From assembly GCA_046714175.1 (NCBI GenBank), contig JBKKBI010000062.1, forward strand, positions 5,344-69,343: a stretch of DNA of 64,000 nucleotides, read 5' to 3'. The notes under the pieces were generated by a model, which saw nothing but the letters and a program-made list of their open reading frames with translations, made no database searches and was not told the DNA's origin. The stretch comes from Acidimicrobiia bacterium. Its GTDB lineage: Bacteria > Actinomycetota > Acidimicrobiia > Spongiisociales > UBA11373. This document shows, one piece after another, positions 1-64,000 of the stretch (positions are counted from its first letter, which is position 1; the number at the start of each line of letters is the position of its first letter). Made by a program: the position numbers and the translations under genes.

Positions 1-1681
1 ACTCGGCGGCGTCGACTGCCACCACAGTGTGGGTGACCCCGTCGTACTCAGAGGCCGGGGCGCCGTAGGCGGCGCGACGGTGATTGTTCATCACCCGCAG
101 CATCGACTCCCGGTTCTCGGCGAACTTCGGGAATGGCCCGAGCACCGCAGCCATCTCCGCCGAGGCCGCGTAGGCGTCCCCGGTGAGCACCGCGGTGAGA
201 GCGCCGGTGATGGCACGGGCCCGATCGGAGTCGTAGGGCACCGCCTGACGCATCAACAGTGATCCCAGGTTGGCGTAGCCAAGACCGAGGGTGCGGTAGT
301 CGTACGAGCCCTGGGCGATCTCCCGCGAGGGGAAGTGAGCCATCGTCACTGAGATCTCGAGCACGACCGTCCACAGCCTGATGGCGTGCCGGTATCCGTC
401 CATGTCGAAGGCGCCCGTGGCGTCGTCGTAGAAGGTGACCAGGTTGAGGCTCGCCAGGTTGCAGGCCGTGTTGTCGATGAACATGTACTCGGAGCACGGG
501 TTCGAGGCCCGGATCCGCCCGCCCGCCGGGCAGGTATGCCACTGGTTGATGGTGGTGTCGAACTGGATCCCAGGATCGGCGCAGGCCCAAGCTGCCTCGG
601 CGATGCGGCGCCATAGGTCGCGGGCCTTGATCGTGCGCATTACCCGGCCATCGGTGCGGGCCTTCAGCTCCCAGTCAGTGTCTTCTTCCACCGCGCGTAG
701 GAACGCTTCGTGGACCCGCACCGAGTTGTTGGAGTTCTGTCCGGAGACCGTCTGATAGGCGTCGCCGTTGAAGTCGGAGGAGTAGCCGGCCGCAATCAGG
801 GCTCGTACCTTGTCCTCTTCGACCTTCTTCCAATCGACGAACTCCTCGATGTCAGGGTGGTCGACGTCGAGGATCACCATCTTGGCGGCACGCCGGGTGG
901 TGCCGCCCGACTTGATGGCCCCAGCGGCGCGGTCGCCGATTTTGAGGAAGGACATGATCCCCGAGGAGCGTCCACCACCGCTAAGCGGCTCACCCGCGGC
1001 GCGCAGCGACGAAAAGTTGGTGCCGGTGCCGGAGCCGAACTTGAACAGGCGGGCCTCGCGGGTCCACAGGTCCATGATCCCGCCCTCGTTCACCAGGTCG
1101 TCGTTGACCGACTGGATGAAGCAGGCGTGTGGGGCGGGCCGGGTGTAGGAGTCGGGGGAGGCGACCACCGCGCCGGTCTCCTCCTCGACGAACCAGAAGC
1201 CCTGGGAAGGCCCGGTGAGCCCGTACATGTGGTTGAGACCCGTGTTGAACCATTGCGGGCTGTTGGGCGCGGCGATTTGGTTGACGAGCATGTAGCCGAT
1301 CTCATCCTCGAATGCCTGGGCATCGGCGACCGTGGCGAAGTAGCCGTTGCGCTCGCCCCAGGCGCGCCAGGTGGCGGAGAGGCGGGTGATCACTTGGCGA
1401 GCGCTCCGCTCCGGACCGAGCACGGGCAGGCCCTCGGAGTCCGTCGCCCAGGTGCCGTCGGGGTTCTGCTGCGGGACCCCGGCCTTGCGAAAGTACTTGG
1501 AGACCATGATGTCGGCGGCCACCTGGGACCAGGTCGCCGGGATCTCGGCGTCGAGCATCTCGAACACGATCGAGCCGTCGGGGTTGGTGATCCGGGAGTC
1601 GCGTCGACTCCAGGCCACCGACGCAAGAGGATCTTCTCCGGCAGTGGTGAAGTACCGGTTGATGTGCAGTCCGTCGCCCAT
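1..1681 (-). CDS. nrdJ: Class II adenosylcobalamin-dependent ribonucleotide reductase (partial; C-terminus beyond the window edge)
   Basis: Manual reverse-strand translation from the ATG (reverse complement of 1679-1681) gives MGDGLHINRYFTTAGEDPLASVAWSRRDSRITNPDGSIVF. The frame stays open to position 1. It is not in the ORF track because no stop codon lies inside the window. Class II RNR identity rests on remembered homology. Confidence 0.8.
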   Translation of the reverse strand, partial: MGDGLHINRYFTTAGEDPLASVAWSRRDSRITNPDGSIVFEMLDAEIPATWSQVAADIMVSKYFRKAGVPQQNPDGTWATDSEGLPVLGPERSARQVITRLSATWRAWGERNGYFATVADAQAFEDEIGYMLVNQIAAPNSPQWFNTGLNHMYGLTGPSQGFWFVEEETGAVVASPDSYTRPAPHACFIQSVNDDLVNEGGIMDLWTREARLFKFGSGTGTNFSSLRAAGEPLSGGGRSSGIMSFLKIGDRAAGAIKSGGTTRRAAKMVILDVDHPDIEEFVDWKKVEEDKVRALIAAGYSSDFNGDAYQTVSGQNSNNSVRVHEAFLRAVEEDTDWELKARTDGRVMRTIKARDLWRRIAEAAWACADPGIQFDTTINQWHTCPAGGRIRASNPCSEYMFIDNTACNLASLNLVTFYDDATGAFDMDGYRHAIRLWTVVLEISVTMAHFPSREIAQGSYDYRTLGLGYANLGSLLMRQAVPYDSDRARAITGALTAVLTGDAYAASAEMAAVLGPFPKFAENRESMLRVMNNHRRAAYGAPASEYDGVTHTVVAVDAAE

Positions 1682-1771
1682 GGCGTCCTCCCGTTCCGTT
1701 CCCTGGCGCCGGCGAGGCGCCCTGCTGTGTATTTGGGGTCAACTCGCTCGGTGCGGGTCCGTTGTCCCCAA

Positions 1772-1817
1772 CCACAAGATGTAGTGGTGTGCAGAGGCGA
1801 CACCACAAGCTCTTGCG
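1772..1817 (-). promoter_or_regulatory. Tandem NrdR boxes upstream of nrdJ
   Basis: cCACaAgATgTaGTGg (1772-1787) fits the NrdR-box consensus acaCwAtATaTwGtgt. A weaker second box, ccacaagctcttgcgg (1802-1817), lies about 30 bp centre-to-centre. Both sit 90-135 bp upstream of the nrdJ start codon. Confidence 0.5.
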
Positions 1818-2035
1818 GTAACACACGAGTGTAATTACACGCGAGTGGTGCCGTCAAGCAGTCTCCCCCGCAGAGCGGTCGCCAACCTGCGGGGGGCGGG
1901 GAAGAAGGCCGGTGAGAGCCTTGCGAGAGGGGTTGTAGTGCCGCAGACGCGGTGGGGTCAAGCCGCGGCGCTGAAAGGTTTTCGCGGAGACCGGAGGAGG
2001 AGGCCGGAGACCGGAGACCGGAGGCCGGCGACGGG

Positions 2036-3607
2036 TCAGCTGCTGCCGGACGTGAGCTCCGGTCCTACCCATGCTGGCGTCACTGCTTCGTATCCGGCTG
2101 CGATCTCGATCAGGGTCTCCTCGGTCCAGCGTCGGCCCATGAGCTCGAGACCGACGGGCCATCCCTGCGGGGTGAATCCGGCGGGCACCACGATCGCGGG
2201 GAACCCTCCCACCGAGGCCGTGCCGCAGTTGCTGCCCTCCTGGGACGAGCCCACGGGAGCGGGCACCCGCGTGATCGGGGGATAGGCGAGGGCATCGAGA
2301 TCGTGCTCATCCATCCAGGCCTCCATAGCGCCCTGGACGATGTCGCGTCGCCCCAGGGCTGCTCGATACACGGCAGAGTCCAGCGTGGCGGCCAGCGCCC
2401 GCTGCAGCGGACCCGACAGATCGCGGAGATACCGGCCAGAGGCATAGATCTCCGCCAGCGTCGCATAAGGGGCGTCGGGTTGGCCCGCCAGGTATTCGTC
2501 GAAGGCGGGCCGCCACTCCCGGAGAAACAGCACGGCGGCGTCGCCGCGCAGCGAGTTGAACCCGGGGATCGGGGCTGGGACGATCTCGGCGCCATTGGCG
2601 GCCATGAGGTCGAGGGCGGCGCGAGCCGCGGCGTTGACCACGGCGTCGCCCGAGAACAGCACATCAACCACTCCGATCCGCACCCCCTCCAGCGACCCTC
2701 GACCGGCCGCCTCGGTGTAGCGGCTGCCGGAGGCAGCGGTGGCATCGAGCACCATCGCCAGGTCCACGACGAAGCGCGCCATCGGGCCGACGGTGTCCTC
2801 ACTGAACGAGAGCGGGATCACGCCATCGGTGGGGGTGAGTCCCACTGTGGGCCGTAGGCCATACAGGTGGTTGAAGGCCGCGGGGATTCGGATCGACCCG
2901 CAGGTGTCGGTGCCGAGTCCCGCAGCCGCAAATTCGGCAGCAAGCGCAGCCCCCGTGCCGCCGCTGGAACCGCCGGGGTTGCGACCCAGGTCATACGGGT
3001 TGGCGGTGGTGCCTCCGAGCGACGAGATGGACCGGATGTCGCGGGCGAACTCGTAGAGGTTGGTCTTCGCCAGGATGATCGCCCCCGCGGAGCGCAGCCG
3101 CGCCACCTGGGTGGCGTCGGCCACGGGCACGAACCCGTCCAGGGCCAGCGACCCCGCGGTGGTCGGCTGGTCGAAGGTGCCGATGTTGTCTTTCACCACC
3201 ACAGGGATGCCGTGCAATGGTCCGCGGAGGGTTCCGGCGGCCCGCTCCCGATCGAGCGCCACCGCTTCATGGATGGCGCGGGGATTGACGTGGATCACCG
3301 CATTGATGGCGGGATCGTGGTCCTCGATCCGGGAGAGGTAGAAACGGGTCAGGCCGACCGCGCTCAGCCGACCCTCGGCCATGGCCGCCTGAAGTTCCGG
3401 GATCGTCGCTCCCGCTGGGTCGAACGGCTCCGGCGGGAGCGTGGTCGTGGAGGTGGTGCTGGCAGGGGACGGGGTCAGCGTCGTGGTGGTGGCCAGGGGC
3501 ACAGCGGTGAACACGGTGGTCGTATTGGCCCCGGAGTCGGAGCAGGCGGTGAGCAGCGCCACCGTCGCCAGAAACCGTGCTGCCAATGATCTCCGGGCGC
3601 CGGGCAT
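2036..3607 (-). CDS. Secreted amidase-signature family amidase, lipoprotein with a Thr/Pro-rich linker
   Basis: Contains GGSSGGTGAALAAEFAAAGLGTDTCGSIRIPAAFNHLYGLRPT and the KDNIGT motif. The N-terminus has the lipobox LLTAC after MPGARRSLAARFLATVA. The internal ATG at 3605-3607 was chosen over the longer track ORF. Confidence 0.8.
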   Translation of the reverse strand: MPGARRSLAARFLATVALLTACSDSGANTTTVFTAVPLATTTTLTPSPASTTSTTTLPPEPFDPAGATIPELQAAMAEGRLSAVGLTRFYLSRIEDHDPAINAVIHVNPRAIHEAVALDRERAAGTLRGPLHGIPVVVKDNIGTFDQPTTAGSLALDGFVPVADATQVARLRSAGAIILAKTNLYEFARDIRSISSLGGTTANPYDLGRNPGGSSGGTGAALAAEFAAAGLGTDTCGSIRIPAAFNHLYGLRPTVGLTPTDGVIPLSFSEDTVGPMARFVVDLAMVLDATAASGSRYTEAAGRGSLEGVRIGVVDVLFSGDAVVNAAARAALDLMAANGAEIVPAPIPGFNSLRGDAAVLFLREWRPAFDEYLAGQPDAPYATLAEIYASGRYLRDLSGPLQRALAATLDSAVYRAALGRRDIVQGAMEAWMDEHDLDALAYPPITRVPAPVGSSQEGSNCGTASVGGFPAIVVPAGFTPQGWPVGLELMGRRWTEETLIEIAAGYEAVTPAWVGPELTSGSS

Positions 3608-3633
3608 TTCGGTGCGGGCCGGATCGGGGCCGC

Positions 3634-3927
3634 TCAACCTTCGGGGTCTACCTCGCTCAGACACGCCAGGGTGATTTCCACGAACTCCTCGGGAGGCTCT
3701 TCGCTGGCCTCGATGGCGAAGGCGATGAACTCTTCTTGGGTGAACCGCTTCTCCAACTCGGTGAGCGTGCACTCGCAGAAGGCTTGGTTCTGCTCGCCGC
3801 CGCACCCTTCCAGATAGGCGTTGCGAACCTCCGGGGAATAGCGGGCTCCCGCGCCGTCGTCGTCGCCGCAGGCGGCAAGGAGCGTAACGGTGGCGAGGAT
3901 GGCGATCAGGCCGGCACGGAACTTCAT
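3634..3927 (-). CDS. Small lipoprotein (hypothetical)
   Basis: MKFRAGLIAILATVTLLAACGDDD has a signal peptide plus the lipobox LLAAC. The protein is Cys-rich and acidic. Confidence 0.5.
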   Translation of the reverse strand: MKFRAGLIAILATVTLLAACGDDDGAGARYSPEVRNAYLEGCGGEQNQAFCECTLTELEKRFTQEEFIAFAIEASEEPPEEFVEITLACLSEVDPEG

Positions 3928-4098
3928 GGCTTCCCCTCGTAGATCCAGATGTAGATGAGCACGACGGCGACGACGCCGAGGACGACGATCACGGGGCGGG
4001 ATGCTAATTCAGCTGGCGCGGGCGGGGAGGGTGTGGCCGAATGAGAAGGGGGTCAGACCGAGCGGTCCGACCCCCTTCGACCCTAACCGTCCGTCGCG

Positions 4099-4338
4099 CT
4101 ATGCAGGACCGGCCGCCGCCGGAGGCGGTGTCGGCGCCGCACCCTTGGGTTGCTTGGGAGGTCCAAACGAACCCCACAGTGCCCCGAGCACCGCGCTCAC
4201 GCCGCTATAGATGCCGAGAGTCGGAATCGAGAGCGGCACGATGCTGAACACCATGAGCAGGAGTGCTACCCCGGCCCCGGTGATCAAGCCCCAAATGAAG
4301 CCTCGAATCGGATGTCGCTCGACGGTGGTCTCGGCCAT
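4099..4338 (-). CDS. Small membrane protein (hypothetical, about 79 aa)
   Basis: MAETTVERHPIRGFIWGLITGAGVALLLMVFSIVPLSIPTLGIYSGVSAVLGALWG has two TM helices. The RBS GGGAGTAAAG precedes the ATG at 4336-4338. The stop of the upstream gene sits at 4341-4343. Confidence 0.45.
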   Translation of the reverse strand: MAETTVERHPIRGFIWGLITGAGVALLLMVFSIVPLSIPTLGIYSGVSAVLGALWGSFGPPKQPKGAAPTPPPAAAGPA

Positions 4339-4340
4339 CT

Positions 4341-5177
4341 TTACTCCCTCCACGACAGCGCTGGGCGGGCATTGAACAGCACTCCGGTGAACCCGGCCGC
4401 AGCCAGCAGGGCTGCCAGGATTCCCGGCGGTGTCAGCAACGGGTTGGGCCCGACGAATTTGACCCAACCGTCTCCCACGCAGTTCGGCTCCGGATACGAC
4501 TCCATCTCGGGCAACTCCTCGGCGCCCCATCCGTCCACCCAGGCACCCTTGGCCTGGATCAGGGCGGTGAACTGGAACGGAAGCAGGTCGCCGAAGTCGA
4601 CAGCCCCAGCATTGCGGTTCTTGTCCCGCGGGTTGGGGTCGCCGCCGTCGTCGCCGAACAGCCCTTCCGCCTTGATGAACCAGCGGTGATCATGGAAGGT
4701 CTCGGGAATGCTCGAGCCGAAATACACCAACACTCCGGCCGTGTCCACTTCCAGGGGATTGTCCCGGGTCAGCTTTTGATGGCCATAGATGTCGTAGGGC
4801 GGATCGTCGCCGCCCGTGTCGAACATGGCATCGATGGAGAGCCCAGAAGAGTCGTACGCGATGACGACGCCCTTGCACGGTCCGGTAAGGCTGGAGCCGG
4901 TGTCGCCAGGATCGAAGTCCCCCGAAACGGCCTCGAGGAACCCCTCCTCGGTCACCTCGCCGATGCGATCATCCCAGATTCCGGCAACCCCCTCCGGGGG
5001 TAACTCGCCGAGATCGGGAATCCCGTCGCCGTTACGGTCGGCAAAGTCGTCGCGGAACTGCTCGGGGATGAACTGCATCAGGTCTACGACCGGCTCTTCT
5101 TCCTGGGCGAAGGCCGGCGGCATCGCCACCAGCAGCACCACGCCCAGGGCGAGGAGTAGGTTGCGCTTTCGTCGCAT
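4341..5177 (-). CDS. Secreted protein with a Ca-binding-like DxNxDGxIxD motif and a C-terminal LTPPG + TM + basic-tail anchor (hypothetical)
   Basis: Signal peptide MRRKRNLLLALGVVLLVAMPPAFAQ. Motif DRNGDGIPDLGE. C-terminus LTPPGILAALLAAAGFTGVLFNARPALSWRE. Confidence 0.5.
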   Translation of the reverse strand: MRRKRNLLLALGVVLLVAMPPAFAQEEEPVVDLMQFIPEQFRDDFADRNGDGIPDLGELPPEGVAGIWDDRIGEVTEEGFLEAVSGDFDPGDTGSSLTGPCKGVVIAYDSSGLSIDAMFDTGGDDPPYDIYGHQKLTRDNPLEVDTAGVLVYFGSSIPETFHDHRWFIKAEGLFGDDGGDPNPRDKNRNAGAVDFGDLLPFQFTALIQAKGAWVDGWGAEELPEMESYPEPNCVGDGWVKFVGPNPLLTPPGILAALLAAAGFTGVLFNARPALSWRE

Positions 5178-5223
5178 GGCCGCAATCCCCCTGTGATCGG
5201 ATGCGGCGGAGGCTACCTCGCCG

Positions 5224-5400
5224 TCAGCCGGGCTGCTCGCCGTCCGGTTCGGGTTCGATCACCACGTCCATCCGGTGGCCACAGTCCTGGCACGTGTAGG
5301 CGATCACCTGGTCCTCGGCCGATTCCTCCTCCGGCGCCGGATACCCCACCCGATGGGCGACTCCCGAGCACTCGGTGCAACCCAGGGTGTCGGGGATCAT
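5224..5400 (-). CDS. Small zinc-ribbon protein (58 aa, two CxxC pairs)
   Basis: Manual translation: MIPDTLGCTECSGVAHRVGYPAPEEESAEDQVIAYTCQDCGHRMDVVIEPEPDGEQPG*. GC3 is high. No obvious RBS. Absent from the track because it is under 60 aa. Confidence 0.35.
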   Translation of the reverse strand: MIPDTLGCTECSGVAHRVGYPAPEEESAEDQVIAYTCQDCGHRMDVVIEPEPDGEQPG

Positions 5401-5452
5401 GGGGAGAGACTATGGGATGTCGGCAACGGTCGGCTGGCGAAATTGGCGTCGG

Positions 5453-5563
5453 GACCTCCGGCCCCGCCCTCGGGTCTCCGGTCTCCGGCCTCCGGTCTCC
5501 CGGTAACGGGCAACGGGCAACGGGCAACGGCTTCCGGTCTCCGGCCTCCCGGTAACTGGCAAC
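5453..5563. repeat. Intergenic tandem heptamer array (units ccggtct/ccggcct and gcaacgg); reverse-complement copy at 1986-2030
   Basis: ccggtctccggcctccggtctcc, then gtaacgggcaacgggcaacgggcaacgg, then cttccggtctccggcctcc. The strand-inverted copy ggagaccggaggaggaggccggagaccggagaccggaggccgg lies at 1986-2030. Confidence 0.6.
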
Positions 5564-5567
5564 TCTT

Positions 5568-6752
5568 TCAGCCAAGTGTCACCACGAACGACTCCTGGAC
5601 ATCGTTGCCGTCGATCTCGTCGAGCGCGGTGAGGTCGGCGGGGGAGAGGGCGCCCGACTGGTCGAAGTCCACCCAGAGCCGGAGCCACAGGCGGGCGCCG
5701 CTGCTCACCCCGGCCGGGAGGGGCACTGCGAGGTCGTTGACCGTCCCGGCGGCGACGGCAACCACTGCGAGGCGGGTGCCGGGGGCACCGGAGGAGTTGC
5801 GCAGGATCTCGATGAATCCGGCGGCCGGGGCGACGAGGGAGTCGATGACGAACTCACCCCCGCTCTCGACCACCTGATCGGCGACGACGAGTGCTGCCGG
5901 AGCACGCCGGATCACGGTGATCTCTGCGGAACCGACGGCAAGCAATCCCCCTTCGGTGACTGCCATCTGATCGCCCTCTGGGCCGGGAGTGAACGCGCCG
6001 TCCTCGTTCCGGTCCACCCAGGCCACCACCATGAAGGTGCCGGCGGCGACCAGCGGTGTGTCCAGGCTCAGCGTGAACTCGCCGATCACTCCGGACGGGA
6101 AGAGCTCGCTGACGCCCAGCACCGCTCCCGGTCCTTCGGCAGCGCTCTCGTGCACCACCAGGAACCCGGGTGCCGGGAGCAGGCCGCCGGCGAGCACGAG
6201 CGTGGTGCCATCGGTCACCTGCGGATCCAGAAGCGCCGAGCCAGGGCTGAGCGGTGGTAGCAGGGTGATGGTGACGATGGCCGTCGCCGGAGTGCCGTCG
6301 GCGCCTGTGGCGACGGCGTCCACAAACGCGTCGGGAGGCTCGTAGAGGAACTCGGTATCGGAGTCCACGTCGATGTGCACGGTGAGATGCAGGGTCGTGG
6401 TTGAGGAGATCGGGACCAGGAACGGCACGGGGACGTCGGCAGTGAAGCCCTTGGCGATCAACTCGCTGATACCGATCACCTCACCGGGCGAGCCGCCGCT
6501 GTCCAGGCGGGCCACCACCCACCCGGCGTCGGGCATCGCCAGCGACTCCACCACTACCGACGATCCCTCCGACCGCTGATCGCCGGCCACGATGCTTGCC
6601 GGGCTGGTGGCCACGGGTTCGTCGCCCGAGAGCGGGAGCGTCGTAGTCGTCGTGCCCGACGACTCGTAGCTGCAGGAGCCGGCGACGACAACCGCAACGA
6701 AAACCCAGGAGAAGCGACGAGTCATTCGGCGCGGGAGGGTAATAGGAGTCAT
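5568..6752 (-). CDS. Secreted protein with three internally repeated domains (hypothetical)
   Basis: N-terminal hydrophobic segment MTPITLPRRMTRRFSWVFVAVVVAGSC. Three similar roughly 100-aa repeats (VVVESLAMPDAGWVVARL / FLVVHESAAEGPGAVLGV / FVIDSLVAPAAGFIEILR). The start codon is embedded in a gagtcat repeat. Confidence 0.5.
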   Translation of the reverse strand: MTPITLPRRMTRRFSWVFVAVVVAGSCSYESSGTTTTTLPLSGDEPVATSPASIVAGDQRSEGSSVVVESLAMPDAGWVVARLDSGGSPGEVIGISELIAKGFTADVPVPFLVPISSTTTLHLTVHIDVDSDTEFLYEPPDAFVDAVATGADGTPATAIVTITLLPPLSPGSALLDPQVTDGTTLVLAGGLLPAPGFLVVHESAAEGPGAVLGVSELFPSGVIGEFTLSLDTPLVAAGTFMVVAWVDRNEDGAFTPGPEGDQMAVTEGGLLAVGSAEITVIRRAPAALVVADQVVESGGEFVIDSLVAPAAGFIEILRNSSGAPGTRLAVVAVAAGTVNDLAVPLPAGVSSGARLWLRLWVDFDQSGALSPADLTALDEIDGNDVQESFVVTLG

Positions 6753-6838
6753 GAGTCATGAGTCAGAGCAAAGATGCCGGATGCCGGAGACACACCCTGG
6801 CAGAGCAGACCGCCGCAGGGCGGCCGAGCACCGCGTAC

Positions 6839-7726
6839 TCAGTGGTCGGGAAACGGTGCGGCACGGGCCAGCATCGCAGGCGGGTGGTCGTGGCCGAGTT
6901 GGCCCGCGAGCCAAGTGCCGGTGGCCGCGGCGAGCGCCGGGTCGATTCCGGTCTCGATCCCCATTCCCCGCAGCAACGCCACGAGGTCTTCGGTGGCGAC
7001 ATTGCCTCCGGCTCCGGGGGAGAACGGCGACCCACCGTATCCGCCCACGGCGGCATCGAGGGAGGCGGCTCCTGATCTGACGGCGGCGACTGCGTTGGCG
7101 TATCCGGCATTGCGGGTGTTGTGAAAGTGGCATCGCACCGCAACTCCGGCGGCTGCGGCGACTGCGGGCACCAGCGACTCGACGCCGACGGGATTGGCCA
7201 CCCCGATGGTGTCGCCCAGGGCGATCTCGCCGGCCCCGGCGGCCGCGAACCCGGCGGCGAGCTCGACGACCCGCGCCATGGGTACCGCGCCCTCCACCGG
7301 GTCGCCGAATGCGACAGCAATCGTCACCGAAACCCGGCGTCCGGCTTCGCGGGCTCTGCCCACCATCGCCCGAACCTCCCGGTTGCGCTCATCGGCACCC
7401 TGCCCGGTGTTCTTCTCGGCGTATCCAGTGGATCCGTAGGCGACGAGGTTGATCTCATCGAGCTCGCATCCCAGTGCCCGATCCAGCCCTCGCTCGTTGA
7501 GCACGAGCCCGATCGACGAAAAAGCGCGGGACTGCAGCGCCGAACAGATGTCTTCGGCGCCGGCCATCTGTGGCACCCGGCGCGGATCCGCAAATGAGAC
7601 GGTCTCGATCCGTTTCCCACCGGCGCGCTCCATGCGGCGGATCAGCTCGATCCGGGTGGCGACTGGAAGAACCGCGGACTCACCCTGCAGGCCGTCGCGC
7701 GGTCCGACCTCGACGATCTCGATCAG
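6839..7726 (-). CDS. Hydroxymethylglutaryl-CoA lyase-like (HMGL family) protein; start codon unresolved
   Basis: ETVSFADPRRVPQMAG...CHFHNTRNAGYANAVAAV matches the HMGL-like family. The conserved N-terminal KSLIEIVEVGPRDGLQ is encoded in frame upstream of the first ATG (7633). No ATG/GTG/TTG precedes it. The 7726 boundary is nominal (CTG overlapping the hppD stop). Confidence 0.65.
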   Translation of the reverse strand: MIEIVEVGPRDGLQGESAVLPVATRIELIRRMERAGGKRIETVSFADPRRVPQMAGAEDICSALQSRAFSSIGLVLNERGLDRALGCELDEINLVAYGSTGYAEKNTGQGADERNREVRAMVGRAREAGRRVSVTIAVAFGDPVEGAVPMARVVELAAGFAAAGAGEIALGDTIGVANPVGVESLVPAVAAAAGVAVRCHFHNTRNAGYANAVAAVRSGAASLDAAVGGYGGSPFSPGAGGNVATEDLVALLRGMGIETGIDPALAAATGTWLAGQLGHDHPPAMLARAAPFPDH

Positions 7727-8844
7727 AGATTTCCCCGCTTCTCCTGCTCCCGTTCGATCGCCTCGAACAGTGCCTTGAAGTTGCCTTTGCCGAAGCCGGT
7801 GGCGCCACGGCGTTCGATGAACTCGAAGAAAACCGTGGGGCGATCCTGGAGCATCCGGCTGAAGATTTGGAGAAGGTATCCCCCCTCATCCTGGTCGAGC
7901 AAGATCTGCAGGTCCTCCACCTTCTTGCGGTCCACCTTGATGTCGGGCATGCGGCGCCACACGTCCTCGTAGTACGCCGCGGGCACTGCCAGAGTGTCGA
8001 AGCCTCGGGAGCGGGTTTCGGTCACCGTTCCGAGAAGGTCGCCCGTGTGCATGGCGATGTGCTGCACTCCCGGTCCGCGATAGAACTGCAAGTACTCGTC
8101 GATCTGGGACCGCTTCAGTCCCTCGGCGGGCTCGTTGATGGGAAGCTTGATTATTCCGGCCCCATCCCACATCACCTTGGACATCAGCGCCGTGTACTTG
8201 GTGCTGATGGCGTCGTCGTCGAAATGCTTGAGCAGGGTGAAACCAAAGACCCGTTCGTAGAACTCGACCCAATAGTCCATCTTTCCCAGTTCGACGTTCG
8301 CCACGACGTGGTCGATGAACTGCAGCCCGATCGGTCTTGCGATGGTGTCTTCCCGCGGTTCGAACCCGGGCAGGTCGCCCTCTCTCTCGACGAACGAGTG
8401 GATCGTGTCGCCGTAGGCGTGGATCGCTGCGATCACGGCCTTGCCGCGGGCATCTTCCACCACGAAGGGCTTGGCGGCAGGGTCGGCGCCGCGCTCCAGC
8501 GCCACCTCGAAGGCGGCCTCGGCATCGGGGACGTGTAACGCAACGTCGTGCACGCCCGGGCCGTGGCGATGGACGTGCTCGGCGACGGGGTGGTCCGGAC
8601 CCATCGCCGCGGTGACGACGTACCGGATCCGGTCCTGTTCGAGGAGATACGAGGCGGTTTCCCGCGTACCGGTCTCAGGCCCGCGGTAGCCGATGATGCG
8701 AAACCCGAGAAGATGACGAAAGAATTGGGCCGTCTGAAAGGCGTTGCCCACCCACCACTCAAGGTGCGAGAAACCCTTGATGGGGAACGCGTCGCGGCTC
8801 GCCATCTGCTTGGCACGGTTCAGGGTGCCCTGGTCGATGGTCAT
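7723..8844 (-). CDS. hppD: 4-hydroxyphenylpyruvate dioxygenase
   Basis: MTIDQGTLNRAKQMASRDAFPIKGFSHLEWWVGNA ... QIFSRMLQDRPTVFFEFIERRG. Strong RBS aggaggaag immediately before the ATG at 8842-8844. Confidence 0.9.
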   Translation of the reverse strand: MTIDQGTLNRAKQMASRDAFPIKGFSHLEWWVGNAFQTAQFFRHLLGFRIIGYRGPETGTRETASYLLEQDRIRYVVTAAMGPDHPVAEHVHRHGPGVHDVALHVPDAEAAFEVALERGADPAAKPFVVEDARGKAVIAAIHAYGDTIHSFVEREGDLPGFEPREDTIARPIGLQFIDHVVANVELGKMDYWVEFYERVFGFTLLKHFDDDAISTKYTALMSKVMWDGAGIIKLPINEPAEGLKRSQIDEYLQFYRGPGVQHIAMHTGDLLGTVTETRSRGFDTLAVPAAYYEDVWRRMPDIKVDRKKVEDLQILLDQDEGGYLLQIFSRMLQDRPTVFFEFIERRGATGFGKGNFKALFEAIEREQEKRGNL

Positions 8845-8983
8845 GATGCTTCCTCCTGGGAGGAGGACATTGTGCCGCGTTTGGCGAGGGAGCGAGAGGA
8901 TGGCCGGCGGCGCCCAACCGGGGCCGCCCATCGCCCATCATCTACTGCCTCGTTGCCTCAGGCGCCGCCGTTAGCCTCCGACC

Positions 8984-9892
8984 ATGGCACTCGAGATCAC
9001 CCGCCGCGATGCCCGCCGCCAGGCACTGGCGGGGCTGATCGACTACGCCGGGTTGTTTCCGCCTTCCTCGCTGGACATGGGTTCTGCAGCGGCGGAGTAC
9101 CGCGCCGCTCGCCTCGGCCCGGAGGCGTGGCTGGTGGATCGATTCATCTGCCCCGCAGACCGCCTGGTGGAGTTGGCCCGGGTGCTGATCACCACCATGC
9201 GATCCGGAGAGCCGCCGTGGTCGCTCGTGGTCACCGCTGCCCCGGGCGACGCCACGGTCGTCGCGGACTTCTCGTCCGAGCTGGGCCGATCGGCGCGTAT
9301 CGACGCCGTCGAAGTTCGCCTCCCGGCGGGGGCGACGGCGTCGGAGGTGGGGGAGATCCTGAAGGCTTTCGATCGGATCGTCTACTTCGAGGTGCCGTGG
9401 CGGGACCCGGTCGCGGCGCGCCTGCAGCTGCTGGCGGAGGTTCGCCAAAAGACCGGGCGCAGTCTCGGCGCCAAGATCCGGTGCGGTGGGACCACCCCTG
9501 ATGCCTTTCCACCGGCAGCCGCGGTGGCCGCCTTTCTCGCCGAATGCGCCCGTCTCCGGCTGCCGGTCAAGGCCACCGCGGGATTGCATCACCCGTTGCG
9601 CCACACCGACCCCACCACCGGTTTCACCCACCACGGTTTCCTCAACCTTCTCGCTGCCGCTGCTCTCGCCAATAGCGGTGAGTCAACGGCTGAATTGGAG
9701 GCGGTCCTGGAGGAGACGCATGCTGCGGAGTTCTCTCTCGATTCGAGCGGGCTGGGGTGGCGCCACCACCGAGTCGGTGGCGAAGCGCTCGCCGCGCTGC
9801 GGCGTGAGCTGCTCGTCGGCTACGGATCGTGCTCCATCGCGGAACCGGCGGCTGACCTCATCGCCCTCGGAATCCTTCCGGTGCGGCCGTGA
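8984..9892 (+). CDS. Hypothetical protein (His-rich motif KATAGLHHPLRH), translationally coupled to fahA
   Basis: 302 aa with no family recognised. Its stop overlaps the fahA GTG start (GTGA at 9889-9892). Divergent from hppD. Confidence 0.5.
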   Translation: MALEITRRDARRQALAGLIDYAGLFPPSSLDMGSAAAEYRAARLGPEAWLVDRFICPADRLVELARVLITTMRSGEPPWSLVVTAAPGDATVVADFSSELGRSARIDAVEVRLPAGATASEVGEILKAFDRIVYFEVPWRDPVAARLQLLAEVRQKTGRSLGAKIRCGGTTPDAFPPAAAVAAFLAECARLRLPVKATAGLHHPLRHTDPTTGFTHHGFLNLLAAAALANSGESTAELEAVLEETHAAEFSLDSSGLGWRHHRVGGEALAALRRELLVGYGSCSIAEPAADLIALGILPVRP

Positions 9893-11088
9893 CCACGATC
9901 GCGATTCCCACGGGAAGCGACTTCCCCCTGGAGAACCTGCCCTACGGGGTGTTCGACCCGGGTGAGGGCCCTCGGCTCGGCGTGGCCATCGGCGATGCTG
10001 TCCTCGATCTGCGGGCCGCGGCGAGCCGCGGGCTCCTTCCCCACGCAGACGAGTTGTCGCAACCGACCCTGCATCCATTCCTCGCCCTCGGTCGGGGACC
10101 ATGGCAGGAAACCCGCGCCGCGCTGCAAGCACTGCTCACCTCGGATCGCGTTCCCGCCGGGTCGATGCGAAATCGGTCCGAGGTGCGCATGCTGCTCCCG
10201 GTCCACCCTGGCGACTACGTGGACTTCTACTCATCGCTCCACCATGCCACCAATCTGGGACGGCTCTTTCGTCCTGGCGATGATCCGCTTCATCCCAATT
10301 GGCGCCAGCTGCCGGTGGGTTATCACGGGCGTGCGGGGAGCGTGATCGTGTCGGGCACCCCGGTGCATCGACCCCGCGGTCCGGTAGGGCCGGGAACTGG
10401 AGCGGTGCCAACCGCGGCACTCGACTTCGAACTCGAAGTCGGTTTCATCACCGGACCCGGAAGGCCTCTCGGGCAGGCGATCGCCGCCGACGATGCCGCC
10501 GACCACATCTTCGGCTTCGTCCTGGTGAACGACTGGAGCGCCCGTGACATCCAGCGGTGGGAGTACGTGCCACTGGGACCATTCTTGGGCAAGTCGTTTG
10601 CCACCACGATCTCGCCATGGGTCGTGCCTCTGGAGGCGCTACGGCCCTATCTGGTTGCGGGTCCACCGCAGGACCCCACCCCGTCCGACTATTTGCGGAC
10701 CGCGGGAGACTGGGGCCTCGACCTCACACTCGAAGTGGCGTTGCGGCCGGCTGGCGGACGCGAGCGGTCGATCACCCAGGTGGACTTTGCCTCCATGTAC
10801 TGGACGATCGCGCAGCAGTTGGCCCATGCGACCGTCAACGGGGCCCGGGTCCGCCCCGGCGACCTGTTCGCCTCCGGCACCGTATCCGGAGCCGATCCGG
10901 GCAGTTGGGGCAGCCTGATCGAGATCACCCGCAACGGAGCGGAGCCGCTCGAGTTGAGCGACGGCAGCACGCGCACCTTTCTCGAGGACGGAGACACCGT
11001 GGTCATCAGGGGCTGGGCCGAGCGCCCCGGCCTGCCGCGGATCGGATTCGGCGAGTGCGTGGGGACGGTCCTATCGGCCCTTGGCTGA
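9889..11088 (+). CDS. fahA: Fumarylacetoacetate hydrolase (fumarylacetoacetase)
   Basis: PYGVFDP...VGYHGRAGSVIVSGTPVHRP...FGFVLVNDWSARDIQRWEYVPLGPFLGKSF matches the FAH family. Confidence 0.85.
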   Translation: MTTIAIPTGSDFPLENLPYGVFDPGEGPRLGVAIGDAVLDLRAAASRGLLPHADELSQPTLHPFLALGRGPWQETRAALQALLTSDRVPAGSMRNRSEVRMLLPVHPGDYVDFYSSLHHATNLGRLFRPGDDPLHPNWRQLPVGYHGRAGSVIVSGTPVHRPRGPVGPGTGAVPTAALDFELEVGFITGPGRPLGQAIAADDAADHIFGFVLVNDWSARDIQRWEYVPLGPFLGKSFATTISPWVVPLEALRPYLVAGPPQDPTPSDYLRTAGDWGLDLTLEVALRPAGGRERSITQVDFASMYWTIAQQLAHATVNGARVRPGDLFASGTVSGADPGSWGSLIEITRNGAEPLELSDGSTRTFLEDGDTVVIRGWAERPGLPRIGFGECVGTVLSALG

Positions 11089-11193
11089 TAGCACTCATGA
11101 GTCATGAGCCAGAGCCGGCACCGGTAACCTTCCGGCGATGTCTCATAACCGCGATGGGAATACGGTGTTCATCGCCATCGTCACGGTGGCCTG

Positions 11194-12174
11194 ATGGCTC
11201 GGGTTCGTCTCTTCGCCAACCTGCGGGAGCTTGCCGGCACGGCTTCGGTCGAGATCGACGGCGCGACTGTGGCCGAGATTCTCAGCGCCGCCACCGATCG
11301 TTATGGCGCCGACTTCGCCCGGGCACTGCAAACCGCCCAGGTGTGGGTCGATGGGGAACGGGTCACCCGCGAGGCCCCCGTCCCGCATGGGTCCGAGTTG
11401 GCGGTGATCCCTCCCGTCTCCGGCGGGTCGCTGGTGGTTCAGTCCCCGATCGGCCTCGAGATCGCGCTGGTGCTCGCGACCTTCGGGATCCTGTTCCTGG
11501 GCAACGCCCTTTCGCTGGAGTGGTTCACGGTGCTGGTCGTGCTGGTCGCATCCGTGTGGGTGTTGGACATCACCGGGTCCACCGACCGTCGCGGCCTTCC
11601 TCTGGCCAATGCGGTGATCATGCTCACTGTGGGCGCTGGCGCGCTCGCCACCTACCGCTTCGGTGTGGTTGGGATGGCGGCCACCGCCGGTACCGCCGTG
11701 GTCGGAGTACTGGTGGCATCGGTGTTCCGTTCCCTGCTCCGCCCAATCGACTCATTCGCGGCCGGGGCCGTTCTGGCGATCGTCACCGCCATCGGCACCT
11801 CTGCGATGGTTCTCTTGCGCCTGCGGTCGCGCGACGAGACCATGGTGTTCCTCTTCGTGCTCAGCGTGGCGGTGGTGGTCTCCTGGTTTTCGGATCGCGC
11901 CGAGATGCCCATCATCGACCCGCTGGTCGCCCTGCTGGTGGGGGCGGTGCTTGCCGGGGCAGTCGGTGGGGCGTTGTGGGCTCCCGACCTTCTCAGCGCC
12001 ATCGGAGCCGCGGTGGCCGCAGCGATTGCGCTGGTGTCAGGCCGCAACCTCGGCACCCTGCTCCGCGCTGGAGGCTTCTTCACCCAGGGCACCATTCCGG
12101 GGAGCCTCGCCTACTTTGATGGTGCCTTGCTCGCCGCCGCCGCCTTCTGGTCGATCCTGACGGTGCTCAGTTAG
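11194..12174 (+). CDS. MoaD/ThiS-like beta-grasp domain (ends ...IPPVSGG) fused in frame to a polytopic membrane domain
   Basis: MARVRLFANLRELAGTASVEIDGATVAEILSAATDRYGADFARALQTAQVWVDGERVTREAPVPHGSELAVIPPVSGG is followed directly by about 250 aa of hydrophobic helices. Confidence 0.55.
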   Translation: MARVRLFANLRELAGTASVEIDGATVAEILSAATDRYGADFARALQTAQVWVDGERVTREAPVPHGSELAVIPPVSGGSLVVQSPIGLEIALVLATFGILFLGNALSLEWFTVLVVLVASVWVLDITGSTDRRGLPLANAVIMLTVGAGALATYRFGVVGMAATAGTAVVGVLVASVFRSLLRPIDSFAAGAVLAIVTAIGTSAMVLLRLRSRDETMVFLFVLSVAVVVSWFSDRAEMPIIDPLVALLVGAVLAGAVGGALWAPDLLSAIGAAVAAAIALVSGRNLGTLLRAGGFFTQGTIPGSLAYFDGALLAAAAFWSILTVLS

Positions 12175-12257
12175 TAGCTGAGCCCTGAGTCATGACCCCG
12201 ACATGAGTCGCGCCCGGGCCCTGCTTACCGCCTCTGGGGGCAGCATGTACGACGCCG

Positions 12258-12276
12258 CTGACGGCGCTGCCGTCAG
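12258..12276. terminator. Hairpin CTGACGGC-gct-GCCGTCAG at the convergent gene ends
   Basis: Perfect 8-bp inverted repeat overlapping the aminotransferase stop codon. Confidence 0.3.
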
Positions 12277-13352
12277 AGCAGCCCGCGGAGCGCCACGATC
12301 AAGCCCTCGTTCTCCTGGGGCGACCCGGCGGTGATGCGCACCCAGCCCAGGGGCGGAACCGGGCGCACTATGTATCCCTTTTCCAGGAGGCCGTGCACCA
12401 TCGCGGCGGCGGCATCCCCAAATCGGGTGTAGACAAAGTTGGTCTGGGTGTCGATGACGGTGAGGCCGAGGTCGCGCAGCGTAGCGGTGAGGTGGGTCAC
12501 GGCGAGGGTGTTGCGGCGCACCCGTTCGGAAACCCGATCCTGATGTCGCAACGCCTCGACGGCGGCCACCTCGCCGAGAGTATTGACCGTGAAGGGCAGC
12601 TGCAGGCGGCGGAAGTTGGCGATCGACTCCTGCGCTGTGACCGCGTATCCGATCCGAAGCCCAGCGAGTCCGTAGGCCTTGGAGAAGGTACGGGTGACCA
12701 TCACGTTGTCGCGTGTGGCGGCGAGCGGAAGCATGGTGCGAAAGTCGGGTGCGGTGGCGAACTCGGCGTATGCCTCATCGATCACCACCAGGATGTCCTC
12801 GCGGAGGGAGTCCACGAAGTCTTCTAAGTCATCACCGGGGACGTGAGTGCCAGTGGGATTGTTCGGGTTGCACACGAACACCACGCTCGTGTCGGGTCGC
12901 ACCGCCTGGCGCATCGCGCCCAGGTCATGGCGATGGCGGCCGTCGAGTGGCACGGCGATGTCCGTGCCGAAGCCGGTGCGGGTGGCGATCTGATACAGGG
13001 AGAACGAGGGCCAGCTGTAGACCGCGCTGCTGGCGGGGTGGGTGACCGCGAGCGCGGCCACAAGGGTCAATTCGTTGCTCGCCCCTCCGCACCAGACGCG
13101 GTCGGTCGGCACCCCATAGAACTCCGACAGCGCCCGGGTGAGATCAGGTCGGCTGTTGTCCGGATAGCGATTGAGCCCGGCGGCCGCGGCGGCGATCGCC
13201 GCCTGTACCTCGGGAGCGGGAGGCTCCGGGCTCTCATTCGAGGCGAGCTTCACCACTTGTTGCAGCCGAAAGGTGGCGAGCACCTCGGCAATGGCGCGTC
13301 CCGGCCGATATGCCTCGATCCGGTCGATGTCAGGACGGAAGCGGATGGGCAT
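12273..13352 (-). CDS. Class II aminotransferase (histidinol-phosphate / aromatic aminotransferase family)
   Basis: KLASNESP, CNPNNPTG, TFSKAYGLAGLRIGY (the PLP-binding lysine motif). Confidence 0.8.
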   Translation of the reverse strand: MPIRFRPDIDRIEAYRPGRAIAEVLATFRLQQVVKLASNESPEPPAPEVQAAIAAAAAGLNRYPDNSRPDLTRALSEFYGVPTDRVWCGGASNELTLVAALAVTHPASSAVYSWPSFSLYQIATRTGFGTDIAVPLDGRHRHDLGAMRQAVRPDTSVVFVCNPNNPTGTHVPGDDLEDFVDSLREDILVVIDEAYAEFATAPDFRTMLPLAATRDNVMVTRTFSKAYGLAGLRIGYAVTAQESIANFRRLQLPFTVNTLGEVAAVEALRHQDRVSERVRRNTLAVTHLTATLRDLGLTVIDTQTNFVYTRFGDAAAAMVHGLLEKGYIVRPVPPLGWVRITAGSPQENEGLIVALRGLL

Positions 13353-13528
13353 GGCAAGAGGGTAGAGAAGCGGTCAGCAGTGAGCTATCGGTGATCAGCT
13401 GAGCAGCTATCAGCCAGAGTGCGCCGTAGCCCTTCGCCCATCGCAGTAGCCAATGTCGCATATCTCGCGATCGCAGGCACCATCCCCTTTCACCTCAGGC
13501 GGGAACGTGCCGAAGGGAATGCCGGGAA

Positions 13529-14704
13529 ATGATGACCACCAGACATACGATGCTCCTCGTGAGCTCGTGGCGACGACGCGCTGTGGCGCTCGTCCTCATC
13601 ACTGTCGCCGCCCTCGCCCAGAGTGGTGGAATCCCGGCCTACTCGGTGGATGAGGAGGACGTCGAGCAGGCGCGTCAGGAGCGCGAACAGGCTGCCCGGG
13701 AGCGGGCCGCCGCCCTCGCGGACCTCGACTCCGCCGTCGCCGCCTATGAGGCGCTCAATGCCGAACTCCAGGAGCTGACGTTTCGTGTCGGCCGTCTCCG
13801 GTCCCAAATCGACCTCTACGAGTCGCAAAGCCGCGATCTGCGCGACGAGATTCGCACCCAAGCCGTTGACTCCTACATGCATGGTGACGAGCGCGATGGT
13901 CTTAGTGCAGTCTTCAATCCGGAGGTGGTGCAGCAGTCGATCATCGCCCGGGAGGTGCTGGCTCTGGCGATCGATAGTGACTCGGCCTCCCTGGACTCAC
14001 TCCTGGCGGTCACGGCGGAGATGGACCGTCTTCAGGAGTCCTTGCGCACCGACAGCGCTCGGGTCGAGGAACTCCGGGTCGAGGCCGATGCCGTCGTCGC
14101 CCGGATGGACGAGCTGTTCGCGCAAGCCGACGCAGAGTTCAACCAGGCCCAGTCGGAGTTCGTTGCTGCCTCCGCGGCGCTTGCCGAGCAGCGGCGCCGG
14201 GAGGAGGAGGAGCGCCAGCGTCGCGAAGCCGAGCAGCGGGTGCGGGACCTGATCCGGGCGTCCCTGGGTGCGCCCTCCCTGGGGGTGCCGATGTCGATCA
14301 CTCCCGGCGTCATCTGTCCGGTCGCCGCTCCGACCTTTTTCATCAATTCGTGGGGGTTTCCTCGTTCCGGTGGGCGCGTCCACCTCGGTACCGACATGTT
14401 CGCCGCATACCGCGCACCCCTGGTCGCCGTGGGCGATGGGGTGGTCCGGTTGTCCACCTCGAGTCTCGGCGGCATCGTCGTCCACTTGTGGGCCGACCAC
14501 GGAGTCGATTACTTCTATGCGCATCTCGATGCCTACGCCCCCGGTCTCACCAGTGGGCAGCGGGTCACCAGGGGCCAGTTGCTCGGCTACAACGGCGACA
14601 CTGGGAATGCCGCTTCCGGGGCCTATCACTTGCACTTCGGAATGCGTCCGGGTAACACCATCAACGTGAACCCGTATCCGACGGTGCGGGCGGTCTGCCC
14701 GTGA
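13529..14704 (+). CDS. Secreted M23-family peptidase with an N-terminal coiled-coil region
   Basis: Signal peptide, a long coiled-coil, and C-terminal HLGTDMFAAYRAPLVAVGDGVV ... GYNGDTGNAASGAYHLHFG (LytM/M23 motifs). Confidence 0.8.
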   Translation: MMTTRHTMLLVSSWRRRAVALVLITVAALAQSGGIPAYSVDEEDVEQARQEREQAARERAAALADLDSAVAAYEALNAELQELTFRVGRLRSQIDLYESQSRDLRDEIRTQAVDSYMHGDERDGLSAVFNPEVVQQSIIAREVLALAIDSDSASLDSLLAVTAEMDRLQESLRTDSARVEELRVEADAVVARMDELFAQADAEFNQAQSEFVAASAALAEQRRREEEERQRREAEQRVRDLIRASLGAPSLGVPMSITPGVICPVAAPTFFINSWGFPRSGGRVHLGTDMFAAYRAPLVAVGDGVVRLSTSSLGGIVVHLWADHGVDYFYAHLDAYAPGLTSGQRVTRGQLLGYNGDTGNAASGAYHLHFGMRPGNTINVNPYPTVRAVCP

Positions 14705-14734
14705 CCCGTCCGGCCATCCTCTACCCTTGATCCC

Positions 14735-15280
14735 GTGACCGAGACCAAGCGCCGCCGCATCGACCAGATCCAGGATCCTGAGTTCCTGCGCAACCTGGCC
14801 ACGATCACCCAGGACGAACTCCGGGACCGTCGCAGTATGTGCGACGACCTCGACCTGGAGTTCTCCTATTACCGCAGGCTGCTTCACGGCCGCATGGATC
14901 TGTTGGCGTTCGAGATGCGGCGCCGCGCCGGCGAGGAAGAGCAGACCCTCCTCGAGGCGCTTCCGAAGATCCTGGCGGCCGGGGCCTACAACTCCGATCC
15001 CGGACTGCCGAGCAGGAACATTCCGATCGAGGCTCCCGATGTGCCCTCCCCGGGTCGTCGCCTCATCGACCGGGCCCTGCAGGGCGACTTCCTGGCTCGC
15101 CTCGGCGACCTGACCGATGACGACCTCCGGGAGACGCATCGCTTCCTGGAGCAGATGGAGGTCGAGGTCTCGATGCAGCGTCGTGTGGTCCACACCGTCC
15201 TCGATCGATTGCAGGCGGAGGTGACCCGGCGGTACCGGGATGGTTTGGCCGATCCCGGTGAGCTGCTGGCCCGCGGGTGA
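14735..15280 (+). CDS. Hypothetical helical protein; possible RsiG-like c-di-GMP-binding anti-sigma factor
   Basis: Two helices carry DxxxSxxRxxxHxxxD (DLEFSYYRRLLHGRMD) and ExxxSxxRxxxHxxxD (EVEVSMQRRVVHTVLD). These resemble the RsiG E(x)3S(x)2R(x)3Q(x)3D repeats. GTG start. Confidence 0.35.
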   Translation: MTETKRRRIDQIQDPEFLRNLATITQDELRDRRSMCDDLDLEFSYYRRLLHGRMDLLAFEMRRRAGEEEQTLLEALPKILAAGAYNSDPGLPSRNIPIEAPDVPSPGRRLIDRALQGDFLARLGDLTDDDLRETHRFLEQMEVEVSMQRRVVHTVLDRLQAEVTRRYRDGLADPGELLARG

Positions 15281-16215
15281 TCGTCGGTTCGATCCGTAGC
15301 GGTCTGGTCGAGACCGTGCATCCCGTCGCCGTGGCCGTCGTCGATCCGGATGGAGCGGTCTTGGTCACTTCTGGTGACGCCTCGGATCGGGACTTCTTTC
15401 TCCGCTCCGCAATCAAGCCCCTTCAGGCCGCGGTATCGCAACGGCTGGGAGCGGCACTGGGCCTGGAACAACTCGCGGTGGCGGCATCGAGCCATGAGGG
15501 TCAGCCGGCGCACATCGCCATCGTCGAGCAGATGCTGCTCGAGGTCGGCCTGGAAGCGGGGAACCTGCGCTGCCCACCCGATTGGCCGGGCGACGCGGAC
15601 TCCGAGCGGCGATGGGTGGCGATGGGCCGGGACCACCAGGAGGCGGTGTTTCACAACTGCTCAGGCAAGCACGCTGCCATGCTCCGAGCCTGCGCGGCCC
15701 GGGGCTGGTCCCTCGAGTATCTCGCCGCCGACCATCCGCTGCAGAAGGAGGTGCTGGTCGCAGTGGAGGCTGCGACTGGCCGGACGGTGGGACCGACCGG
15801 AGTGGACGGATGTGGTGCGCCGACGCTGCGCAGCGATGTCGTCGGACTCGCCCGGGGATTCGCCGCCATCGCCGCGGACCCGGACCTGGCCGAGGTGCGC
15901 TCGGCAGCGATGCGCTTTGCCTCGCTGACCCGGGATGGCGATCGCCCCGAGACCGAGATCGCCCGCTGGCTCCCCACTGTCGTCAAGGGTGGGGCGGCGG
16001 GATGCATCGGGATCGCCTGGCCGGAAGGCGGCCTCGGTATCGCTGCCAAGTGCTGGACGGGTGACGGGGCCGCCGCGGTGGTCGGCGCCATCACGGTGAT
16101 GACCGAGTTGGGAATCGTTCCGGATCATCCGCGGGCTCAGCTGGAGGCGGTGGCGCATCCCCCGGTTCTGGGGGGCGGCAAGCCGGTCGGGCATCTTGCG
16201 GTGATCGAACGATGA
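15277..16215 (+). CDS. Asparaginase_II-family (PF06089-like) protein
   Basis: RSGLVETVHPVAVAVVDPDG...FFLRSAIKPLQAA; start overlaps the upstream stop (GTGA). Confidence 0.55.
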   Translation: MIVGSIRSGLVETVHPVAVAVVDPDGAVLVTSGDASDRDFFLRSAIKPLQAAVSQRLGAALGLEQLAVAASSHEGQPAHIAIVEQMLLEVGLEAGNLRCPPDWPGDADSERRWVAMGRDHQEAVFHNCSGKHAAMLRACAARGWSLEYLAADHPLQKEVLVAVEAATGRTVGPTGVDGCGAPTLRSDVVGLARGFAAIAADPDLAEVRSAAMRFASLTRDGDRPETEIARWLPTVVKGGAAGCIGIAWPEGGLGIAAKCWTGDGAAAVVGAITVMTELGIVPDHPRAQLEAVAHPPVLGGGKPVGHLAVIER

Positions 16216-17099
16216 ACCCTTGGGCCGATTGGTCGGGGCTGCAGGCCCTGGCCGGCGGCACCGGACCGTTCCCGTACCGCGGATTCCTGGAGTCTTGGTG
16301 GCGTCACCGGGGCCGAGGCGAGTTACTCACTCTCCGCGCCGGCGACGGGGCGGTGGGGCTGGTGGTCGATGCGGGTGTGGTCCGGTTCGTCGGGGAGGCG
16401 GACCTCACCGACTACCACTCTCCTCTCGGTGACGACCTGGAGCCGGTGGTGGCGGCGCTGGTCTCTGCCCTGGCCGCGGGCACCGTCCTGGCGCTGGACT
16501 CGCTGCCCATGGAAGCGGCCGAGCCTTTGATGAAACAATTCGCCGCCGCCGGCGTTGCTATGTCGATGAGTTCCCACGACGCCACGATGGTGCTGGACCT
16601 CCCCCGTGACCCCAACGCATATCTGGCGCTTCTCGACGCCAAACAGCGCCACGAACTGCGCCGCAAGCGTCGTCGCTTCGAGGAGCAAGCCGGGATCCCG
16701 AGCCTGGTCAGATATGACAACGCCCTGGAGGGTTTTGCTGCCATGCACCGCACCGCCACCGGAGAAAAGGGCGAGTTCATGACGCCCGACATGGAATCGT
16801 TCTTCGGCTCGCTGGTCACCGACGCCGGTGGGGTCATCGACCTGTTGCTCGATGGGTCGGGCAATCCGGCGGCGGCGGCATTCGGTTTCGAGGACGCCGA
16901 CACCTACTACCTGTACAACTCTGCGTTCGCGGCGGAACGAGCGCCGCTGTCGCCTGGGATCGTGCTCGTGGCGGAGTTGATCGCGGCGACCATCCGCTCC
17001 GGTCGGCGGCGTTTCGACTTCCTCAAAGGCGGAGAGGACTACAAGGTCCGCCTCGGAGCCCGACCCAGGCCGCTGTATCGGCTGGAGGGGGCGTTGTGA
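16212..17099 (+). CDS. GNAT/FemAB-like acyltransferase (Acetyltransf_6 / CelD-like)
   Basis: C-terminal ...YYLYNSAFAAERAPLSPGIVLVAELIAATIRSGRRRFDFLKGGEDYK matches BioF2/FemAB-like GNATs. 4-bp overlaps with both neighbours. Confidence 0.55.
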   Translation: MNPWADWSGLQALAGGTGPFPYRGFLESWWRHRGRGELLTLRAGDGAVGLVVDAGVVRFVGEADLTDYHSPLGDDLEPVVAALVSALAAGTVLALDSLPMEAAEPLMKQFAAAGVAMSMSSHDATMVLDLPRDPNAYLALLDAKQRHELRRKRRRFEEQAGIPSLVRYDNALEGFAAMHRTATGEKGEFMTPDMESFFGSLVTDAGGVIDLLLDGSGNPAAAAFGFEDADTYYLYNSAFAAERAPLSPGIVLVAELIAATIRSGRRRFDFLKGGEDYKVRLGARPRPLYRLEGAL

Positions 17100-18280
17100 T
17101 CTCCCGGGTGGCGTTTCTCAGCATCCATTCCTCGCCGCTCGACGCCCCCGGCGTCGGGGACGCCGGAGGCATGAACGTGTACATCGATGCCCTGGCCCGC
17201 ACCCTGGCAGGACGCGACATTCAGGTGGACGTGTTCACTCGTCGGGCCTCCGACGCGATCCCCGCCGAAGTCGAGGTGGTGCCCGGCTACTGCGTGATTC
17301 ATATCGATGCGGCCGGCAGCGACACCGCCGACATGGTGGGGGCCTTCTCCGAAGGCGTCGCCAAATGGTTGGCGGCGCGCCAGGCGACTCCCGATCTGGT
17401 CCACAGTCATTACTGGCTGTCGGGTTGGGCGGGGGCGCATCTGCAGCAGGTTCTTGGAGTGCCTTTGGCGATCTCGTTCCACACGCTGGGGCGGGTGAAG
17501 GAGGCGACGCGGGCACCAGGTGAGCCCCGGGAGTCACTGGTGCGCATTGCGGCCGAAACCGAGGTGGTGGCTCGCGCCGGGTGCATGATCGCTTCTACCC
17601 CGGCCGAGGCTGCCGACCTGATCGAGCACTACCAGGCGAACCCGGAGCGCATCTGCGTCTCGCCTCCCGGGGTGGATCACAGCGTCTTTCGACCCGGCGA
17701 CAAGGACCGGGCGCGACGGCGCCTGGGTCTGGATCCCGGTCCGCTGGTGGCCATCGTCGGGAGGATCCAGCCCCTCAAGGGGATCGATGTAGCTATCGCC
17801 GCCGTTGCCGCTCTGCCCGGGGTACGACTCCTCGTGGTCGGTGGTCCGAGTGGGCCCATGGGTGAGTCCGAATTGGTGCGCCTCCACGCTCTCGCCGAAC
17901 AGACCGCTCCGGGGAGGGTGACTTTCATGCCGCCCCGCCCCCACGGCGATATCGCCTGCGTGTATCGCGCGGCCGACGCAGTCATCGTTCCCAGCCGGTC
18001 GGAGTCGTTCGGGTTGGTGGCCGTCGAGGCTCAGGCGTGTGGCATCCCGGTGGTGGCGTCGCGAGTCGGAGGGTTGGCGTACTCGGTCGAGGACGACCGC
18101 ACCGGGTATCTGGTCGCTGGCCACGATCCCGCCGACTACGCCCGGGCGCTCGCTGCGATCCTCGATGATGCCGACAACGCCGCCCGATTGTCCGCCGGCG
18201 CCATCGCCCACGCCGCCGGATTCTCGTGGGACGCGACCGCGGATCGACTGGTGGAGTTGTACCGCGGGTTGCTCGAGTAG
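17096..18280 (+). CDS. mshA: D-inositol-3-phosphate glycosyltransferase (mycothiol biosynthesis)
   Basis: SIHSSPLDAPGVGDAGGMNVYI is the hallmark MshA motif. GT4 C-terminal domain EAQACGIPVVASRVGGL. Confidence 0.85.
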   Translation: MISRVAFLSIHSSPLDAPGVGDAGGMNVYIDALARTLAGRDIQVDVFTRRASDAIPAEVEVVPGYCVIHIDAAGSDTADMVGAFSEGVAKWLAARQATPDLVHSHYWLSGWAGAHLQQVLGVPLAISFHTLGRVKEATRAPGEPRESLVRIAAETEVVARAGCMIASTPAEAADLIEHYQANPERICVSPPGVDHSVFRPGDKDRARRRLGLDPGPLVAIVGRIQPLKGIDVAIAAVAALPGVRLLVVGGPSGPMGESELVRLHALAEQTAPGRVTFMPPRPHGDIACVYRAADAVIVPSRSESFGLVAVEAQACGIPVVASRVGGLAYSVEDDRTGYLVAGHDPADYARALAAILDDADNAARLSAGAIAHAAGFSWDATADRLVELYRGLLE

Positions 18281-18671
18281 GCGGTCGGCTCCAACCCATC
18301 TGTTGCTGATTCCATCCGCCATTTCCCGCGCGAAAAAGATGCCTCGGCCGACCTTGTCGACAGTCGATGTGCACAACCCCCTGTGGATTGCTGGGGATAT
18401 GTGGGTAAGGCGGGCGAAACGGCTTGGCAGTCGTGGAGTCGTTGTAAGCAAGCGCAGTTGCGCGCCGCCGAGCGCGAAATCCCGGCCTCGGCATGGTGCT
18501 TGACCGCACTGTGGTCGCCCCGTAGGTTCGTCGCTGCAAGGCCCAAGGTGCCGATGCGACCAACAGCTCGTTCGGGGAAGTGCGGGGGAAAGGTCGTAAA
18601 GGTTCCTTGGGCCTTAGCGCGGGACTGTGAGCGCTGTCGGCTGCTGTGATAGGCGGTGTCGCGCCGTCGAA

Positions 18672-19556
18672 TCACAGGCCGAACATCACCTCGCCGAGGC
18701 GCACCCGGTGGACTTCGAAAGTTTCGAGATCGAGGCGCAGCGACCCGAGGCGCAGCCCCCGCATCCCGTCACCCTGGTTGGTGACCACGCGCAACGCTCC
18801 GTCATCGTGTTCCAGGACTCCCAGGCCCAGGCAGGCGCCGGTGCCATCCTGCAGGCCGACCAGGACCCCGTGCAAACGGGCTAGGTCGAGACCCTCGGGC
18901 AGGGTCGGGGCGAACACCGTGCTGCGCACCCTCCACCGCTGCAGTGGTTCGGCGAAGGCTTCAGCAAAAGCCTTGGCGCGATGCGCCCGCCGCACCTCTG
19001 GATCCATGGGCCGTACCTCGGGATCCACGACAGCGGTTTCGACGTCGACCGTGAAGAAGCGCCGCAGCATGCCCACCAGCGGCTCCAGTTCGGCGCCGCG
19101 CTGCAGGCCGATGACGACATCGGGCCGGCACAGCTCCATTTTGTGGTACTTGAGTGTTTGTCCTCCCACACCGGAGATCGACCCGGTGGTGTCGATCACC
19201 ACGAGATCGGCGGCATCGCGGGCGACATCGACCAGGGCAGCGGTACCTACCACCTGTTGCAGCACGACGCCTTCGGGAGTGATGTCTCCGACGAAGTGAA
19301 GCGCATCCGCGACACCGAGTTCGCTGAGGTCGCGCTGCTCGCGCACCATCTTCAGCCCGACACAGGTCGGTGGTCCCACCGTGGTCTGATCGACATCTGC
19401 ATCCACGTAGGCACCGGTCTTCCCGGCCGCCACGACCGCAGCGAGGAGGTCGCGCGCCAGTGTCGACTTTCCGGTATCGGGCCCGCCCACCAGCATGACG
19501 ACGCCACGGCGCCTGGCGAGATCGTCGAGCAGCGCTCCGTGATGGCCGTCGGACAT
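18672..19556 (-). CDS. Clp1-like P-loop (polynucleotide-kinase-type NTPase domain) protein
   Basis: MLVGGPDTGKSTLARDL (Walker A) ... DLVVIDTTGSISG. Start chosen at MSDGHHGALLDDLARRRG. Confidence 0.5.
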   Translation of the reverse strand: MSDGHHGALLDDLARRRGVVMLVGGPDTGKSTLARDLLAAVVAAGKTGAYVDADVDQTTVGPPTCVGLKMVREQRDLSELGVADALHFVGDITPEGVVLQQVVGTAALVDVARDAADLVVIDTTGSISGVGGQTLKYHKMELCRPDVVIGLQRGAELEPLVGMLRRFFTVDVETAVVDPEVRPMDPEVRRAHRAKAFAEAFAEPLQRWRVRSTVFAPTLPEGLDLARLHGVLVGLQDGTGACLGLGVLEHDDGALRVVTNQGDGMRGLRLGSLRLDLETFEVHRVRLGEVMFGL

Positions 19557-19627
19557 CTCTTCCTCGGGGTGGGCGGCACATCGTAACGGCGGGTTGTCCG
19601 AAGACGGACCGGTATCCTCGCCGGGCA

Positions 19628-20434
19628 ATGCCTCCGCTCCCGATCTCGTTTCTCAGTGACTTCGGCACCGCCGACGAGTTCGTCGGGGTCGTCCATGGTG
19701 TCATCGAGCGCATCGCCCCCGGCACCCGAGTGATCGATGTCACCCATGGCATCAGCCGCGGCGATGTCCGCGCCGGCGCCCTCGCGCTCTTGCGAGCCGT
19801 GCAGTACCTCCCGCCGGGAGTGGTCCTGGCAGTGGTGGATCCCGGAGTGGGCACGGGGAGGCGGGCGATCGCGGCCTCCACCGGGCGCGGCTTCTTCGTC
19901 GGGCCTGACAACGGCTTGCTGGCTCCGGCGGTGGCGATGAGTGGTGGCGCCGAGCGACTGGTGGCTCTGGAGTCCGAGGCATTCCGCCTCCCCGGCGCAG
20001 GTTCCACGTTCGACGGTCGCGACCTATTTGCCCCGGCGGCGGCGGTTCTGGCTTCGGGGGAGGCCGGTCTCGATGACCTCGGCCCGGAGATCGATCCGGC
20101 CTCGGTCGTGCCACTGCTGCTGCCCCTGATCGAGTCGGGGGGCGGCGTGGTGTCGGGGGAGGTGTGGTGGATCGATGCTTACGGGAACGCCCAGACCAAC
20201 GTGGCCCCGGCCGACCTCGAGGCCGTCGGTATTCGGGCAGGGTCGACACTTCTGGTGCGAATCGGCGGGGTGGAGCACGAGATGATATGGGCCACCGGCT
20301 ACGGGGAGGGGAGCGATCCCGTCGTTCACTGCGACTCCCACGGGCTGATGGCGATCGCCCTACCCCGCGGTCGGGCGGACGAGTCCCTGCACATCAGGGA
20401 GGGACTCTCGGTCGGCTTCAGGTCACCGAATTGA
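19628..20434 (+). CDS. SAM hydroxide adenosyltransferase (DUF62, fluorinase/chlorinase-like SAM hydrolase family)
   Basis: ISFLSDFGTADEFVGVVHGVI...VVDPGVGTGRRAIA...DAYGNAQTN matches the family. Confidence 0.7.
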   Translation: MPPLPISFLSDFGTADEFVGVVHGVIERIAPGTRVIDVTHGISRGDVRAGALALLRAVQYLPPGVVLAVVDPGVGTGRRAIAASTGRGFFVGPDNGLLAPAVAMSGGAERLVALESEAFRLPGAGSTFDGRDLFAPAAAVLASGEAGLDDLGPEIDPASVVPLLLPLIESGGGVVSGEVWWIDAYGNAQTNVAPADLEAVGIRAGSTLLVRIGGVEHEMIWATGYGEGSDPVVHCDSHGLMAIALPRGRADESLHIREGLSVGFRSPN

Positions 20435-20531
20435 GCCGGATCACGAAGATGACCCCCGCCACCAGCAACAACGCCAGCAGCAGCAGGATGGCGATGGTGG
20501 TTCCGGGTCGCACCGCGATGACGGTACCGCA

Positions 20532-20762
20532 ATGAGCGACCTGGTGTTCCTCACGCGCCGCACCTGCTCTCTGTGCGCCGAGGCGTTGCCCCTGGTGGCT
20601 GCAACGGCGCGGCGGCGCGACCACACACTCGAGACCATTGATGTCGATGACGCTGGACTTGCGGATCGTTTTGGCGATCGCGTGCCTGTGGTCTTGCGCG
20701 ATGGCATCGAGGTGCTGGCGGGGCGCTTCGGCGCCCGCGCGGTGCGCCGCGCCCTGCGCTGA
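20532..20762 (+). CDS. Glutaredoxin-like small thiol-disulfide protein (CxxC)
   Basis: MSDLVFLTRRTCSLCAEALPLV ... 76 aa, DUF836/glutaredoxin-2-like. Confidence 0.55.
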   Translation: MSDLVFLTRRTCSLCAEALPLVAATARRRDHTLETIDVDDAGLADRFGDRVPVVLRDGIEVLAGRFGARAVRRALR

Positions 20763-20796
20763 TTTCGGCCGCGACACCCCCGCCTATATTGCCGCG

Positions 20797-21420
20797 ATGG
20801 TCAGACGGCCCGTTCCCCGGGTCACCGTGCAGCGACTTCCCGTGTACCTCCGGTGCTTGGAGACTCTGCCAGCAGGCCAGCAGCGGGTCTCCTCGGATGA
20901 AGTGGCGGAGCTCGCTGGAGTCCTCGGCGCCAAGATCCGCAAGGACCTGTCCTACCTGGGCACCCACGGAACCCGCGGCGTCGGCTATGACGTGGAGCAT
21001 CTCAAGCACCAGATCCGTCTCGAACTCGGGCTGACCCGGGATTGGGCGGTGGTGATCGTCGGCATCGGCAACCTGGGCCGAGCCCTCGCCAACTACGGCG
21101 GGTTCGGCGAGCGCCGCTTCCAGGTGGTGGGTCTGTTCGATGTCGACCCCGACAAGGTGGGAACCCCGGTCGACGGCCACATGGTGGAGCCGATGACCGT
21201 GCTCGCCTCGGCGGTGGCGGAGCGCAACGCCTCCATCGGGATCATTGCCACCCCGGCCCACGCCGCCCAGGAAGTGGCCGACGCGCTGGCGGCCGCCGGG
21301 GTGCGCTCCATCCTCAACTTCGCTCCGGCCGTGCTCAAAGCCCCAGCCGGGGTCGAGGTACGCCGCGTCGACCTATCGACGGAGCTGCAGGTGCTCACGT
21401 TCTATCTCGCCCGGAGCTGA
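20797..21420 (+). CDS. rex: Redox-sensing transcriptional repressor Rex
   Basis: VQRLPVYLRCL...SSDEVAELAGV..KIRKDLSYLG..GTRGVGYDV; Rossmann VVIVGIGNLGRAL. ATG chosen at 20797 within the longer track ORF. Confidence 0.8.
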   Translation: MVRRPVPRVTVQRLPVYLRCLETLPAGQQRVSSDEVAELAGVLGAKIRKDLSYLGTHGTRGVGYDVEHLKHQIRLELGLTRDWAVVIVGIGNLGRALANYGGFGERRFQVVGLFDVDPDKVGTPVDGHMVEPMTVLASAVAERNASIGIIATPAHAAQEVADALAAAGVRSILNFAPAVLKAPAGVEVRRVDLSTELQVLTFYLARS

Positions 21421-21446
21421 TGGCTCGGTCGGGGGTTGCCTAGAAC

Positions 21447-21938
21447 CTATTCCTGCTCCGCCTCATACCTGCTCAATCCCGTCACGAACATGGCGAACAG
21501 GATCAGCGATGCCAGCATCAGGGCTCCGGGGAGGATGCGGATCTGGAACGCGTTCAGGCCGACGAGCAATTGCGGGCGAATGCCGCGAGGGGCGTACACC
21601 GTGTAGAGCAGGCCGACGATGGCGAGAAACCCGAAGAAGGCGGCCCCGGTGGTGAGAAAGGCGAGACGCCGTCCCAGGTTGGTGTAGTTGATCAGGTAGA
21701 CGCTTCCCCAAAAGACTGCGATCGCGCCGATGGCGACGATCAAGCCCCGCACCAGCACACCAGGGGCGGGGGTTCCGTCGGCGGCCACCTGGTTCTTCCC
21801 GACCATGCTCTCATACAGCGAATCGAGTCCGGCGCGGAACTGCGGGATCATCGAGAGCAGGATGAGGACGGTCAGTGCGACGCCGATCCACTCCAGGGTG
21901 GACAGGCCCGACTCTTCCTTGCGCACTCGCCGAATCAT
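21447..21938 (-). CDS. Membrane protein (4 TM), last gene of the cytochrome bc-type operon
   Basis: Hydrophobic 163 aa with a 4-bp overlap with the upstream cytochrome c gene. Confidence 0.4.
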   Translation of the reverse strand: MIRRVRKEESGLSTLEWIGVALTVLILLSMIPQFRAGLDSLYESMVGKNQVAADGTPAPGVLVRGLIVAIGAIAVFWGSVYLINYTNLGRRLAFLTTGAAFFGFLAIVGLLYTVYAPRGIRPQLLVGLNAFQIRILPGALMLASLILFAMFVTGLSRYEAEQE

Positions 21939-23434
21939 CCCATCGCCCTCTCGTACTGAATGATGAGCCTGATGTCCGCTTCGCTGAGCATGGCACCGAA
22001 TCCCGGCATCCAGCCGCGCCCGATACCGTTGACCCCGTACTGAGCCCCGTTGGCCGATCCAGCGACCACGAAGTCGTAGTGGTCCTCGATGTCGGGGAAC
22101 TGCACCACCGCACGGCCCTGGCGGAGCGATGGACCCATAGCTCCCGACCCTGCCTCCTGGGTGAAGACGATGCCAGCCGAATAGCCGGCCGTGTGGCAGC
22201 GGGCGCAGTACGCGTTGTATAGGCCCACCGCCCGCTCCGCGGCGGCGACATCGCCTGCGAAGGCCTCCTCCGCCAGCATCGGCAGGTCCACCGCGTATCG
22301 GCGCAATTCCTCTGCGGCGACGACAGCCGCCAGCCCGCTCTCAGCGGCGGTGAGCAGCCGATCGAGGTTTTCGGTGGTGAGCCGCAGGTCTCGCACACTG
22401 GTGCCGAGGTCTGTGAGCAGCACCTGGGCACTGTCGAGGTCGGCGATCGGGGTGGCGCCATTGGAGGTGCTGAACGCCAGCGCCGGATCAAACTCCAGCT
22501 TCTCGATCCTGGCGCGGGCGTCGGAGGGTGGTGCGTCGGCGATGATCTGGGCCACGAGGCTGTCAAGGCCTGCCTCGGCGGTGTCGGACAGGCCGTCACG
22601 GTCGCCATCGGCGGCGGCGCCGTCGCAGGACTCGCCGAACAGCGCCGCCGAGCGCTCGGTGCATGTGTCCGCGTCGGTGAGCAAGTCGTTGAGCCGTTGC
22701 GGTAGTTCGCGCACCGCGTCGTATTGCCCCGGGGCGGCTTCCAGCGCCGCGATCGCCGCTCGCTGGGCCGCCACCGCGGCTGTCACCGCGGCGTCGGCCC
22801 CTTCCAGCCGGGTGAGTTCGCGGGCGACTCTTCCATCGACTGCGGCGATCACTTCGGATTGCGGGATCTGGATGCTCTCTAGATACGCCAGCAGCTCATC
22901 GATCTGTTGGGTGTTGAGCGGCCCGCCGCCCTCGGCTCCCCAGGCGGGCATCGGAGTGCCCGCCCGGCCGTACACCAGCCAATACCGAACCTCGTCGGCG
23001 GTGTACCGATAGAACACGTCATTGATGGCTGGTGCCGCCCAGGTGGTTTCGATACCGGACCGGGCCTCGATGAAACTGGCACCGCCGCCGCCGGCGTCGC
23101 TTCCATGGCAGTTGCCGCATTGGTACTCGACGAACCACTCATGGCCCCGTTCCACGGCGACGTCCTCGTAGTACTCGGTGGCGTCGGCCTGGCGGGTGGT
23201 CTCATTGAGGTAGTAGATCGGCATCACCACGGCGATCACGGCCACGGTCACCAGCGCGGAGAGCAACACGCGGTCGAGCCGCTTCAACTCAAGATCGTCG
23301 TCGGTGAGATACGGAGTCAGATTGGGCGGCGGGGTGTCGGAGCGGTGGCGGACCCGAGTGTTGCGAACGAGAAAGGCGAGCCAGCCGATGACCGCCACGG
23401 CGACGATGAGGAGCGTGGCGGCGCCGAGGCCCAT
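21935..23434 (-). CDS. Membrane-anchored diheme c-type cytochrome (two CxxCH domains separated by a roughly 250-aa linker)
   Basis: N-terminal TM helix. CGNCHG in domain 1 and CARCHTAG in domain 2. The linker is Ala-rich and helical with DGDRDGLSD. Confidence 0.75.
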   Translation of the reverse strand: MGLGAATLLIVAVAVIGWLAFLVRNTRVRHRSDTPPPNLTPYLTDDDLELKRLDRVLLSALVTVAVIAVVMPIYYLNETTRQADATEYYEDVAVERGHEWFVEYQCGNCHGSDAGGGGASFIEARSGIETTWAAPAINDVFYRYTADEVRYWLVYGRAGTPMPAWGAEGGGPLNTQQIDELLAYLESIQIPQSEVIAAVDGRVARELTRLEGADAAVTAAVAAQRAAIAALEAAPGQYDAVRELPQRLNDLLTDADTCTERSAALFGESCDGAAADGDRDGLSDTAEAGLDSLVAQIIADAPPSDARARIEKLEFDPALAFSTSNGATPIADLDSAQVLLTDLGTSVRDLRLTTENLDRLLTAAESGLAAVVAAEELRRYAVDLPMLAEEAFAGDVAAAERAVGLYNAYCARCHTAGYSAGIVFTQEAGSGAMGPSLRQGRAVVQFPDIEDHYDFVVAGSANGAQYGVNGIGRGWMPGFGAMLSEADIRLIIQYERAMG

Positions 23435-23462
23435 CAGCGGATCCCCAACTCGACTGCAGACA

Positions 23463-24281
23463 TCAGATGCACGAGGGCCCCTGCGGGTAGGTGGCCGTCT
23501 TGTGTGAGGCCCGCGAGGTCTGTATCACCTGACCGGTATCGATGATCAGCACTCCGGCATCGTCCACTTCGACGACGAAACGGTCGAGATTCCGGGGTGC
23601 CGGGCCGCCTTCGTACTCCCCGTGGTAGTTGTATTTGGAGGAGTGGCAGGGACACTCGAACCCTTGCGAGGTATCGCATTGCGGCACGCGGCAGCCGAGG
23701 TGGACGCAACGTTGCCACAGCGCCATGAGGCCACCGGCCACCACGGGGAGTCCCTCAAAGCTACTGCCGGCCATTTCCCCCTGGAACGGCACGAGGTAGG
23801 CCTGAGCCGCGGGGACGAACAGCGGGCTGACCCGGCCATCGGCGAGGAAGACCTGTGTGGCGAGATCCTCGGCCTTTCCTGCGGCAACCTTGGAGCCGAA
23901 TCCCCCCGCTTTGATGCGGGGCCACATGAAGCCGAGGGTGAAGATGCCCATCTGGGCCATGAACAGCCCGAAGATCCCGGCCACGCCGCGATTGAAAAAC
24001 TGGCGCCGGGTGACTCCGTACGCCTCCGGGCCGACCTCCTCGCGCTGGGTGAGGGGATCGATCGGCGGGGTTTCGTCGAGTTCGACCGGCACCACGGTCT
24101 TCGCGGCGGAGGCTGCGTCAGCGCGGCGGCGGCGCTTGTCGCGACGCAGGGCCTTGCGGTCGGCGGACCCGGTGATCGGTCCGGTGTCGGAGTTACGCCG
24201 CAACGCCACGCTGGCCACGGCGAGCGCGCCGAGCAGGCCGACGGCGGCAAAGGCGAGGATGGCGATCTGGGTCGTGCTCAT
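23463..24281 (-). CDS. qcrA: Rieske [2Fe-2S] iron-sulfur subunit
   Basis: CVHLGCRVP ... CPCHSSKY Rieske boxes. TM anchor MSTTQIAILAFAAVGLLGAL. ATGA overlap with the upstream gene. Confidence 0.85.
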   Translation of the reverse strand: MSTTQIAILAFAAVGLLGALAVASVALRRNSDTGPITGSADRKALRRDKRRRRADAASAAKTVVPVELDETPPIDPLTQREEVGPEAYGVTRRQFFNRGVAGIFGLFMAQMGIFTLGFMWPRIKAGGFGSKVAAGKAEDLATQVFLADGRVSPLFVPAAQAYLVPFQGEMAGSSFEGLPVVAGGLMALWQRCVHLGCRVPQCDTSQGFECPCHSSKYNYHGEYEGGPAPRNLDRFVVEVDDAGVLIIDTGQVIQTSRASHKTATYPQGPSCI

Positions 24282-24970
24282 AGGTCGAAGAAGATCCCGT
24301 CGCGCCAGGGGAAGATGAAGTTGAGGCCGCGTCCCCGGTAGAACGAACCGATCATGGTGAGGATCGCCGCCGCCACCACGAAGAACGTGAACATCATGAT
24401 GGCGAACTTGCGGTCGGACGGCCGGGTGGAGCGGTTGCGGTCGATGTAGGGGATGATCGCCAGGCCGGCGAGCCCCAGTCCGGGGATGAGCACGCCGGCG
24501 ATCTGTGGGTCGAAATACACCAGCAACTCCTGCAGCCCGAGGAAGTACCACGGAGCCTTCGAGGGATTGGGCTGGGCGTTGGGGTTGGCCAACTCGAGCA
24601 GCGGCGCATCCTGGAAGATCGAGAACACGATCAGCAGCGCGGTCACGACCAGCAGGGCGACGAACTCCATGGCCAGGAGGTGAGGCCACACGTTGACCTT
24701 GTCGGTGGGCTCCTTCTTCACCTGCTGGATCGCGTTGGCCTTCACCACGGTGAGCAGGCGCTGCGTGCGCACTCCTTCGGGGATGGCGGGCGCGGCGGGG
24801 GCGCTGCGGGCCGGGGCGGTGGCGGTGGCGGTGGCGGCTACGGCCGGTGCCGCACCGGGCAATGCGGCCCCGCCGGTCATCTCGGCCCACACCTGTTCGA
24901 ACGGCACACCGGTGGCCTTGGCCTTGGCCTCGGCCGAGCGGCGGAGTAGATGTTCGGGAACGGTTGCCAT
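24278..24970 (-). CDS. Cytochrome b C-terminal portion as a separate subunit (b6f subunit-IV-like) with a roughly 100-aa N-terminal extension
   Basis: NPSKAPWYFLGLQELLVYF is the PEWY-region equivalent. Three TM helices. N-terminal RSAEAKAKATGVPFEQVWAEMTGG module. Confidence 0.7.
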   Translation of the reverse strand: MATVPEHLLRRSAEAKAKATGVPFEQVWAEMTGGAALPGAAPAVAATATATAPARSAPAAPAIPEGVRTQRLLTVVKANAIQQVKKEPTDKVNVWPHLLAMEFVALLVVTALLIVFSIFQDAPLLELANPNAQPNPSKAPWYFLGLQELLVYFDPQIAGVLIPGLGLAGLAIIPYIDRNRSTRPSDRKFAIMMFTFFVVAAAILTMIGSFYRGRGLNFIFPWRDGIFFDL

Positions 24971-24982
24971 GTCTCGTATCTC

Positions 24983-25768
24983 CTACAGCGGTCCCGAGAT
25001 GCCGCCGTCCTTGCGCACCCGCCAAAAGTGCACCGCCATGAAAATGACGATCAGGAAGGGCAGGGCGAGGACGTGCAGGACGTAGAAGCGGAGCAGTGTC
25101 GGCGCCCCCACCTGGAGCCCTCCGAGCAAGACGAACGAGACCTGGTCGCCGAACACCGGCGTATAGCCACCCATGTTGGTGCCCACCGTCACCGCCCAGA
25201 TGGCCAGCTGGTCCCAGGGGAGCAGGTATCCGGTGAAGGACAGCAGCAGGGTGAGGAACAAGAGCACCACTCCCACCACCCAGTTGAATTCGCGCGGCGG
25301 CTTGTAGGCCCCGTGATAGAAGACCCGGGTCATGTGCAGAAACACCGTGATCACCATCAGGTGAGCGCCCCAGCGGTGCAGGTTGCGCACGATCTGGCCA
25401 AAGGCGACATCGGTGGAGAGCGCCTGGATGTCCGGGTAGGCCTGCGTGGCGGACGGCGTGTAATAGAACATCAAAAAGATGCCGGTGATGGTCAGCAGAA
25501 TGAACAAGAAGAAAGACAACCCGCCCAGACACAGGGTGTAGGACAGGCGAACCGCGTGCCGCTTCACCTTCACGGGGTGAAGGTGATAGAGCACGTTGTT
25601 CATGATCACGTAAGAGCGGTTGCGGGGGCTGTCGGCGTACCCCTTACGCATCGGTGAACCGGGGCGGAACATCGACTCCCAGGCCTCCGAGCCGCGGATA
25701 CGGGTGCCTACCCCGGCGATGCGCTCGCCGAGTCTGGTGCGTCCGTTGCCGTTTCCGTTGCTCGCCAC
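24983..25768 (-). CDS. qcrB: Cytochrome b N-terminal (b6-like) subunit
   Basis: [25 protein letters not shown] and [27 protein letters not shown] show a heme-b bis-His four-helix pattern. Ends after helix D. Confidence 0.8.
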
Positions 25769-25826
25769 TTCGCCTCCGTTGCGTCCTCAGTCTCCGCCGC
25801 CACCCGTCATTCGGTCAAATCACCAG

Positions 25827-26276
25827 TTACCAGCGCACCCCATAGGCGTAACCATTGCGATCATCGCGCTGCCCGCTGTCTACATCCCACGGGGAGTCGC
25901 CGCCCTTGGCTGCGGCGGTCGCCGCCAGGGAACCGTCGTACTTCCCCAAAGCGATCACCCCGGTCGGGCACCGATCCACGCAGAGCGCGCACCGGGTGCA
26001 CTCGTCCTCGTCGACTACGAAAAAGCCCCGATTGGCGGTGTCCTCGCGGGGGTCGGCGACATTGGTGGCCTCGGCGATGGCATCCATGGACAGATAGTGG
26101 ATGCACTTCCACGGGCAGATGTCGACGCAGCCCTCACACAGGATGCACTCCGACTGGTCGATGTGGAGGTACTGCTTGGGCTTCACGGCTGCAGCGAGAT
26201 ACGAGCCGTCGACCATCGCCAACTGATAGTCCTCCCGGAAGGGGGGAGTCTCGAGCCAGGCTTCGGTGGGGGCCAT
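25827..26276 (-). CDS. 2x[4Fe-4S] ferredoxin with a C-terminal extension
   Basis: CILCEGCVDICP and CTRCALCVDRCP. Confidence 0.75.
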   Translation of the reverse strand: MAPTEAWLETPPFREDYQLAMVDGSYLAAAVKPKQYLHIDQSECILCEGCVDICPWKCIHYLSMDAIAEATNVADPREDTANRGFFVVDEDECTRCALCVDRCPTGVIALGKYDGSLAATAAAKGGDSPWDVDSGQRDDRNGYAYGVRW

Positions 26277-26993
26277 CTACTTGCCTCCCTTCACGACTGT
26301 CCGGCCATACAGGGAGGTCGTCGTAGCCGCGGCCCGGCGTGCGGCGCGCCTGCCCCGCTCCTGCCACTGGTAGGCGATGATCGCGACCGCGGCGACCACC
26401 GTCGTGGCATACCCGGCGACGATGATGTCCTTGAGGGTGCCGTAGGAGAGCGACACGTTGTTGTTGAGCACCAACCACTTGGGCACGGTCAGCAGGATTC
26501 TTCGCTGCGACCAATCGAGTGTCCCCTGCGCCAGGTTGAGCCACTGGTTGGGCACCACACCGAGGAGGATCAGCATCTCCAGGGTGAAGATGAAGGCACC
26601 CACCGTCGCCAGCGCCCAGGTCAACTTGCGGCCGTAGATCCATCCAAAGACGATTGCCGCCAGCCCGATCTGTGAACCGAGCACGGCGATGGCACCGCCC
26701 GTCATCGGCAGTACCCAGCACAGGTCGGGGTTGGTCTCGAAAAACATGCAGCGCGGGACCCAGGAGTAGATCGGTCGGCCTACCGAGTCGGCCACGGGAA
26801 GGGCGGTGAAATGGGCGATGGCCACCCCGAGGGCGAGCAGCAAGAAGCCGACGACGACGCCGATGACGCCGATTCGCCTGCGCTTCTGGTCGGTCACCGT
26901 GCTGTCTCCTTGGGCGGGCAACATCTTACGCCCGTGTCGGCCCCGCCCGATTCCCGCAGGCGCTTGCCGGAGCCGGTCCCCATCGCCCATCGC
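26277..26993 (-). CDS. Membrane protein (about 5 TM), first gene of the cytochrome b operon
   Basis: Start chosen at the ATG at 26991-26993, which is preceded by GGGAGGAG. The 27044 GTG start would overlap the divergent gene. Confidence 0.4.
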   Translation of the reverse strand, partial: AMGDGDRLRQAPAGIGRGRHGRKMLPAQGDSTVTDQKRRRIGVIGVVVGFLLLALGVAIAHFTALPVADSVGRPIYSWVPRCMFFETNPDLCWVLPMTGGAIAVLGSQIGLAAIVFGWIYGRKLTWALATVGAFIFTLEMLILLGVVPNQWLNLAQGTLDWSQRRILLTVPKWLVLNNNVSLSYGTLKDIIVAGYATTVVAAVAIIAYQWQERGRRAARRAAATTTSLYGRTVVKGGK

Positions 26994-27100
26994 CGATGGC
27001 TCCTCCCGGGTATCGATCGCCGGCTCGTCCTCGCCGCGCGACACGACCCCGTAGCCGAACCTCTAACCTCCGACCGGTTCGCGCACGAAGGGATCGGGGA

Positions 27101-28996
27101 GTGGCTTCGGCAGCAGGCAACAACGGGGGGCATGGCAACCCGTCGCGGCTGGCCGGGCTCACCATTCGCCTCTCCTTCCTGATCGCTGCCGCCTTTCTCC
27201 TCGTCGGGCTGGCCCTTGCCGGAGTCGCCGCTGCCCAGCTGGTCTCTCCGGACCTGGTTTCGGGCAACGCGATGCTCTCTTACGGGCGGGTCTTTCCCGC
27301 CGGCACCGCCGCACTCCTCTTCGGCTGGCTGACAGTGGCGTTCGTCGGTGTGTCGTTCCACGCCGTTCCCCGGCTGGTGGGTTCCCACCTGGCGATGCCG
27401 CTCTTTGCGTTCGGTGCCCTCGGTCTCATCGCCGGTGGCGCCGCTGCCGGCGTTGCGATGATCCTCCTGGGAGAAAACGTCGGCGGGCGTTGGCTCGAGT
27501 TCCCGCTCTTCGTCGATGGCGCTCTTGTGGCCGGATATGCCGCGGTCGCCGGCGTGCTCGTGATGACGTGTCGTCGCGGTACCCGAGAAGGCATTCCGCT
27601 TCCCGCTTGGTACCTGGTGGCGGGTTCGGTCTGGCTGCTCTTCGCCCAAGCGGCGGGGGCGATCCCTGGATTGGAGGGACTCGCCGGTGAGGTCCAGTCC
27701 GCCTTCACCGGTGCTGCCCTGTTCGGCATGTGGGCGGCCACCGCCGGCGTCGGGGTGGCCTACACCGTCGCTGCCGGAGCAATCGGTGAGGTGCGGTTCA
27801 ACGAACGGTTGGGGCGGATCGGCTTCTGGTCCCTGGCGTTCATGTGGGTGTGGACCACCGCCCGGGTGCTCCAGTTCGGACCGACCAAGGATTGGATCGA
27901 GACGGTCCCGGTGGTGTTCGGGGCGGGACTGGTGGTCGCGGTACTCGCGATCGCGACCGACTTCGCCGGGGCACTGCGCGGCCGGTGGTCGGCGGTAGCC
28001 GCTTCGCCGCCATTGCAGATGGTCGTTGCTGGTCTCGGCTTCCTCGTGATAGCGGTTGCGACCGCATTTGTCGGAACCATGCGTTCGGGGTCGGCGGTGC
28101 TCCGCTTCACCGCCTGGGACTCCGGCGTCGAGGCCGCGGCGCTCCTGGGCGCGTTCACCCTGTTCGCCCTGGCGGGTATCGCGGCGACGGCGCCGGCGTT
28201 GCGCGGCCGCACCTGGGGAGTCTGGTCGGGCCGAGGGGTGTTGTGGCCGGTGGTGGTGGGCGCCGGGGTTGCGGTGGGCTCGCGATTGATGGCCGGGGTG
28301 CAGCAGGGGCTGTCGTGGCTTGCCGGCGTGCAGACGGGTGAGTATCAGAATTTCGGGGATGGGTTCGGTCGTTCGCTCGCGCCACTGGCCGGTCTCGACG
28401 GCGCCTACCTGGTGGGTGTTGGCCTGATCGCCCTTGGCGCGGTCGGCTTTGCGCTACGCGTCCTGTGGTTGAGCATCGGCGCAAGCCATGGCCACTCGCA
28501 GCCGGTGGTCGGTTTCATCACTCAGCCACTCAGGTCGTTGCTGCGTGGTGCGGTGGCGGTCTTCGCGCTCGGCGCGTTGGGTGCCTTCGCCTTCCCCGCG
28601 GTCGACTCGCGGCCATCGGCTTCTGTGCTGGCGGAGACCACCCGCAACTTTGCCGCCAACCCGGTGGCGGAGTTGGGGCGGGAGGTCTATGTCCGCGAGG
28701 GGTGCTGGTATTGCCACACCCAGCAGGTGCGCCAGGTACGCACCGATCTCGGACTGGGACCGGTTTCGCAGCCGGGCGACTACGCCTACGACCCCGCCGG
28801 TGTCGCCGGGTGGCGGCGCATCGGCCCCGATCTGATGCACACGGGGAGTCGCAACGACACCGCGAGTGCCGCCTGGGTGCGGAACCACCTGACCGATCCG
28901 CGCGCCGAGCATGCATGGTCGGTGATGCCGTCGTTCGAGTATCTCAGTAACGAGGAACTGACGGCGCTGTCGGTCTACGTTTCGGGATTGGAGTGA
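27101..28996 (+). CDS. Polytopic membrane protein (about 12 TM, lacks heme-copper His ligands) fused to a C-terminal CcoO/FixO-like monoheme cytochrome c domain
   Basis: C-terminal ELGREVYVREGCWYCHTQQVR is a CcoO-like CxxCH. The N-terminal 470 aa are hydrophobic with few His. GTG at 27101 (RBS ggggag) was chosen. The track start at 26996 overlaps the divergent gene. Confidence 0.55.
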   Translation: MASAAGNNGGHGNPSRLAGLTIRLSFLIAAAFLLVGLALAGVAAAQLVSPDLVSGNAMLSYGRVFPAGTAALLFGWLTVAFVGVSFHAVPRLVGSHLAMPLFAFGALGLIAGGAAAGVAMILLGENVGGRWLEFPLFVDGALVAGYAAVAGVLVMTCRRGTREGIPLPAWYLVAGSVWLLFAQAAGAIPGLEGLAGEVQSAFTGAALFGMWAATAGVGVAYTVAAGAIGEVRFNERLGRIGFWSLAFMWVWTTARVLQFGPTKDWIETVPVVFGAGLVVAVLAIATDFAGALRGRWSAVAASPPLQMVVAGLGFLVIAVATAFVGTMRSGSAVLRFTAWDSGVEAAALLGAFTLFALAGIAATAPALRGRTWGVWSGRGVLWPVVVGAGVAVGSRLMAGVQQGLSWLAGVQTGEYQNFGDGFGRSLAPLAGLDGAYLVGVGLIALGAVGFALRVLWLSIGASHGHSQPVVGFITQPLRSLLRGAVAVFALGALGAFAFPAVDSRPSASVLAETTRNFAANPVAELGREVYVREGCWYCHTQQVRQVRTDLGLGPVSQPGDYAYDPAGVAGWRRIGPDLMHTGSRNDTASAAWVRNHLTDPRAEHAWSVMPSFEYLSNEELTALSVYVSGLE

Positions 28997-29958
28997 CCAT
29001 GGACGAACTGCTCGCTGCAGCGGCCAAAGCCACCGGGATGTCGGAGAACATGGTCAAGCGGTCCGCTACGGCTCGAGCCAAGGCGCAGGGAACCACGGTG
29101 GAAGCAGTGCTGGCGGAGTGGGCCGGCGTGCCGGTGCCCGCAGCAGCCGCGTCCGCCCCGGCGGCGACCGAGCCGGCGGCGGAGGCTGCGGCTGCGGAGA
29201 CCGCTATCCCCGCCGAGGTCGCGGCCCCCGCTGCGGAGACCGCGGCCCCCACCGAGGTTGCTGAGTCGGAACCCGCCGAGGTTGCTGAGACGGAACCCGC
29301 CTCGGATCTCGAGATCGAAGAGAGCGGGGAAGAGGTCGCGCCGACACCGGCCGCGCCAGCACCTGTGGCCGCGGTGCGCGAGGTGGTGCCGTCGGGTGCC
29401 ATCCCGCGCTGGCTGGCCGGCCTATTCGTCGCGGTGCCGCTATTTGCGCTCACCTATCTCGCCTTCGTTCCCAACGGACCCGCTTGTGGTGATGCCGGTT
29501 CGCTGGCCGTCGACCCTGTCACCGGCGAGATGGTCAATTGCGACGGCACCGCCATCGGCGGCGAGGGGGAGACCGACTATTTCGCTCTTGGCCTCGAGGT
29601 GTATGGAAGCAGTGGCTGCATCGCATGCCACGGCGAGGGTGGCGCCGGAGCCGGCGACTTCCCCGCCTTTACCGAAGGGGCGCTGCTGGCGACCTTCCCC
29701 GAAGGATCCTGTTCCACCCATATCGAGTGGATTCGATTGGGCACTGCGCAATGGCCCGAGCCGACCTACGGCGCCAACAACAAGCCCGTTGGTGGTTCAG
29801 GAGCGGTGATGCCGACCTTTGGCTCGCAGCTCAGCGACGAGGAGGTGAAGGCGGTCGCCCTGTACGAGCGTGTCGCCTTCGGCGGCCAGAGCCTGGAGGC
29901 GGCCATGCTCGATTGCGTCGGAGCCCCGACCGAAGCCGAGGCGGCGGCAGAGGGATAA
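28993..29958 (+). CDS. Membrane-anchored monoheme cytochrome c with an N-terminal module shared with the subunit-IV-like protein
   Basis: CIACHGEGG and VMPTF in the cytochrome c domain. One TM helix. N-terminal KRSATARAKAQGTTVEAVLAEWAG. Confidence 0.7.
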   Translation: MTMDELLAAAAKATGMSENMVKRSATARAKAQGTTVEAVLAEWAGVPVPAAAASAPAATEPAAEAAAAETAIPAEVAAPAAETAAPTEVAESEPAEVAETEPASDLEIEESGEEVAPTPAAPAPVAAVREVVPSGAIPRWLAGLFVAVPLFALTYLAFVPNGPACGDAGSLAVDPVTGEMVNCDGTAIGGEGETDYFALGLEVYGSSGCIACHGEGGAGAGDFPAFTEGALLATFPEGSCSTHIEWIRLGTAQWPEPTYGANNKPVGGSGAVMPTFGSQLSDEEVKAVALYERVAFGGQSLEAAMLDCVGAPTEAEAAAEG

Positions 29959-29985
29959 GCCTCCCGCCTCGGCCGCCCATCGCTC

Positions 29986-30999
29986 CTAGGCACGGACCAC
30001 TTGGGCCACGATCGCGATCGCCTCGTCGATGTCCTTGGTGCTGACTCCGAGGTGGGTCACCATCCGGATGCGGCCCGACAATGGCGATGCGCGCACTCCT
30101 GCTTCCGCCAGCGCGGCGACGAATGCTGCCGCCTCCACTCCCCGCGGTGGGGTGAAGAACACCATGTTGCTCTCTGGGGGAAGCACATCGAGGCGGAGAT
30201 CGGCAAGTCCGGCACCGAGTCGGGCGGCGTTGGCGTTGTCCTCGGCGAGGCGATCGACGTTGTGGTCGAGGCCGTAGAGCGCGGCGGCGGCGAGGAACCC
30301 CGACTGGCGCATCGCCCCGCCGAACAGGTACTTGAACCGGTTGGCCCGGGCGATGAAGTCCGCAGAACCTGCGATGGCCGCGCCGCCCGGTCCACCCAGT
30401 CCTTTGGAGAAGTCGATCCATAGAGCATCTACCGGAGCCGCCCAGCGATTGACCGCGACACCGGTGGCGGCGACGGCGTTGAATACACGGGCGCCATCGG
30501 TGAACACCGAGGCGCCACGGCGGTGCGCCAGTTCTGCCACCGCCCGGTACTGATCGATCGGCCACACGGTGCCGCCGGCAAAGTTGTGGGTTTGCTCGAG
30601 GGCTACCAGGGGAGTGCGGGACACGTAGAGACTCCCCGTGTTGAGCGCGGTCCCGAGTTGATCCGGCGTGAAGTGGCCGTGCTCTCCGACGATGGGCTCG
30701 AAGAAGATTCCCGACAGTGCGGCCGCTCCGCCCCCTTCGGCTCGCATCAAGTGGGCGCGGTGGTCGCACACCACGGCATCTCCAGGCCGGGTGAAGGCCG
30801 CAACGGCCACCTTGTTACACATCGATCCGCTGGGAAGGAAGAGCGCCGCCTCCTTCTCCAACATGGCTGCCACCCGCTCCTCGAGGGCGCTGGTGGTGGG
30901 GTCCTCCCCCAGTTGCTCGTCACCGACCTCGGCCGCAGCCATCGCGGCCCGCATCCCGTCGGTGGGGAGGGTGTGAGTGTCGGAGAAGAGGTCGATCAT
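29986..30999 (-). CDS. ltaE: Low-specificity L-threonine aldolase
   Basis: MIDLFSDTHTLPTDGMRAAMA...PSGSMCNKVAV...HLMR matches the PLP beta-eliminating lyase family. Internal ATG chosen at 30997-30999. Confidence 0.75.
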   Translation of the reverse strand: MIDLFSDTHTLPTDGMRAAMAAAEVGDEQLGEDPTTSALEERVAAMLEKEAALFLPSGSMCNKVAVAAFTRPGDAVVCDHRAHLMRAEGGGAAALSGIFFEPIVGEHGHFTPDQLGTALNTGSLYVSRTPLVALEQTHNFAGGTVWPIDQYRAVAELAHRRGASVFTDGARVFNAVAATGVAVNRWAAPVDALWIDFSKGLGGPGGAAIAGSADFIARANRFKYLFGGAMRQSGFLAAAALYGLDHNVDRLAEDNANAARLGAGLADLRLDVLPPESNMVFFTPPRGVEAAAFVAALAEAGVRASPLSGRIRMVTHLGVSTKDIDEAIAIVAQVVRA

Positions 31000-31143
31000 T
31001 GGCTTTCCCGACCCTACCGCGTCAGGGAAAGCCGAGTGGGCGATTGGCAGACAGCAGAAGGCGCCGACGCCATCTGCCACCTGCGATTTGCCGTCCCCCC
31101 GGGCGATGGGATATCGGACGACCGACCTCTACCCTCCGCACCC

Positions 31144-32376
31144 ATGAACCCCTCGGTCCTCATCGTCGGCGGCGGGCCGGCCGGATCGGCCGCCGCCCAT
31201 TGGCTGGCCCGCGACGGCCACGCCGTGATGCTGGTAGAGAAAAAGGAGTATCCCCGGGAGAAGACCTGTGGGGACGGTCTCACCCCGCGGTCCATCCATG
31301 AACTCGCCGAGATGGGGTTCGACTTCGCGGTCGGCGACTTCCACCGCGTGGACGGACTGCGCGCCTACGCGGGCGAGTTGTGCCTGGAGATGCCCTGGCC
31401 GGAGCACCCGGTGTATCCGAGCTGGGGGGGCGTGATCCGGCGCTCCTCGCTCGACTCCCAGGTGGCGTTGCTCGCCGAGAAGCAGGGTGTCATGGTGCGC
31501 CAGCACACTGAGGCTCACCCGCTCCTCGAGGAGGGGCGCATCGCCGCGGTCGAGCTCACCTCCGATGGCGAAAAGGAACTGGTGCATCCCCGTTTCGTCA
31601 TCGTCGCCGATGGTTCATTGTCCCGGTTCGGGCGCGCCCTGGGTGCGATGCGCGACAAGCGTCGTCCCTACGGGCTGGCGGCACGGGCCTACTTCAAGAG
31701 TCCGATGTCGACTGATGGATTCATGGAGAGTCAGTTGAACCTGCACGACGCCGCCGGTCACACCGTGCCCGGGTACGGGTGGGTGTTCCCCATGGGCGAT
31801 GGCACGGTCAACATCGGAGTGGGCGTGCTCTCCACGTTTCACCGCTGGAAGGACCTCAACACCACCACCTTGATGGAGGCGATGGTGCTCTCGGCGCCGG
31901 CTCATTGGCAGGTGACCGCGGCCAGCCAGTTGGATGAGTCCCGGGGTGGCAAGTTGCCGATGGCGCTTTCGGTGGGACCGCTGGTGGGTCGCAATTGGGT
32001 GCTCGTCGGCGACGCCGCCGGTGCGATCAACCCATTCAACGGTGAGGGCATCGCTTACGCGTACGAGACCGGGCGCATCGCCGCTCGCCATGTCGGAGCC
32101 GCCATCGGGTCCGACGATCCCGCTCGGTTGTGGGGATACCACGACGAGATCCACGACACCTACGACGACTACTACCGGGTCGCCCGCGCGCTGGTGCGCG
32201 CCATCGGCCGCCCGGGAGTCATGAGGGCCCTGACCAGCGCCGGGATTCGCAACCGCAGCCTGATGGAATGGACCCTGCGGGTGATGTCGAACCTGCTGCG
32301 CGAGGACGAACGCCACATGGCCGAGACCGTCTACGGGATGATCGAGACGATCGTAAGGGTCGGCCCGGAGCCGTAG
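31144..32376 (+). CDS. Geranylgeranyl reductase family FAD-dependent oxidoreductase (MenJ-like)
   Basis: MNPSVLIVGGGPAGSAAAHWLARDGHAVMLVEKKEYPREKTCGDGLTPRS. Confidence 0.75.
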   Translation: MNPSVLIVGGGPAGSAAAHWLARDGHAVMLVEKKEYPREKTCGDGLTPRSIHELAEMGFDFAVGDFHRVDGLRAYAGELCLEMPWPEHPVYPSWGGVIRRSSLDSQVALLAEKQGVMVRQHTEAHPLLEEGRIAAVELTSDGEKELVHPRFVIVADGSLSRFGRALGAMRDKRRPYGLAARAYFKSPMSTDGFMESQLNLHDAAGHTVPGYGWVFPMGDGTVNIGVGVLSTFHRWKDLNTTTLMEAMVLSAPAHWQVTAASQLDESRGGKLPMALSVGPLVGRNWVLVGDAAGAINPFNGEGIAYAYETGRIAARHVGAAIGSDDPARLWGYHDEIHDTYDDYYRVARALVRAIGRPGVMRALTSAGIRNRSLMEWTLRVMSNLLREDERHMAETVYGMIETIVRVGPEP

Positions 32377-32525
32377 GAGGGGGATGGGGTGAGATAGCGG
32401 TCGCGGAGGGGAGTGTCAGCGTCTCCACACGACCCCGGCCCGGGCTGCGCGTTGGCGCTAGCTCCGCCCCGTTCGATCTCGGCACCGGTCTCAGGAGTCC
32501 CGTGCGCCGCTCCCGCTCACCTCTG

Positions 32526-34067
32526 TCAACCCGACGCGCTGGGCTGCAGGGCCAGGAGGTAGACCGTCTGGTCGGAGATCTTCGTCAGAGTGCCGGAGGC
32601 CGGCTCGTACCTGTGCACCCCTCCATCTTCGGACGACGCGTCTGATGAACAGATCGCACTGCCATCCGTCAGCAGCACGTAGCAATAGGTGTCTGCGTCG
32701 ACCGGCAGCGCGGCAAATGCCTTGGTGTCGTAGGGCATAACCCAGACCGACTCGCCGTCCGGCTTGTACTGCGTCACCAGTAGTCCGTTGCGTTGAATGT
32801 CCAAATAGATTTCACCCTGGTTCTCGGCCACGGTCGGCAAGGGAATGACTGCGCCGGTCTGAACCTCCAGCAGCGCTTGGTAGGTCAGCGGCTCGCCGGC
32901 ATCGGTCGAAATCACCGCATAGGGGGCGTTGGGCTGAGCCGCGAAGCCCTGGTAGGAGTCGCCGTGGCCGACGACTTGCGCCCCGCCGTCCTCGGTCAGG
33001 CGCCAGAAGGACGAAGAGGCAAAGTCGAGCACCAGCAGGCTCCGATCATCGAGCACCCAGCTTGCCAGGCCCCGGTTGACGCTCTTTTCCGGGATGATGT
33101 ATGTCAGCGCCGGTGCGCTGCCGAACACCGGCACCATTGTCAGTGGGCAGTCGTCCCCGCAACCGAAGTCGTAGGTCATGAACCAGTCGCCCGCCAACCA
33201 TCGTCCGGTCGTAGCCGAGGTGGAGTGGCGGCCATTGGTGGCGCGGCCGTCGGCGGCGACGACGTCCCCGGTTCGATAATCCAACCAGACTTCACCGGTG
33301 GCGTCGGCGAAGACGTGGTCGAAGTTCGAGTACGAGTACAACGTCCGGTCTACGCCGCTTGTCAGATCCCGCTCGACCACCCGGGACGGGGTGCCGCTCC
33401 CGCCGGTGGTCACGAATCGCAGGTAGCGACCATTGGCGGAAAATATCGCCGCCCGGTTCAGGTCAGCCACATCGGGGGAGAGGAGTGTGGCCTCTGCCGT
33501 ATCGGAGTTGATCAGGACCGCGGCTTCGGACACACCGTACGGGTAGCGAATCACAACGTGGGGTCCGCTCAACGCGACCAGCCTCCAGGTGTTGTCGGGC
33601 GCGGCCATGTGAACGCTTGGGAAGTCCAGCTCGGTGGCATCGGTTGTCGTCAGCAGGTAGGCGGTCAGCACGCCGTCGTCGATATACATCGTCAGGGCCC
33701 TGTCCAGGGCGACCTGCCACATCATGGCGCTGCCGAGGGTCCTTGGATCGGGGGTGTCCAGCAGAGCGTTGGTTTGCCCGTCGGTGCTGATCGCGACGAT
33801 CTGCGCCGGATCTTGCAGCCATGCCCACACCCACTGCGGCTCAACATCTGGGGTCGACGTCGTGGTGGGCGGGGCCACAGTCGTCACGGAGGTCGATGTT
33901 GGGGACACGGTCGTCGCCGCGCTGGGTGGCGCGGTGGACCCCGTGGCGGCGACCCCACTCACCGTCGGTGAGGTCGTCACCTCACCCAAACCTGCTCCCT
34001 GGCCGCCACAGGCCGCGAGTCCAAGTGCCGTTGCCCATACGACAACGACCACAGACCGAGTCTTCAT
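32526..34067 (-). CDS. Secreted lipoprotein (hypothetical; Thr/Pro-rich linker then a beta-rich domain)
   Basis: MKTRSVVVVVWATALGLAACGG lipobox. Confidence 0.45.
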   Translation of the reverse strand: MKTRSVVVVVWATALGLAACGGQGAGLGEVTTSPTVSGVAATGSTAPPSAATTVSPTSTSVTTVAPPTTTSTPDVEPQWVWAWLQDPAQIVAISTDGQTNALLDTPDPRTLGSAMMWQVALDRALTMYIDDGVLTAYLLTTTDATELDFPSVHMAAPDNTWRLVALSGPHVVIRYPYGVSEAAVLINSDTAEATLLSPDVADLNRAAIFSANGRYLRFVTTGGSGTPSRVVERDLTSGVDRTLYSYSNFDHVFADATGEVWLDYRTGDVVAADGRATNGRHSTSATTGRWLAGDWFMTYDFGCGDDCPLTMVPVFGSAPALTYIIPEKSVNRGLASWVLDDRSLLVLDFASSSFWRLTEDGGAQVVGHGDSYQGFAAQPNAPYAVISTDAGEPLTYQALLEVQTGAVIPLPTVAENQGEIYLDIQRNGLLVTQYKPDGESVWVMPYDTKAFAALPVDADTYCYVLLTDGSAICSSDASSEDGGVHRYEPASGTLTKISDQTVYLLALQPSASG

Positions 34068-34181
34068 ATCTCGGGCAAGGCTAGACCACACCATTGTGAA
34101 CCCCGTGTCCTCAGGTAACAATCGCAACACCCCCCGGCGCCAGGGTGTCGTTCAAGGATGTACCAAGATTCTGTCGCAGGG

Positions 34182-35096
34182 TTAGTGAGCCTTGCCGCGG
34201 CTGAGTAGATAGCCCCCACCGAGAGCCACGAGAACGCCTGCGATTTGGATTGGTTCGATGTGCTCATCGAGGGCAACGACGCCGAGAACCAGCGCGATGA
34301 TCGGGATGATGTAGCCGGCGGTGGCGGCGCGGACGGCTCCGACTCTTCCTATCAGGCCGACCCACATGGCCCACGCCGCGCCCGTACCGATGACGCCAAG
34401 GATCAACAACGATCCGACCGGCACGAACTCGGCTTCAGATTGCGCCATGCCGATGATGCCCAGTGGACTGAGCATGACCGTCGAGACGATCAGAAGCCAC
34501 ATCGTGACGGGGAGCGAACCGTACGTCTGTTGCAACGGTGCGTAGAGCATCGACGCCACGGCGTACGCCAGGACTGCTCCGACCACCATGAATACGCCCG
34601 TTGGCTCGGCCCCTGACCCTCCGAGATCGGGTGCGGTGAGGAGAAATATCCCGAGGAACCCGACGGCGAGTCCGGTCAGTCGTCTACGAGTGGGCCAGGT
34701 CCGTGTCACCGCGGCGGCCAGGGTGGCGCTGAAGATTGGGACGGCGCTGACCAGCATCCCCGCTAGCGCTGAGGGTATTCGTTCCTCGGCAAGCGAAAAC
34801 AGCAGGGCCGGAGCGGCCATCCCGAAAAACGCCGCGACCGCGAGCCGGGGCCAGTCGACCCGGGCCACCGAGCGACGCGCCCTAGAAAGCACCGTGAGGG
34901 CGGCGGCGCCGAGTGCAACCCGCCCGAAGGCGATGGTTCCGGGATCTATCGATCGGAGGGCCAGAGCGATCCAAAGGAACGCCGATCCGAAGATCGACGC
35001 TGCAAGGACAAGTTGTCCCCAGTCGACCAACCGGAAGTCGCCGGTGTCTGTCCCTTCGACCGATTCCGAGATTGAGCGACGCGCCTTCTCAGCCAC
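34182..35096 (-). CDS. DMT-superfamily (EamA-like) transporter
   Basis: Ten TM helices in two EamA-like halves. GTG start chosen at 35094-35096. Confidence 0.6.
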   Translation of the reverse strand: MAEKARRSISESVEGTDTGDFRLVDWGQLVLAASIFGSAFLWIALALRSIDPGTIAFGRVALGAAALTVLSRARRSVARVDWPRLAVAAFFGMAAPALLFSLAEERIPSALAGMLVSAVPIFSATLAAAVTRTWPTRRRLTGLAVGFLGIFLLTAPDLGGSGAEPTGVFMVVGAVLAYAVASMLYAPLQQTYGSLPVTMWLLIVSTVMLSPLGIIGMAQSEAEFVPVGSLLILGVIGTGAAWAMWVGLIGRVGAVRAATAGYIIPIIALVLGVVALDEHIEPIQIAGVLVALGGGYLLSRGKAH

Positions 35097-35252
35097 CGGC
35101 GGGCCGAGGAGCGCCGGAAGTGAACTCCGACAGCCACATGTCTGATTGCAAAGTTGAATCACCCTAGTGAAAGACGATGGGATCGCGCTCTCTGGTGCAA
35201 ACCCACGAGCACTGGCTGAGCGGAGGGCATCGTGTTCTACCCCGGAGGACAA

Positions 35253-35280
35253 GGTGGCCGGGAGGGCCGGAGGGGGAAGA
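35253..35280. repeat. Copy of the G/C-rich REP-like element ggtggcc(c)gggagggccggagggggaa (second copy at 53001-53028)
   Basis: 27-nt near-identical match with a 1-nt indel. Confidence 0.55.
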
Positions 35281-35282
35281 GG

Positions 35283-35747
35283 TCAGCCTTCGCGCACCGC
35301 TTTCTTCAGGAGAGCGCCGATCCGAGCTTCATCGGCGGCACTCAATTTCTTCAACGCGAAGGTTGTCGGCCACATGGTGCCTTCGTCAAGGTTTGCCTTG
35401 TCGGTGAAGCCGAACGTCGCGTACCTCGCCTTGAACTTTTGCGCGGCCTGAAAGAAGCAGAGGGCATCGCCGTCTTTGGCATACGCAGGCATCCCGTACC
35501 AGGTCTTCGGCGAGAGGGTTGGCGCGCTGGCCTTGACGAGGGCATGAAGTCGCTTGGCCATGGCGCGATCCGATGGCGGCATCTCGGCGACCTTCGCCAG
35601 CAGGTCGCTTTCCCCGTCCGCCTTGCCCGAGCCGCGACGCGCCGCCGCCTTCAACTCCTGAGCGCGGTCCCTCATCGCGGCCCGTTCCTCGGCCGTGAAC
35701 CCGTCAGACTTCTGCGTGGCCTTCCGTGCAGGTTTCTTCTCAACCAT
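35283..35747 (-). CDS. DUF1801-family protein
   Basis: 154 aa, Lys/Ala-rich; includes [34 protein letters not shown]. Confidence 0.45.
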
Positions 35748-35896
35748 TGCGAGTCACCTCCGTATGCCGGCCCGGTTGCAGCCGATTGACATCCGGCCCG
35801 ATCCCACAAAATCGCAACCTAGTGAATGATCCGCTCGAGGTGACGATCCAGTTGGGAGGTGCGGCGGACCCATGAGCACCCATCATTGCCGTACGG

Positions 35897-36586
35897 TTAC
35901 CAGTGGGGGGTCCGGGGCGCTTGGTACAAGTGACCACGCCCGTCCCGCCCGACGGTCTGGATCGCGCCCGACTCGCGCAGGCAATACGCCACCTCCTGGG
36001 CGAGGTGCCGGGACCGCCCCAACCCGGTGGCCAGATCCTTGGTCGTAAACGGACTCGGCAGGTCCGGCGGCAACAACCCGAGCAGGTCGTGAGGTGAGCC
36101 GAACTCCGAGGAGTCGAGTACCGCGACCAGTCTTCGCTCCTCGATCACGAACCCGCCGTGCCGCCAGCCTTTGGCGACATCAGGCCGCCACACCTCGTCC
36201 TCTTCCGTGAGCAGCACCTCGAGCACGAAGTTGGGGTGGCTCAACAGTGAAGGAAAGGACACGAGTTGCGCGCACACATCTGCAGCGATCCCCCGCTTCG
36301 GTGACCGCCGGCGGGATACCTCGTGACCCGCTGCGTCCAGCTTCACAATCCACTTGACGGACGCGATCGGGTGCACCAGTCGCATGGCGTGGCCGTCCAG
36401 CAACCGATCGAACTTGCGTCGCATCGCGGCGAAGCCCTTGGTCTGGATCTCGATGAGTAAATCCCCGCGCACCAGGTCGACGACAAAGCCCTCGGTCGGG
36501 ACCTCCACCAGATCGCCCTCCTGGCGATACCAGTTCTTGAGGGCCGCGTGGAGCGGCTTCTCGTTGAGCGAACCGATGGTCGTCAC
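35897..36586 (-). CDS. PD-(D/E)XK nuclease-fold protein with a C-terminal winged-helix domain (hypothetical)
   Basis: E..PTEGFVVDLVRGDLLIEIQTK (E-D-ExK motif). C-terminal TTKDLATGLGRSRHLAQEVAYCLRESGAIQTVGRDG wHTH. Confidence 0.45.
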   Translation of the reverse strand: MTTIGSLNEKPLHAALKNWYRQEGDLVEVPTEGFVVDLVRGDLLIEIQTKGFAAMRRKFDRLLDGHAMRLVHPIASVKWIVKLDAAGHEVSRRRSPKRGIAADVCAQLVSFPSLLSHPNFVLEVLLTEEDEVWRPDVAKGWRHGGFVIEERRLVAVLDSSEFGSPHDLLGLLPPDLPSPFTTKDLATGLGRSRHLAQEVAYCLRESGAIQTVGRDGRGHLYQAPRTPHW

Positions 36587-36631
36587 CGGGTGAGCCTATG
36601 ACCGAGTCCCGAGAGTAAGTGGTTACGCCAC

Positions 36632-36991
36632 TCAGGTCGGTCTGGCGTCGATCACGCAGAACCGGTTGCCTTCTGGGTCGGCCATTATCACGTAGTCGGC
36701 GTCCGCCGGCTTCTTGTCCCATGGCACCTCGGTGGCGCCGAGCGCCTGCAATCTCGTGACCTCGGCCTGCTGGTCCTCGGCGTACAGGTCGAGATGGATC
36801 CGCGGCGGCACCTGCACTGCGGATCGCACCCGATCCAGCGAGACATTCGGTCCCACCCCATCGCGCGGGTGGAGTAGGGCGAAGTCGTCGGCGTCGCTGT
36901 CGCGTGGTACGTAGTCGAGGGCCGCGGTCCAAAAGGCGATCTGGCGGGGCAGGTCGTCGACCCGGATGACGATCGCACCGACGCGCAGCAT
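36632..36991 (-). CDS. VOC/glyoxalase-family protein
   Basis: MLRVGAIVIRVDDLPRQIAFW...IHLDLYAEDQQAEVTRLQALGA...DPEGNRFCVI. Confidence 0.6.
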   Translation of the reverse strand: MLRVGAIVIRVDDLPRQIAFWTAALDYVPRDSDADDFALLHPRDGVGPNVSLDRVRSAVQVPPRIHLDLYAEDQQAEVTRLQALGATEVPWDKKPADADYVIMADPEGNRFCVIDARPT

Positions 36992-37047
36992 GGCCGGGAA
37001 CTGTAATCCGGCACACCCTGCAACTCTCTAGGTGCCCTAGGCCGGGA

Positions 37048-37677
37048 TCACGGCAAGCGCTCGGCAGCCCGGTCCGCGTAGAACTGGGCAGCCGGATCGT
37101 TGCCGGGATTGGACGAAGCAACGCCGTACCAGTCGACAGCAGCATCGGAGAGTCCGGCTAGTTCGTACGCCTCCCCGGCCTTGTAGGCGAGGTAGGTGAT
37201 GCTGAACCCGGCGCCCTCCGCCGCAGGGAGGAGCGCCGCGGTAGCCGAGCCGGCTGCGAGCACACATCCTCCGGCGGCGTACTCCTCCGCCTCGACCAGC
37301 ACCTGGCCCAGGGTGCTTGTGATCGAGTTGCCACCGGCATCCGCCAGCGCAGCCTTCTTGATCGCGGTCTCTGGCGAGGTACCGGCCTCGACCAACAGGT
37401 TCTCCAGAGTCTCGCCCGACTGGGCGGGGGCGGTGACCTCGAGGGTTGACCACCACGGGGGAACCAAGGCATCGAGCAGCCCGATCGCGATCTGGTCCGG
37501 CCCCGCGTCTTCCGAGAGGAGACACTCGATCCGCTCGCCCTGCCCCCATACGAGAGAGCTGACGACATTGGGGATTGGTGCGGTCGACGAGGTTGCCGAC
37601 CCCTGAGTGGTCTCAGATGCCGAGTTGCCACCACAGGCAGAGATGATGACCAGCACGACTACGACGATGCGCTTCAT
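37048..37677 (-). CDS. Lipoprotein (hypothetical)
   Basis: MKRIVVVVLVIISACGG lipobox. Confidence 0.45.
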   Translation of the reverse strand: MKRIVVVVLVIISACGGNSASETTQGSATSSTAPIPNVVSSLVWGQGERIECLLSEDAGPDQIAIGLLDALVPPWWSTLEVTAPAQSGETLENLLVEAGTSPETAIKKAALADAGGNSITSTLGQVLVEAEEYAAGGCVLAAGSATAALLPAAEGAGFSITYLAYKAGEAYELAGLSDAAVDWYGVASSNPGNDPAAQFYADRAAERLP

Positions 37678-37982
37678 GGGTGCTCCCGTCGAGGATCTGC
37701 CGAGTATCGCACCGGCCCACGGCTAGCGGGGAGAGGGTGGCGGCCCTGTTAGACCATCAGATCCTGGACATAGGCGGGTTCGGCAAGGGCCTGGAAGTGT
37801 CGGGGTTGGGCCGTCAGTCATCAGCCAGAAACGGATGCACCTCCCGGGTGGCGGGGCAGATCCTCGCACGGCTGTCGGGAGCGGACTCTGGCTGAAAGCT
37901 GGTGGCTGACTGCTGTCGGCTTCCCGTGACTTTCCCCCTGTCGGGCGGCTCTAATCTCCAGGGTCCGCGATCCCACGGAGCC

Positions 37983-38396
37983 ATGTCTCTCAGCGACTAC
38001 CTCCCCATCGCCCTCATGTTCGGGATCGCTGTGGGCTTCGCCCTGGTGTCGCTGTTCCTGTCCCGGCTGATCGCCCCCAACAACCCGACTCCGGAGAAGT
38101 TGGAGCCGTATGAGTGCGGGATCGTCCCGCTGCAGGAGCCGGTGCAGCGGTTCCCGGTGAAGTTCTACATGGTGGCCATGCTCTTCGTTCTCTTCGACAT
38201 CGAGATCGTCTTCCTCTTCGCCTGGGCGGTGCGCTTTCACCAGTTGGGCTGGTACGGGATGGCGGCGGTGGGAGTGTTCACCTTCCTCCTCATCGAGACC
38301 CTGGTGTATGTGTGGAAGCGCGGCGCCCTGGATTGGAACGTGGCGCACCGGCGCAGGCGTGTGGTCGCGGACCAGGAATTGCAGAAGGCAGCCTGA
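37983..38396 (+). CDS. nuoA: NADH-quinone oxidoreductase subunit A
   Basis: [12 protein letters not shown]...[12 protein letters not shown]. Internal ATG chosen over the track start; the upstream codons are not coding-like. Confidence 0.85.
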
Positions 38397-38863
38397 TGGC
38401 GCAGCCGGCGGGCCCCCCCAACCTGCTCACTGCCTCATTGAACAAGGCGGTGGCGTGGGCACGCACCCGGTCGATGTGGCCGGTCTCCTTCGGCTTGGCA
38501 TGCTGCGCCATCGAGATGATGGCCACCGGCGCCGCCCACAACGACCTATCCCGGTTCGGCATGGAGGTCTTCCGTGCCTCCCCGCGCCAGGCCGACCTGA
38601 TGATCGTGGCGGGACGCGTCTCGCAGAAGATGGCCCCGGTGCTGCGCCAGGTCTATGACCAGATGGCCGAGCCCAAGTGGGTGATCTCGATGGGCGCCTG
38701 CGCCTCCACGGGGGGCATGTTCAACAACTACGCCCTGGTGCAGGGGGTGGACCAGGTGGTCCCCGTCGACGTATACGTTCCGGGGTGTCCGCCGGGACCG
38801 CAGTCGCTGATGCACGGCATCCTCACGCTGCAGGAGCAGATCAGGGCGAGGGCGGGCCGATGA
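38396..38863 (+). CDS. nuoB: NADH-quinone oxidoreductase subunit B
   Basis: [11 protein letters not shown]...[14 protein letters not shown]...VPGCPP. Confidence 0.9.
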
Positions 38864-39354
38864 GCCGCATCGCCGCCATTGCAGCCGCGGTACCGGGTGC
38901 ACAGGTCGAAGACTCGTTCGGCCAGGCGCTGATCCGGGTGCCCCGGGAGTCGCTGGCTGCGGCGGCGGCGGCGGCGCGTGACGGCGGATTCGCCATGTTC
39001 ATCGACCTGTGCGCGGTGGACTATCTGACCCGCGATCCCCGCTTCGAGGTGGTGGTGAACCTGCTGGCGTTTGATCCACCGGAACGGGTCCGTCTCCTCG
39101 CCGGGGTCCCCGGTGAGGACCCAACCGCTCCGAGCATCACGGGTGTGTTTGCCGGCGCCGACTTCTACGAGCGCGAGGCGTTCGATCTCTTCGGAATCGG
39201 ATTCGATGGCCATCCCGATCTGACACGGATTCTTCTGCCGGACGAGTGGCAGGGACATCCGTTGCGCAAGGACAGTCCCGTCGGCTCGGTGCCGGTGGCC
39301 TTCAAGGAGGCTGCCGATCGCACGCACGAGAGGCCCCTCGAGGCCACGCCGTGA
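38860..39354 (+). CDS. nuoC: NADH-quinone oxidoreductase subunit C
   Basis: [39 protein letters not shown]. Confidence 0.85.
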
Positions 39355-40784
39355 GCAAGCCCCCCGACGTCGTCACCGGCGACCTGGAAGCACCGGCCGA
39401 GGTGCACGATCCGCGGGCGGATACTGCCGCGCCCGCGGGGGGGTCGCGACACACCGTCCACGACGTGTGGGTGAGCGGTACCGAGGCCTCGGACGAGATG
39501 CGCGGATTCACCGATGAGGGTGACCAGGAGATGCTCGCCGAGGAGCCGGCGGAGGTGCTCGCCGGGCAACGCGGGGCGCTGGTGGTGGACGACTATCTGG
39601 CCACGAGGGAGTCTCCCGACGACGAGATCCAGATCCTCAACATGGGCCCGCAGCACCCTGCGACCCATGGGGTGCTCCGGCTGCACATCGAACTCGACGG
39701 CGAGACGATTCGCCGGGTGAAGCCGATCATCGGCTATCTGCACACCGGCATGGAGAAGACCGCCGAGACGCTTTCGTTCCTGCAGGGCCCCACCAACGTC
39801 ACCCGGATGGACTACCTCTCGCCACTGCACAACGAGTTGTGCTTCTCGCTTGCCACCGAGCGGTTGCTCGACATCGACGTTCCTGAGCGCGCCGACGCCA
39901 TCCGCGTGTTGATGACCGAGCTCAATCGGGTGGCCAGCCATCTGCTGTGGAGTGCCACCACCGGTCTCGACATCGGTGCGCTTTCGATGATGATCTACGG
40001 GTGGCGGGAGCGCGAGTTGGTGCTGGCGTTCTTCGAGAAAACCACCGGGTTGCGGATGAACCACAACTACATCCGTCCCGGCGGCGTCGCCGCAGACCTG
40101 CCCGACGGATGGGAGGACGACGTCGACGGCATCGTCGCCGGGGTGCTCGCCGGTCTTGCCGACTACGAGGCATTGCTGCTCGACAACCCGATCTTCCTGG
40201 AGCGCACCAAGGGCATCGGGGTGCTCGCCCGCGAGGAGATCCACGCCTACGGCGTCACCGGTCCCATGGCCCGGGCGTCGGGGATCGGCTACGACGTGCG
40301 TAAGGCGTTCCCGTACTCCGGCATCGAGCAGTACGACTTCGAGGTCCCGGTCTTCGAAGGTGGCGATGTGTATGACCGGTTCCTGGTGCGGTTCGAGGAG
40401 ATCCGCCAGTCGCTGCGCATCGTGCAGCAGGTCAAGGCGGCGATGCCCCGCGGCGATTACCGCAGCGAGGACCGCAAGGTGACCCCACCGCCGCGCGCCC
40501 GCATCGACCAGTCGATGGAGGCGCTGATCCATCACTTCAAGATATTCACCGAGGGGTTCAAGGTTCCCGCCGGGGAGACCTACCAGGCGGTGGAGTCTGC
40601 CCGGGGCGAGTTGGGGATGTACCTGGTATCCGACGGCGGGGCCAAGCCGTGGCGGCTGCACGTGCGCGGCCCATCGTTCGCCCACGTCCAGGTGTTGCCG
40701 GCGATGCTCACCGACTCCCTGATCGCCGACACGATCGCGGCGCTGGCATCGGCGGATCCCGTGATGGGAGATGTGGATCGATGA
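39351..40784 (+). CDS. nuoD: NADH-quinone oxidoreductase subunit D (with an N-terminal acidic extension; alternative ATG start at 39498)
   Basis: NMGPQHPATHGVLRL...; GTG overlapping the nuoC stop. GC3 stays high through the extension. Confidence 0.85.
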   Translation: MSKPPDVVTGDLEAPAEVHDPRADTAAPAGGSRHTVHDVWVSGTEASDEMRGFTDEGDQEMLAEEPAEVLAGQRGALVVDDYLATRESPDDEIQILNMGPQHPATHGVLRLHIELDGETIRRVKPIIGYLHTGMEKTAETLSFLQGPTNVTRMDYLSPLHNELCFSLATERLLDIDVPERADAIRVLMTELNRVASHLLWSATTGLDIGALSMMIYGWRERELVLAFFEKTTGLRMNHNYIRPGGVAADLPDGWEDDVDGIVAGVLAGLADYEALLLDNPIFLERTKGIGVLAREEIHAYGVTGPMARASGIGYDVRKAFPYSGIEQYDFEVPVFEGGDVYDRFLVRFEEIRQSLRIVQQVKAAMPRGDYRSEDRKVTPPPRARIDQSMEALIHHFKIFTEGFKVPAGETYQAVESARGELGMYLVSDGGAKPWRLHVRGPSFAHVQVLPAMLTDSLIADTIAALASADPVMGDVDR

Positions 40785-40786
40785 GC

Positions 40787-40832
40787 CCACTACCCGCTAC
40801 CCGCTACCCGGTACCCGTTGCCCGTCGCCCGC
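40787..40832. repeat. Tandem heptamer array (ctacccg-type) in the nuoD-nuoE junction
   Basis: ccactacccgctacccgctacccggtacccgttgcccgtcgcccgc. Confidence 0.6.
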
Positions 40833-40886
40833 AGAGCGCGGCGCCTATCGCCCACCGCCGATCGCTTCTCTGCAAAGGATCCCGCC

Positions 40887-41491
40887 GTGTGGGATGAGGC
40901 CACCCTGGCGCGGGCGCACTCTCTCGTTGCTCAGTATCCCGAGCCGCGGTCCGCGGTGATGCCGTTGCTATTTCTCGCCATGCGCAACGACGGCGGGCTC
41001 ACCGATGCCGGGATGCGGCGGGTGGCCGAACTCACCGGGGTGACGCCGGTGCAGGTCGAGGCGGTGGCGTCCTTCTACAACATGTATCTGCGCCGTGTCG
41101 GTCGCCATGTCGTCTCGGTGTGCCGTTCCATCTCGTGCCATCTGCTCGGTGCGGACACGGTGCGAGACGCCGTTGTCGACGAGGCCGGAGTTCCAGAAGG
41201 CGAGACGGCTTCCGACGGGTCGGTCACAGTGGTGTTCACCGAATGTATCGGCGCCTGCGGAGGTGCCCCGGCGATGCAGGTCGACTACGAGATGGTGGAG
41301 GGCATGACGCCCGAATCGGCCCGTCGGCTGATCCGCTGGCTGCGTGAGGAAAAGCCGGAGGCTATCCGCTCCGACGATCTACAACAGCGCTTCGGCGGCG
41401 GTCAATCGTTCGATTGGGGACCTGACGACTCCACCGCGGCGCTCGGCCCCGTTCCGGCGTTCGGCCCCTATGGCACCGCGGGAGGAAGCGC

Positions 41492-41495
<4 letters not shown>
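40887..41495 (+). CDS. nuoE: NADH-quinone oxidoreductase subunit E
   Basis: YPEPRSAVMPLLFLAMRNDGG...CRSISCHLLGAD...CIGACGGAPAM. GTG at 40887 with an AAAGGA RBS is preferred. The alternative TTG at 40818 lies inside the heptamer repeat. Confidence 0.8.
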
Positions 41496-42770
<1,275 letters not shown>

Positions 42771-42778
<8 letters not shown>

Positions 42779-45200
42779 CCCGGTCAAGCTCACCATCGAC
42801 GGTCGCGAGGTCTCTGCCCCCGGCGGCGAGCTGTTGATCAAAGCCGCCGAGGAGAACGGGACCTACATCCCCCGGTTCTGCTGGCACTCGCGCATGGAGC
42901 CGGTAGGGATGTGCCGGATGTGCCTGGTCGAAGTGGAAACCGCGCGGGGCAAGGGTCTCACCACGGCTTGCACGATGCGGGTGGCCGAAGGAATGGTGGT
43001 GCACACCAAGAGCGATGTCGTCAAGAAGGCTCAGGAGGGGGTGCTCGAGTTCCTGCTGCTGAATCACCCTCTCGACTGCCCGGTATGCGACAAGGGCGGG
43101 GAGTGCCCCCTGCAGGATCAGACCCTTTCCCATGGCCCGGGCGAGTCGCGTTTCGTCGAGGAGAAGCGCCACTTCGAGAAGCCGATCCCGATCAGCGACC
43201 TGGTCCTACTCGACCGCGAGCGGTGCATCTTGTGCGCTCGCTGCACCCGCTTCAGCTCCGAGATCTCCGGTGATCCGTTGATCGAGTTCATCGACCGCGG
43301 CAACTACACCCAGGTGAACACCTTCCCTGGCCTGCCGTTCTCGTCGTACTTCTCGGGAAACACCGTGCAGATCTGCCCGGTCGGCGCCCTCACCGCAACC
43401 CCGTACCGCTTCAAGGCTCGACCCTGGGACCTTGATGCGGTGGAGAGCACCTGTCCGCACTGTTCGGTGGGGTGTCGCATGTCGGTGCAGGCGTCGCAGA
43501 ACCGGGTGCTGCGTTTGATCGGCGTGGACGTGGAGGCCACCAGCCATGGGTGGCTGTGCGACAAGGGGCGATTCGGATTCGAATACCTGCGGGCTCCGGC
43601 GCGCCTCTCCACACCGCTGGTGCGGGATGGCGACGGCGAGCTGCGCGCGGCAGAGTGGGGAGAAGCGCTGGATGTGGCTGCCGCCGGCATCAAGAAGGTT
43701 CTGGCCACCACAGGACCGCAAGCGGTGGCCGGTCTCGGCGGAGCCCGGGGCACCAATGAAGAGGCCTATGCGTTCGTCAAACTGCTCCGTGGTGTGATCG
43801 GCACCGGGAACCTCGACGCTTCGGTCGGTGATGATCCCGGTGCCGGGCTTCTCGTCGCCATTCCCCGACGCGCCACCATCGGCGATCTGGAGCGGGCCAA
43901 GACCATCCTGGTGTGGGGGCCCGATCTCAAGGAGGAACTGCCTGTCCTCTATCTCCGGATCCGTCGCGCCGCCACCGCGCTCGGCGCGACCCTCATAGTG
44001 GTCCATCCCCGCGCCACCGGCCTCGATGCTGACGCCACCCACACCGTGCGCTATCGCCCCGGCGAAGGTGCCGCGATGCTGCAAAGGCTCGCCGCCGGGG
44101 AGGGCGACCTGGCGCCGGTGCGGGCAGCACTCAACAAGGGTCCAGTCGTAGCCGTGGTGGGTCGTACCGGTCTCGCCGAAAGCGCCGACCTGGCCGGGGC
44201 GGTGGCGGCGTTCGCGCTCTACCTTTCCGACGCCGCGGTGCTCCCGGTGGCGCGGCGCGGCAATCTGCTCGGCGCGTTCGACATGGGGATGTCCCCCGGC
44301 CTGCTTCCCGGGCGGGTTTCAGTCACCAATGCCGCGGCACGGGCCGCGGTGGGTGAGGTGTGGGGTACCGCGGTGGCGGATTCGGGCCGTGACGTCGACG
44401 GCATCCTCGCCGGAATGTCAGATGGGTCCATCGGCGCGGTGCTGCTCTTGGGAACGGATCCGGTGGCGGATCATCCCGACCGCAACGCCACCCAAGCAGC
44501 ATTTCTCCGCCCGAAGGGCGAGCCGCCCTTCCTGGTGTCCCTCGACCTGTTCATCACCGAGTCGAATCGGGGTGCCGATGTCGTTCTCCCCGTCGATACC
44601 TTTACCGAGGTGGAGGGGACGGTCACCAACCTGGAGGGGCGGGTGCAGAAGTCCAATCGGGTCGTACCCGGCGTGGGCGGCTCGCGACCTGCGGTCGAGG
44701 TGCTCGACGATCTCGCAGTTCGTCTCGGCGGCAGCGTTGGTGGTTCGGCGGCGGCGCTGGCCAAGGAGATCGCTGCGGTGGCACCCGCCTACGGTGCGAT
44801 GAGTTGGGACGCGCTCGACTGGGGTTCGGGTCGAGATGGCATCGTTGCCGGCGCGAGCTCCTTCGTTCACAGCCCTGCCGCGGCGAGGGATCCGGCCACC
44901 GGCGAATTCACCCTGCACCTCGCCCGGGTCCTCTACGACGGCGGCACCATCGTCACCTCCGGCGAGTCACTGGCGCCCCTGGCTCCGGTACCCGCAGCCC
45001 ATCTCCATCCGGATGATGCCGCTCGCCTCGGCCTGGCCGCCGGCGATCGTGTCACCGTCACCGGCAACGCGGGCACTGCCACGCTCCCGTTGGCGCTGGA
45101 CTCCACGCTGGCGCCAAAGACGGTTTATGTGCAGTTCAATCTCGGAGCCACTTTGGGGAACGCGATCGATGTGTCGATAGCGCGGGCGGTCGATCGATGA
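42771..45200 (+). CDS. nuoG: NADH-quinone oxidoreductase subunit G
   Basis: FCWHSRMEPVGMCRMCLVEV...CPVCDKGGECPLQD...CILCARCTRF. Confidence 0.9.
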
Positions 45201-45279
45201 CCTCGGTGCATCGCCTCCCGGCTCCCGCTTCCCACCAGACCCGCAGGCGGCTCCTGGCTGTGGGCAGGAGCGCAGCGAC

Positions 45280-46383
45280 GTGACCGACTTTCTCGAAACC
45301 CTCTTCACCACTCCTCTGTGGTCCGGGCTGATCAAGGCCGGGGTGGCGTTCGGCCTGCTCATGCTCACCGCCTTGGTGCTGGTGTGGTTCGAGCGGCGGG
45401 TGGTGGCGTTCATGCAGAACCGGATCGGCCCCAATCGCGCCGGACCGTTCGGGGTGCTGCAGACCCTGGCCGACGGGTTGAAGCTGCTCTTCAAGGAAGG
45501 GATCAAGCCTCGCAAGGCCGAGGTGGGGCTGTACATGGCGGCGCCGATAGCGGCGATGGTCCCGGCCTTCCTCATCTTCATGGTGGTGCCCATCGGGGCG
45601 CCGGTCACGATCGGTGAAACCACAGTGACCCTGCAAGGGGCCGACCTCAACGTGGCATTGCTCTTCGTCCTGGCGATGTCGTCGCTGGCGGTGTACTCGG
45701 TGGTGTTGGCGGGTTGGTCGTCGGGGTCCAAGTACCCGTTGTTGGGCGGGGTGCGGGCCACGGCGCAGATGATTTCCTACGAGGCGGCGATGGGACTCGC
45801 CCTGGTGCCGGTGGTCGTCCTCGCCTCGGCCCTGCTCGCCGGCGGCGATGCCGGGCTGGGAACGCTGTCGTTTGCCACCCTGGTCGAGTTGCAGGCGGGA
45901 TCGTTCCGCGGTCCGATCCCCGGTTGGTTCGTGTTTTGGCTGTTGCCCTCGTTCCTCATCTTCTTCACCGCCGCGATTGCCGAGACCAACCGCGCCCCGT
46001 TCGACCTGGTCGAGGCGGAGTCGGAGATCGTCGGCGGATATCACACCGAGTACTCCGGGTTCCGCTTCGCCATGTTCTATCTCGCCGAGTACATCAACAT
46101 GTTCAACGTCTGCGCCATCGCGGTGACCCTGTTCCTCGGCGGTTGGCTCGGCCCTGGTGCCAACCTCCCCTTCATAGGGTGGGCGGTGCCCGTGTTCTGG
46201 TTCCTGGTCAAGACCTACTTCCTGCTGTTCGTGCTGGTCTGGATCCGGGCGACCCTGCCCCGCTTTCGCTACGACCAACTGATGAACCTGGGTTGGAAGC
46301 GGTTGATCCCGCTCTCGCTGGTGTGGCTGGTGCTGTTTGCCGCGGTCCGGGCCTGGCAGTCCTTCGGGGCGCCGTGGAGGTGA
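45280..46383 (+). CDS. nuoH: NADH-quinone oxidoreductase subunit H
   Basis: FMQNRIGPNRAGPFGVLQTLADGLKLLFKE...ETNRAPFDLVEAESEIVGGYHTEYSG. Confidence 0.9.
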   Translation: MTDFLETLFTTPLWSGLIKAGVAFGLLMLTALVLVWFERRVVAFMQNRIGPNRAGPFGVLQTLADGLKLLFKEGIKPRKAEVGLYMAAPIAAMVPAFLIFMVVPIGAPVTIGETTVTLQGADLNVALLFVLAMSSLAVYSVVLAGWSSGSKYPLLGGVRATAQMISYEAAMGLALVPVVVLASALLAGGDAGLGTLSFATLVELQAGSFRGPIPGWFVFWLLPSFLIFFTAAIAETNRAPFDLVEAESEIVGGYHTEYSGFRFAMFYLAEYINMFNVCAIAVTLFLGGWLGPGANLPFIGWAVPVFWFLVKTYFLLFVLVWIRATLPRFRYDQLMNLGWKRLIPLSLVWLVLFAAVRAWQSFGAPWR

Positions 46384-46387
46384 TGCG

Positions 46388-47068
46388 ATGGGCGTGATCC
46401 GCGGATTCATGGTGCCTTTGCGGCAGATCTTCCGCCGCAAGGTGACGACGCAGTACCCGGAGCAGAAGCGGTCCAAGCCGCAGCGCTTCCACGGGCGCCA
46501 TGTGCTCAACCGCTACCCGGACGGAATGGAGAAGTGCATCGGGTGCGAGTTGTGCGCCGGGGTGTGCCCGGCGCGCTGCATATACGTCCGCGGCAAGGAC
46601 AACCCGCCCGACGCCCCGATCAGCCCGGGGGAGCGCTACGGGTTCATCTACGAGATCAATCTTCTGCGCTGCATCTTCTGCGGGCTGTGTGAGGAGGCTT
46701 GCCCCACCGAGGCGATCACCATGACGCAGTTGTTCGAGATGTCGGTGACCGATCGCAACGATGCCATCTACACGCGGGCGGAACTGCTGATGAACCCCGA
46801 CGGCACGGTGCCACATCCGCAACCGGACTCGATCCTGGTGGACAAGGGCGAGTTGCGCCTCGGCGACGGCTGGATGCGCGCCACCGCGTCCTCCGGCCGC
46901 GCCGCGTATGAAGGAGTGATCGCGTGGACGCCGACAGCGGGAGTGGGGTTGCGTCCGGCGGAGAAAGGGCAGTCCACGGAGGCTGCCCGCGACCCGCTAC
47001 CCGCTACCACCAAGAGCGGAGAATCTAAGCGGGAAGCGGGTAGCGGGAAGCGGGAAGCGGATGGTTGA
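46388..47068 (+). CDS. nuoI: NADH-quinone oxidoreductase subunit I (with a roughly 45-aa C-terminal extension running through the heptamer repeat)
   Basis: CIGCELCAGVCPARCI...CIFCGLCEEACPTEAI. Confidence 0.85.
   Translation: MGVIRGFMVPLRQIFRRKVTTQYPEQKRSKPQRFHGRHVLNRYPDGMEKCIGCELCAGVCPARCIYVRGKDNPPDAPISPGERYGFIYEINLLRCIFCGLCEEACPTEAITMTQLFEMSVTDRNDAIYTRAELLMNPDGTVPHPQPDSILVDKGELRLGDGWMRATASSGRAAYEGVIAWTPTAGVGLRPAEKGQSTEAARDPLPATTKSGESKREAGSGKREADG
46993..47060. repeat. Heptamer-repeat inverted pair (cccgctacccgctacc ... cgggaagcgggtagcgggaagcgggaagcgg) at the nuoI-nuoJ junction
   Basis: cccgctacccg and its reverse complement cgggtagcggg, 25 nt apart, can form an 11-bp stem. Confidence 0.6.
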
Positions 47069-47582
47069 ACTGGTCCTCTTCATCATCTTCGCCCTTGCCG
47101 CCCTGTTCGGTGCGGTCACGATGGTGTGGGCGCGCAACCCGGTCTATTCGGCCATGGGGCTGATGCTCACGATGTTCTCCATCGCGGTTTTCTACGTGTC
47201 CAACGGCGCCCACTTCATCGCCGCGGTACAGGTGATCATCTATGCCGGCGCGGTGATGACCCTGTTCCTTTTCGTGATCATGCTCATCGGAGTCGACAAG
47301 GCGGAATCGCGCACCGAGAACCTGCCGCTGCAGCGGCCGCTGGCGCTGGGGCTGATGGCGTTGTTCGGAGCCGGAGTCGCCATCGCCGGCCGCTCCGCGT
47401 GGGTGACAGGACGGGCACCCGCCGGGGGCGCCCCGCCCGACGGCTCGATCGAGCAGGTGGGGTCCGAGCTGTTCAACAACTGGTTGCTTCCCTTCGAGGT
47501 GACCGCGCTCTTGTTGATTGTCGCCGCCACCGGCGCCATCGCGCTGGCCTTCTTCCGGGACGAAGACCGGGGGTTGTCGTGA
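47061..47582 (+). CDS. nuoJ: NADH-quinone oxidoreductase subunit J
   Basis: [36 protein letters not shown]. Confidence 0.85.
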
Positions 47583-47884
47583 CCGTAACTCCGGGCTGGT
47601 ACATGGCTCTGGCCGCGGTGCTCTTCGTCATCGGCGCTGGAGGCATGCTGCTGCGCCGTAACGCTCTGATCATGTTCATGTCGGTGGAGTTGATGCTGAA
47701 CGCAGTCAACCTCACGTTCGTCGCGGCGAGCCGCGAGCTCGGGGTGATCGACGGGCAGCTGGCGGTCCTCTTCGTCATGGTTGTGGCCGCCGCCGAGGTG
47801 GTTGTCGGTCTGGCGATCATCGTCGCCGTGTTCCGCCGCCGCCGCACCGCCAACGTCGACGAGCTGGCGGGGCTGAAGGGATGA
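47579..47884 (+). CDS. nuoK: NADH-quinone oxidoreductase subunit K
   Basis: [31 protein letters not shown]; GTG overlaps the nuoJ stop. Confidence 0.85.
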
Positions 47885-49746
47885 CGGAGATTCTGGTTTC
47901 GCTGGCCGTGCTACTGCCCCTCGGCGGTGCGGTGCTCATGGTGTTCTTCGGCAAGCGCCTCGGTGAGCCAGGGGCGGGCTACCTCGGAACCCTGACCGTC
48001 GCCGCCGCTTTCGGCGGGGCGGCGATCGCCGCCGCCGACTTCTTCACCGGTGGCGGGGAGACGGTGCTGGTGCGCTGGTTCGACTGGTTCCCCGCCTTCG
48101 GCGTCACCGCCGAACTGCGCTGGGATCCGCTCTCGGCGCTGATGACCCTTGTGGTCACCGGGGTGGGCGCGCTGATACATCTCTACTCGATTGGCTACAT
48201 GCACGGAGATCCCCGCTACGGACGGTTCTTCACCTACCTCAATCTGTTCGTCGCCTCGATGCTGATCCTGGTGCTGGCAAACAACTTCGCTGTTCTGTTC
48301 GTGGGATGGGAATTGGTCGGACTGTCGTCGTATCTGCTCATCTCCTTTTGGTTCGAGAAGGAGACCGCAGCCGCGGCGGGGAAGAAGGCGTTCGTCGTCA
48401 ACCGCATCGGCGACATCGGGTTCATCGTGGCCTTGATGCTGATCTTCGAGAACTTCGGCACCCTCCGCTTCGACGAGGTGCTGGAGGGGGCGCACGGTCT
48501 CGCCGCCGGTACCGCCACCGCCATCGGGCTATTGCTCTTGGTGGGCGCCGCCGGAAAGTCTGCGCAGCTACCCCTATACGTATGGCTCCCCGATGCGATG
48601 GAGGGCCCGACACCGGTCTCGGCCCTGATCCATGCCGCCACCATGGTCACTGCGGGCGTCTACCTGGTGGCGCGTACCGCGCCGATCTTTGCAGCCTCCG
48701 AGGTGGCGGGTGCCGTGGTGGCGATCGTCGGCACCGCCACCGCGCTGTTCGCCGCCACCATCGCCCTGGCGCAGAACGACATCAAGCGGGTACTCGCCTA
48801 CTCGACGATCTCCCAACTCGGGTTCATGTTCATGGCGGTGGGCGCCGCGGCCCATGTCGCCGGAGTGTTCCACCTGATGACCCACGCCTTCTTCAAGGCG
48901 TTGCTCTTCCTCGGCGCCGGGTCGGTGATCCACGGGATGCACGGTGAACAGGACATGGGCCGGATGGGCGGCCTGGCACGCAAGATGCCGCTCACGTTCC
49001 TGACCATGGCAGTGGGGTGGCTCGCAATCTCCGGGATCCCGCCCCTCGCCGGGTTCTGGTCGAAGGACGAGATCCTGGGCAGCGTGTACCAGCGGGGCGG
49101 CCTGTGGGTGGTCCTGTTCGGAGTCGGTCTGCTCACCGCAGCCCTGACTGCGTTCTACATGACCCGGATGATGTGGCTCACCTTCTTCGGAGCTCCGCGC
49201 TGGGCGGACGGACTGCATCCCCACGAGTCGCCCCTAATGATGACGCTGCCGCTCGTGGCGCTGGCCGGACTGTCGGTGGTCGGCGGTCTGGTGAACACGC
49301 CGTTCCGCACCGCCCTGGAGCATTTCCTCGACCCCGCTTTCGAGTTGGTTCATCTCAGCCATCCCCCGGAGGGGACTCTGGCCCTCACTCTGGCGGCCGC
49401 CTCCGTCGCCGCGGCGCTCGCCGGGATCGCCCTCGCCGCGGTGCGTTATCGCACCTACCGCACCGAGGCGGGGCGCACCTGGCGCATCCTGGGACGGGGC
49501 TACTACATCGACGATGTGTACGGCTCGGTGTTCGCCCGCACGGGCAAGCTCGGCGCGGCGTGGCTGGCCTTCCGCTTCGATGCCCGCATCATCGACGGCG
49601 CCGTCGAAGGCACCGGCGGCCTGGTCCGCCGCCTCGGCGGTTGGATGCGCCCCCTCCAGACCGGCTTCGTGAGGTCATACGGTTTGGCGATAGTTGCCGG
49701 AAGTGTGGCGATGCTGGCGTGGTTCCTGACGAGGGGGGCGCTGTGA
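47881..49746 (+). CDS. nuoL: NADH-quinone oxidoreductase subunit L
   Basis: 621 aa antiporter-like subunit; includes [29 protein letters not shown]. Confidence 0.9.
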
Positions 49747-49754
49747 TCACTCGC

Positions 49755-49783
49755 TGCCCGCCACCCGCCACCCGCTACCCGCA
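49755..49783. repeat. Heptamer array ctgcccg/ccacccg/ctacccg at the nuoL-nuoM junction
   Basis: ctgcccgccacccgccacccgctacccgc. Confidence 0.55.
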
Positions 49784-49857
49784 AGGGAGGGCCGGTGACC
49801 GCCTATCGCCCATCGCTCCTCTGGCAGCCATCGGGAGTCGTGTCTCGGGAGAACTCC

Positions 49858-51390
49858 ATGCCTGAGTTCCCGATTCTCTCCACCCTCATCCTGTTGCCGG
49901 TGATCGGCGCGGTGGTACTGCTCGCCATCCCTTCGCGTCGCGCCGAGGTCGTCATGCCTACGGCGGTGGCGGCTTCGCTGCTGACGCTGGGGGCGGCGCT
50001 GTGGATGCTGATCGAGTTCGAGAGCGGGGTGGCCGATTTTCAGTTCGTCGAGCAGTCGTCGTGGTATCAGCCATGGGGCGTGGGCTGGCACCTGGGCATC
50101 GACGGGATCTCGGTCTTTCTGGTGGTGCTGACCGCGTTTCTGTTCCCCATCTCCCTCGCCGCCAGCGGCGCGGTGAGGCACCGCGTGCGCGAGTACGCGG
50201 TCGCAATGTTGCTGCTCGAGGCCGGGATCATTGGGGTCTTCGTCTCCCTCGACCTGCTGGTCTTCTTCGTGTTCTGGGAAGTGATGCTGGTTCCGATGTA
50301 CTTCATCATTGGGATCTGGGGTGGCGAGCGCCGGGTGCACGCCGCGGTGAAGTTCTTCTTGTTCACCGCCTTTGGCTCGGCGGTGATGTTTGCCGGCATC
50401 CTGTTCCTCGGGTTCCTCGGCGGCGACGGTGCCCCCTCCTTCGACTTCGTCGATCTGCTCGGCGCCGAGCTGAGCCGCACTGCGCAGTTCTGGCTGTTCG
50501 GCGCGTTCGCTCTGTCGTTCGCCATCAAGGTGCCGGTATTCCCATTTCACACCTGGCTCCCCGACGCCCATGTCGAAGCCCCTACCGCGGGGTCGGTGAT
50601 CCTGGCCGGAGTGCTGCTGAAACTGGGCGCCTACGGATTGATCCGGTTCAACCTCACATTGTTCCCGGAGGCGGCGGTAGATCTGGTGCCGGTGCTGGCG
50701 GTGCTGGCGGTCATCGGCATCGTCTACGGCGCAATCGTCGCCATCGTGCAGAGCGACATCAAGCGCCTGGTGGCCTACTCATCGGTGAGTCACCTCGGGT
50801 TCGTCGTGCTCGGCATTTTCGCTCTCACCACCCAGGGGATGCAGGGCGGGGTTCTGCAGATGGTGAACCACGGTCTCACCACCGGGGCGCTATTCCTCCT
50901 GGTGGGGATGATCTACGAGCGGCGTCACACCCGGGAGATCGCGCAGTTCGGTGGGTTAGCCACCGTGATGCCCATCTACGCCGGGATCTTCCTCTTCACC
51001 GCCTTCGCTGCGATCGGTCTCCCCGGACTCAACGGTTTCGTCGGCGAGTTCTTCGTGCTGGTCGGGTCGTTCCTCTCGCTGCCCGTGTACGCCATCATCG
51101 CCTCCCTCGGCGTGGTCCTGGCAGCCGTGTATCTACTGTGGGCGTATCAGCGGATGTTCACGGGGCCGATCACCGTGGCGGAGAACTCCACGCTGCACGA
51201 CCTGCGCCCCGCAGAGATTCTGATCCTGGCCCCGATCATCGCCCTTGTGATCTTCCTCGGTGTCTACCCCAAGCCGGCGCTCGACCGCATCGCACCGTCG
51301 GTGGACGCGATCCTGGAGCGGATCGAAAACGTCACCGATTACGAGGTACCGGAGTGGGGGAGCACCAACGACGTGGCGGTGGAGGAATGA
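49858..51390 (+). CDS. nuoM: NADH-quinone oxidoreductase subunit M
   Basis: ATG at 49858 with a GGGAG RBS. Includes FHTWLPDAHVEAPTAGSVILAGVLLKLGAYG. Confidence 0.85.
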   Translation: MPEFPILSTLILLPVIGAVVLLAIPSRRAEVVMPTAVAASLLTLGAALWMLIEFESGVADFQFVEQSSWYQPWGVGWHLGIDGISVFLVVLTAFLFPISLAASGAVRHRVREYAVAMLLLEAGIIGVFVSLDLLVFFVFWEVMLVPMYFIIGIWGGERRVHAAVKFFLFTAFGSAVMFAGILFLGFLGGDGAPSFDFVDLLGAELSRTAQFWLFGAFALSFAIKVPVFPFHTWLPDAHVEAPTAGSVILAGVLLKLGAYGLIRFNLTLFPEAAVDLVPVLAVLAVIGIVYGAIVAIVQSDIKRLVAYSSVSHLGFVVLGIFALTTQGMQGGVLQMVNHGLTTGALFLLVGMIYERRHTREIAQFGGLATVMPIYAGIFLFTAFAAIGLPGLNGFVGEFFVLVGSFLSLPVYAIIASLGVVLAAVYLLWAYQRMFTGPITVAENSTLHDLRPAEILILAPIIALVIFLGVYPKPALDRIAPSVDAILERIENVTDYEVPEWGSTNDVAVEE

Positions 51391-51442
51391 GTCATCTGCC
51401 GTCAGTCGTCAGTCACAGCCTCCCCGCCGGTTCTGCCATCTG

Positions 51443-51488
51443 CCATCTGTCATCTGTCATCTGTGATCTGTCATCTACGACGCCGAAG
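51443..51488. repeat. Heptamer array catctgt/catctgc at the nuoM-nuoN junction
   Basis: ctgccatctgccatctgtcatctgtcatctgtgatctgtcatctacg. Confidence 0.6.
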
Positions 51489-51496
51489 GCGGCGAT

Positions 51497-52936
51497 GTGA
51501 CCAACGTCGACTTCCTCGCCATCGCCCCCGAGCTCATCCTCACCGTCGCGGTGGTGGCGCTGCTGCTTGTCGACGTGCAATGGCGTCCCGGGCCGCGGTG
51601 GTGGGGGATCGCCGCCGCCGCTGGACTGCTCGGAGCCACCGCGGCTGCGGTGGTGCACTGGATCGATCATCGGGGCGCCGACGCCGCCGGCTATTTCCAG
51701 GGGATGCTCGTAGTCGACGGCTTCTCCGCCGCCGCCGGGATCATCATCTTCACCATCACCGGCCTCGCCCTGGTGGTGGCGTGGCCGCTGGTGCGCACCC
51801 AGGGTGGGCGCGGCGCCGAGTTCGTCGTGCTGGTCCTGGTGGCGGCGACCGGCGCTCATCTCATGGCCGCGGCCGCCAACCTGGTGATGCTGTTCATCGC
51901 CCTCGAGGTGTTCTCGATCAGCCTCTACGTCCTCGCCGGCTTTACCCGGGAGCGTGCCGACTCCGACGAAGCGGCGCTCAAGTACTTCCTGCTGGGGGCA
52001 CTGGCCTCGGCGATATTCCTCTATGGGATCGCTCTCGTCTTCGCCGCCACCGGCACCACTTCGATCTACGGGGTCGGGGCATTCCTGGAGGGGACGCTGC
52101 TCTTTCGCCCCGGGATACTCCTCGCCGGTATCGCCCTGCTCGTCGTCGGACTCGGCTTCAAGGTCTCGGCGGCGCCGTTCCACGTGTGGTCGCCCGACGT
52201 GTATCAGGGCGCACCGGGTGGGATCACCGGGTTCCTCGCCGCAACGGCCAAGGTGGCTGGGTTCGCCGCCGCCGCCCGGGTGCTAACCGTAGCCCTCGAC
52301 GCCCGCATCGAGGATTGGGCACCGGCGGTGGCGGTCATCGCCGCGGCGTCGATAGTCGTCGGCACGCTGCTGGCGATCGCGCAGACCGATCTCAAGCGCA
52401 TGCTGGCGTATTCCAGCGTCGCCCACGCCGGGTTCATCCTCACCGCGCTCGTCGGCGGTACCGCCGGGATCGGGGAGATGTGGTTCTACGTCGCCACTTA
52501 TGCCGTGCAGGTGGTCGCCGCCTTCGGCGTCGCCGCGGTGGTGTCGGGGCCGCAACAGGGTCCGGCGCCACTGGCCGACTATGCCGGGCTGGCCACCCGG
52601 GCTCCGGGCTTGGCCACGGTGCTCGCCCTCATGATGCTGGCGATGGGAGGCATCCCGATCACCGCCGGGTTCGTCGGCAAGGCGGCGGTGTTCAGCGCCG
52701 CGCTCGAGGCGGACTACCTGTGGTTGGTCGTGCTGGCTCTTGTGGCCGCCGTGGCTGGCTTGTTCTTCTATCTGCGAGTCGTGGTGCTGATGTACATGCA
52801 GCCCGGCGACGCGGCGGCGATCAAGACTCCGGGCGGCACCCGACTGGTGCTACTCGGGAGCGCCGTATTCACGGTGGTCGCTGGTGTCGTGCCCTGGCCG
52901 CTGCTGCGGTGGTTAGGCGAGGCACTGCCGCTGTAA
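51497..52936 (+). CDS. nuoN: NADH-quinone oxidoreductase subunit N
   Basis: GTG start. 479 aa antiporter-like subunit; includes FHVWSPDVYQGAPGGITGFLA. Confidence 0.85.
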   Translation: MTNVDFLAIAPELILTVAVVALLLVDVQWRPGPRWWGIAAAAGLLGATAAAVVHWIDHRGADAAGYFQGMLVVDGFSAAAGIIIFTITGLALVVAWPLVRTQGGRGAEFVVLVLVAATGAHLMAAAANLVMLFIALEVFSISLYVLAGFTRERADSDEAALKYFLLGALASAIFLYGIALVFAATGTTSIYGVGAFLEGTLLFRPGILLAGIALLVVGLGFKVSAAPFHVWSPDVYQGAPGGITGFLAATAKVAGFAAAARVLTVALDARIEDWAPAVAVIAAASIVVGTLLAIAQTDLKRMLAYSSVAHAGFILTALVGGTAGIGEMWFYVATYAVQVVAAFGVAAVVSGPQQGPAPLADYAGLATRAPGLATVLALMMLAMGGIPITAGFVGKAAVFSAALEADYLWLVVLALVAAVAGLFFYLRVVVLMYMQPGDAAAIKTPGGTRLVLLGSAVFTVVAGVVPWPLLRWLGEALPL

Positions 52937-52983
52937 AGAGCAGCGGGCTTCCGGTGACAGTGCTGTGGCTGAGGGGTCTGTTT

Positions 52984-53093
52984 CCTCCCCCGGAGGGGGA
53001 GGTGGCCCGGAGGGCCGGAGGGGGAAATCGCGCCGGACCACCTCAGGGACATTCCCCCCTCCCGGCTTCGCCGTACTCCCCCCTCAGGGGGAG
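52984..53093. terminator. G/C-rich REP-like palindromic element / terminator cluster downstream of nuoN
   Basis: cctcccccggagggggagg (perfect hairpin). ggagggggaa...ttcccccctcc (long-range stem). ctcccccctcagggggag (second hairpin). Confidence 0.5.
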
Positions 53094-53141
53094 AAACGGA
53101 GCTGGTGACACCGAGGACTGACGACTCCGTATCCTCCGCCA

Positions 53142-54251
53142 ATGCTCCGACCCGCCCGACTATTCGGCATCACGCTGGTCGCGGCGCTGGCTGCGCTCCC
53201 TCTGTTCTTGTCCAGCCTCCGTATCTCGGGGCGGGTGATCGTCACCGCCGAGGATGTCGTCACCGAGGATCTCTACGCCTTTGGTGATCGGGTCATCGTC
53301 GAAGGAGTCATCCAGGGCGATCTGTTCGTGGTCACCGGCCATCTCACCGTCACCGGCCGGGTGGAGGGCGATGTGATGGGGATGGTGGGGGGTCCTGCCC
53401 GTATCGATGGTGAGGTGACTGGGTCGGTGCGCCTCGCGGCCGTCGATCTGGTGATCACCGGTTCGGTTGGCGACGATGCGGCGCTGGTGACGGCAGAGAG
53501 CACCATCGAAGGTTCGGTGGGACGCGACGTTCTGGTCATCGCCGGATCGATCGCCCTCGATGGTTCCGTGGGGCGAGATGTACGCGCCCAGGCGATGCGG
53601 TTGTCGATCGACGGGCCCATCGCCCGCGATGTTCATGCCCGCACCGGACGCCTCGCTCTGGAGGACGAGGCTGTGGTCGGCGGCGATGTGCTCTACAAGG
53701 CATCCTCCGATGCCCGGGTGGATCCGGCTGCTGCTGTCAACGGCCGGCTCACCAGGCGCGACGTGATTGCCCCGGTGTGGGCCAAGGCCGTGTCTCGCCT
53801 CTTCCTCTTCTTCAGCACCGTCGGCTTCGTATTTGCCGGACTGGTGGCGGCATGGTTATTTCGCGGCTGGTCGGCTCGGGCGGTCACCGCGGCGGAGCGG
53901 CGGCCAGGCCGCTCGGCGGTGATCGGACTCGGCATCGTCTTATTGCCCCCGGTGCTGGTGCTGCCGCTGTTCCTCACCCTGGTCGGTATCCCACTGGCGC
54001 TGATGCTGCTGTTGGCCTGGTTGGGAGCGCTGTTCCTCGGCCCTCTACCCGCGGTGACGGCGGCCGGCAAGAGAATCGTGAAGGGCCGGGGTGGTTTCGC
54101 CGCGGCGCTGGTAGTGGGGACCCTGGTGTGGCGCGGGGCGATGTGGCTGCTGCCACTGATCGCGGTGCTGCTCTATCTGACTGCGCTGCTGATCGGGGTC
54201 GGCGCCTACGGCTCTGCAGCCTGGGAGTTGCGGCGGGAGAGCGCCCCCTGA
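53142..54251 (+). CDS. Membrane protein with bactofilin-like beta-helical repeats (signal peptide plus C-terminal TM bundle)
   Basis: Repeats GDLFVVTGHLTVTGRVEGDVMGMVGG / GSVRLAAVDLVITGSVGDD / GSVGRDVLVIAGSIALDGSVGRDV, followed by 4 TM helices. Confidence 0.35.
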   Translation: MLRPARLFGITLVAALAALPLFLSSLRISGRVIVTAEDVVTEDLYAFGDRVIVEGVIQGDLFVVTGHLTVTGRVEGDVMGMVGGPARIDGEVTGSVRLAAVDLVITGSVGDDAALVTAESTIEGSVGRDVLVIAGSIALDGSVGRDVRAQAMRLSIDGPIARDVHARTGRLALEDEAVVGGDVLYKASSDARVDPAAAVNGRLTRRDVIAPVWAKAVSRLFLFFSTVGFVFAGLVAAWLFRGWSARAVTAAERRPGRSAVIGLGIVLLPPVLVLPLFLTLVGIPLALMLLLAWLGALFLGPLPAVTAAGKRIVKGRGGFAAALVVGTLVWRGAMWLLPLIAVLLYLTALLIGVGAYGSAAWELRRESAP

Positions 54252-54396
54252 CCCTGTTTACAAACCAGGCCAACGGTAGGGTGACTGTGGATCATTCTCC
54301 CAGTGGGAGTGGCCGTGGGACACAGGGGTGTTCCACCAACCAGGGCACCGGCAGTAGCCGGATTGGGCCCGTGAGGCTCCGAATTCAGGAGCCGGG

Positions 54397-54684
54397 ATGG
54401 AGTTAGTGATGCAGAGATCTTCTTATATGGGCCTATTGGTATTCGGAGTCGTTCTCGCCGTGGTCGGCGCAATCATGAAGTTCGCCGTCACGGTGACCAC
54501 CGAGGGGTTCAACATCAACACGGCCGGGACGATCATGCTGGTCGTCGGCATCCTCGCCGCCCTTGTTGGACTCGGCCTGGCCCTCATGGGTCGGACCACT
54601 CGCAGCACCACCACCGAGCGCGTCCTCGACACGCCCACCGGTCAGGTCCGCACCCAGGAGACGAGAGCCAACCTGGAGGGCTAG
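54397..54684 (+). CDS. Small membrane protein (2 TM, hypothetical)
   Basis: 95 aa hydrophobic ORF. Confidence 0.3.
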   Translation: MELVMQRSSYMGLLVFGVVLAVVGAIMKFAVTVTTEGFNINTAGTIMLVVGILAALVGLGLALMGRTTRSTTTERVLDTPTGQVRTQETRANLEG

Positions 54685-54701
54685 AGGCAGCCTGAATTTG
54701 C

Positions 54702-54729
54702 GATGCGGCCGGTGGCAGTCCCACCGGCC
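54702..54729. terminator. Bidirectional hairpin gcggccggtgg-cagtc-ccaccggccgc
   Basis: Perfect 11-bp stem between convergent genes. Confidence 0.45.
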
Positions 54730-54742
54730 GCATTGTTAGCGC

Positions 54743-55756
54743 CTAGTGGCTTCCCAACACCACAACCTCACCGATCTCATAGCGCACCCGGTCTCCGGTG
54801 TGGAAGATGGGGTGCGGTCCGTTGCGTGCCAATAGCCTGCGCCCGTCGGCAACGTGCAGGGTGACCAGCTGATCGTGCCCGTAGTACTCGTGATCCACCA
54901 CTAGTGCTGGTCCGCCGGAGTCGGCGGTGATGCGCACCTGCTCGGGACGCACCAGTACCTCGGCGCGTTCGCCATCGGGGGCATCGGTGGGGAAGCGTCC
55001 CAACGGAGTATCGACTATCCCCGCCCGAACGGTTCCTTCGACAAAGGCACCCTCGCCGAGGAACTGTGCCACCCAGCGGTCGACGGGGCGCCGGTACAGA
55101 TCATGGGGCGAAGCCGTCTGGATCACCCGCCCCTCTCGCATCACCGCCAACACATCGCTTATCGCCAGCGCCTCCGACTGATCGTGGGTGACGAACACCG
55201 TGGTGGTGCGCGCCTCCACCAGGATGCCGCGCACTTCGCGGCGGATCTTTTCGCGCTGGGGGGCGTCGAGGTTGGAGAAGGGTTCATCGAGCAGGATCAC
55301 CGCAGGTGCGGGCGCCAGCGCCCGTGCCAAGGCGACCCGTTGCTGCTCGCCCCCGGATAACTCGTGAGGGAGGCGTTGCTCCATCCCGGTAAGCCCCACC
55401 ATGTCGAGGACTTCGGTGATGCGGCGTCGCACACCCCTGGGGAGCCCGTACCCGACGTTCTCGCCCACGGTCATGTGCGGGAAAAGCGCAAAGTCCTGAA
55501 AGACCATCCCGACCCGGCGTCGCTCCGGGGGCACGAAGGTGGTGTCATCGACCACAGTGACCCCATCCACTGCCACCGACCCTGAGTCGGGGCGTTCGAA
55601 TCCGGCGATGAGGCGCAGCGCCGTCGTCTTCCCCGAACCGGAGGGACCGAGCAGACCGAGCACCCGGCCGGTGGGAGCTGTGAGGGAGAAACCGTCCAGG
55701 ATCGGCTTCTCGGCAAAACGCTTCACCAGCCCGTGGCACACGATGGCGTCGGTCAT
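54743..55756 (-). CDS. ABC transporter ATP-binding protein (Fe3+/polyamine-type, FbpC-like)
   Basis: GPSGSGKTT Walker A; LSGGEQQRVALARAL; C-terminal TOBE-like domain. Internal ATG chosen (MTDAIVCHGL). Confidence 0.8.
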   Translation of the reverse strand: MTDAIVCHGLVKRFAEKPILDGFSLTAPTGRVLGLLGPSGSGKTTALRLIAGFERPDSGSVAVDGVTVVDDTTFVPPERRRVGMVFQDFALFPHMTVGENVGYGLPRGVRRRITEVLDMVGLTGMEQRLPHELSGGEQQRVALARALAPAPAVILLDEPFSNLDAPQREKIRREVRGILVEARTTTVFVTHDQSEALAISDVLAVMREGRVIQTASPHDLYRRPVDRWVAQFLGEGAFVEGTVRAGIVDTPLGRFPTDAPDGERAEVLVRPEQVRITADSGGPALVVDHEYYGHDQLVTLHVADGRRLLARNGPHPIFHTGDRVRYEIGEVVVLGSH

Positions 55757-57357
55757 GTCTCCCGCCTCGTGAGCAGGTAGGTGGGGATGGCGGCCACGAG
55801 GAGCAAAAGTATCGCCGGGATCGCCGCCCGGGAGTACAACAACGAGTCGGCGGCGGCCCACACATCCACGGCGAGGGTCTCGAACCCCGTGGGCCGGAGC
55901 AGCAGCGTCGCCGGCAACTCCTTCAACGTGGTGAGGAATACGAGCAAGGCCCCGGTCACCAGCCCGGGACGGACGATTGGGGCGGTGATGCGCAACATGG
56001 TGCGTCCCGGTCCGGCGCCCAGCGAGCGTGAGGCTTCCTCGATGGAGGGACTCACCTGGAGCACCGCGGCGCGCACCGGTCCCAAAGCCTGGGCGAAGAA
56101 CACCGCGGCGTACACCGCCACCAGCACCACGAGGCTCTGGTACAGGCCGCCCAGGTAACGGGAGGCGAAGAAGACCATCGCCAAACCCACGGTGATGTGG
56201 GGGAGGGCGAAGACCGTGTACGCGGCACGCTCCACCCAGCGCGTGGTGCGCGACGGGTGGCGGGCGAGGAGCACCGCGGTGGGGAGTGCCAGCACCGCTG
56301 CCAGCGCGGCCGCCAGGATCGCCGCGAGCAGCGAACCCCGCACCGCATCCCAGGGAATCACCCGGCCCGCCGACGCGCCCCGAACCGCCCACGACGCCAG
56401 CACGCCGGCAGGGGCGACGAGCGCGATGGTGGCGAGCAGGCCGAGGGAGAGGCTCCCCAGGATCCGTCCCCGGCGTCGCAGCGCCACGGGGCGGGGCATG
56501 CGCCGAACCGGGCGTCCGTGATACCCGGCGCGGCCTCGGGTGCGCCACTCCGCCCACACCACGACCAGGGCCAGCAGCACCAGCAGTAATGCCAGTACCG
56601 CGGCCGGGGTTCGATCCAGCCGTCCGGAGTACTGGGCGTAGACCATGCGGCTGAACGAGTCGAACCGAACCAGCGATACCGCCCCAAAGTCGGACAGTGT
56701 GTAGAGCGCCACCACCAGCAGGCTGGCGCCCAGGGCGGGTCGCAATTGCGGCAACACGATGGTGCGGAAGGTGCGCCCCGGGCCGGCGCCGAGTCCCCGC
56801 GCCGCCTCCTCGTGGGCAGGGTCTAGGCGGCGCCACGCCGCCGCCGCGGCGAGGAACACGTATGGGTAGGCGGCGATGGTGAGCGTCAGCCATGCCGCCG
56901 GCAGCCCGGAGACCACCGGGATGGTGAAACCTGTGAGGTCGGAGAGATAGCCGCGGGGACCGGCGGCGGCGAGCAGCGCCAGCGCGATCACGTAGGAAGG
57001 CATGACCAGGGGAAGCGCCACTACCACCCGCCACCCGCGCCTGCCCGGGAGATCGGTCGCCTCGGTGAGCCAGGCAGCGCCGATCCCGACCGCCGCGGTG
57101 GTGCACGCCACCAGGCTGACCAGGACGGCTGTGTTGAGAACGAGCCGGCCGGTTTGCGGGGAGAACACCACGTCGCTGATCGTCGAACTCGAGGCCAGCA
57201 CCCGACCGATGAGGTTGGCGAAAGGCACCAGCGCGGGGAGCAGCGCCAACGCCGGAGCCACCCACAGCCAGCGCGGCGCCCGGGACCGTCGCCGCGCCGC
57301 CGGCACCTCGTCGGACGGTGTCGGGGCCAGTGGCGGTGCGACCGCGCTCACGGTCAC
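55753..57357 (-). CDS. ABC transporter permease, duplicated (FbpB-like iron(III) permease)
   Basis: Two permease halves. GTG start overlaps the binding-protein stop. Confidence 0.75.
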   Translation of the reverse strand: MTVSAVAPPLAPTPSDEVPAARRRSRAPRWLWVAPALALLPALVPFANLIGRVLASSSTISDVVFSPQTGRLVLNTAVLVSLVACTTAAVGIGAAWLTEATDLPGRRGWRVVVALPLVMPSYVIALALLAAAGPRGYLSDLTGFTIPVVSGLPAAWLTLTIAAYPYVFLAAAAAWRRLDPAHEEAARGLGAGPGRTFRTIVLPQLRPALGASLLVVALYTLSDFGAVSLVRFDSFSRMVYAQYSGRLDRTPAAVLALLLVLLALVVVWAEWRTRGRAGYHGRPVRRMPRPVALRRRGRILGSLSLGLLATIALVAPAGVLASWAVRGASAGRVIPWDAVRGSLLAAILAAALAAVLALPTAVLLARHPSRTTRWVERAAYTVFALPHITVGLAMVFFASRYLGGLYQSLVVLVAVYAAVFFAQALGPVRAAVLQVSPSIEEASRSLGAGPGRTMLRITAPIVRPGLVTGALLVFLTTLKELPATLLLRPTGFETLAVDVWAAADSLLYSRAAIPAILLLLVAAIPTYLLTRRET

Positions 57358-58352
57358 AGGAGTCCGGAGGCGGAGACCAAGTCGGTGGCGAGGTCCAGCA
57401 CCGTCGCCAGATCGGAGAGATCGACCTCGGGCTGAGCCAGATCGTCGAGGGCGGGAAGGCCCGCCGGAGCATTCAGTCCAGTGAGGAGCGGGTACTCGAA
57501 GGTCTCTTCTGCGAAGTAGCGCTGCGACTCCTCGGCGAGCAGAAACTCGACGAAGCGTGTCGCCGCGTCGCCGGCGTCGCTGGTGGCGAGGATCCCCACC
57601 CCGGCGGGCATCACCAACGACGCCGCGCTCGCGGTCGTAAAGAAGTGGTTGGCGGCGGTCGTCTCCCCCTGATCGGCGATCAAGCCGAGCAGGTAGTAGT
57701 GGTTTACCAGACCCACCTCGACTGTTCCCTGGTCGACGGCGGCGACGATGGGTGCGTTGCCGGAGAAGATCTGGGGATCGTTGGCGGCGATGGCCTCGAG
57801 CCAGTTGCGGGTGCGGCCCTCGCCGCGTTCCAGGATCATCGCGGCGACGAAGGCGAGGAACGAGGCGTTGGAGGGTGCGATGCCGATCCGACCCCGCCAC
57901 ACCGGATCCATGAACCCGTCGACGTCGGTGGGGAGGTCTGCCGCGGACAGCTTGGTGGAGTCGTAGACCACGACCCGGCTGCGCCCGCTAACTCCGACCC
58001 AGAGGCGATCACGGTCGGAGAAGCGTGCCGGGACCAACTCGAGGATCGACTCAGGAAGAGGGGCGAAGAGGCCGGCTTCGGCCACGGCGCCGAGTGACGC
58101 CGGATCCTGAGCGAAGAAGACGTCGGCCGGACTGTTGGCTCCCTCCTCGCGCAGGGTGGCAGCCAGGTCGGTGCTGGAGGCGTAGCGCGCCTCGACCGTG
58201 ATCCCCGTCTCCGCCGCGAAGCGCGCGATCAGCGGAGCCACCAGCTCCTCCGAGCGACCTACGTAGACGGTGATGCTCTCGGGGGCATCGTCACCGCAGG
58301 CGGTGGTGGCGAGCAGCAGGGCGATTGTGGCGAGAAGCAGTCGGCGGGGCAT
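57354..58352 (-). CDS. ABC transporter periplasmic substrate-binding lipoprotein (iron(III)-type)
   Basis: MPRRLLLATIALLLATTACGDD lipobox; FbpA/AfuA-like fold. Confidence 0.75.
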   Translation of the reverse strand: MPRRLLLATIALLLATTACGDDAPESITVYVGRSEELVAPLIARFAAETGITVEARYASSTDLAATLREEGANSPADVFFAQDPASLGAVAEAGLFAPLPESILELVPARFSDRDRLWVGVSGRSRVVVYDSTKLSAADLPTDVDGFMDPVWRGRIGIAPSNASFLAFVAAMILERGEGRTRNWLEAIAANDPQIFSGNAPIVAAVDQGTVEVGLVNHYYLLGLIADQGETTAANHFFTTASAASLVMPAGVGILATSDAGDAATRFVEFLLAEESQRYFAEETFEYPLLTGLNAPAGLPALDDLAQPEVDLSDLATVLDLATDLVSASGLL

Positions 58353-58534
58353 TTTGGCCAGGCCTCCGGTGATGTTCAGGTCGACCCCGCTATGGAGCCG
58401 AGATTTGTTATGGCGAGCCTGAACACTATTCCGGGCGGACAGTGATGGCAAAACTCGACCCGAAATGTCAGCGAGACCGGCGTGGTCTTGCCGGATGACA
58501 CCAACCTCCGGAGGGGCGCACCCGGCGCTAACCG

Positions 58535-59635
58535 TCAGCTGCGTCCTACCAAAAGGGGGATTCGGACCTCCTCCGGGGTGAGACCGCCGTGCTGGCCGAT
58601 GAGCCGTTCGTCGGCGTGCTTGTGGAACACCACCCAGCCCGGCCGCGGCAAGAGGATGCCGTCAGGAGCCCGTCCGGCGAAGCCGGGGTGCGGGGTACCG
58701 GGTCCCCACCAATGCGCCATGGTCTCTCGGAGCGCGAAGTCGACGCCGAGTTCGGCGGCGAGAGACTCCACTTCTCCGTAAACGAACGGAGCCCGGGGGT
58801 CGCCGCCAAAGTCCCGCTCGTCGTGGTCCTTCTTGGGGATGTTGATGCGACGGTCTTCGGGGACGTCGACGTGGCCGTGGTCGGCGGTGCCCACCGCGAT
58901 GGCATGCGCCGGCAGGCGGCGCACCATTCGCTCCCACATCCGGGATGCGAGGGTGATCGCCTCGGTGTAGTCGTCGCTTGCCTGACCGGAGACATGAGCG
59001 GCGAAGTCGACATGGGGGAGGTAGAAGAAGACGAGCCTCCCCGGCACCCGGGTCAGCTCGGCGGCGATGTCCGCCGCCTCATCCTCGTCGTCCCACGCCT
59101 CGAACCGGCAACCCCGGTACAGCATCCGGCTCATCGGGGAGTCGTCGAAGTTCCATGGTTGCAGGGTCACCGGTTCGATCCCATGGGAGGCGAGGCGCTC
59201 CCAAAGGTTGGGCATGGGGAGGAAGCCCCAGAGGTCGTGGTCGATGGGCTCACCCCACTGCGTGGTCCACTTGATCGTGTTGACCACGTGGCCGGTCTCG
59301 GGAACTCGCAGCTGGTAGCCGAGCAGCCCGTGCTCGATGGGGGTCATGCCAGTGGCGATGGTCGCCATGCTCACCGTCGTCGTGGTCGGCCAGCCGGAGG
59401 TGACGGAGCCAACCCGAGCCGCCGCCAGCGGAGCCGCTGCCGTATGCGCCAGCTGATGATCGCCCAGACCATCGAACAACATCAAGACATAGGACTCGGC
59501 TGCGGGGATCGCCGCGGCCAGGTCGGAGTGCAGACCCGGATGCCGCGCGGTTCCCGTCAGGCGCCGCTCCAACTCTGCGACCAGGTTGACGAGCGAGCCG
59601 CCGGAGTAGTCGGGCAACAGGAAGTCATTAGTCAT
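58535..59635 (-). CDS. Alkaline-phosphatase-superfamily metalloenzyme (type I phosphodiesterase / nucleotide pyrophosphatase-like)
   Basis: MLFDGLGDHQLAH...TTTVSMATIATGMTPIEHGLLGY...GTADHGHVDV. Confidence 0.6.
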   Translation of the reverse strand: MTNDFLLPDYSGGSLVNLVAELERRLTGTARHPGLHSDLAAAIPAAESYVLMLFDGLGDHQLAHTAAAPLAAARVGSVTSGWPTTTTVSMATIATGMTPIEHGLLGYQLRVPETGHVVNTIKWTTQWGEPIDHDLWGFLPMPNLWERLASHGIEPVTLQPWNFDDSPMSRMLYRGCRFEAWDDEDEAADIAAELTRVPGRLVFFYLPHVDFAAHVSGQASDDYTEAITLASRMWERMVRRLPAHAIAVGTADHGHVDVPEDRRINIPKKDHDERDFGGDPRAPFVYGEVESLAAELGVDFALRETMAHWWGPGTPHPGFAGRAPDGILLPRPGWVVFHKHADERLIGQHGGLTPEEVRIPLLVGRS

Positions 59636-59758
59636 GAGTCGTGGTTCTCGAGCCAGGGGCGCATCAGCGGAGAGGGTACGGCTCGGGCTGGCGGCTGGTG
59701 GCAAGGCCCTGGTTCCCCCTTCCTATACTCCCGCCGGACATCGGCCCCGGGGAAGGCA

Positions 59759-60127
59759 GTGACCGACTACTTCCAGGACTACATCACCGTGGCGGTGTTC
59801 GCCGGTGCCGGCATATTCCTGGTGGCCATCGCCCTGGGAGCCAGCGCCCTGCTCCGTCCCCACAAGCCCTCGGTGGTCAAGCGCCAGTCGTACGAGTGCG
59901 GGATCAACCCCGTCGGCGACGGGTGGAGCCAAACCCAGGTGCGCTACTACATCTTTGCGCTGCTTTTCCTCATCTTCGACGTCGAGGCGGTGTTCATCTT
60001 CCCCTGGGCGGTGCAGCTGGAAAGCCTGGGAGCGTTCGCGCTGGTGGAAATGGCGATCTTCATCGTCATCCTTCTTGGTGGCCTCGTATACGCGGTACGC
60101 AAGGGGGTGCTGCGGTGGGAGTCCTAG
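59759..60127 (+). CDS. nuoA: NuoA-like subunit of the second complex-I-type operon
   Basis: [10 protein letters not shown]...[12 protein letters not shown]. Confidence 0.8.
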
Positions 60128-60612
60128 ACCGCTTCGAGACTCCCAAACCCATCTCCTGGCTTCTCAACTGGAGCCGCAAGTACTCGCTCTGGATGTTCCA
60201 GTTCGGGCTGGCCTGTTGTGCCATCGAGTTGATGGCGGCCTCGGGACCCCGCTACGACTTCATGCGGTTCGGGATCATTCCCTTGCCGGCCTCCCCGCGC
60301 CAGGCTGACCTGATGATCGTGGCCGGCACCGTCACCGACAAGATGGCCCCGGCAATCCGGCGCCTCTATGACCAGATGCCCGAGCCCAAGTACGTGATCT
60401 CGATGGGGTCGTGTTCCAACTGCGGTGGGCCGTACTGGGACTCGTATAGCGTCACCAAGGGCGTTGATCAGGTGATCCCGGTCGACGTGTACGTCCCCGG
60501 CTGCCCGCCCCGACCCGAGGCGTTGATGGACGGCATCGTCCTCTTGCAAAAGAAGATTCAGGCGGAGAACATCAAGGCCAAGTGGAACGAGCGTGACCGT
60601 GAACCCGTCTGA
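60115..60612 (+). CDS. nuoB: NuoB-like subunit (second operon)
   Basis: [11 protein letters not shown]...[15 protein letters not shown]...VPGCPP. Confidence 0.85.
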
Positions 60613-61174
60613 GGTTGCGGCACGTTTCGCCGGGATGGTGGGGGCGACCCGCCACTCTGCAGACTTTGAAACCGCCAAGGTCTACGTCACCCGGGATCAG
60701 TGGGTCGAGGCGCATCGCACGCTGCAGCAGCAACTCCCCTACTTCTCCTGGCTCGGCGCCATCGACTGGGCCAACGAGCGCGCGGTGGGGGAGGCCCCCG
60801 AGGAGCCGGTTACTGAGCGTTACGAGGTGCTCACCCGCCTCGGCGACGTGACCGTGGGGACCGCGGTGATGATCTCCACCGACTTGCCCAAGGACGATCC
60901 CCGGCTGCCGTCGTTGATCGGTATCTACCCCGGGGCGAATTGGCATGAGCGCGAGTCGGCCGAAATGTTCGGAATCGTCTTCGAAGGTCATCCCAATACC
61001 GCGCATCTCTATCTCCCCGACGGGTTCGAGGGGCATCCGCTCCGCAAAACCTTTCCCCTATTGAGTCGGGACGTCAAGCCATGGCCGGGGCTGGTGGATG
61101 TGGAAGGCATGCCCGGGGAGGCCAACGTGGAAGCGGGCGACGCCGCCCCTGGGGAAGAGGAGGCGGAGTCATGA
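60593..61174 (+). CDS. nuoC: NuoC-like subunit (second operon)
   Basis: [38 protein letters not shown]. Confidence 0.8.
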
Positions 61175-62361
61175 CCGATCGCCGCCTCGCCGCCATCCAC
61201 GCCAGCGAGGTTTCGGTGTCGGTGGAGTTGGAGACCCCCGACATGACCCTCAACCTGGGACCGCAGCATCCGTCGACACACGGGGTGCTCCGCTTGGTGG
61301 CCAAGGTCGATGGCGAGGTCATCCAGTCGGTGGAGCCGGTGATCGGGTACATGCACCGCGGCTACGAGAAGCTCGCCGAGGTACGCACCTATCCGCAGAT
61401 CACCGCCCTGGTGAATCGCATCGACTGGGTGTCAGGCTTCGCCAATGAGATTCCGTTCATTGTGGCGGTAGAGCGCCTCATGGGCATCGAACCCCCGCCG
61501 CGGGCGCAGTACATCCGTCTCATTCTGACCGAGATGGCGCGGATCTCATCCCACCTCGTGTTTCTTTCCTCCTACCCCCTCGAGTTGGGCGCGGCCACAC
61601 CGCTGATGCACGCACTCCGGGAACGGGAGCGGGTGCTCGACCTAATCGAGGGTGTCACCGGCGGCCGGTTCCATCCCAACTTCAATCGGATCGGCGGGGT
61701 CAAGCCCGCCGCCGGCGCTGGCTCGACCCAGAAGAAGGTGACCCAGGACCTTCCCGCCGGTTTCCTCGCCGACACGCGCAAGGCGATGGATGCGGTGGAT
61801 GCGGTGTGCGACGACATGGTGAATCTGGTCCTGGGCAATGAGATCTTCGTCCAACGCACCCGTGGGGTGGGGATCATGCCCAAAGACCGGGCATTGGCTT
61901 TCGGCGTTTCCGGACCCAACCTGCGCGCCTCGGCGGTGCGCTTCGACCTGCGCAAGACCGACCACTACCTGCCCTATGGCGACTTCGAGTTCGACATCCC
62001 CACCGGAGTCAACGGGGACTGCTTCGACCGCTATCAGGTGCGTCTCGAGGAGATCCGCCAGGCCACCCGCATCGTTCGCCAGGCGATCGACGGGCTGCCG
62101 GGAGGGGAACTGCAGGCCAAGGTTCCCCGGATCATCAAAGTCCCCAAGGGCGAGCTCTACGTTCGGGCGGAGAACCCGAAGGGCGAGATGGGCTACTTCG
62201 TGGTGTCGGAGGGCGGTCGCGGCCCGTATCGGCTCAAGATCCGTTCCGCGTCGTTCTCCAATCTCTCGGTTCTCCCCTGGCTGTTGGCGGGCCAGCTGAT
62301 CCCGGACATCATCGCCATCCTCGGCAGCCTGGACTTCGTGCTCGGGGACGTGGACCGATGA
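61171..62361 (+). CDS. nuoD: NuoD-like subunit (second operon)
   Basis: MTLNLGPQHPSTHGVLRL. Confidence 0.85.
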   Translation: MTDRRLAAIHASEVSVSVELETPDMTLNLGPQHPSTHGVLRLVAKVDGEVIQSVEPVIGYMHRGYEKLAEVRTYPQITALVNRIDWVSGFANEIPFIVAVERLMGIEPPPRAQYIRLILTEMARISSHLVFLSSYPLELGAATPLMHALRERERVLDLIEGVTGGRFHPNFNRIGGVKPAAGAGSTQKKVTQDLPAGFLADTRKAMDAVDAVCDDMVNLVLGNEIFVQRTRGVGIMPKDRALAFGVSGPNLRASAVRFDLRKTDHYLPYGDFEFDIPTGVNGDCFDRYQVRLEEIRQATRIVRQAIDGLPGGELQAKVPRIIKVPKGELYVRAENPKGEMGYFVVSEGGRGPYRLKIRSASFSNLSVLPWLLAGQLIPDIIAILGSLDFVLGDVDR

Positions 62362-63383
62362 GCGCGCTCCTCGACAACTTCTGGGTGCTTCTCGGCCTCA
62401 AGGTCCTGGTGATCGCGGCGGTGGTCCCCCTGGTCTCCCTGGTGTTCATCTTCGCCGAGCTGAAGATCTCGGCTCACATGCAGAGCCGCATCGGCCCCTA
62501 CTTTGCGGGTGGCCGCTTCGGCTGGGCGCAGCCGCTCGCCGACGGTCTCAAGTTCATGCAGAAGGAAGACCTGATGCCGGCCGACGCCGATGCTCCGGTC
62601 TTCAAGTTCGCTCCCATGATCGTTCTGATGTCCACCATTGCGGTGTTTGTGATCGTGCCGTTCAGTCCGAGGTTGATCGTGCGCGATCTCGATCTTGGGG
62701 TCTTCTACGCCCTTGCCATCGGCTCCTTTGGCACCATCGGCGTGCTGATGGCGGGCTGGTCGTCGGCCAACAAGTACTCGTTGATGGGCGGGTTGCGCGC
62801 CGCCGCCCAGTTGATCGCCTACGAGTTGCCGCTCGTGCTGGCGGTGGTGGGTGTCGTGATCCAGGCGGGGACCATGTCCCTGAACGGGATCGTGGCTGCC
62901 CAGGCCGAGCCGGTGTTCATGCTGGGCGACTTCGCCGTACGGCTGCCCTACCTGATGCAGGGCCAGGTGATCGGTTTTGCCATCTTCATCATCGCCATGC
63001 TCGCCGAGTTGAACCGGACGCCATTCGACATGCCGATCGCCGAGTCGGAGCTGGTGATGGGGTATCTCACCGAGTACTCGGGCCTGCGCTTCACCATGTT
63101 CTTCCTCGCCGAGTACGCCGGGATGTTCTCCATGTCGGCCATCGCCGCCACCTTGTTCTTGGGCGGCTGGTACATGCCCGGTCTCTCCCTGGACCTCCTC
63201 GAGTTCGTCGGCCCATTGATTCTCATGGGCAAGGTGTCGCTTCTGGTGTTCGTCATCATCTGGATCCGGTGGACCTTCCCCCGTCTGCGTGAGGACCAGC
63301 TGCAATCGCTGGCGTGGCGGTGGCTGATTCCGCTTGCCCTGCTCAATATCGTCGGAACCGCAGTCGTAAAGGTGGTCCTGTGA
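62358..63383 (+). CDS. nuoH: NuoH-like subunit (second operon), immediately after nuoD with no nuoEFG
   Basis: [31 protein letters not shown]...[20 protein letters not shown]. Confidence 0.85.
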
Positions 63384-63850
63384 TGGCGCCGAAGCTCCCC
63401 GGAGTCGGTCTCGCCAAGGGTCTGTGGCTGACGTTGCGGACCCTGTTCACCCGCCCGGCCACGATCAACTACCCGAAGGAGAAAGAGGTGCTGGTGCCGC
63501 GGGCCCGCGGTGTCATCGCCCTCGATGTCGAAGCGTGCACGGTGTGCATGCTGTGCGCCCGCGAGTGTCCCGACTGGTGCATCTACATCGAAGGACACAA
63601 AGAGATGCAGCCCCCGTCGAAGCCGGGCGGCAAGCCGCGCAGTCGGGCGACCCTCGATCGCTTCGACATCGACTACGCCCTCTGCATGTATTGCGGTATC
63701 TGTGTCGAGGTGTGCCCGTTCGACGCTCTGTTCTGGTCTCCCGATTACGAGTACTCCGAGGGTTCCATCTCGAGCCTGCTCCACGACAAGGAGCGGCTCA
63801 CCGATTGGCTTGCCACCGTGCCCAAGCCCCCGGCCCTGGAGAGCCAGTGA
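63383..63850 (+). CDS. nuoI: NuoI-like subunit (second operon)
   Basis: [16 protein letters not shown]...[16 protein letters not shown]. Confidence 0.85.
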
Positions 63851-64000
63851 TGCAATTCACCGACTGGATCGCCGATGCCCGCAACGTCGTGTTCCTCGTG
63901 ATCGCGTTGGCGATGGTGGGGGCAGCGGTGCTGGTAGTGACCAGTCGCAATGTCGTGCACGCCGCACTGATGCTGGTGGTGGCGCTGGCCGGGTCGGCGG
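63850..64000 (+). CDS. nuoJ: NuoJ-like subunit (second operon), partial at the window end
   Basis: [44 protein letters not shown]... Confidence 0.7.
   Translation, partial: MQFTDWIADARNVVFLVIALAMVGAAVLVVTSRNVVHAALMLVVALAGSA

Follow-up and report, generated by a model that had tools for sequence, protein, structure and literature searches.

We report an unnamed family of predicted TIM-barrel proteins (hereinafter X), typically encoded just upstream of the fumarylacetoacetase gene fahA, as a candidate glutathione-independent maleylacetoacetate isomerase that would be a non-homologous replacement of the GST-zeta enzyme MaiA. The assignment is made from gene context by guilt by association, and we place its probability at about 0.6. 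The catabolism of tyrosine and phenylalanine through homogentisate is a core pathway. To our knowledge, its maleylacetoacetate isomerase is known solely as a glutathione-dependent GST and most bacterial phyla do not make glutathione, which leaves a gap or a guessed filler in the pathway reconstructions of Streptomyces, Rhodococcus, Mycobacterium abscessus, Priestia and thousands of uncultured lineages.

The homogentisate-pathway cluster

The stretch of DNA that was analyzed (hereinafter the window) is 64 kb in length and contains the following features around X:

7723..8844 (ORF to 8931), minus strand: hppD, 4-hydroxyphenylpyruvate dioxygenase; TIGR01263 at 402 bits (cut-off 277); divergent from X
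8845..8983, no strand: divergent intergenic region between hppD and X–fahA; 139 bp, from the coordinates
8984..9892, plus strand: X, a 302-aa ORF of the unnamed, predicted TIM-barrel family; candidate glutathione-independent maleylacetoacetate isomerase
9889..11088, plus strand: fahA, fumarylacetoacetase; TIGR01266 at 478 bits (cut-off 375); PF09298 and PF01557
12273..13352, minus strand: HisC-family class I/II aminotransferase; PF00155; TIGR01141 at 290 bits (cut-off 277)

As the initial annotation had stated, a 302-aa ORF is present at 8984–9892 on the plus strand, with hppD, fahA and an aminotransferase gene clustered around it (TIGR01263, TIGR01266 and TIGR01141 are all matched above cut-off). 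Its stop indeed overlaps the fahA start: the bases, read directly, place the TGA at 9890–9892 and the GTG at 9889–9891, the two genes sharing the four bases GTGA. The codon bias of the ORF is of the coding type, with a GC3 of 0.80 as compared to 0.67–0.70 overall, in line with the GC3 of the neighboring genes. The description of its product as His-rich fares less well, there being eight histidines in 302 residues (2.6%), confined to residues 202–262.

The TIGR01263 profile match of hppD begins only at residue 52 of its ORF, and the true start is probably the ATG at 8844, which has a putative ribosome-binding site, GGAGGA, ahead of it; with this start the divergent intergenic region comes to 139 bp and presumably accommodates both promoters along with any operator. 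The HisC-family enzyme is the probable tyrosine/aromatic aminotransferase of the pathway; its gene is syntenic in two other X loci (L002 and L012), and a hisC-type gene also lies inside the Priestia operon described below.

Searches of the window with tblastn, using six seeds for homogentisate 1,2-dioxygenase (HGD, encoded by hmgA; long proteobacterial and short Gram-positive types) and three for GST-type MaiA, returned nothing, and none of the ten unassigned window ORFs that were scanned contains a GST or DinB domain. Other ORFs outside 5.5–16.2 kb, mostly respiratory-complex genes, were assigned by eye alone. The earlier claim that hmgA and maiA are missing is thus borne out for the window. 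As for hmgA, the gene is probably just unlinked and encoded elsewhere in the genome, since about half of the homologous X loci likewise lack it within 10 kb.

A widespread, unannotated family with a predicted TIM-barrel fold

A word-indexed search recovered more than 3,600 relatives of X, while an exhaustive HMMER profile search against 1.84 billion representatives gave 5,948 clusters at E ≤ 1e-3, of which 5,009 reach E ≤ 1e-10. A scan of one genome per GTDB species places the family in at least 592 species. It spans Acidimicrobiia and other Actinomycetota, Eremiobacterota/Vulcanimicrobiota, Acidobacteriota, Gemmatimonadota, Planctomycetota, Armatimonadota, Krumholzibacteriia, Bacteroidota/Rhodothermales and others. 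Without exception, the relatives are named "hypothetical" or "uncharacterized" at their sources, including the chromosomal copies from Streptomyces albidoflavus, S. hygroscopicus, Nocardia and Janibacter in NCBI and UniRef.

Remote homology searches connected X to no unrelated characterized family, there being no match in Pfam, NCBIfam or PDB by either phmmer or profile search; a Pfam scan of 41 members of the alignment at E ≤ 5 yielded scattered single matches only. In the literature searched, subscription-only papers lying outside its scope, we found no description of the family or of any non-GST maleylacetoacetate isomerase. Structure prediction gave a confident TIM barrel (pLDDT 95, pTM 0.92), for which Foldseek returned only weak, generic TIM-barrel matches in PDB.

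The family is about 280–340 aa in length and is characterized by the signature D-x-A-G-x-F-P-P (from residue 20), E110, E136, K-x-R-x-G-G (164–169), K-x-T-A-G-L-H-H (196–203), H-G-F-x-N (217–221) and G-S/T-C (281–283). The window protein carries every one of these motifs, with KATAGLHHPLRH at residues 196–207, and matches the 119 other family members listed with E-values from 5e-130 to 1e-55. The conservation is at least 99% for ten polar residues over 460 non-identical members, whose identity to the window protein goes down to 31%. These residues map to the predicted barrel as follows: D20 on strand 1, E110 on strand 4, E136 on strand 5, K164 and R166 on strand 6, K196, T198 and H202 on strand 7 and its loop, N221 on the helix following strand 7, and C283 directly after strand 8. 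C283 is the sole invariant cysteine, C167 being conserved in only 48% of members (Thr in 49%); of the histidines, H202, H203 and, mostly, H217 are conserved and the remainder are variable. Judged on the structural model, this D, E, E, K, R, K, T, H, N, C pattern looks like a TIM-barrel active site rather than a scaffold or a regulator.

Gene neighborhoods point to a step for X between HGD and fumarylacetoacetase

In a sample of 80 X loci, one per species, 68 have fahA on the same strand at most 200 nt downstream of X, and 74 contain fahA at some position, a co-occurrence in keeping with the coupling seen in the window. One metagenomic protein (P0150), representing either a fusion or a read-through, joins X to the FahA N-terminal domain and is likewise consistent with X–fahA coupling. 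One other fusion joins X to an Rce1-like membrane protease. The six loci without fahA within reach include two from Solirubrobacteraceae, with X after a carboxyltransferase gene, and one from Phycisphaerales, with X before an MFS transporter gene. The neighbors observed where X is without fahA or where a gene is inserted, namely a carboxyltransferase, an amidase, MFS transporters, DUF559, a cyclophilin and a sigma-54 activator, are not informative.

An HGD gene is present in 30 of the 57 X loci with adequate flanks; in 16 of these it is directly upstream of X (hmgA-X-fahA), and in the other 14 it lies elsewhere, commonly convergent just past fahA. HGD accompanies X in every cluster from a cultured organism that was examined:

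Tsukamurella tyrosinosolvens: hppD-hmgA-X-fahA
Pseudonocardia: hmgA-X-fahA
Priestia megaterium: hppD-X-fahA-hisC-hmgA-amino acid permease, behind an Lrp/AsnC regulator
Streptomyces plasmid: hmgA-X-fahA-CoA transferase A-B
S. albidoflavus chromosome: hmgA-X-fahA-CoA transferase A-B, behind IclR regulators
Rhodococcus (X only 26–28% identical): FAD monooxygenase, HGD-like cupin-X-fahA, CoA transferase A/B and thiolase
Kovacikia (a cyanobacterium): HGD and hppD divergent from X-fahA

The Tsukamurella and Pseudonocardia proteins are 34–37% identical to the window protein (E = 4e-25 and 3e-28) and keep all the motifs. In the operons of the cultured organisms, genes can be assigned to the whole route from substrate uptake or hydroxylation through to acetyl-CoA, save for the cis-trans isomerization of maleylacetoacetate, and X is the sole unassigned gene; accordingly, we regard this step as the probable one for X. 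X does not replace hmgA. In one locus (L001), we considered the "cupin" encoded upstream of X as a novel HGD substitute and rejected the idea, as the protein is 62% identical to the short Gram-positive type of HGD. The gene call of this HGD looks N-terminally truncated.

X and GST-type maiA have complementary distributions in the data sampled

FahA was matched in 282 plasmid records. X is present in 24 of these, which come from Actinomycetota or Bacillota, plus one cyanobacterium; X is absent from all of the approximately 190 FahA-matching records of the listed proteobacterial genera. Inspection of the fahA regions of six Proteobacteria (Ralstonia, Sphingobium, Acinetobacter, Paracoccus, Variovorax and Microbulbifer) revealed X in none and an annotated GST-type maiA in three of the six clusters. 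Conversely, no GST-type MaiA was detected at E ≤ 0.01 in 96 X-bearing sequences totaling 1.5 Mb. In the data sampled, X and GST-type maiA are mutually exclusive. The absence of X from these proteobacterial sequences argues against a generic pathway helper (tautomerase, detoxifier or acetoacetate enzyme), which ought to occur in Proteobacteria too; a replacement for a glutathione-dependent isomerase ought not to and fits the distribution. The proposal in the initial annotation that X is a non-orthologous replacement of a missing step is therefore supported for maiA, both by this exclusivity and by the hmgA-X-fahA slot, but not for hmgA, with which X co-occurs.

The phyla that bear X use differing thiols, i.e., mycothiol, bacillithiol, glutathione or unknown ones. 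The occurrence of the family across phyla with different low-molecular-weight thiols argues against dependence on any one of them as cofactor. The cyanobacterium carries X even though its phylum makes glutathione, showing that the distribution of X is not strictly tied to the lack of this thiol.

Proposed reaction and mechanism

In the organism from which the window derives, tyrosine would be transaminated by the HisC-type enzyme, homogentisate would be made by HppD, and its ring would be opened to 4-maleylacetoacetate by an HGD encoded elsewhere in the genome. X would then convert 4-maleylacetoacetate to 4-fumarylacetoacetate, which the translationally coupled FahA would at once cleave to fumarate and acetoacetate.

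With no single external thiol being likely, attention falls on the invariant C283, and we tentatively propose a thiol-addition mechanism in which the roles given to individual residues are conjectural. Cys283, positioned after the predicted strand 8, could provide an internal thiol for addition to C2 of the maleyl double bond; the resulting enolate might be stabilized by K164, R166, K196 and H202 or, alternatively, by a divalent metal ion that D20, E110 and E136 would coordinate. The C2–C3 bond would then rotate and the thiol depart, with the two carboxylates potentially bound by conserved arginines, namely R166 and R206, plus R53 and R273, which are present in most members. Going by the model, a Schiff-base variant via K164 or K196 would be equally compatible with the DERA-like fold.

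An extension of the main reading, which we regard as possible though on balance doubtful, is that X is the founding member of a new class of enzymes, namely TIM-barrel cis-trans isomerases that need no cofactor and employ an invariant cysteine of their own instead of glutathione. X might then be the enzyme behind the glutathione-independent Gram-positive homogentisate pathways of the 1970s, reportedly described by Crawford and Frick in 1977, and might, for Actinomycetota, Bacillota, Acidobacteriota, Gemmatimonadota, Planctomycetota, Eremiobacterota and others, close the gap in tyrosine catabolism where maiA is missing.

Alternative explanations

The same gene context would be expected were X to act differently on the reactive diketo-acid intermediates of the pathway, either as a maleyl- or fumarylacetoacetate keto-enol tautomerase or in the salvage or detoxification of side products, e.g., succinylacetoacetate, with the isomerization itself proceeding non-enzymatically, by thiol catalysis or through another protein of the DinB/MDMPI family. 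Enolization chemistry is common in TIM barrels, and actinomycetes encode many MDMPI-family proteins. One of these, mycothiol-dependent and of the maleylpyruvate-isomerase family, is listed among the tyrosine-metabolism genes in a study of S. albidoflavus (PMC11012174), meaning that a second candidate for the isomerase step exists in actinomycetes. We nevertheless consider such a role for X unlikely: Proteobacteria would benefit just as much from a tautomerase or detoxifier, yet their fahA plasmids in the sample are without X and three of their six inspected clusters have a GST-type maiA, and the X operons examined contain no MDMPI or GST gene. The shared need of Proteobacteria for the steps downstream of FahA tells in the same way against X acting on acetoacetate as a DERA-like class I (Schiff-base) aldolase or a decarboxylase via K164 or K196, a reading favored by the TIM-barrel fold and by an HMG-CoA-lyase-like gene that is syntenic with X in Acidimicrobiia. 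Moreover, an acetoacetate CoA-transferase is already encoded beside X in the Streptomyces and Rhodococcus operons, joined by a thiolase in the latter; the CoA-transferase accompanies X in just one of the 80 one-per-species loci; and there is no sequence link to DeoC (hhalign probability 0.3%; no PF01791 match). This makes an acetoacetate-directed X improbable.

Tight translational coupling and the apparent fusion to FahA would also suit a non-catalytic partner of FahA or HGD (a chaperone, a scaffold or a metal-delivery protein) or a ligand-sensing regulator, and the initial annotation had allowed for a regulator or an accessory factor. A fungal precedent may be sought in hmgX, reportedly an uncharacterized accessory gene of tyrosine-degradation clusters. 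A regulatory or passive role is, however, hard to square with a predicted TIM barrel whose ten polar residues of at least 99% conservation look like an active site; in addition, X has no DNA-binding domain and dedicated regulators (IclR, Lrp/AsnC, GerE) are already encoded beside the clusters. We accordingly deem it still less probable than an acetoacetate enzyme. The chance that X stands in for HGD in those genomes without a nearby hmgA is close to nil. It is true that no HGD is encoded in the 64-kb window and that the conserved His, Glu and Asp could bind iron, but HGD is present in more than half of the adequately flanked X loci and in every cultured-organism cluster, usually as hmgA-X-fahA, and the same residues are conserved whether or not HGD is adjacent. 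We thus retain maleylacetoacetate isomerization as the preferred function of X.

Significance

The finding reaches well past the window: a family of about 6,000 clusters, for which Pfam, NCBIfam and the searchable literature offer no annotation, gains a specific and testable functional hypothesis. If this is true, a long-standing gap in bacterial tyrosine catabolism would be closed by a large unannotated enzyme family, and genome annotations and metabolic models would be corrected at large scale. EC 5.2.1.2 would gain an analogous enzyme whose fold and chemistry are new, the engineering of pyomelanin and the tyrosine pathway in actinomycetes would be better informed, and X would provide a further example of glutathione-less lineages rebuilding thiol-dependent steps.

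Comparison with known systems

The (β/α)8 barrel predicted for X is also the fold of DERA/DeoC, which has its Schiff-base lysine on strand 6 and a second lysine on strand 7; K164 and K196 of X, both at least 99% conserved, lie on predicted strands 6 and 7 and might be their counterparts. A relationship to DERA by sequence was considered and rejected: PF01791 is not matched, the hhalign value given above is that of the family profile against E. coli DeoC, and the PDB profile search returned no aldolase. We also rejected an equivalence between the K-[KR]-C-G-H loop of isocitrate lyase and PEP mutase and the K164-I-R-C-G-G segment of X, where the cysteine is the poorly conserved C167; the Foldseek matches to methylisocitrate lyase are weak (E of about 5e-4, TM of about 0.4).

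Precedents for a Gram-positive exchange of a GST-type cis-trans isomerase for an unrelated protein are offered by MDMPI (Corynebacterium NCgl2918) and BagL. These enzymes belong to the gentisate pathway, where their substrate is maleylpyruvate; their fold is helical and of the DinB type, and they require a thiol supplied from outside, mycothiol for MDMPI and L-cysteine for BagL. X differs in its gene partners, fahA and hmgA in place of gentisate dioxygenase, and in its predicted α/β (TIM) barrel, and the MDMPI_N and DinB_2 Pfam domains were not found in it. A glutathione-independent gentisate pathway is cited among the references of PMC3572157 (reference 44).

For the proposed role of Cys283, the mechanistic model is maleate cis-trans isomerase, from which X differs in fold and in having one invariant cysteine in place of two catalytic ones, as well as in matching no Pfam family. 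This isomerase, a member of the Asp/Glu racemase superfamily, is cofactor-independent, with a cysteine of the enzyme adding to the maleyl double bond.

MaiA/GSTZ1 (EC 5.2.1.2), which has a GST fold and uses glutathione as cofactor, catalyzes the reaction that we propose for X and occupies the same place in homogentisate clusters, beside fahA. In GSTZ1 the glutathione thiolate adds to the substrate, and thiolate addition to the double bond may be common to both enzymes. They have no kinship in sequence or fold: MaiA is about 212 aa in length and annotated as a GST, whereas X is a 300-aa predicted TIM barrel in which neither the N-terminal thioredoxin-like nor the C-terminal helical domain of GSTs was found (Pfam and NCBIfam; E ≤ 5 over 41 members). 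The gene context of X is compatible with the isomerization of maleylacetoacetate and not with glutathione dependence, and in our sample the taxonomic distributions of MaiA and X are complementary.

Short-form homogentisate dioxygenases beside X

The homogentisate 1,2-dioxygenase (HGD) encoded beside X, the unnamed TIM-barrel family of the candidate glutathione-independent maleylacetoacetate isomerase, is a short form of about 385–400 aa, which yields weak matches to the Pfam HgmA_N and HgmA_C models (E 1e-10 to 7e-3) and is variously labeled "HGD domain-containing protein" or merely "cupin domain-containing protein". In X-bearing lineages with this form, hmgA could easily be called missing by automated pipelines. 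Examples, by locus of the X relative, include:

L001:7147-8004, short HGD accompanying X
L086:3948-5141, short HGD accompanying X
L089:10516-11670, short HGD accompanying X
L094:4767-5969, short HGD accompanying X

The short HGD also occurs in locus L011 (CAXMPL010000007.1), a contig binned as "uncultured Kiloniellales" (Alphaproteobacteria), which displays the Acidimicrobiia-type arrangement of HMG-CoA-lyase-like gene, hppD, short HGD, X and fahA, and whose proteins share 53–80% identity with the Acidimicrobiia seed proteins. This contig is probably mis-binned.

Unusual architectures and contexts of X

Two members recovered in the HMMER profile search depart from the solo form. P0150 (448 aa) combines X with a C-terminal fumarylacetoacetase N-terminal domain, representing either a genuine X-fumarylacetoacetase fusion or a frameshift read-through, while P0259 (545 aa) carries an Rce1-like CAAX-protease membrane domain N-terminal to X. 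In two Solirubrobacteraceae loci, X directly follows a carboxyl-transferase gene (PF01039, E 1e-158):

L014:8466-10798, carboxyl-transferase gene and X
L070:8466-10768, carboxyl-transferase gene and X

Neither locus has fahA, hmgA or hppD within 10 kb, and these versions may be paralogs that serve a different pathway, of acyl-CoA or leucine type.

Genes downstream of fahA

The following features lie 3′ of fahA in the window:

11194-12174 (+), ThiS/MoaD-domain protein, 326 aa (PF02597 at residues 4-78)
16212-18280 (+), FemAB-like acetyltransferase (PF13480) and GT4 glycosyltransferase

In the former, a hydrophobic, seemingly multi-pass domain of about 250 aa is fused to the N-terminal ubiquitin-like ThiS/MoaD domain, and the gene is retained shortly 3′ of fahA in Acidimicrobiia (L001, L002, L004, L013, L016, L093). 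In Acidimicrobiia, the latter pair is conserved 3′ of the gene for asparaginase II; the N-terminus of the window glycosyltransferase (GGMNVY...) presumably resembles that of MshA-type enzymes.

Remainder of the window

Several further genes were recognized by eye:

1-1681 (-), class II ribonucleotide reductase, truncated
about 21.9-30 kb, cytochrome bc- and oxidase-type genes
37902-52936, apparently complete nuoA-N operon
61081-63383, second NuoD-like and NuoH-like gene pair, 8 kb beyond the operon

The stretch 54700-57350 shows weak coding signal, its ORFs all being short and low in GC3; Rfam searches at gathering thresholds returned no match there or elsewhere in the window. The sole ARAGORN call in the window, a 92-nt tRNA-Val (53459-53550), falls within an ORF and is probably spurious.

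Gene starts of hppD and its HMG-CoA-lyase-like neighbor

6839-7633 (-), HMG-CoA-lyase-like gene, 264 aa
7723-8931 (-), hppD ORF, beginning at 8931

The real hppD start is probably the ATG at 8844, 29 codons inside the ORF, as judged from the extent of the profile match and from a GGAGGA site that precedes this ATG by 5 bases. The HMG-CoA-lyase-like gene is syntenic with hppD, X and fahA across Acidimicrobiia (L001, L002, L004, L009, L011). As the window protein has only 264 aa and its profile match starts only at model position 36-39, the gene may have a wrongly called start or be truncated. Acetoacetate is a product of the HMG-CoA-lyase-like reaction, as it is of the FahA reaction.

Follow-up and report, generated by a model that had tools for sequence, protein, structure and literature searches.

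A MoaD-type beta-grasp domain joined to a CdsA-shaped membrane domain in a conserved two-module protein of uncultured Acidimicrobiia

Background

MoaD/ThiS carriers are prokaryotic relatives of ubiquitin, and in canonical MoaD the tail segment must be a free C-terminus. The locus described here raises the question of what such a carrier is doing at the head of a membrane protein. It lies in a window of 64,000 nucleotides of an Acidimicrobiia bacterium (contig JBKKBI010000062.1), by which we mean the whole stretch of DNA analysed. A first-pass annotation of the window had described a MoaD/ThiS-type domain with Gly-Gly joined to a polytopic membrane domain, and had proposed proteolytic release, membrane tethering, or a frameshift or merged gene pair to account for it. 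To our knowledge, the fusion partners of MoaD/ThiS domains have to date indicated the enzymes served, namely MoaE, ThiG and sulfite reductase. In the literature we found no description of a fusion between MoaD and a CdsA-like domain.

A single open reading frame conserved across Acidimicrobiia

The reading frame and its parts are as follows.

11194..12174, forward strand: whole open reading frame, ATG start, 326 aa plus stop; MoaD-type beta-grasp, linker and CdsA-fold membrane domain
11194..11409, forward strand: beta-grasp core of MoaD type, residues 1-72, with R5, L6, F7, A8, L10, R11, A14, G15, G38, F41, W51, G54 and E68 invariant in the family
11410..11427, forward strand: tail PPVSGG, residues 73-78, 99% mean identity (61 sequences)
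11428..11448, forward strand: hypervariable linker SLVVQSP, residues 79-85, 18% mean identity, about 3 bits of entropy per column, pLDDT <50
11449..12171, forward strand: nine-helix membrane domain, residues 86-326, CdsA fold with cytoplasmic N-terminus

Both the reading frame and a full-length match to the Pfam ThiS model (PF02597; model positions 1-76 of 76 against residues 4-78, E 3.6e-12, 47 bits with a cutoff of 22.5) bear out the first-pass description of the fusion. The beta-grasp had been assigned to residues 1-77; the domain stands, but its boundary moves to residue 78, because the Gly-Gly that closes it, invariant in the family, is G77-G78. About 250 amino acids of transmembrane helices had been said to follow without a stop, and we found 248 residues, which form nine helices in an AlphaFold2 model (pLDDT 86-88). 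In the encoded polypeptide the Gly-Gly is thus not a free C-terminus.

If the fusion were an artefact, moaD would have been merged with a downstream membrane gene by an indel or by the loss of a stop codon, and there are a few contigs with split versions. Against this, the same unbroken frame occurs as an identical copy in two other, independent assemblies (SRR31159442 and SRR31159441), in 129 homologues of 326-336 aa with query coverage of 98-100%, and in at least 37 GTDB species representatives. The architecture is common to more than 100 homologue clusters with identity down to about 30%, all from Acidimicrobiia-type MAGs, and it is unbroken in all 50 representatives retrieved through the membrane domain. 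The coding signature is uniform along the frame, whose GC3 of 0.83 is similar to that of the adjoining genes. Conservation of the fusion in 37 species and over 100 clusters, and its presence in independent assemblies, led us to reject the frameshift or merged-gene option, to which we attach a negligible probability. The MoaD module and the nine-helix CdsA-shaped membrane domain form a genuine, conserved two-module protein in uncultured Acidimicrobiia.

Two apparent short members of the family concern gene calling. P0125 was considered as a stand-alone short member and discarded, its gene call being cut at a contig edge, and P0122, which starts right after the Gly-Gly position, is probably another such call. 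A promoter and terminator scan around the fusion gene found none. Complete or near-complete genomes with the fusion are CP070681.1, OZ243930.1 and OZ241390.1, together with those of contigs CAVQVN010000009.1 and CAWBVU010000006.1.

The Gly-Gly tail and its surroundings

The motif PPV[SA]GG is present in 50 of 50 full-length family representatives, and the sample is unbiased for this motif because the profile used for retrieval covered only the membrane domain. Across 61 sequences, the tail PPVSGG has 99% identity while the next ten residues have 18%. The residue that follows the Gly-Gly (P1') is usually small, being A, S, T, G or V in 54 of the 61. The linker has the properties of a flexible tether, with its pLDDT below 50 and a pTM of 0.71 for the full-length model compared with 0.86 for the membrane domain alone.

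The fused domain, which is acidic (mean net charge -5), retains the conserved positions of canonical MoaD. With the TIGR01682 equivalog model it scores 52.8 bits, below the cutoff of 66.15, but this cutoff is not discriminating in Acidimicrobiia because genuine operon-embedded MoaDs of Acidimicrobiales score lower still (37-43 bits). Overall, its Pfam and NCBIfam scores equal or exceed those of the genuine operon MoaDs of the class. Among the best 80 of 216 matches, the closest stand-alone MoaDs (L045-L050, from Acidimicrobiales-labelled MAGs and one unclassified bin) are 46-54% identical to it.

The first-pass annotation had held that orthologues with a stop after the Gly-Gly would speak for two separate genes. 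Such orthologues exist in one lineage (L094-L096; four contigs, three runs), where a 78-aa MoaD ending in PPVSGG-stop is followed by a 200-bp spacer, a 264-aa membrane gene, and then the genes for an M23 peptidase, Acetyltransf_6 and GT4; as a minority form they do not undo the fusion, and they show that the two modules are functional partners. The invariance of the tail, together with this split orthologue, favours a functional free tail. A second split (L097) encodes a MoaD that ends in GGDR-stop. The membrane gene and M23 also occur in three lineages (L090, L091 and L099) with no adjoining MoaD, so the membrane protein is not strictly dependent on the carrier.

A membrane domain with the fold of CdsA

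The CdsA fold normally links a nucleotide to a lipid phosphate. In fold and topology the second module matches CDP-diacylglycerol synthase (CdsA), with nine transmembrane helices, a cytoplasmic cavity and a cytoplasmic N-terminus, the positive-inside count for the domain favouring N-in (7.4 against 2.2). Its invariant polar residues, R183, D242, R291 and D309, lie on the cytoplasmic side, in these elements.

11740..11742, forward strand: Arg183, invariant, in the cytoplasmic loop between helices 4 and 5
11917..11922, forward strand: Asp242-Pro243, (nearly) invariant, in the cytoplasmic loop before helix 7, aligned with the CdsA 'SPGK' position
12040..12066, forward strand: G283-x3-G287-x3-R291 at the end of helix 8; hhalign and hmmsearch with E. 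coli CdsA place the motif in register with CdsA 'GDLTESMFK'
12118..12123, forward strand: Asp309-Gly310, an invariant Asp where a helix breaks, corresponding either to CdsA Asp246 or to the Asp249-Gly250 kink

In CdsA, Asp219 and Asp249 form the metal-binding dyad and Asp144, Lys167, Glu222, Lys226 and Asp246 are accessory residues (TmCdsA numbering; PMC4083444). Judged by sequence register and not by superposed coordinates, this set is incomplete here: Lys226 is kept as Arg291 and one Asp of Asp246/Asp249 as Asp309, while Asp219 is replaced by R, I, T or K and Glu222 by an invariant Gly. Neither Asp144 nor the SPGK lysine is conserved. Since the catalytic dyad is incomplete, the membrane domain may lack enzyme activity altogether.

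At the level of sequence, the similarity to CdsA is marginal. The hhalign comparison with E. coli CdsA gave E 0.18, which is not significant, yet it is in register. Pfam and NCBIfam returned no match to the membrane domain in 25 members at E values up to 10, which also disposed of Rhomboid and other known membrane families as candidates, and the membrane-domain profile matched no PDB sequence. A scan of 1.84 billion representatives with this profile yielded 110 matches, essentially all from the same family; the sole CdsA was one weak actinobacterial sequence (E 6e-4), and no family bridging to CdsA was found among the representatives scanned. Foldseek against the PDB returned MoaD-type matches for the beta-grasp only, and not CdsA. 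The domain thus differs from the CdsA/CarS proteins (CTP:phosphatidate or archaetidate cytidylyltransferases; Pfam CTP_transf_1, PF01148) in having no Pfam, NCBIfam or PDB sequence match, in being joined to a ubiquitin-like domain (Ubl), and in its context, which is the cell envelope with M23 and not phospholipid synthesis.

Gene neighbourhood

The fusion gene heads a conserved cell-envelope block containing M23 peptidase, RsiG, FemAB-like and GT4 genes. In the window, its neighbours are the following, of which the last four (14735..18280) make up the conserved downstream block.

12273-13352, opposite strand: aminotransferase, between the fusion gene and the M23 gene
13529..14704, forward strand: M23 peptidase; signal/anchor and coiled coil present, HxxxD and HxH motifs intact (Pfam; motifs read in translation)
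14735-15280, forward strand: RsiG-like
15277-16215, forward strand: asparaginase II
16212-17099, forward strand: FemAB-like Acetyltransf_6
17096-18280, forward strand: GT4 glycosyltransferase

The M23 gene is the family's most conserved neighbour, occurring in 27 loci as one cluster (C1), mostly at position +1 and on the same strand, and it also lies 3' of the split and MoaD-less versions. By NCBIfam it is related to peptidoglycan DD-endopeptidases. The shared gene order could be inherited synteny and not a functional link.

About 40 genes of the window, as assigned by Pfam, comprise only respiratory-chain, tyrosine-catabolism and cell-envelope genes. A tblastn search of the window and all loci with E. 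coli MoaA, MoaB, MoaC, MoaE, MoeA and MoeB as seeds gave no hit in the window or at a fusion locus; moaA, moaC, moaE and moeA lie neither in the window nor within 10 kb of a fusion. Stand-alone MoaDs of Acidimicrobiales/Acidimicrobiaceae (L045, L048, L050, L052, L057 and L059) are directly downstream of moaA, with moaC next in four of these. The partners that the first-pass annotation had suggested looking for did not turn up either: a search of the 64-kb window and about 45 related loci revealed neither a JAMM-motif protein (by regex) nor a MoeB/ThiF-like E1.

Fate of the carrier domain

Our preferred reading, held tentatively, is by analogy with mycobacterial MoaX: the polypeptide may be made as a precursor and cleaved after Gly78, which would set a MoaD-type carrier free beside its membrane partner. 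Cleavage of MoaX has been shown at Gly82|Ser83 (PMC4326299), and Deinococcus MoaD-MoaE, cleaved after its GG, is a second precedent. Like the M. tuberculosis and D. radiodurans proteins, the fusion has an N-terminal MoaD beta-grasp, a GG junction and a partner domain in one frame, and with MoaX it shares the phylum and a small P1' residue; it differs in that the partner is a nine-TM CdsA-fold domain and not MoaE, in having no molybdenum cofactor (Moco) context, and in that cleavage is here a proposal. The scan of genomes for the fusion also turned up MoaD-MoaE single frames at many loci of Thermoleophilia and Gaiellales. We know of no protease yet named for MoaX cleavage. In CysO/Mec+ and QbsE/QbsD a ThiS/MoaD-family carrier likewise has its GG masked by downstream residues, but there the extension is one or a few residues with the JAMM gene adjoining, and here it is a conserved membrane protein of 248 aa. 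A cut after Gly78 would leave a carrier that ends in a Gly-Gly carboxylate and sits at the membrane beside its partner, and the C-terminal semi-tryptic peptide of the freed carrier would be ...EAPVPHGSELAVIPPVSGG. The tail might then be activated by an E1 encoded elsewhere and act in or at the cytoplasmic funnel of the CdsA-like domain, as MoaD does for MoaE and ThiS for ThiG, with a membrane-embedded, probably lipid-linked, envelope precursor as the putative substrate. That the activated tail is handed to the CdsA-fold domain for conjugation of the Ubl to a lipid or polyprenyl-phosphate head group (Atg8-PE-like), or for sulfur delivery to a lipid-linked envelope precursor, is a speculative and rather improbable extension; if true, either would be a reaction class that bacteria are not known to have.

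A serious rival to cleavage after Gly78, in our view somewhat less likely, is that the Ubl stays attached for good and works as an adaptor or regulatory module in the cytoplasm, like the YukD-like domain in EccD, the Gly-Gly being an inherited linker feature. In more than 100 clusters the fusion is the prevailing and stable form, with no protease or E1 near it in the window or the roughly 45 related loci, and Actinobacteria have known fusions of a Ubl with a membrane domain (PMC1779556). EccD of type VII secretion is likewise an actinobacterial protein with an N-terminal cytoplasmic beta-grasp and a multi-helix membrane domain (PMC1779556), and Foldseek gave a weak whole-chain likeness to EccD3 (6sgx_C, probability 0.5). 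However, a functionless linker should drift, and PPVSGG is invariant while the ten residues after it are near maximally variable; the split orthologue stops exactly after the Gly-Gly; and the fused domain has all the canonical hallmarks of MoaD and scores as one. YukD belongs to another beta-grasp family and is not conjugated, the Ubls of YukD and EccD have no GG tail (PMC1779556), and the EccD membrane fold has 11-12 TM helices in an ESX context. The fusion, with its MoaD-type beta-grasp, CdsA-like membrane fold and no ESX genes nearby, does not fall among EccD-like proteins.

It is also conceivable, although unlikely, that the fused domain is simply the cell's ordinary Moco MoaD, coupled in expression to the membrane domain as ubiquitin is to ribosomal proteins, cut off for MoaE, and chemically unrelated to its partner. 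The operon MoaDs of the class have the fused domain as their closest relative, its scores on moaD models are at least as high as theirs, no contig or assembly among the best 80 of 216 matches carries both the fusion and a stand-alone MoaD, and MoaX and DrMoaD-MoaE are precedents for cleavage. This reading is opposed by the gene context: after fission MoaD stays beside the membrane gene and not beside Moco genes, and the fusions have none of the four Moco genes within 10 kb, while the six stand-alone MoaDs named above adjoin moaA. Lysostaphin/LasA-type M23 enzymes have Gly-Gly specificity, and the adjoining M23 peptidase, the most conserved neighbour with intact catalytic motifs, might be thought to cut the fusion after the GG. 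The mostly Ala, Ser or Gly P1' residues would suit this, and the acidic beta-grasp is compatible with N-tail export. For such a cut the beta-grasp would have to be on the outer side of the cytoplasmic membrane, but the N-terminus of CdsA is cytoplasmic (PMC4083444), as is that predicted for the fusion by its positive-inside count, the beta-grasp has no signal peptide where the M23 protein has one, and NCBIfam ties the latter to peptidoglycan DD-endopeptidases. We therefore consider cleavage by M23 highly improbable.

Conclusions

The fusion that the first-pass annotation suggested seeking in other genomes is found in more than 100 clusters and at least 37 species; the CdsA fold of the membrane part and the cell-envelope, not sulfur or Moco, nature of the locus are additions to what that annotation had described. 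The database labels 'MoaD/ThiS family protein' and 'molybdopterin synthase sulfur carrier subunit' apply to no more than the first quarter of this protein, and nothing in the gene context supports the latter, Moco-specific one. In this case the MoaD domain is paired with a membrane domain folded like a lipid-nucleotide enzyme; the family is unannotated, has no Pfam model and is located in a cell-envelope block. If the domain is never released, this would be the second example, after EccD, in which a polytopic membrane protein carries a Ubl as a fixed module on its cytoplasmic side, and the perfect conservation of an activation tail would be the point needing explanation. If the tail is freed and used, Actinomycetota would have a second, independent MoaD fusion, after MoaX, that undergoes GG-directed processing, and ubiquitin-like or sulfur-carrier chemistry would be tied to membrane or cell-wall precursors.

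Reality and distribution of the fusion gene

The window has a G+C content of 66.7%, and the fusion gene has the same third-position G+C as its neighbours (0.83).

11194-12174, + strand: fusion gene, ATG start, 326 aa

Residues 4-78 are covered by the whole of the Pfam ThiS model (PF02597; positions 1-76 of 76, E value 3.6e-12) and are also matched by the NCBIfam moaD, archaeal MoaD and SAMP1 models. The diglycine occupies residues 77-78 (...AVIPPVSGG, followed by SLVVQSP...), and beyond it the open frame runs on for 248 mostly hydrophobic residues. The first-pass annotation, which had described a MoaD/ThiS beta-grasp continuing into a membrane protein, was thus accurate except that it placed the diglycine and domain end one residue off.

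Among 5.8 billion proteins, a word-indexed search detected 129 homologues. A few are longer gene calls and the rest all measure 326-336 aa, with query coverage of 98-100% and identity down to 35%; the named ones were labeled as Acidimicrobiia or Actinomycetota MAGs. The uninterrupted fusion was present in at least 37 species representatives (one genome per GTDB species), all MAGs. When 1.84 billion cluster representatives were searched exhaustively with an HMM built from the membrane part alone, just 110 proteins matched, and in 50 of the 50 family representatives of at least 300 aa the membrane domain begins at about residues 79-108 and is preceded by PPV[SA]GG. The family is therefore narrow and fused in nearly all members. 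The frameshift or merged gene pair that had been offered as one explanation did not hold: contigs of two further sequencing runs encode the identical protein and the architecture is kept across homologues, so that these runs, together with the homologue, species and representative counts, rule out a sequencing or assembly artefact.

A few fusion-bearing MAGs (L012, L024, L025, L029, L030, L034 and L044) are labeled Acidobacteriota, Verrucomicrobiales or Armatimonadetes. Most of these also carry the Acidimicrobiia-type downstream M23/RsiG block, and they probably represent taxonomic mislabelling or bin contamination.

The MoaD-type domain and its tail

The excised beta-grasp scored 52.8 bits on TIGR01682 (moaD), for which the curated cutoff of 66 is uninformative in this class, since MoaDs of other Acidimicrobiales that lie within moaA-moaD-moaC operons reach just 37-43 bits. 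It shares 46-54% identity with the closest stand-alone MoaDs among the matches listed (loci L045-L050) and keeps the canonical positions F7, R11, E12, G15, N53-like and E68 along with the tail. The domain is a bona fide MoaD type; by its domain the fusion belongs to the MoaD/ThiS family, but it is no demonstrable Moco MoaD.

Mean pairwise identity by segment in 61 fusion sequences
Residues 1-72, beta-grasp: 54%
Residues 73-78, tail PPVSGG: 99%
Residues 79-88, linker: 18%, entropy about 3 bits per column
Residues 89-326, membrane domain: 34%

In 54 of the 61 sequences the diglycine is directly followed by A, S, T, G or V. Tail conservation in the stand-alone and MoaD-MoaE comparison sets is by construction, as both were retrieved by patterns containing IPPVS; that of the fusion family is not, because it was determined anew on proteins for which the membrane domain served as the query. 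An AlphaFold2 model built on a 25-sequence alignment (pLDDT 86) places the beta-grasp at 1-72, a disordered stretch at 75-84 (pLDDT below 50) and nine helices at 86-325. The pTM is 0.86 when the membrane domain is modelled by itself and drops to 0.71 for the full-length protein, which with the disordered linker fits an accessible, flexible diglycine junction.

The membrane domain resembles CdsA

The membrane domain had no sequence match in Pfam, NCBIfam or PDB, and CdsA was not among the Foldseek matches of the fusion model. Marginal hits were obtained by hhalign between E. coli CdsA and the family (E value 0.18) and, library-wide, by the membrane profile to one genuine actinobacterial CdsA (E value 6e-4). 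The alignments are in register with the CdsA signature, with family G283-x-x-x-G287-x-x-x-R291 lying on E. coli G-D-L-T-E-S-M-F-K and P302-G303...D309-G310 on P-G-H-G-G-I-L-D-R-I-D. Family members all keep W122, G160, R183, G283, R291, G303 and D309, while V116, D125, D242, G293 and A314 are kept in 95-98%.

TmCdsA is built of nine helices, with its N-terminus in the cytoplasm and a funnel facing the same side; its Mg/K centre comprises an Asp219-Asp249 dyad with accessory Asp144, Lys167, Glu222, Lys226 and Asp246, and helix 9 is kinked at Gly250 (PMC4083444). Mapped by sequence register only, the family would resemble CdsA in carrying a positively charged residue, Arg291, where CdsA has Lys226, and in one Asp at the helix break (Asp309-Gly310), a break visible in the AlphaFold model. 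In contrast, it appears to have R, I, T or K in place of Asp219, an invariant Gly in place of Glu222, and no counterpart of Asp144 or of the SPGK lysine, where Asp242-Pro243 falls. We conclude that the domain is CdsA-like in fold and topology and that it is not a CDP-diacylglycerol synthase; it departs from CdsA in catalytic residues and in sequence. Across the family, predicted cytoplasmic loops carry 7.4 K+R per protein vs 2.2 outside, which argues for a beta-grasp located in the cytoplasm and puts all four of the membrane domain's invariant charged residues on the cytoplasmic side.

Gene context

Beside stand-alone MoaDs, tblastn with E. coli MoaA, MoaB, MoaC, MoaE, MoeA and MoeB seeds gave matches (at L045, for example, the order is moaE, moeA, moaA, moaD, moaC); the same six had no match in the 64-kb window or any fusion locus. 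A JAMM-motif scan of the window and fusion loci likewise gave no candidate in a plausible coding frame, so that neither the E1-like nor the JAMM partner suggested by the first-pass annotation was found there.

Pfam matches to about 40 window genes outline tyrosine catabolism upstream, a cell-envelope block downstream, and then cytochrome and Nuo genes. Clustering of neighbours at 36 loci gave one stable arrangement, headed by the fusion gene and followed by M23 peptidase, RsiG-like, asparaginase II, FemAB-like Acetyltransf_6 and GT4 glycosyltransferase genes; the upstream side is variable. The M23 gene is present in 27 of the 36, usually next and on the same strand, with gaps of 20-200 bp. On this basis the fusion locus was assigned to the cell-envelope block.

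12273-13352, opposite strand: aminotransferase gene, between the fusion and M23 genes
14735-15280, + strand: RsiG-like gene (PF22802)

Because of the intervening aminotransferase gene, co-transcription of the fusion and M23 genes is not obligatory. In the window M23 protein, akin to peptidoglycan DD-endopeptidases, the HxxxD and HxH motifs are both intact, and there is a signal/anchor sequence as well as a long coiled coil. Most Acidimicrobiia loci examined have a gene for an RsiG-like anti-sigma factor after the M23 gene (L005, 12214-12750; L097, 2372-2911), which suggests that a WhiG-type sigma switch and a cell-wall hydrolase share a conserved link in Acidimicrobiia.

In several relatives the end of a MaoC-like dehydratase gene overlaps the start of the fusion or stand-alone membrane gene by 1-4 nt (L003, 8573-9400 and 9400-10380; L090, 1-393 and 390-1190; the contig of homologue P0042), suggesting translational coupling. 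The window has no MaoC-like gene before the fusion; fumarylacetoacetase lies 105 bp upstream instead.

Other genes in the window

7723-8931, - strand: 4-hydroxyphenylpyruvate dioxygenase, divergent from the next
8984-9892, + strand: 302-aa ORF, no Pfam, NCBIfam or PDB sequence match
9889-11088, + strand: fumarylacetoacetase, start overlapping the 302-aa ORF's stop by 4 nt
4341-5177, - strand: 277-aa ORF
32526-34130, - strand: 533-aa ORF
26996-28996, + strand: COX1 (haem-copper oxidase subunit I) and FixO (cbb3 mono-haem subunit) in a single ORF, 666 aa
28993-29958: dihaem cytochrome c gene, directly after the COX1-FixO ORF

The 302-aa ORF may be an unrecognised homogentisate-pathway step; the P0042 contig has a similar family-less gene ahead of fumarylacetoacetase. 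The 277- and 533-aa ORFs have good coding signatures and no Pfam/NCBIfam match.

Split and MoaD-less variants

At L094-L096 (four contigs from three runs) a ThiS-family gene of 78 aa ends ...ILPPVSGG-stop; after a 200-bp spacer comes a stand-alone membrane gene of 264 aa, and then M23, Acetyltransf_6 and GT4 genes. At L097, a single contig with a possible indel, GGDR and two stop codons close the MoaD gene, and the membrane gene begins 4 nt on in a different frame. L090, L091 and L099 have the membrane gene with M23 downstream but without a MoaD gene ahead of it, and their membrane proteins retain D242-P243, R291 and D309. By fusion/fission logic the MoaD and membrane modules are functional partners. 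The variants also indicate that the system is compatible with a free diglycine end and that its core is the membrane protein and M23 pair, with the MoaD module an accessory.

Proposed processing and alternatives

The near-perfect conservation of the tail beside a hypervariable linker, in an otherwise working-looking MoaD, argues that the tail is still used, and every known use of a MoaD tail needs a free carboxylate. The step held most likely is that the polypeptide would be cut after Gly78. M. tuberculosis MoaX, a MoaD-MoaE fusion, is active only once cut between Gly82 and Ser83, by a protease as yet unidentified (PMC4326299), and in Deinococcus a JAMM enzyme is reported to cleave its own MoaD-MoaE (PMC8832034). 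In a genome scan MoaD-MoaE single ORFs were common in Thermoleophilia and Gaiellales, and this spread suggests that diglycine-directed processing of MoaD fusions is probably common in Actinomycetota. Such ORFs, of about 206 aa with PPVSGG then A/S/G-F-..., also occur in other Actinomycetota MAGs.

Loci with MoaD-MoaE single ORFs
L051, L054, L055, L058, L061, L063-L065, L067, L071, L073
L076-L079, L081, L082, L084

By analogy with MoaD-MoaE and ThiS-ThiG, the membrane partner could be an enzyme or receptor that takes the released carrier's tail, delivered at the cytoplasmic funnel, which in CdsA also opens laterally toward membrane lipid. The reading as a whole, a cut after Gly78 with the freed tail taken by the membrane partner, is put forward tentatively, at somewhat below even chances. 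Against it count the failure to locate a protease or E1 in the window and fusion loci, the degenerate CdsA catalytic dyad, and the lineages that do without the MoaD module. A ubiquitin-like domain permanently tethered to the membrane domain seems only somewhat less likely. That the fusion is a precursor of an ordinary Moco MoaD, chemically unconnected to the membrane domain, is improbable. The exported M23 peptidase would suit the cut by its specificity, but topology disfavours it and we give this option very little credence.

Relation to known systems

Among the closest known kinds to the fusion are MoaX, as a diglycine-cleaved MoaD fusion, the CdsA and CarS enzymes, and EccD, which carries a YukD-like ubiquitin-like domain on a polytopic membrane domain (PMC1779556) and from which the fusion differs in both domains. 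Literature searches found no description of a MoaD-CdsA-like architecture, and public annotations of the homologues read just 'MoaD/ThiS family protein' or 'molybdopterin synthase sulfur carrier subunit'. What is new here is an unannotated membrane partner for a ubiquitin-like/sulfur-carrier fusion; there is a slim chance that new membrane chemistry lies behind it. Its function is one that we infer, and the pairing of a MoaD with a CdsA fold is an unexpected one, confined to uncultured Acidimicrobiia.

Follow-up and report, generated by a model that had tools for sequence, protein, structure and literature searches.

The protein encoded at positions 14735–15280 (+ strand) of the window, which is the whole 64,000-nucleotide (64-kb) stretch of Acidimicrobiia DNA that was analyzed, is almost certainly a member of the RsiG family. 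It was predicted to adopt the RsiG fold, an antiparallel coiled coil of two helices (residues 26–64 and 128–168), each carrying one complete c-di-GMP-binding motif. By analogy with characterized relatives, the full mechanism is likely that of a monomeric, twin-motif anti-sigma factor, which is armed by c-di-GMP and sequesters a sigma-28 factor of the WhiG2 clade.

On the + strand, the rsiG-like gene starts with GTG at 14735, closes with a TGA that ends at 15280, and has a product of 181 amino acids. Its assignment to the twin-motif RsiG family was based on the open reading frame (ORF), the coding GC pattern, Pfam PF22802, the PDB chain 6pfj_T, and Foldseek matches. The GC content by codon position (0.74/0.42/0.84) fits a coding frame in a window of 66.7% GC. 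More than 100 homologues of 180–181 residues span 98–100% of the protein, in support of the assigned start codon and length. The codon boundaries, the coding GC, and the homologue lengths are all in line with the 181-residue ORF delineated in an earlier, sequence-only reading of this DNA. Long antisense ORFs overlapping rsiG have third-codon positions that coincide with those of the rsiG frame and were rejected as shadow ORFs.

The Pfam model PF22802 (RsiG-like) matched the protein in two stretches with E = 1.8e-22 and 79.3 bits, relative to a gathering cutoff of 27, and it was present in all of the best 120 homologues. No NCBIfam model matched the protein. A phmmer search against the PDB aligned residues 21–179 with residues 22–176 of 6pfj_T (E = 1.6e-10), having the motifs in register. 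[quoted passage not shown] The two proteins have a Pfam family in common and are ~32% identical along almost the entire length, and the match reaches well beyond the short motif. The window RsiG lacks the long N-terminal extension of RsiGSv, resulting in a length of 181 residues as compared to ~199–215.

The AlphaFold2 model, calculated with 26 homologues, had moderate confidence (pLDDT 73.5, pTM 0.65) and consisted of helices only, as the sequence-only reading had anticipated. Predicted helix α1 (residues 26–64; 14810–14926, + strand), assigned by DSSP on the model with pLDDT values of 83–88 and aligned to α1 of RsiGSv, would form the first strand of the antiparallel coiled coil. Predicted helix α5 (residues 128–168; 15116–15238, + strand; DSSP, pLDDT 81–92) would provide the second strand. 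The linker loop at residues 84–109 (14984–15061, + strand) was modeled with low confidence (pLDDT < 50). The predicted order of elements is also shared with RsiGSv: an N-terminal tail, α1 bearing motif 1, a linker made up of short helices and a loop, α5 bearing motif 2, and a helix at the C-terminus. The RsiG fold is unique in the PDB. When the model was searched against the PDB with Foldseek, significant matches were confined to four RsiG chains (6pfv_T, 6pfv_B, 6pfv_E, and 6pfj_T), with E values from 2e-5 to 9e-5, a probability of 1.00, TM scores of 0.58–0.70, and 31–32% identity; the next match had E > 2. Together, the PF22802 match, the 6pfj_T alignment, and the RsiG-only fold matches uphold the RsiG-like identity at the family level. 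Signatures of other anti-sigma factors were not detected in the protein. It contains no HxxxCxxC motif and has no Pfam match to the zinc-binding anti-sigma factors (ZAS, RsrA-like), and no FlgM Pfam match was obtained at E ≤ 0.1.

Motif 1 is DLEFSYYRRLLHGRMD (residues 40–55; 14852–14899, + strand) and reads D40-x3-S44-x2-R47-x3-H51-x3-D55. Motif 2 is EVEVSMQRRVVHTVLD (residues 142–157; 15158–15205, + strand) and reads E142-x3-S146-x2-R149-x3-H153-x3-D157. Both were located by a regular expression and are in register with RsiGSv residues E64/S68/R71/Q75/D79 and E162/S166/R169/Q173/D177, respectively. The sequence-only reading had described two copies of [DE]x3Sx2Rx3Hx3D, one per helix, resembling the paired motifs of Streptomyces RsiG; the modeled helices and the in-register alignment agree with both points. 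All ten c-di-GMP-contacting motif positions of RsiGSv are retained. The two motif helices are 31% identical to each other (16/51 in an in-register alignment), which is expected because RsiG carries a known internal duplication (PMC8325347). The window RsiG differs from RsiGSv in beginning motif 1 with Asp instead of Glu, a feature likewise found in 8 of 84 family members, and in having His instead of Gln at both stacking positions.

The replacement of Gln by His is a published variant. The motif-1 Gln of RsiG is often His, which is sterically suited and can stack on guanine in the same way (PMC8325347). In the 114 close two-motif homologues, the stacking residue of motif 1 was always His, and that of motif 2 was His (91), Tyr (21), or Phe (2). 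The 120 Streptomyces RsiGs contained Gln at both positions without exception. For 111 two-motif representatives of the 50%-identity clusters, we found Gln (74), His (36), and Leu (1) in motif 1, and His (64), Gln (23), Phe (12), and Leu (12) in motif 2. His is thus an ordinary stacking residue, being the commonest one in motif 2 among diverse family representatives. The interpretation of His as a stand-in for Gln, made from the sequence at the outset, is therefore in accordance with the literature and with the frequency of His in the diverse set.

The steps of the proposed mechanism follow by homology from the S. venezuelae and Rubrobacter complexes. In the antiparallel coiled coil, the paired motifs would clamp a c-di-GMP dimer, with the Ser and Asp/Glu residues contacting the ribose moieties. 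The central guanines would be read by Arg47 and Arg149, and the flipped-out guanines by Asp55 and Asp157. His51 and His153 would stack on the flipped-out guanines, taking over the role of Gln. The disordered loop at residues 84–109, including Arg94, would then fold over the nucleotide. Armed in this manner, RsiG would bind domains σ2 and σ4 of a sigma-28 factor from the WhiG2 clade, whose gene would lie elsewhere in the genome, and would keep this factor off RNA polymerase, and a drop in c-di-GMP would release the sigma factor. Unlike in S. venezuelae, the regulon is unlikely to concern sporulation, given that the organism is most likely unicellular.

Two further systems help to place this mechanism. 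Rubrobacter radiotolerans RsiG (PDB 7LQ2–7LQ4) is the single-motif, homodimeric ancestral form, which controls type IV pili. It was matched by phmmer with E ~3e-3 (7lq2/3/4) over helix α1 and motif 1. The c-di-GMP-dimer principle is presumably common to the two proteins, but the Rubrobacter protein, having one motif, must dimerize, whereas the window RsiG holds both motifs in one chain. FlgM, the classical anti-sigma-28 factor, presumably has the same target class, the FliA/WhiG-type sigma-28 factors. However, its fold and sequence are unrelated to those of the window RsiG, and it is nucleotide-independent.

The residues facing WhiG were mapped through an alignment in which the window protein was combined with S. 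venezuelae RsiG and 83 family members, with the contact lists and numbering taken from PMC7005675. Identical or conservatively replaced residues were found at 11 of the 14 WhiG-contact positions, and most of these are invariant or nearly so across the Acidimicrobiia clade. For the σ2 contacts, the kept or conservative pairs (RsiGSv>window) were Y69>Y45, I80>L56, V95>L72, L99>L76, and L143>L123, while V138>D118 and D142>R122 were altered. For the σ4 contacts, R54>R30, R57>R33, I183>V163, Y187>Y167, L197>L177, and L198>L178 were kept or conservative, and R58>S34 was altered. The loop arginine is retained as well: Arg94 is the equivalent of RsiGSv Arg115, which stacks on c-di-GMP, and it is invariant in the clade alignment. 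In RsiGSv, this loop folds only when c-di-GMP and WhiG are bound (PMC7005675).

Pfam annotation of the ~55 window genes revealed no WhiG/FliA-type sigma factor and no GGDEF, EAL, or HD-GYP domain in the 64-kb window. In 80 related loci, the 10 kb on either side of rsiG contained no sigma-70-family gene. A tblastn search with S. venezuelae WhiG (residues 47–274, taken from the PDB alignment) and E. coli FliA yielded no match at E < 1e-3 in the window or in 80–82 loci. The lack of a sigma gene near rsiG is uninformative, because ~1.5 Mb separates rsiG from whiG in S. venezuelae (PMC7005675). RsiG-bearing genomes have been reported to always carry a WhiG homologue (PMC12871210), and the published co-occurrence of RsiG and WhiG takes in the Acidimicrobiales (PMC8325347, PMC12871210). 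The main text of a 2026 preprint, consulted for WhiG lists, makes no mention of Acidimicrobiia. A scan of the window for WhiG-type promoters (consensus T[A/C]AA-N16-GCCGA, spacer allowed to vary as N15-17) gave three loose matches as compared to 1.6 expected from shuffled sequences, and none of them had a fuller –10 element.

In the window, rsiG is embedded in a string of genes on the + strand. It is preceded by a gene for a secreted M23 peptidase with a coiled-coil N-terminal region (13529–14704; Pfam Peptidase_M23, E = 6.5e-16), which ends 30 nt before rsiG. Downstream are an asparaginase_II-family gene (15277–16215; PF06089, E = 2e-78), the GTG start of which overlaps the rsiG stop by 4 nt, a GNAT gene (Acetyltransf_6/FemAB-like; 16212–17099; PF13480, E = 2e-24), and an mshA-like GT4 glycosyltransferase gene (17096–18280; TIGR03449 mycothiol_MshA, E = 4e-124). 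Consecutive genes from rsiG to the mshA-like gene, four in all, overlap by 4 nt (start/stop) at 15277, 16212, and 17096. The mshA-like product scored 414.5 bits on TIGR03449, which is under the equivalog cutoff of 462.5.

The same arrangement was seen in the 80 related loci, ~71–76 of which reach far enough downstream to include the asparaginase_II-like, GNAT, and mshA-like genes. The M23 peptidase gene lies immediately upstream of rsiG on the same strand in 78/80 loci. The asparaginase_II-like gene was found in 77/80 at a constant offset from rsiG, and the GNAT and mshA-like genes in 66/80 each, on the same strand as rsiG; the offsets of the cluster genes were nearly constant throughout. No such cluster surrounds rsiG in S. 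venezuelae, where it sits between genes for a D-Tyr-tRNA deacylase and an Eis-like acetyltransferase, with no M23 peptidase, asparaginase_II, or mshA gene nearby. The difference between the neighborhoods indicates that the cluster is specific to Acidimicrobiia.

The gene is probably co-transcribed with the translationally coupled asparaginase_II-like, GNAT, and mshA-like genes. The sequence-only reading had placed it at the head of an mshA operon. This holds insofar as rsiG is the first of four overlapping genes ending in the mshA-like gene, but the co-directional M23 peptidase gene is only 30 nt upstream and is kept there in 78 of the 80 loci. The head position is thus plausible, although unproven, and transcripts may also read through from the M23 gene. 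A –10-like hexamer, TACCCT (14722–14727, + strand), is located 7 nt upstream of the rsiG GTG and may belong to a leaderless promoter. In 11 of 12 related loci with ≥59% identity (the exception being L003), TAnnnT starts at –12 to –14 of the start codon. It is kept though the flanks and the distance to the M23 stop (25–252 nt) vary, as might be expected if rsiG had a leaderless promoter in this sub-clade. Loci more distant than this set contain a GGAG-type ribosome-binding site in place of the hexamer. Within the 11–19 kb region of the window, a scan for sigma-70 consensus promoters found none, and terminator-like sites did not exceed the shuffle expectation. A leaderless promoter immediately before rsiG, read-through from the M23 peptidase gene, or the two together may account for its transcription.

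The conserved neighborhood could also be taken to suggest a different partner. According to this alternative, the protein is a true RsiG-fold c-di-GMP receptor that was re-purposed in Acidimicrobiia, and it binds a cluster product (e.g., the M23 peptidase or the mshA-like glycosyltransferase) or some other protein instead of WhiG. We consider this unlikely. A co-directional cluster that is kept in 66–78 of the 80 Acidimicrobiia-type loci, has 4-nt overlaps in the window, and is missing around S. venezuelae rsiG would suit such a change, but a housekeeping gene order conserved within one class need not mean physical interaction. The lack of a sigma gene within 10 kb of rsiG in the 80 loci points the same way as the cluster, yet rsiG is unlinked to whiG in Streptomyces too. 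Two of the σ2-contact positions are altered, one of them (D142 to R122) with a charge reversal; against this stand the 11 of 14 WhiG-contact positions that are retained and conserved in the clade, and the published co-occurrence with WhiG that includes Acidimicrobiales. A broader proposal is that the RsiG switch is hard-wired into an envelope/low-molecular-weight-thiol cluster in Acidimicrobiia. Here, expression of the anti-sigma factor would be coupled to envelope or mycothiol homeostasis, or the protein would have a second, non-sigma partner or input, Cys36 being one candidate input. This proposal appears similarly improbable to us.

Cys36 is the basis of a more conjectural alternative, namely a thiol- or redox-responsive RsiG, in which S-mycothiolation or oxidation of this residue would act as an input besides c-di-GMP. 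The residue lies in helix α1, is present in 117/117 close homologues, and is the sole Cys in 114 of them. Across the wider family, however, the same column contains Cys (44), Ala (28), Thr (5), Val (5), and Ser (2), a pattern expected of a small residue packed in the core, not of a sensor. The mycothiol connection comes from the mshA-like gene, three genes downstream in the same overlapping string, but its score is under the MshA equivalog cutoff, and the protein has neither a second Cys nor an HxxxCxxC zinc motif. A thiol-responsive RsiG is therefore very improbable. The last alternative is a coiled coil of unrelated function, its pair of short motifs being a product of chance or of charged, low-complexity helices. 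In its favor, the protein is all-helical with a high content of Arg, Glu, Asp, and Leu, a composition prone to repeated short charged patterns. This alternative is refuted, however, by the Pfam score 52 bits over the gathering cutoff, the full-length alignment and fold match to RsiG only, the invariance of the motif residues in >100 homologues, and the motif search itself, which, even with Q, H, Y, or F tolerated at the variable position, gave two matches in the 127,996 six-frame residues of the window, both inside the rsiG ORF.

Returning to the c-di-GMP-armed anti-sigma factor, we examined its distribution. Identical protein sequences came from just one NCBI contig (77.7 kb) and two Logan contigs of ~2 kb. 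A genome scan with one genome per species gave at least 255 confirmed relatives, and the genome of the window itself is not one of the representatives scanned. The best 80 of these are nearly all Acidimicrobiia, Actinomycetota, or plain 'bacterium' metagenome-assembled genomes, with identities of at most 77%, and the few other taxon labels among them are probably binning errors. The RsiG family, which comprises 758 clusters at 50% identity (E ≤ 1e-3), is restricted to Actinobacteria/Actinomycetota, in agreement with the labels of nearly all 80 loci. Schumacher et al. (2021) reported twin-motif RsiG in three of four Acidimicrobiales (Acidithrix, Ferrithrix, and Ilumatobacter), and the window RsiG therefore belongs to an already known type. 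Acidithrix ferrooxidans AXFE_25810, Ferrithrix thermotolerans, and Ilumatobacter coccineus YM304_37910 have the class and the twin-motif form in common with it. The proteins of these cultured organisms are the published precedent for RsiG in this lineage and were catalogued rather than characterized. In contrast, the window RsiG comes from an uncultured lineage, and its closest relative among the matches listed is 77% identical.

The literature already describes the RsiG family with its fold, motifs, and His variant, as well as its occurrence in Acidimicrobiales, and the present analysis reveals no further mechanism. Its only additions are a gene cluster strictly specific to Acidimicrobiia, a possible leaderless promoter, and the His/Tyr/Phe spectrum at the motif-2 stacking position. 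Compared with the three cultured Acidimicrobiales of the published survey, RsiG is widespread in uncultured Acidimicrobiia-type genomes, as the count of relatives indicates. A c-di-GMP-controlled sigma-28 switch is thereby suggested for an environmental class that is abundant and mostly uncultured. The analysis also confirms that motif-spotting in the raw sequence had correctly identified a second-messenger receptor.

The gene content of the window is otherwise housekeeping. Enzymes encoded there include a class II ribonucleotide reductase, an amidase, an aminotransferase, and a SAM hydroxide adenosyltransferase, and genes for tyrosine catabolism are present as well. A ThiS-fused membrane protein, a Clp1-like P-loop protein, a bactofilin-like protein, Rex, and an ABC transporter were also observed, together with cytochrome clusters and two nuo clusters.

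[quoted passage not shown] The cluster consists of the genes for a coiled-coil M23 peptidase, RsiG, an asparaginase_II-like protein, an Acetyltransf_6 GNAT protein and an mshA-like GT4 glycosyltransferase. Inspection of the best 80 of at least 255 related loci, from Acidimicrobiia-type MAGs, showed that the constant spacing of these five genes was kept in 66-78 of them. In contrast, the surroundings of S. venezuelae rsiG lack the M23–rsiG–asparaginase_II-like–GNAT–mshA-like arrangement. We found no report in the searchable literature of a linkage between rsiG and the M23, asparaginase_II-like, GNAT or mshA-like genes.

The flanks of the cluster were compared across the same best 80 of at least 255 relatives. 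According to the domain annotation, the product of the gene at 11194-12174 (+) joins a ThiS domain and a polytopic membrane region in one chain, and such a fusion gene precedes the M23 gene in 59/80 loci. On the other side, a gene for a Clp1-like P-loop protein of the polynucleotide kinase type (18672-19628, −) is convergent with the mshA-like gene; 59 of the 80 loci likewise carry it downstream of the cluster. Between the ThiS-fusion and M23 genes, the window carries a class I/II aminotransferase gene (12273-13352, −). Because this gene was found in only 14 of the 80 loci, its presence suggests a local insertion or rearrangement.

Upstream of the rsiG start, we located a TAnnnT −10-like hexamer (14722-14727). 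In the nearest relatives (L004-L013 and L018 of the related loci), this hexamer begins 12-14 nt 5′ of the start codon; among remoter relatives, a GGAG Shine-Dalgarno sequence stands in its place. This position suggests that the rsiG transcript may be leaderless.

The sole cysteine of the RsiG-like protein, Cys36 (codon at 14840-14842), is invariant in the close homologues (117/117). In the wider family, the same column is occupied by C, A, T, V or S. Judged from these alignments, Cys36 is probably a core-packing residue; a role as a thiol switch is unlikely.

The Streptomyces RsiG homologues retrieved by the protein search (P0124-P0242) are still called 'ABC transporter substrate-binding protein' in many NCBI records, and 'aerial mycelium formation protein' in a few. 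UniRef lists the identical proteins as 'RsiG family protein'. The NCBI naming is a propagated misannotation.

Domain annotation of the window also revealed two NADH:quinone oxidoreductase gene sets (37902-52936 and 59641-63383). A full nuoA-N-like cluster makes up one of them; the other set, extending toward the window end, is partial, with 20-kDa, 30-kDa, 49-kDa and NuoH-like subunits. A 666-aa single chain (26996-28996, +) combines a COX1-like domain (haem-copper oxidase subunit I) with a C-terminal FixO domain (cbb3 mono-haem subunit); a gene for a cytochrome c comes next. In the cluster at 21935-26276 (−), genes for a multi-haem cytochrome c and a 4Fe-4S ferredoxin-like protein accompany a cytochrome b that is split into separately encoded N- and C-terminal parts; this cluster adjoins the gene of the redox-sensing repressor Rex (20638-21420). 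Directly 3′ of the nuo cluster, a 369-aa protein (53142-54251, +) matched a bactofilin domain weakly (E = 1.4e-6, around the Pfam cutoff). Elsewhere, 5568-6752 (−) encodes a protein in which three DUF7282 repeats occur together with a match to the GEVED domain.

Follow-up and report, generated by a model that had tools for sequence, protein, structure and literature searches.

A second complex I-type operon lacking nuoEFG, with a tryptophan at the quinone site, beside a 14-gene nuo operon in an Acidimicrobiia bacterium

Could a bacterium that encodes a full complex I maintain a second such enzyme that draws its electrons from something other than NADH? The question is raised by a 64,000-nucleotide stretch of an Acidimicrobiia genome (the window), in which the sequence-only reading had proposed a complete nuoA-N operon and, at the end of the stretch, a second set without nuoE, nuoF and nuoG. 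We found both. Operon 1 is complete, E, F and G included, and the second operon is real: the plus strand from 59759 to 64000 encodes nuoA2-B2-C2-D2-H2-I2 and the start of nuoJ2, and each of these seven ORFs was identified by Pfam and NCBIfam as a member of the expected complex I family (Table 1). As had also been proposed, nuoD2 is followed directly by nuoH2, through a 4-nt ATGA overlap, and the gene junctions are tight, with overlaps of 13, 20, 4, 4, 1 and 1 nt in order from nuoA2 to nuoJ2. The reading frames are all unbroken and translationally coupled, and no extra ORFs lie inside the operon. The ATG start of nuoI2 is the one called on the Logan contig L001.

Table 1. Features of the window discussed in the text, with their positions in the window.
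Feature	Position	Strand	Description
Rex repressor gene	20638-21420		
nuoA1-N1 (operon 1)	37983-52936	+	Complete 14-gene operon (Pfam); the window has no NuoEFG genes outside it
nuoE1	40818-41495	+	Operon 1 (Pfam)
nuoF1	41492-42778	+	Operon 1 (Pfam)
nuoG1	42771-45200	+	Operon 1 (Pfam)
Type I phosphodiesterase/alkaline-phosphatase-family gene	58535-59704	-	Pfam PF01663; divergent from nuoA2
nuoA2	59759-60127	+	122 aa, GTG start; Oxidored_q4 PF00507, E 1e-36; 34% identity to NuoA1
nuoB2	60115-60612	+	165 aa; Oxidored_q6 PF01058, E 9e-31; NCBIfam NuoB subfamily NF005012, 242 bits, above cut-off
nuoC2	60593-61174	+	193 aa, acidic C-terminal tail; Complex1_30kDa PF00329, E 1e-31
nuoD2	61171-62361	+	396 aa, quinone-site subunit; Complex1_49kDa PF00346, E 8e-82; NCBIfam NF004739, 421 bits (cut-off 360)
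Trp86 codon (TGG) of nuoD2	61426-61428	+	Aligned (HMMER; 2fug_4 and 6hum_H) with the quinone-ligand Tyr87 of T. thermophilus Nqo4
13-residue insertion in NuoD2	61705-61743	+	PAAGAGSTQKKVT; absent from Nqo4, NdhH and NuoD1
nuoH2	62358-63383	+	341 aa; NADHdh PF00146, E 4e-105; NCBIfam NF004741, 317 bits (cut-off 305)
nuoI2	63383-63850	+	155 aa, 2x[4Fe-4S], two CxxCxxCxxxCP motifs; NuoI subfamily, E 4e-29
nuoJ2 (first 50 codons)	63850-64000	+	Cut by the window end; weak NCBIfam NuoJ match, E 2e-6

The continuation of the operon was followed beyond the window. L001 (3,845 bp) is 100% identical to the window and extends it by 566 nt, adding the rest of nuoJ2, which encodes a full 172-aa PF00499 protein, and the first 67 aa of NuoK2; nuoL2, nuoM2 and nuoN2 were seen in orthologous loci (89-92% NuoH identity and beyond) rather than on the source contig. 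The order A-B-C-D-H-I-J-K-L-M-N was found in 80 of 80 orthologous Acidimicrobiia loci, as far as each contig reaches, so that the window, L001 and these loci between them place all 11 core genes in one cluster. The same 11 Pfam families occur in the same order in a second actinobacterial lineage, and conservation of the operon extends to 538 or more genome loci and to metagenome proteins numbering in the thousands. The sequence-only reading would have been overturned by nuoEFG homologues fused to or encoded within this operon past the window end. In the relatives, no NuoE, NuoF or NuoG homologue lies within ~10 kb of the operon in the 80 loci, tblastn with NuoE1, NuoF1 and NuoG1 gave no match in 82 loci, blastp likewise gave none, and all subunits are of standard length and therefore carry no fusions. 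Operon 2 thus lacks the N-module of its own that a Nuo14 enzyme has, and it almost certainly encodes an intact NUO11-type complex of 11 subunits.

The Fe-S ligands of operon 2 and, in relatives, the pump residues are conserved. Alignment to solved PSST/Nqo6 chains showed that NuoB2 keeps the four Cys ligands of cluster N2; among its orthologues, GCPP is present in 63 of 63 and the CC motif, under a strict regular expression, in 56 of 63. Both [4Fe-4S] motifs of NuoI are present in all 78 NuoI2 orthologues. As the window ends before nuoK2-N2, the pump residues were read in the closest complete relative (L004), in which the TM5 Glu, TM7 Lys, TM8/11 Lys and TM12 Lys/Glu are kept in NuoL2 (E161, K246, K362, K417), NuoM2 (E148, K246, K277, E419) and NuoN2 (E141, K226, K256, K406), along with both Glu residues of NuoK2. 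Furthermore, dN/dS values of 0.03-0.25 for nuoA2-I2 indicate strong purifying selection, with nuoC2 the most divergent subunit (0.16-0.23), and dN is low relative to dS for nuoJ2-N2 as well. NuoD2 begins with GPQHPSTHG, ends with LGDVDR and has only two Cys, neither of them in the N- or C-terminal motifs that hold NiFe ligands, and its NiFeSe_Hases match is below the cut-off; judged by these motifs, operon 2 is not a membrane-bound hydrogenase.

How are the two sets related? Their products are 34% (A), 59% (B), 32% (C), 40% (D), 42% (H) and 32% (I) identical, which bears out the earlier description of clearly divergent paralogues, and the NuoB motifs quoted with it (GACASTGG in set 1, GSCSNCGG in set 2) are correct. 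The two operons are paralogues that separated long ago, and NuoI2 lacks the long extension found at the C-terminus of NuoI1. The best match of NuoH1 and NuoD1 is M. smegmatis complex I (PDB 8e9g), with 323 and 397 bits; NuoH2 and NuoD2 scored only 212 and 251 bits against it. The solved chains nearest to NuoD2 are T. thermophilus Nqo4 and then cyanobacterial NdhH, and those nearest to NuoH2 are chloroplast/cyanobacterial NdhA; against the subunits of ferredoxin-dependent NDH-1, both proteins score relatively higher than their set 1 counterparts. From these scores, set 1 resembles the complex I of mycobacteria, and set 2 appears to lean toward the NDH-1/NUO11 lineage. The M. smegmatis enzyme, of the type that operon 1 encodes, has the same 11-subunit core architecture as operon 2 and presumably the same menaquinone acceptor, but operon 2 has no E, F or G. 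The best NCBIfam matches of NuoA2 and NuoD2 are PRK07756 and PRK12322, both below their equivalog cut-offs; we take these to be Bacillus-type models.

We propose that the window carries the opening genes of an 11-gene operon, nuoA2-B2-C2-D2-H2-I2-J2-K2-L2-M2-N2, which encodes a Q-module and a P-module with no N-module. Its product would most probably sit in the membrane and couple quinone reduction to proton pumping. The [4Fe-4S] pair of NuoI2 would take up the electrons and hand them on to cluster N2 of NuoB2, from which they would reduce a quinone, presumably menaquinone, in a pocket formed by NuoD2, NuoB2 and NuoH2; this reaction would drive four antiporter-type proton channels. Since no flavoprotein is encoded with the operon, the donor must be encoded elsewhere. 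It is plausible that ferredoxin or F420H2 replaces NADH, and our tentative preference, held at somewhat less than even confidence, is a reduced, low-potential carrier of the ferredoxin type that would dock on NuoI2, as happens in photosynthetic NDH-1 and has been proposed for the NUO11 enzymes of Firmicutes. Architecture and donor taken together as one explanation, a NUO11-type complex fed by such a carrier, is our best overall account, and we hold it with roughly even confidence, a grade that blends the two.

In favor of this proposal, actinobacteria are already recorded as hosts of NUO11 enzymes (PMC3144371), and the donor preferred in the literature for bacterial NUO11 is ferredoxin (PMC11238625). 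In Firmicutes (the Bacillus cereus group and Desulfitobacterium hafniense; PMC3144371, PMC11238625), an 11-gene operon without EFG encodes a conserved Q-module for which ferredoxin has been proposed as donor, although Desulfitobacterium, unlike the present organism, has no co-resident 14-subunit enzyme. Cyanobacterial and chloroplast NDH-1, a ferredoxin:plastoquinone oxidoreductase, also has 11 core subunits and no NuoEFG, and its NdhA and NdhH are the best and second-best solved matches to NuoH2 and NuoD2. On the other hand, NDH-1 has split operons and the subunits NdhL-Q that are specific to oxygenic phototrophs, keeps the Q-site Tyr and needs NdhS/V/O and other extra subunits for ferredoxin binding, and no genes for such binding subunits were seen here.

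The surroundings of operon 2 gave no candidate donor. Neither the window nor the 80 loci link a ferredoxin, PFOR/OGOR or NdhS/V/O-like gene to it, and NuoI2, with a pI of 5.7, is not basic, so that a docking site for an acidic ferredoxin is not evident on it. The suggestion that the operon is connected with the ferredoxin-containing cytochrome island of the window found no support: the island (21.4-30 kb) is ~33 kb away, nothing connects the two, and its Fer4 dicluster protein, encoded within a Rieske/split cytochrome b/di-haem c operon, looks like a subunit of a Rieske/cytochrome b membrane complex. Clustering of ORFs within 4 kb downstream of nuoN2 in ~60 loci, in search of a donor candidate, revealed no gene shared by more than 15 of them; the clusters comprised a GNAT acetyltransferase, LytR-family proteins and proteins without assignment. 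The only functionally suggestive neighbor was PF02636, an NDUFAF7-like methyltransferase, near the operon in 9 of 45 loci. Upstream, the PF01663 gene is present in ~50 loci, and a conserved plus-strand ORF just before nuoA2 proved to be its antisense shadow and not a gene. Scanning 58400-64000 for promoters and terminators yielded no signal beyond that expected from shuffled sequence, and no Rex operator (TTGTGAAnnnnTTCACAA, up to 3 mismatches) was found in the whole window.

The main conserved peculiarity of operon 2 that we found lies in its quinone site. Of the pair of residues that bind the quinone head group, His38 (Nqo4 numbering) is present as His37 of NuoD2, and Tyr87 is replaced by Trp86. 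This Trp occurs in 73 of 73 NuoD2 orthologues and in 353 of 358 wider relatives, whereas NuoD1 has Tyr and most non-actinobacterial NuoD representatives retain it. NuoD2 also keeps Arg84 and His169 and has Glu at the Asp139 position, and its 13-residue insertion is present in every displayed Acidimicrobiia orthologue. In a neighbor-joining tree of 116 full-length representatives at 50% identity, built without support values or taxon names and hence a rough guide only, NuoD2 fell into a small clade in which every member has the Trp. Two homologue searches placed Trp-type relatives in Nocardioidaceae/Propionibacteriales and Ilumatobacteraceae; overall, the type extends over several Acidimicrobiia lineages, Nocardioidaceae/Propionibacteriales and an abundant actinobacterial lineage represented in 367 contig-collection blocks. 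The fold and family membership of NuoD2 stand. Normal quinone chemistry in Nuo2 is not assured, however, because the same Tyr-to-Trp exchange severely lowers decylubiquinone reduction in engineered complex I (cited in PMC4758237).

Could the second set instead borrow the NADH-oxidizing module of the first? The Q- and P-modules of Nuo2 would then dock the NuoEFG of operon 1, and the outcome would be a further isozyme of NADH:quinone oxidoreductase whose quinone site is rebuilt with Trp in place of Tyr, for example to use another quinone species or to be insensitive to natural Q-site inhibitors. Such sharing is conceivable because a complete NuoEFG is encoded ~15 kb upstream. The two operons are on the same strand within 7 kb of each other, operon 1 ends ~3 kb upstream of nuoA2 in four relatives (L006, L012, L033 and L044), and the same adjacency has been described in Ca. 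Actinomarinales (PMC7771536). In Streptomyces, an N-module-less second cluster (nuoA2, B2, D2, H2-N2), which resembles operon 2 in gene content, is expressed as an operon beside a full nuoA-N; its listed genes do not include nuoC2, and nuoD2 stands apart from the others, whereas the 11 genes are contiguous here (PMC3765725). The missing nuoC2 implies some sharing of subunits. Furthermore, the main conserved difference that we found lies in the quinone site and not in the NuoI clusters. On the other hand, the subunits expected to touch NuoG share only 32-40% identity with those of set 1 (C 32%, I 32%, D 40%), NuoI2 has no counterpart to the long C-terminal extension of NuoI1, set 2 is of another lineage than set 1, and, as Spero et al. 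argue, complex I hybrids that combine different clades are uncommon. We regard N-module sharing as unlikely, though worth keeping in view.

An Fpo-like F420H2 dehydrogenase, in which a separately encoded subunit of the FpoF/FrhB type would feed in electrons from reduced F420, appears improbable. Coenzyme F420 is made by many actinobacteria. Methanosarcina Fpo, an F420H2:methanophenazine oxidoreductase, is likewise a complex I core without NuoEFG, and Lopez-Perez et al. proposed this function for the homologous truncated cluster of Ca. Actinomarinales, citing identities of up to 35% to M. mazei Fpo and the occurrence of F420 biosynthesis (PMC7771536). NuoD2 and NuoH2 do give secondary NCBIfam matches to FpoD (329 bits) and FpoH (261 bits). 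These scores, however, fall far short of the cut-offs (600 and 475 bits) and are exceeded by the Nuo matches of the same proteins, and the similarity is what any complex I has. Fpo also uses FpoF and FpoO, and no gene like either was found among the scanned ORFs of the window or conserved nearby in the 80 loci, although fpoF may also lie elsewhere in a genome.

That operon 2 is a redundant or decaying duplicate without a distinct function, as the presence of a complete canonical complex I and of a Trp that would be deleterious in a canonical enzyme might suggest, is effectively refuted by its intact coupled frames, low dN/dS, retained Fe-S ligands and pump residues and wide conservation, and the 32-59% identity of the paralogues points to an ancient, maintained split.

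The arrangement itself is already known: the same layout has been published for related actinobacteria, and operon 2 is a typical case of an established enzyme type. Operons of 11 nuo genes without EFG have been catalogued across bacteria, in actinobacteria and, beside a 14-gene nuo cluster, in the Ca. Actinomarinales, which form a different order within this class and have nuoABCDHIJKLMN in the same gene order (PMC7771536; 10.1101/2021.02.01.429150). In both cases, an ABC importer lies between the two nuo operons. The present locus differs in having no heliorhodopsin between the operons and an alkaline-phosphatase-family gene divergent upstream of nuoA2 instead, in the absence of the downstream NDUFAF7-like gene of Ca. 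Actinomarinales within 3.5 kb in its closest relatives, and in a GC content of ~66% compared with ~32%.

Which donor supplies bacterial NUO11 is a recognized question in the field, and an organism that keeps the two enzymes next to each other is a sensible starting point for it. A useful by-product is an actinobacterial NUO11 lineage in which every orthologue checked has Trp in place of the universally cited quinone-ligand Tyr. As a speculation to which we assign a low likelihood, Trp-type NuoD2 might mark a pan-actinobacterial complex I isoform whose quinone pocket has been rebuilt (Tyr87 to Trp, Asp139 to Glu/Gln) and which is frequently accompanied by an NDUFAF7-like arginine methyltransferase. 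Such an isoform could use another acceptor or resist natural Q-site inhibitors such as piericidins, and it might borrow the canonical NuoEFG. Y87W would then be a trait of the family and not, as has been supposed for the piericidin producers among Streptomyces, a rare adaptation that confers resistance. The Trp site, together with the NDUFAF7-like neighbor in some lineages, provides a testable handle on why two complex I enzymes persist.

Operon 2, the second nuo set in the window (GC ~66%), consists of seven tightly packed reading frames that run to the window end. By Pfam and NCBIfam, they encode NuoA, NuoB, NuoC, NuoD, NuoH, NuoI and the first 50 codons of NuoJ (E-values from 1e-29 to 1e-105 where the gene is complete), and successive frames overlap by 13, 20, 4, 4, 1 and 1 nt. 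The nuoD2/nuoH2 junction is an ATGA overlap and therefore leaves no room for a gene between D and H. Operon 1 is a full nuoA–N set, NuoE, NuoF and NuoG included, and the two sets are 32–59% identical. These results bear out the sequence-only reading, which had described a second complex-I operon without nuoEFG, and the NuoB motifs that it quoted for the two sets are correct in both sequences. NuoB2 carries an extra Cys three residues past the third N2 ligand (GSCSNCGG vs. mitochondrial GSCANGGG), found in 57 of 63 orthologues. NuoI1 has a low-complexity C-terminal extension of ~80 residues that NuoI2 lacks. The nuoD1 ORF as delimited includes ~90 residues N-terminal to the part that aligns with solved NuoD, and the true start may be later.

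What lies beyond the window? A 3.8-kb Logan contig (L001), 100% identical to the window over 3,279 nt, continues for a further 566 nt, enough to complete NuoJ2 (172 aa) and to show 67 residues from the start of NuoK2. When one genome per species was scanned, NuoH2 relatives turned up at no fewer than 538 loci; the window's closest relatives are uncultured Acidimicrobiia MAGs. Eighty of these loci (nearly all Acidimicrobiia MAGs, 64–92% identity to NuoH2) were kept, and the ORFs called in each were compared with both window sets. As far as each contig reaches, the gene order is A2-B2-C2-D2-H2-I2-J2-K2-L2-M2-N2, and in L004, the locus of a relative with 89% NuoH2 identity, the 11 genes are contiguous over ~10.1 kb. 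Neither inside operon 2 nor beyond it was nuoEFG present in any relative: tblastn with NuoE1, F1 and G1 (E 1e-3) gave no match in 82 loci, and the operon 2 subunits were all of ordinary length, with no sign of a hidden fusion. One relative (L066) has ~3.5 kb inserted between nuoK2 and nuoL2. Another (L028) carries, upstream of the operon, an extra partial cluster, which may be one more system related to complex I or of the Mrp/hydrogenase type.

The end of operon 1 lies ~3 kb upstream of nuoA2 in four relatives, as L1-M1-N1 in L006, L012 and L033 and as N1 alone in L044; therefore, the tandem layout of both operons is ancestral in this group. Complex I of 11 subunits without EFG (NUO11) is widespread, with actinobacterial cases reported in 2011 (PMC3144371), and Streptomyces has nuoA2, B2, D2 and H2–N2 (PMC3765725). 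The most direct parallel is 'Ca. Actinomarinales', another Acidimicrobiia order, where one region holds two nuo clusters, one without EFG, and an Fe3+ ABC transporter stands between them together with a heliorhodopsin (PMC7771536; 10.1101/2021.02.01.429150). Similarly, nuoA–N in the window is followed by an ABC importer and then by the 11-gene operon, but an alkaline-phosphatase-family gene stands where Actinomarinales has heliorhodopsin. The importer comprises an ATPase with a TOBE domain inside a 909-aa ORF and a substrate-binding protein, and its best matches are aminoethylphosphonate/ferric/polyamine types, all below cut-off. Because the Actinomarinales block shares this layout, the arrangement was already known; operon 2 is an ordinary member of it, and its gene content had been read correctly.

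Features of the window and of relatives' loci
Feature	Locus	Position	Strand	Remarks
Class II (B12-dependent) ribonucleotide reductase	window	from window start, within 1-12174		cut by window start
HPPD-like dioxygenase	window	7723-8937		tyrosine-catabolism-type gene
Fumarylacetoacetase	window	9856-11088		tyrosine-catabolism-type gene
Rex redox-sensing repressor	window	20638-21420	+	NCBIfam NF003992, 300 bits, above cut-off; adjoins respiratory island
Respiratory island, first arm	window	21935-27044	-	unknown 255-aa protein, 149-aa 2x[4Fe-4S] protein, then cytochrome genes
ORF with Rieske protein in its frame	window	23463-25532
Fer4 protein	window	25827-26276		in operon with b6-type split cytochrome b, Rieske protein, di-haem cytochrome c
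Respiratory island, divergent arm	window	26996-29958	+	fused CcoN-CcoO (COX1+FixO, 666 aa) and CcoP-like cytochrome c
Geranylgeranyl-reductase-family flavoprotein	window	30523-32376	+	between cytochrome island and operon 1
Operon 1	window	37983-52936		nuoA-N
nuoD1 ORF	window	39351-40784
nuoI1	window	46337-47068
Inter-operon stretch	window	53142-59704		bactofilin-like gene, small membrane ORF, ABC importer, type I phosphodiesterase/alkaline-phosphatase-family gene
Operon 2	window	59759-64000	+	nuoA2 to start of nuoJ2
nuoB2	window	60115-60612
Region with PF02636 gene adjoining Trp-type nuoD2 or directly after nuoN2	L082	8596-11203
Same	L083/L084	8443-19986
Same	L006	19572-20642
Insertion	L066	12336-15864
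Extra partial cluster	L028	1-5661	opposite to operon	antiporter-like, NuoH-like and NuoA-like genes

Is operon 2 intact? Between the window and three relatives, dN/dS was 0.03–0.25 for A2–I2, and dN was similarly low relative to dS for J2–N2 between relatives. All four Cys ligands of cluster N2 are kept in NuoB2, both CxxCxxCxxxCP motifs of NuoI2 in 78/78 orthologues, and both membrane Glu in NuoK2; the canonical Glu of TM5 and Lys of TM7, the Lys of TM8/11 and the Lys/Glu of TM12 are present in L2, M2 and N2 of the closest relative with a complete operon. The low dN/dS, together with the kept Fe-S ligands and pump residues, rules out a decaying duplicate. NuoD2 lacks the NiFe cysteine pairs, and the operon 2 product is therefore not a hydrogenase. 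Operon 2 is predicted to encode an intact Q- and P-module machine under selection.

Against M. smegmatis complex I, NuoH1 and NuoD1 scored 323 and 397 bits, whereas NuoH2 and NuoD2 scored only 212 and 251 bits. Among solved chains, NuoH2 best matches chloroplast NdhA, while NuoD2 matches Nqo4 of Thermus best, followed by NdhH of cyanobacteria. Judged by these sequences, set 1 appears to be the vertically inherited actinobacterial enzyme. Degli Esposti described an early-branching NUO11 grouping that takes in Chlorobi, certain Gram-positive bacteria and NDH-1 (PMC4758237); set 2 would agree with this grouping, as a lean in scores rather than a resolved phylogeny.

The co-occurrence of operon 2 with a ferredoxin-containing cytochrome island had been considered suggestive, and we found no support for it: the simplest view of the Fer4 protein is that it is a subunit in the Rieske/split cytochrome b complex, encoded in that operon 33 kb from operon 2. 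The cytochrome genes of the first arm specify, in turn, cytochrome b of the b6 type (261 aa), a protein of 230 aa resembling subunit IV/PetD, the Rieske protein and a di-haem cytochrome c of 499 aa. For a bc complex from an actinobacterium, it is unusual to have cytochrome b split and a Fer4 subunit added. The canonical Rex operator is absent from the whole window, with up to three mismatches allowed. The flavoprotein, the ORF of which runs ~200 codons upstream of its domain, has MenJ, a menaquinone reductase, as its best match (288 bits, short of the equivalog cut-off) and may bear on the menaquinone species met by both complex I enzymes. The content of 1-12174, which also includes an amidase and a DUF7282/GEVED surface protein, is unrelated to the nuo operons.

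What, then, feeds electrons to set 2? For bacterial NUO11 enzymes in general, the working hypothesis is ferredoxin (PMC11238625). We found no linked ferredoxin, PFOR or FpoF-like gene at the locus and no conserved downstream neighbour of operon 2 among the relatives' loci. A ferredoxin-type input is tentatively the likeliest of the readings considered, at somewhat less than even odds. Alternatively, set 2 might share the NuoEFG of operon 1, an idea that has precedent, and complete NuoEFG is encoded 15 kb upstream on the same strand; however, identity between the sets is just 32–40% for the subunits expected to touch NuoG, and the sets come from different lineages. Such sharing seems unlikely. 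F420, as proposed for Actinomarinales, is a most improbable donor, since that proposal is based on generic similarity and Fpo (F420H2 dehydrogenase) models scored far below cut-off on set 2. The rest of the probability falls to donors other than these three.

In an alignment with Nqo4 of Thermus and NdhH of cyanobacteria, NuoD2 was found to keep His38, Arg84 and His169 (Nqo4 numbering) and to have Trp at the position of the quinone ligand Tyr87, Glu for Asp139 and, following GGVK, 13 inserted residues. At the two substituted positions, NuoD1 carries Tyr and Asp, as is canonical. Among the Acidimicrobiia orthologues, Trp86 and Glu138 never vary (73/73), and all those displayed have the insertion. 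Trp occurs in 353 of 358 proteins from three homologue searches and, among representatives of 50%-identity clusters, in 33 of the nearest 150; the Trp-bearing full-length representatives nearest NuoD2 form one clade, and Tyr is kept in NdhH and most non-actinobacterial representatives. Trp-type relatives include Nocardioidaceae/Propionibacteriales, in which the Trp-type nuoD lies apart from the other nuo genes and adjoins a PF02636 (NDUFAF7-like) methyltransferase gene, Ilumatobacteraceae, and an abundant actinobacterial lineage, in which PF02636 directly follows nuoABCDHIJKLMN. Of 45 Acidimicrobiia loci, 9 have PF02636 downstream of nuoN2 at a distance of no more than 3.5 kb, but those of the nearest relatives do not. 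In mitochondria, the Arg that precedes the quinone-ligand Tyr by three residues is dimethylated by NDUFAF7, and NuoD2 retains the counterpart of this Arg, in the motif RIDW.

Degli Esposti treated Y87W, which he noted in piericidin-producing Streptomyces, as rare, and pointed out that engineered Y87W severely lowers decylubiquinone reduction and confers inhibitor resistance (PMC4758237). Here, Trp at this position is a clade-wide trait; a limited literature search found no description of it as a family feature. An altered acceptor site would be the sole explanation that we offer. The interest of operon 2 rests mainly on this Trp-type quinone site and on the question of the NUO11 donor.
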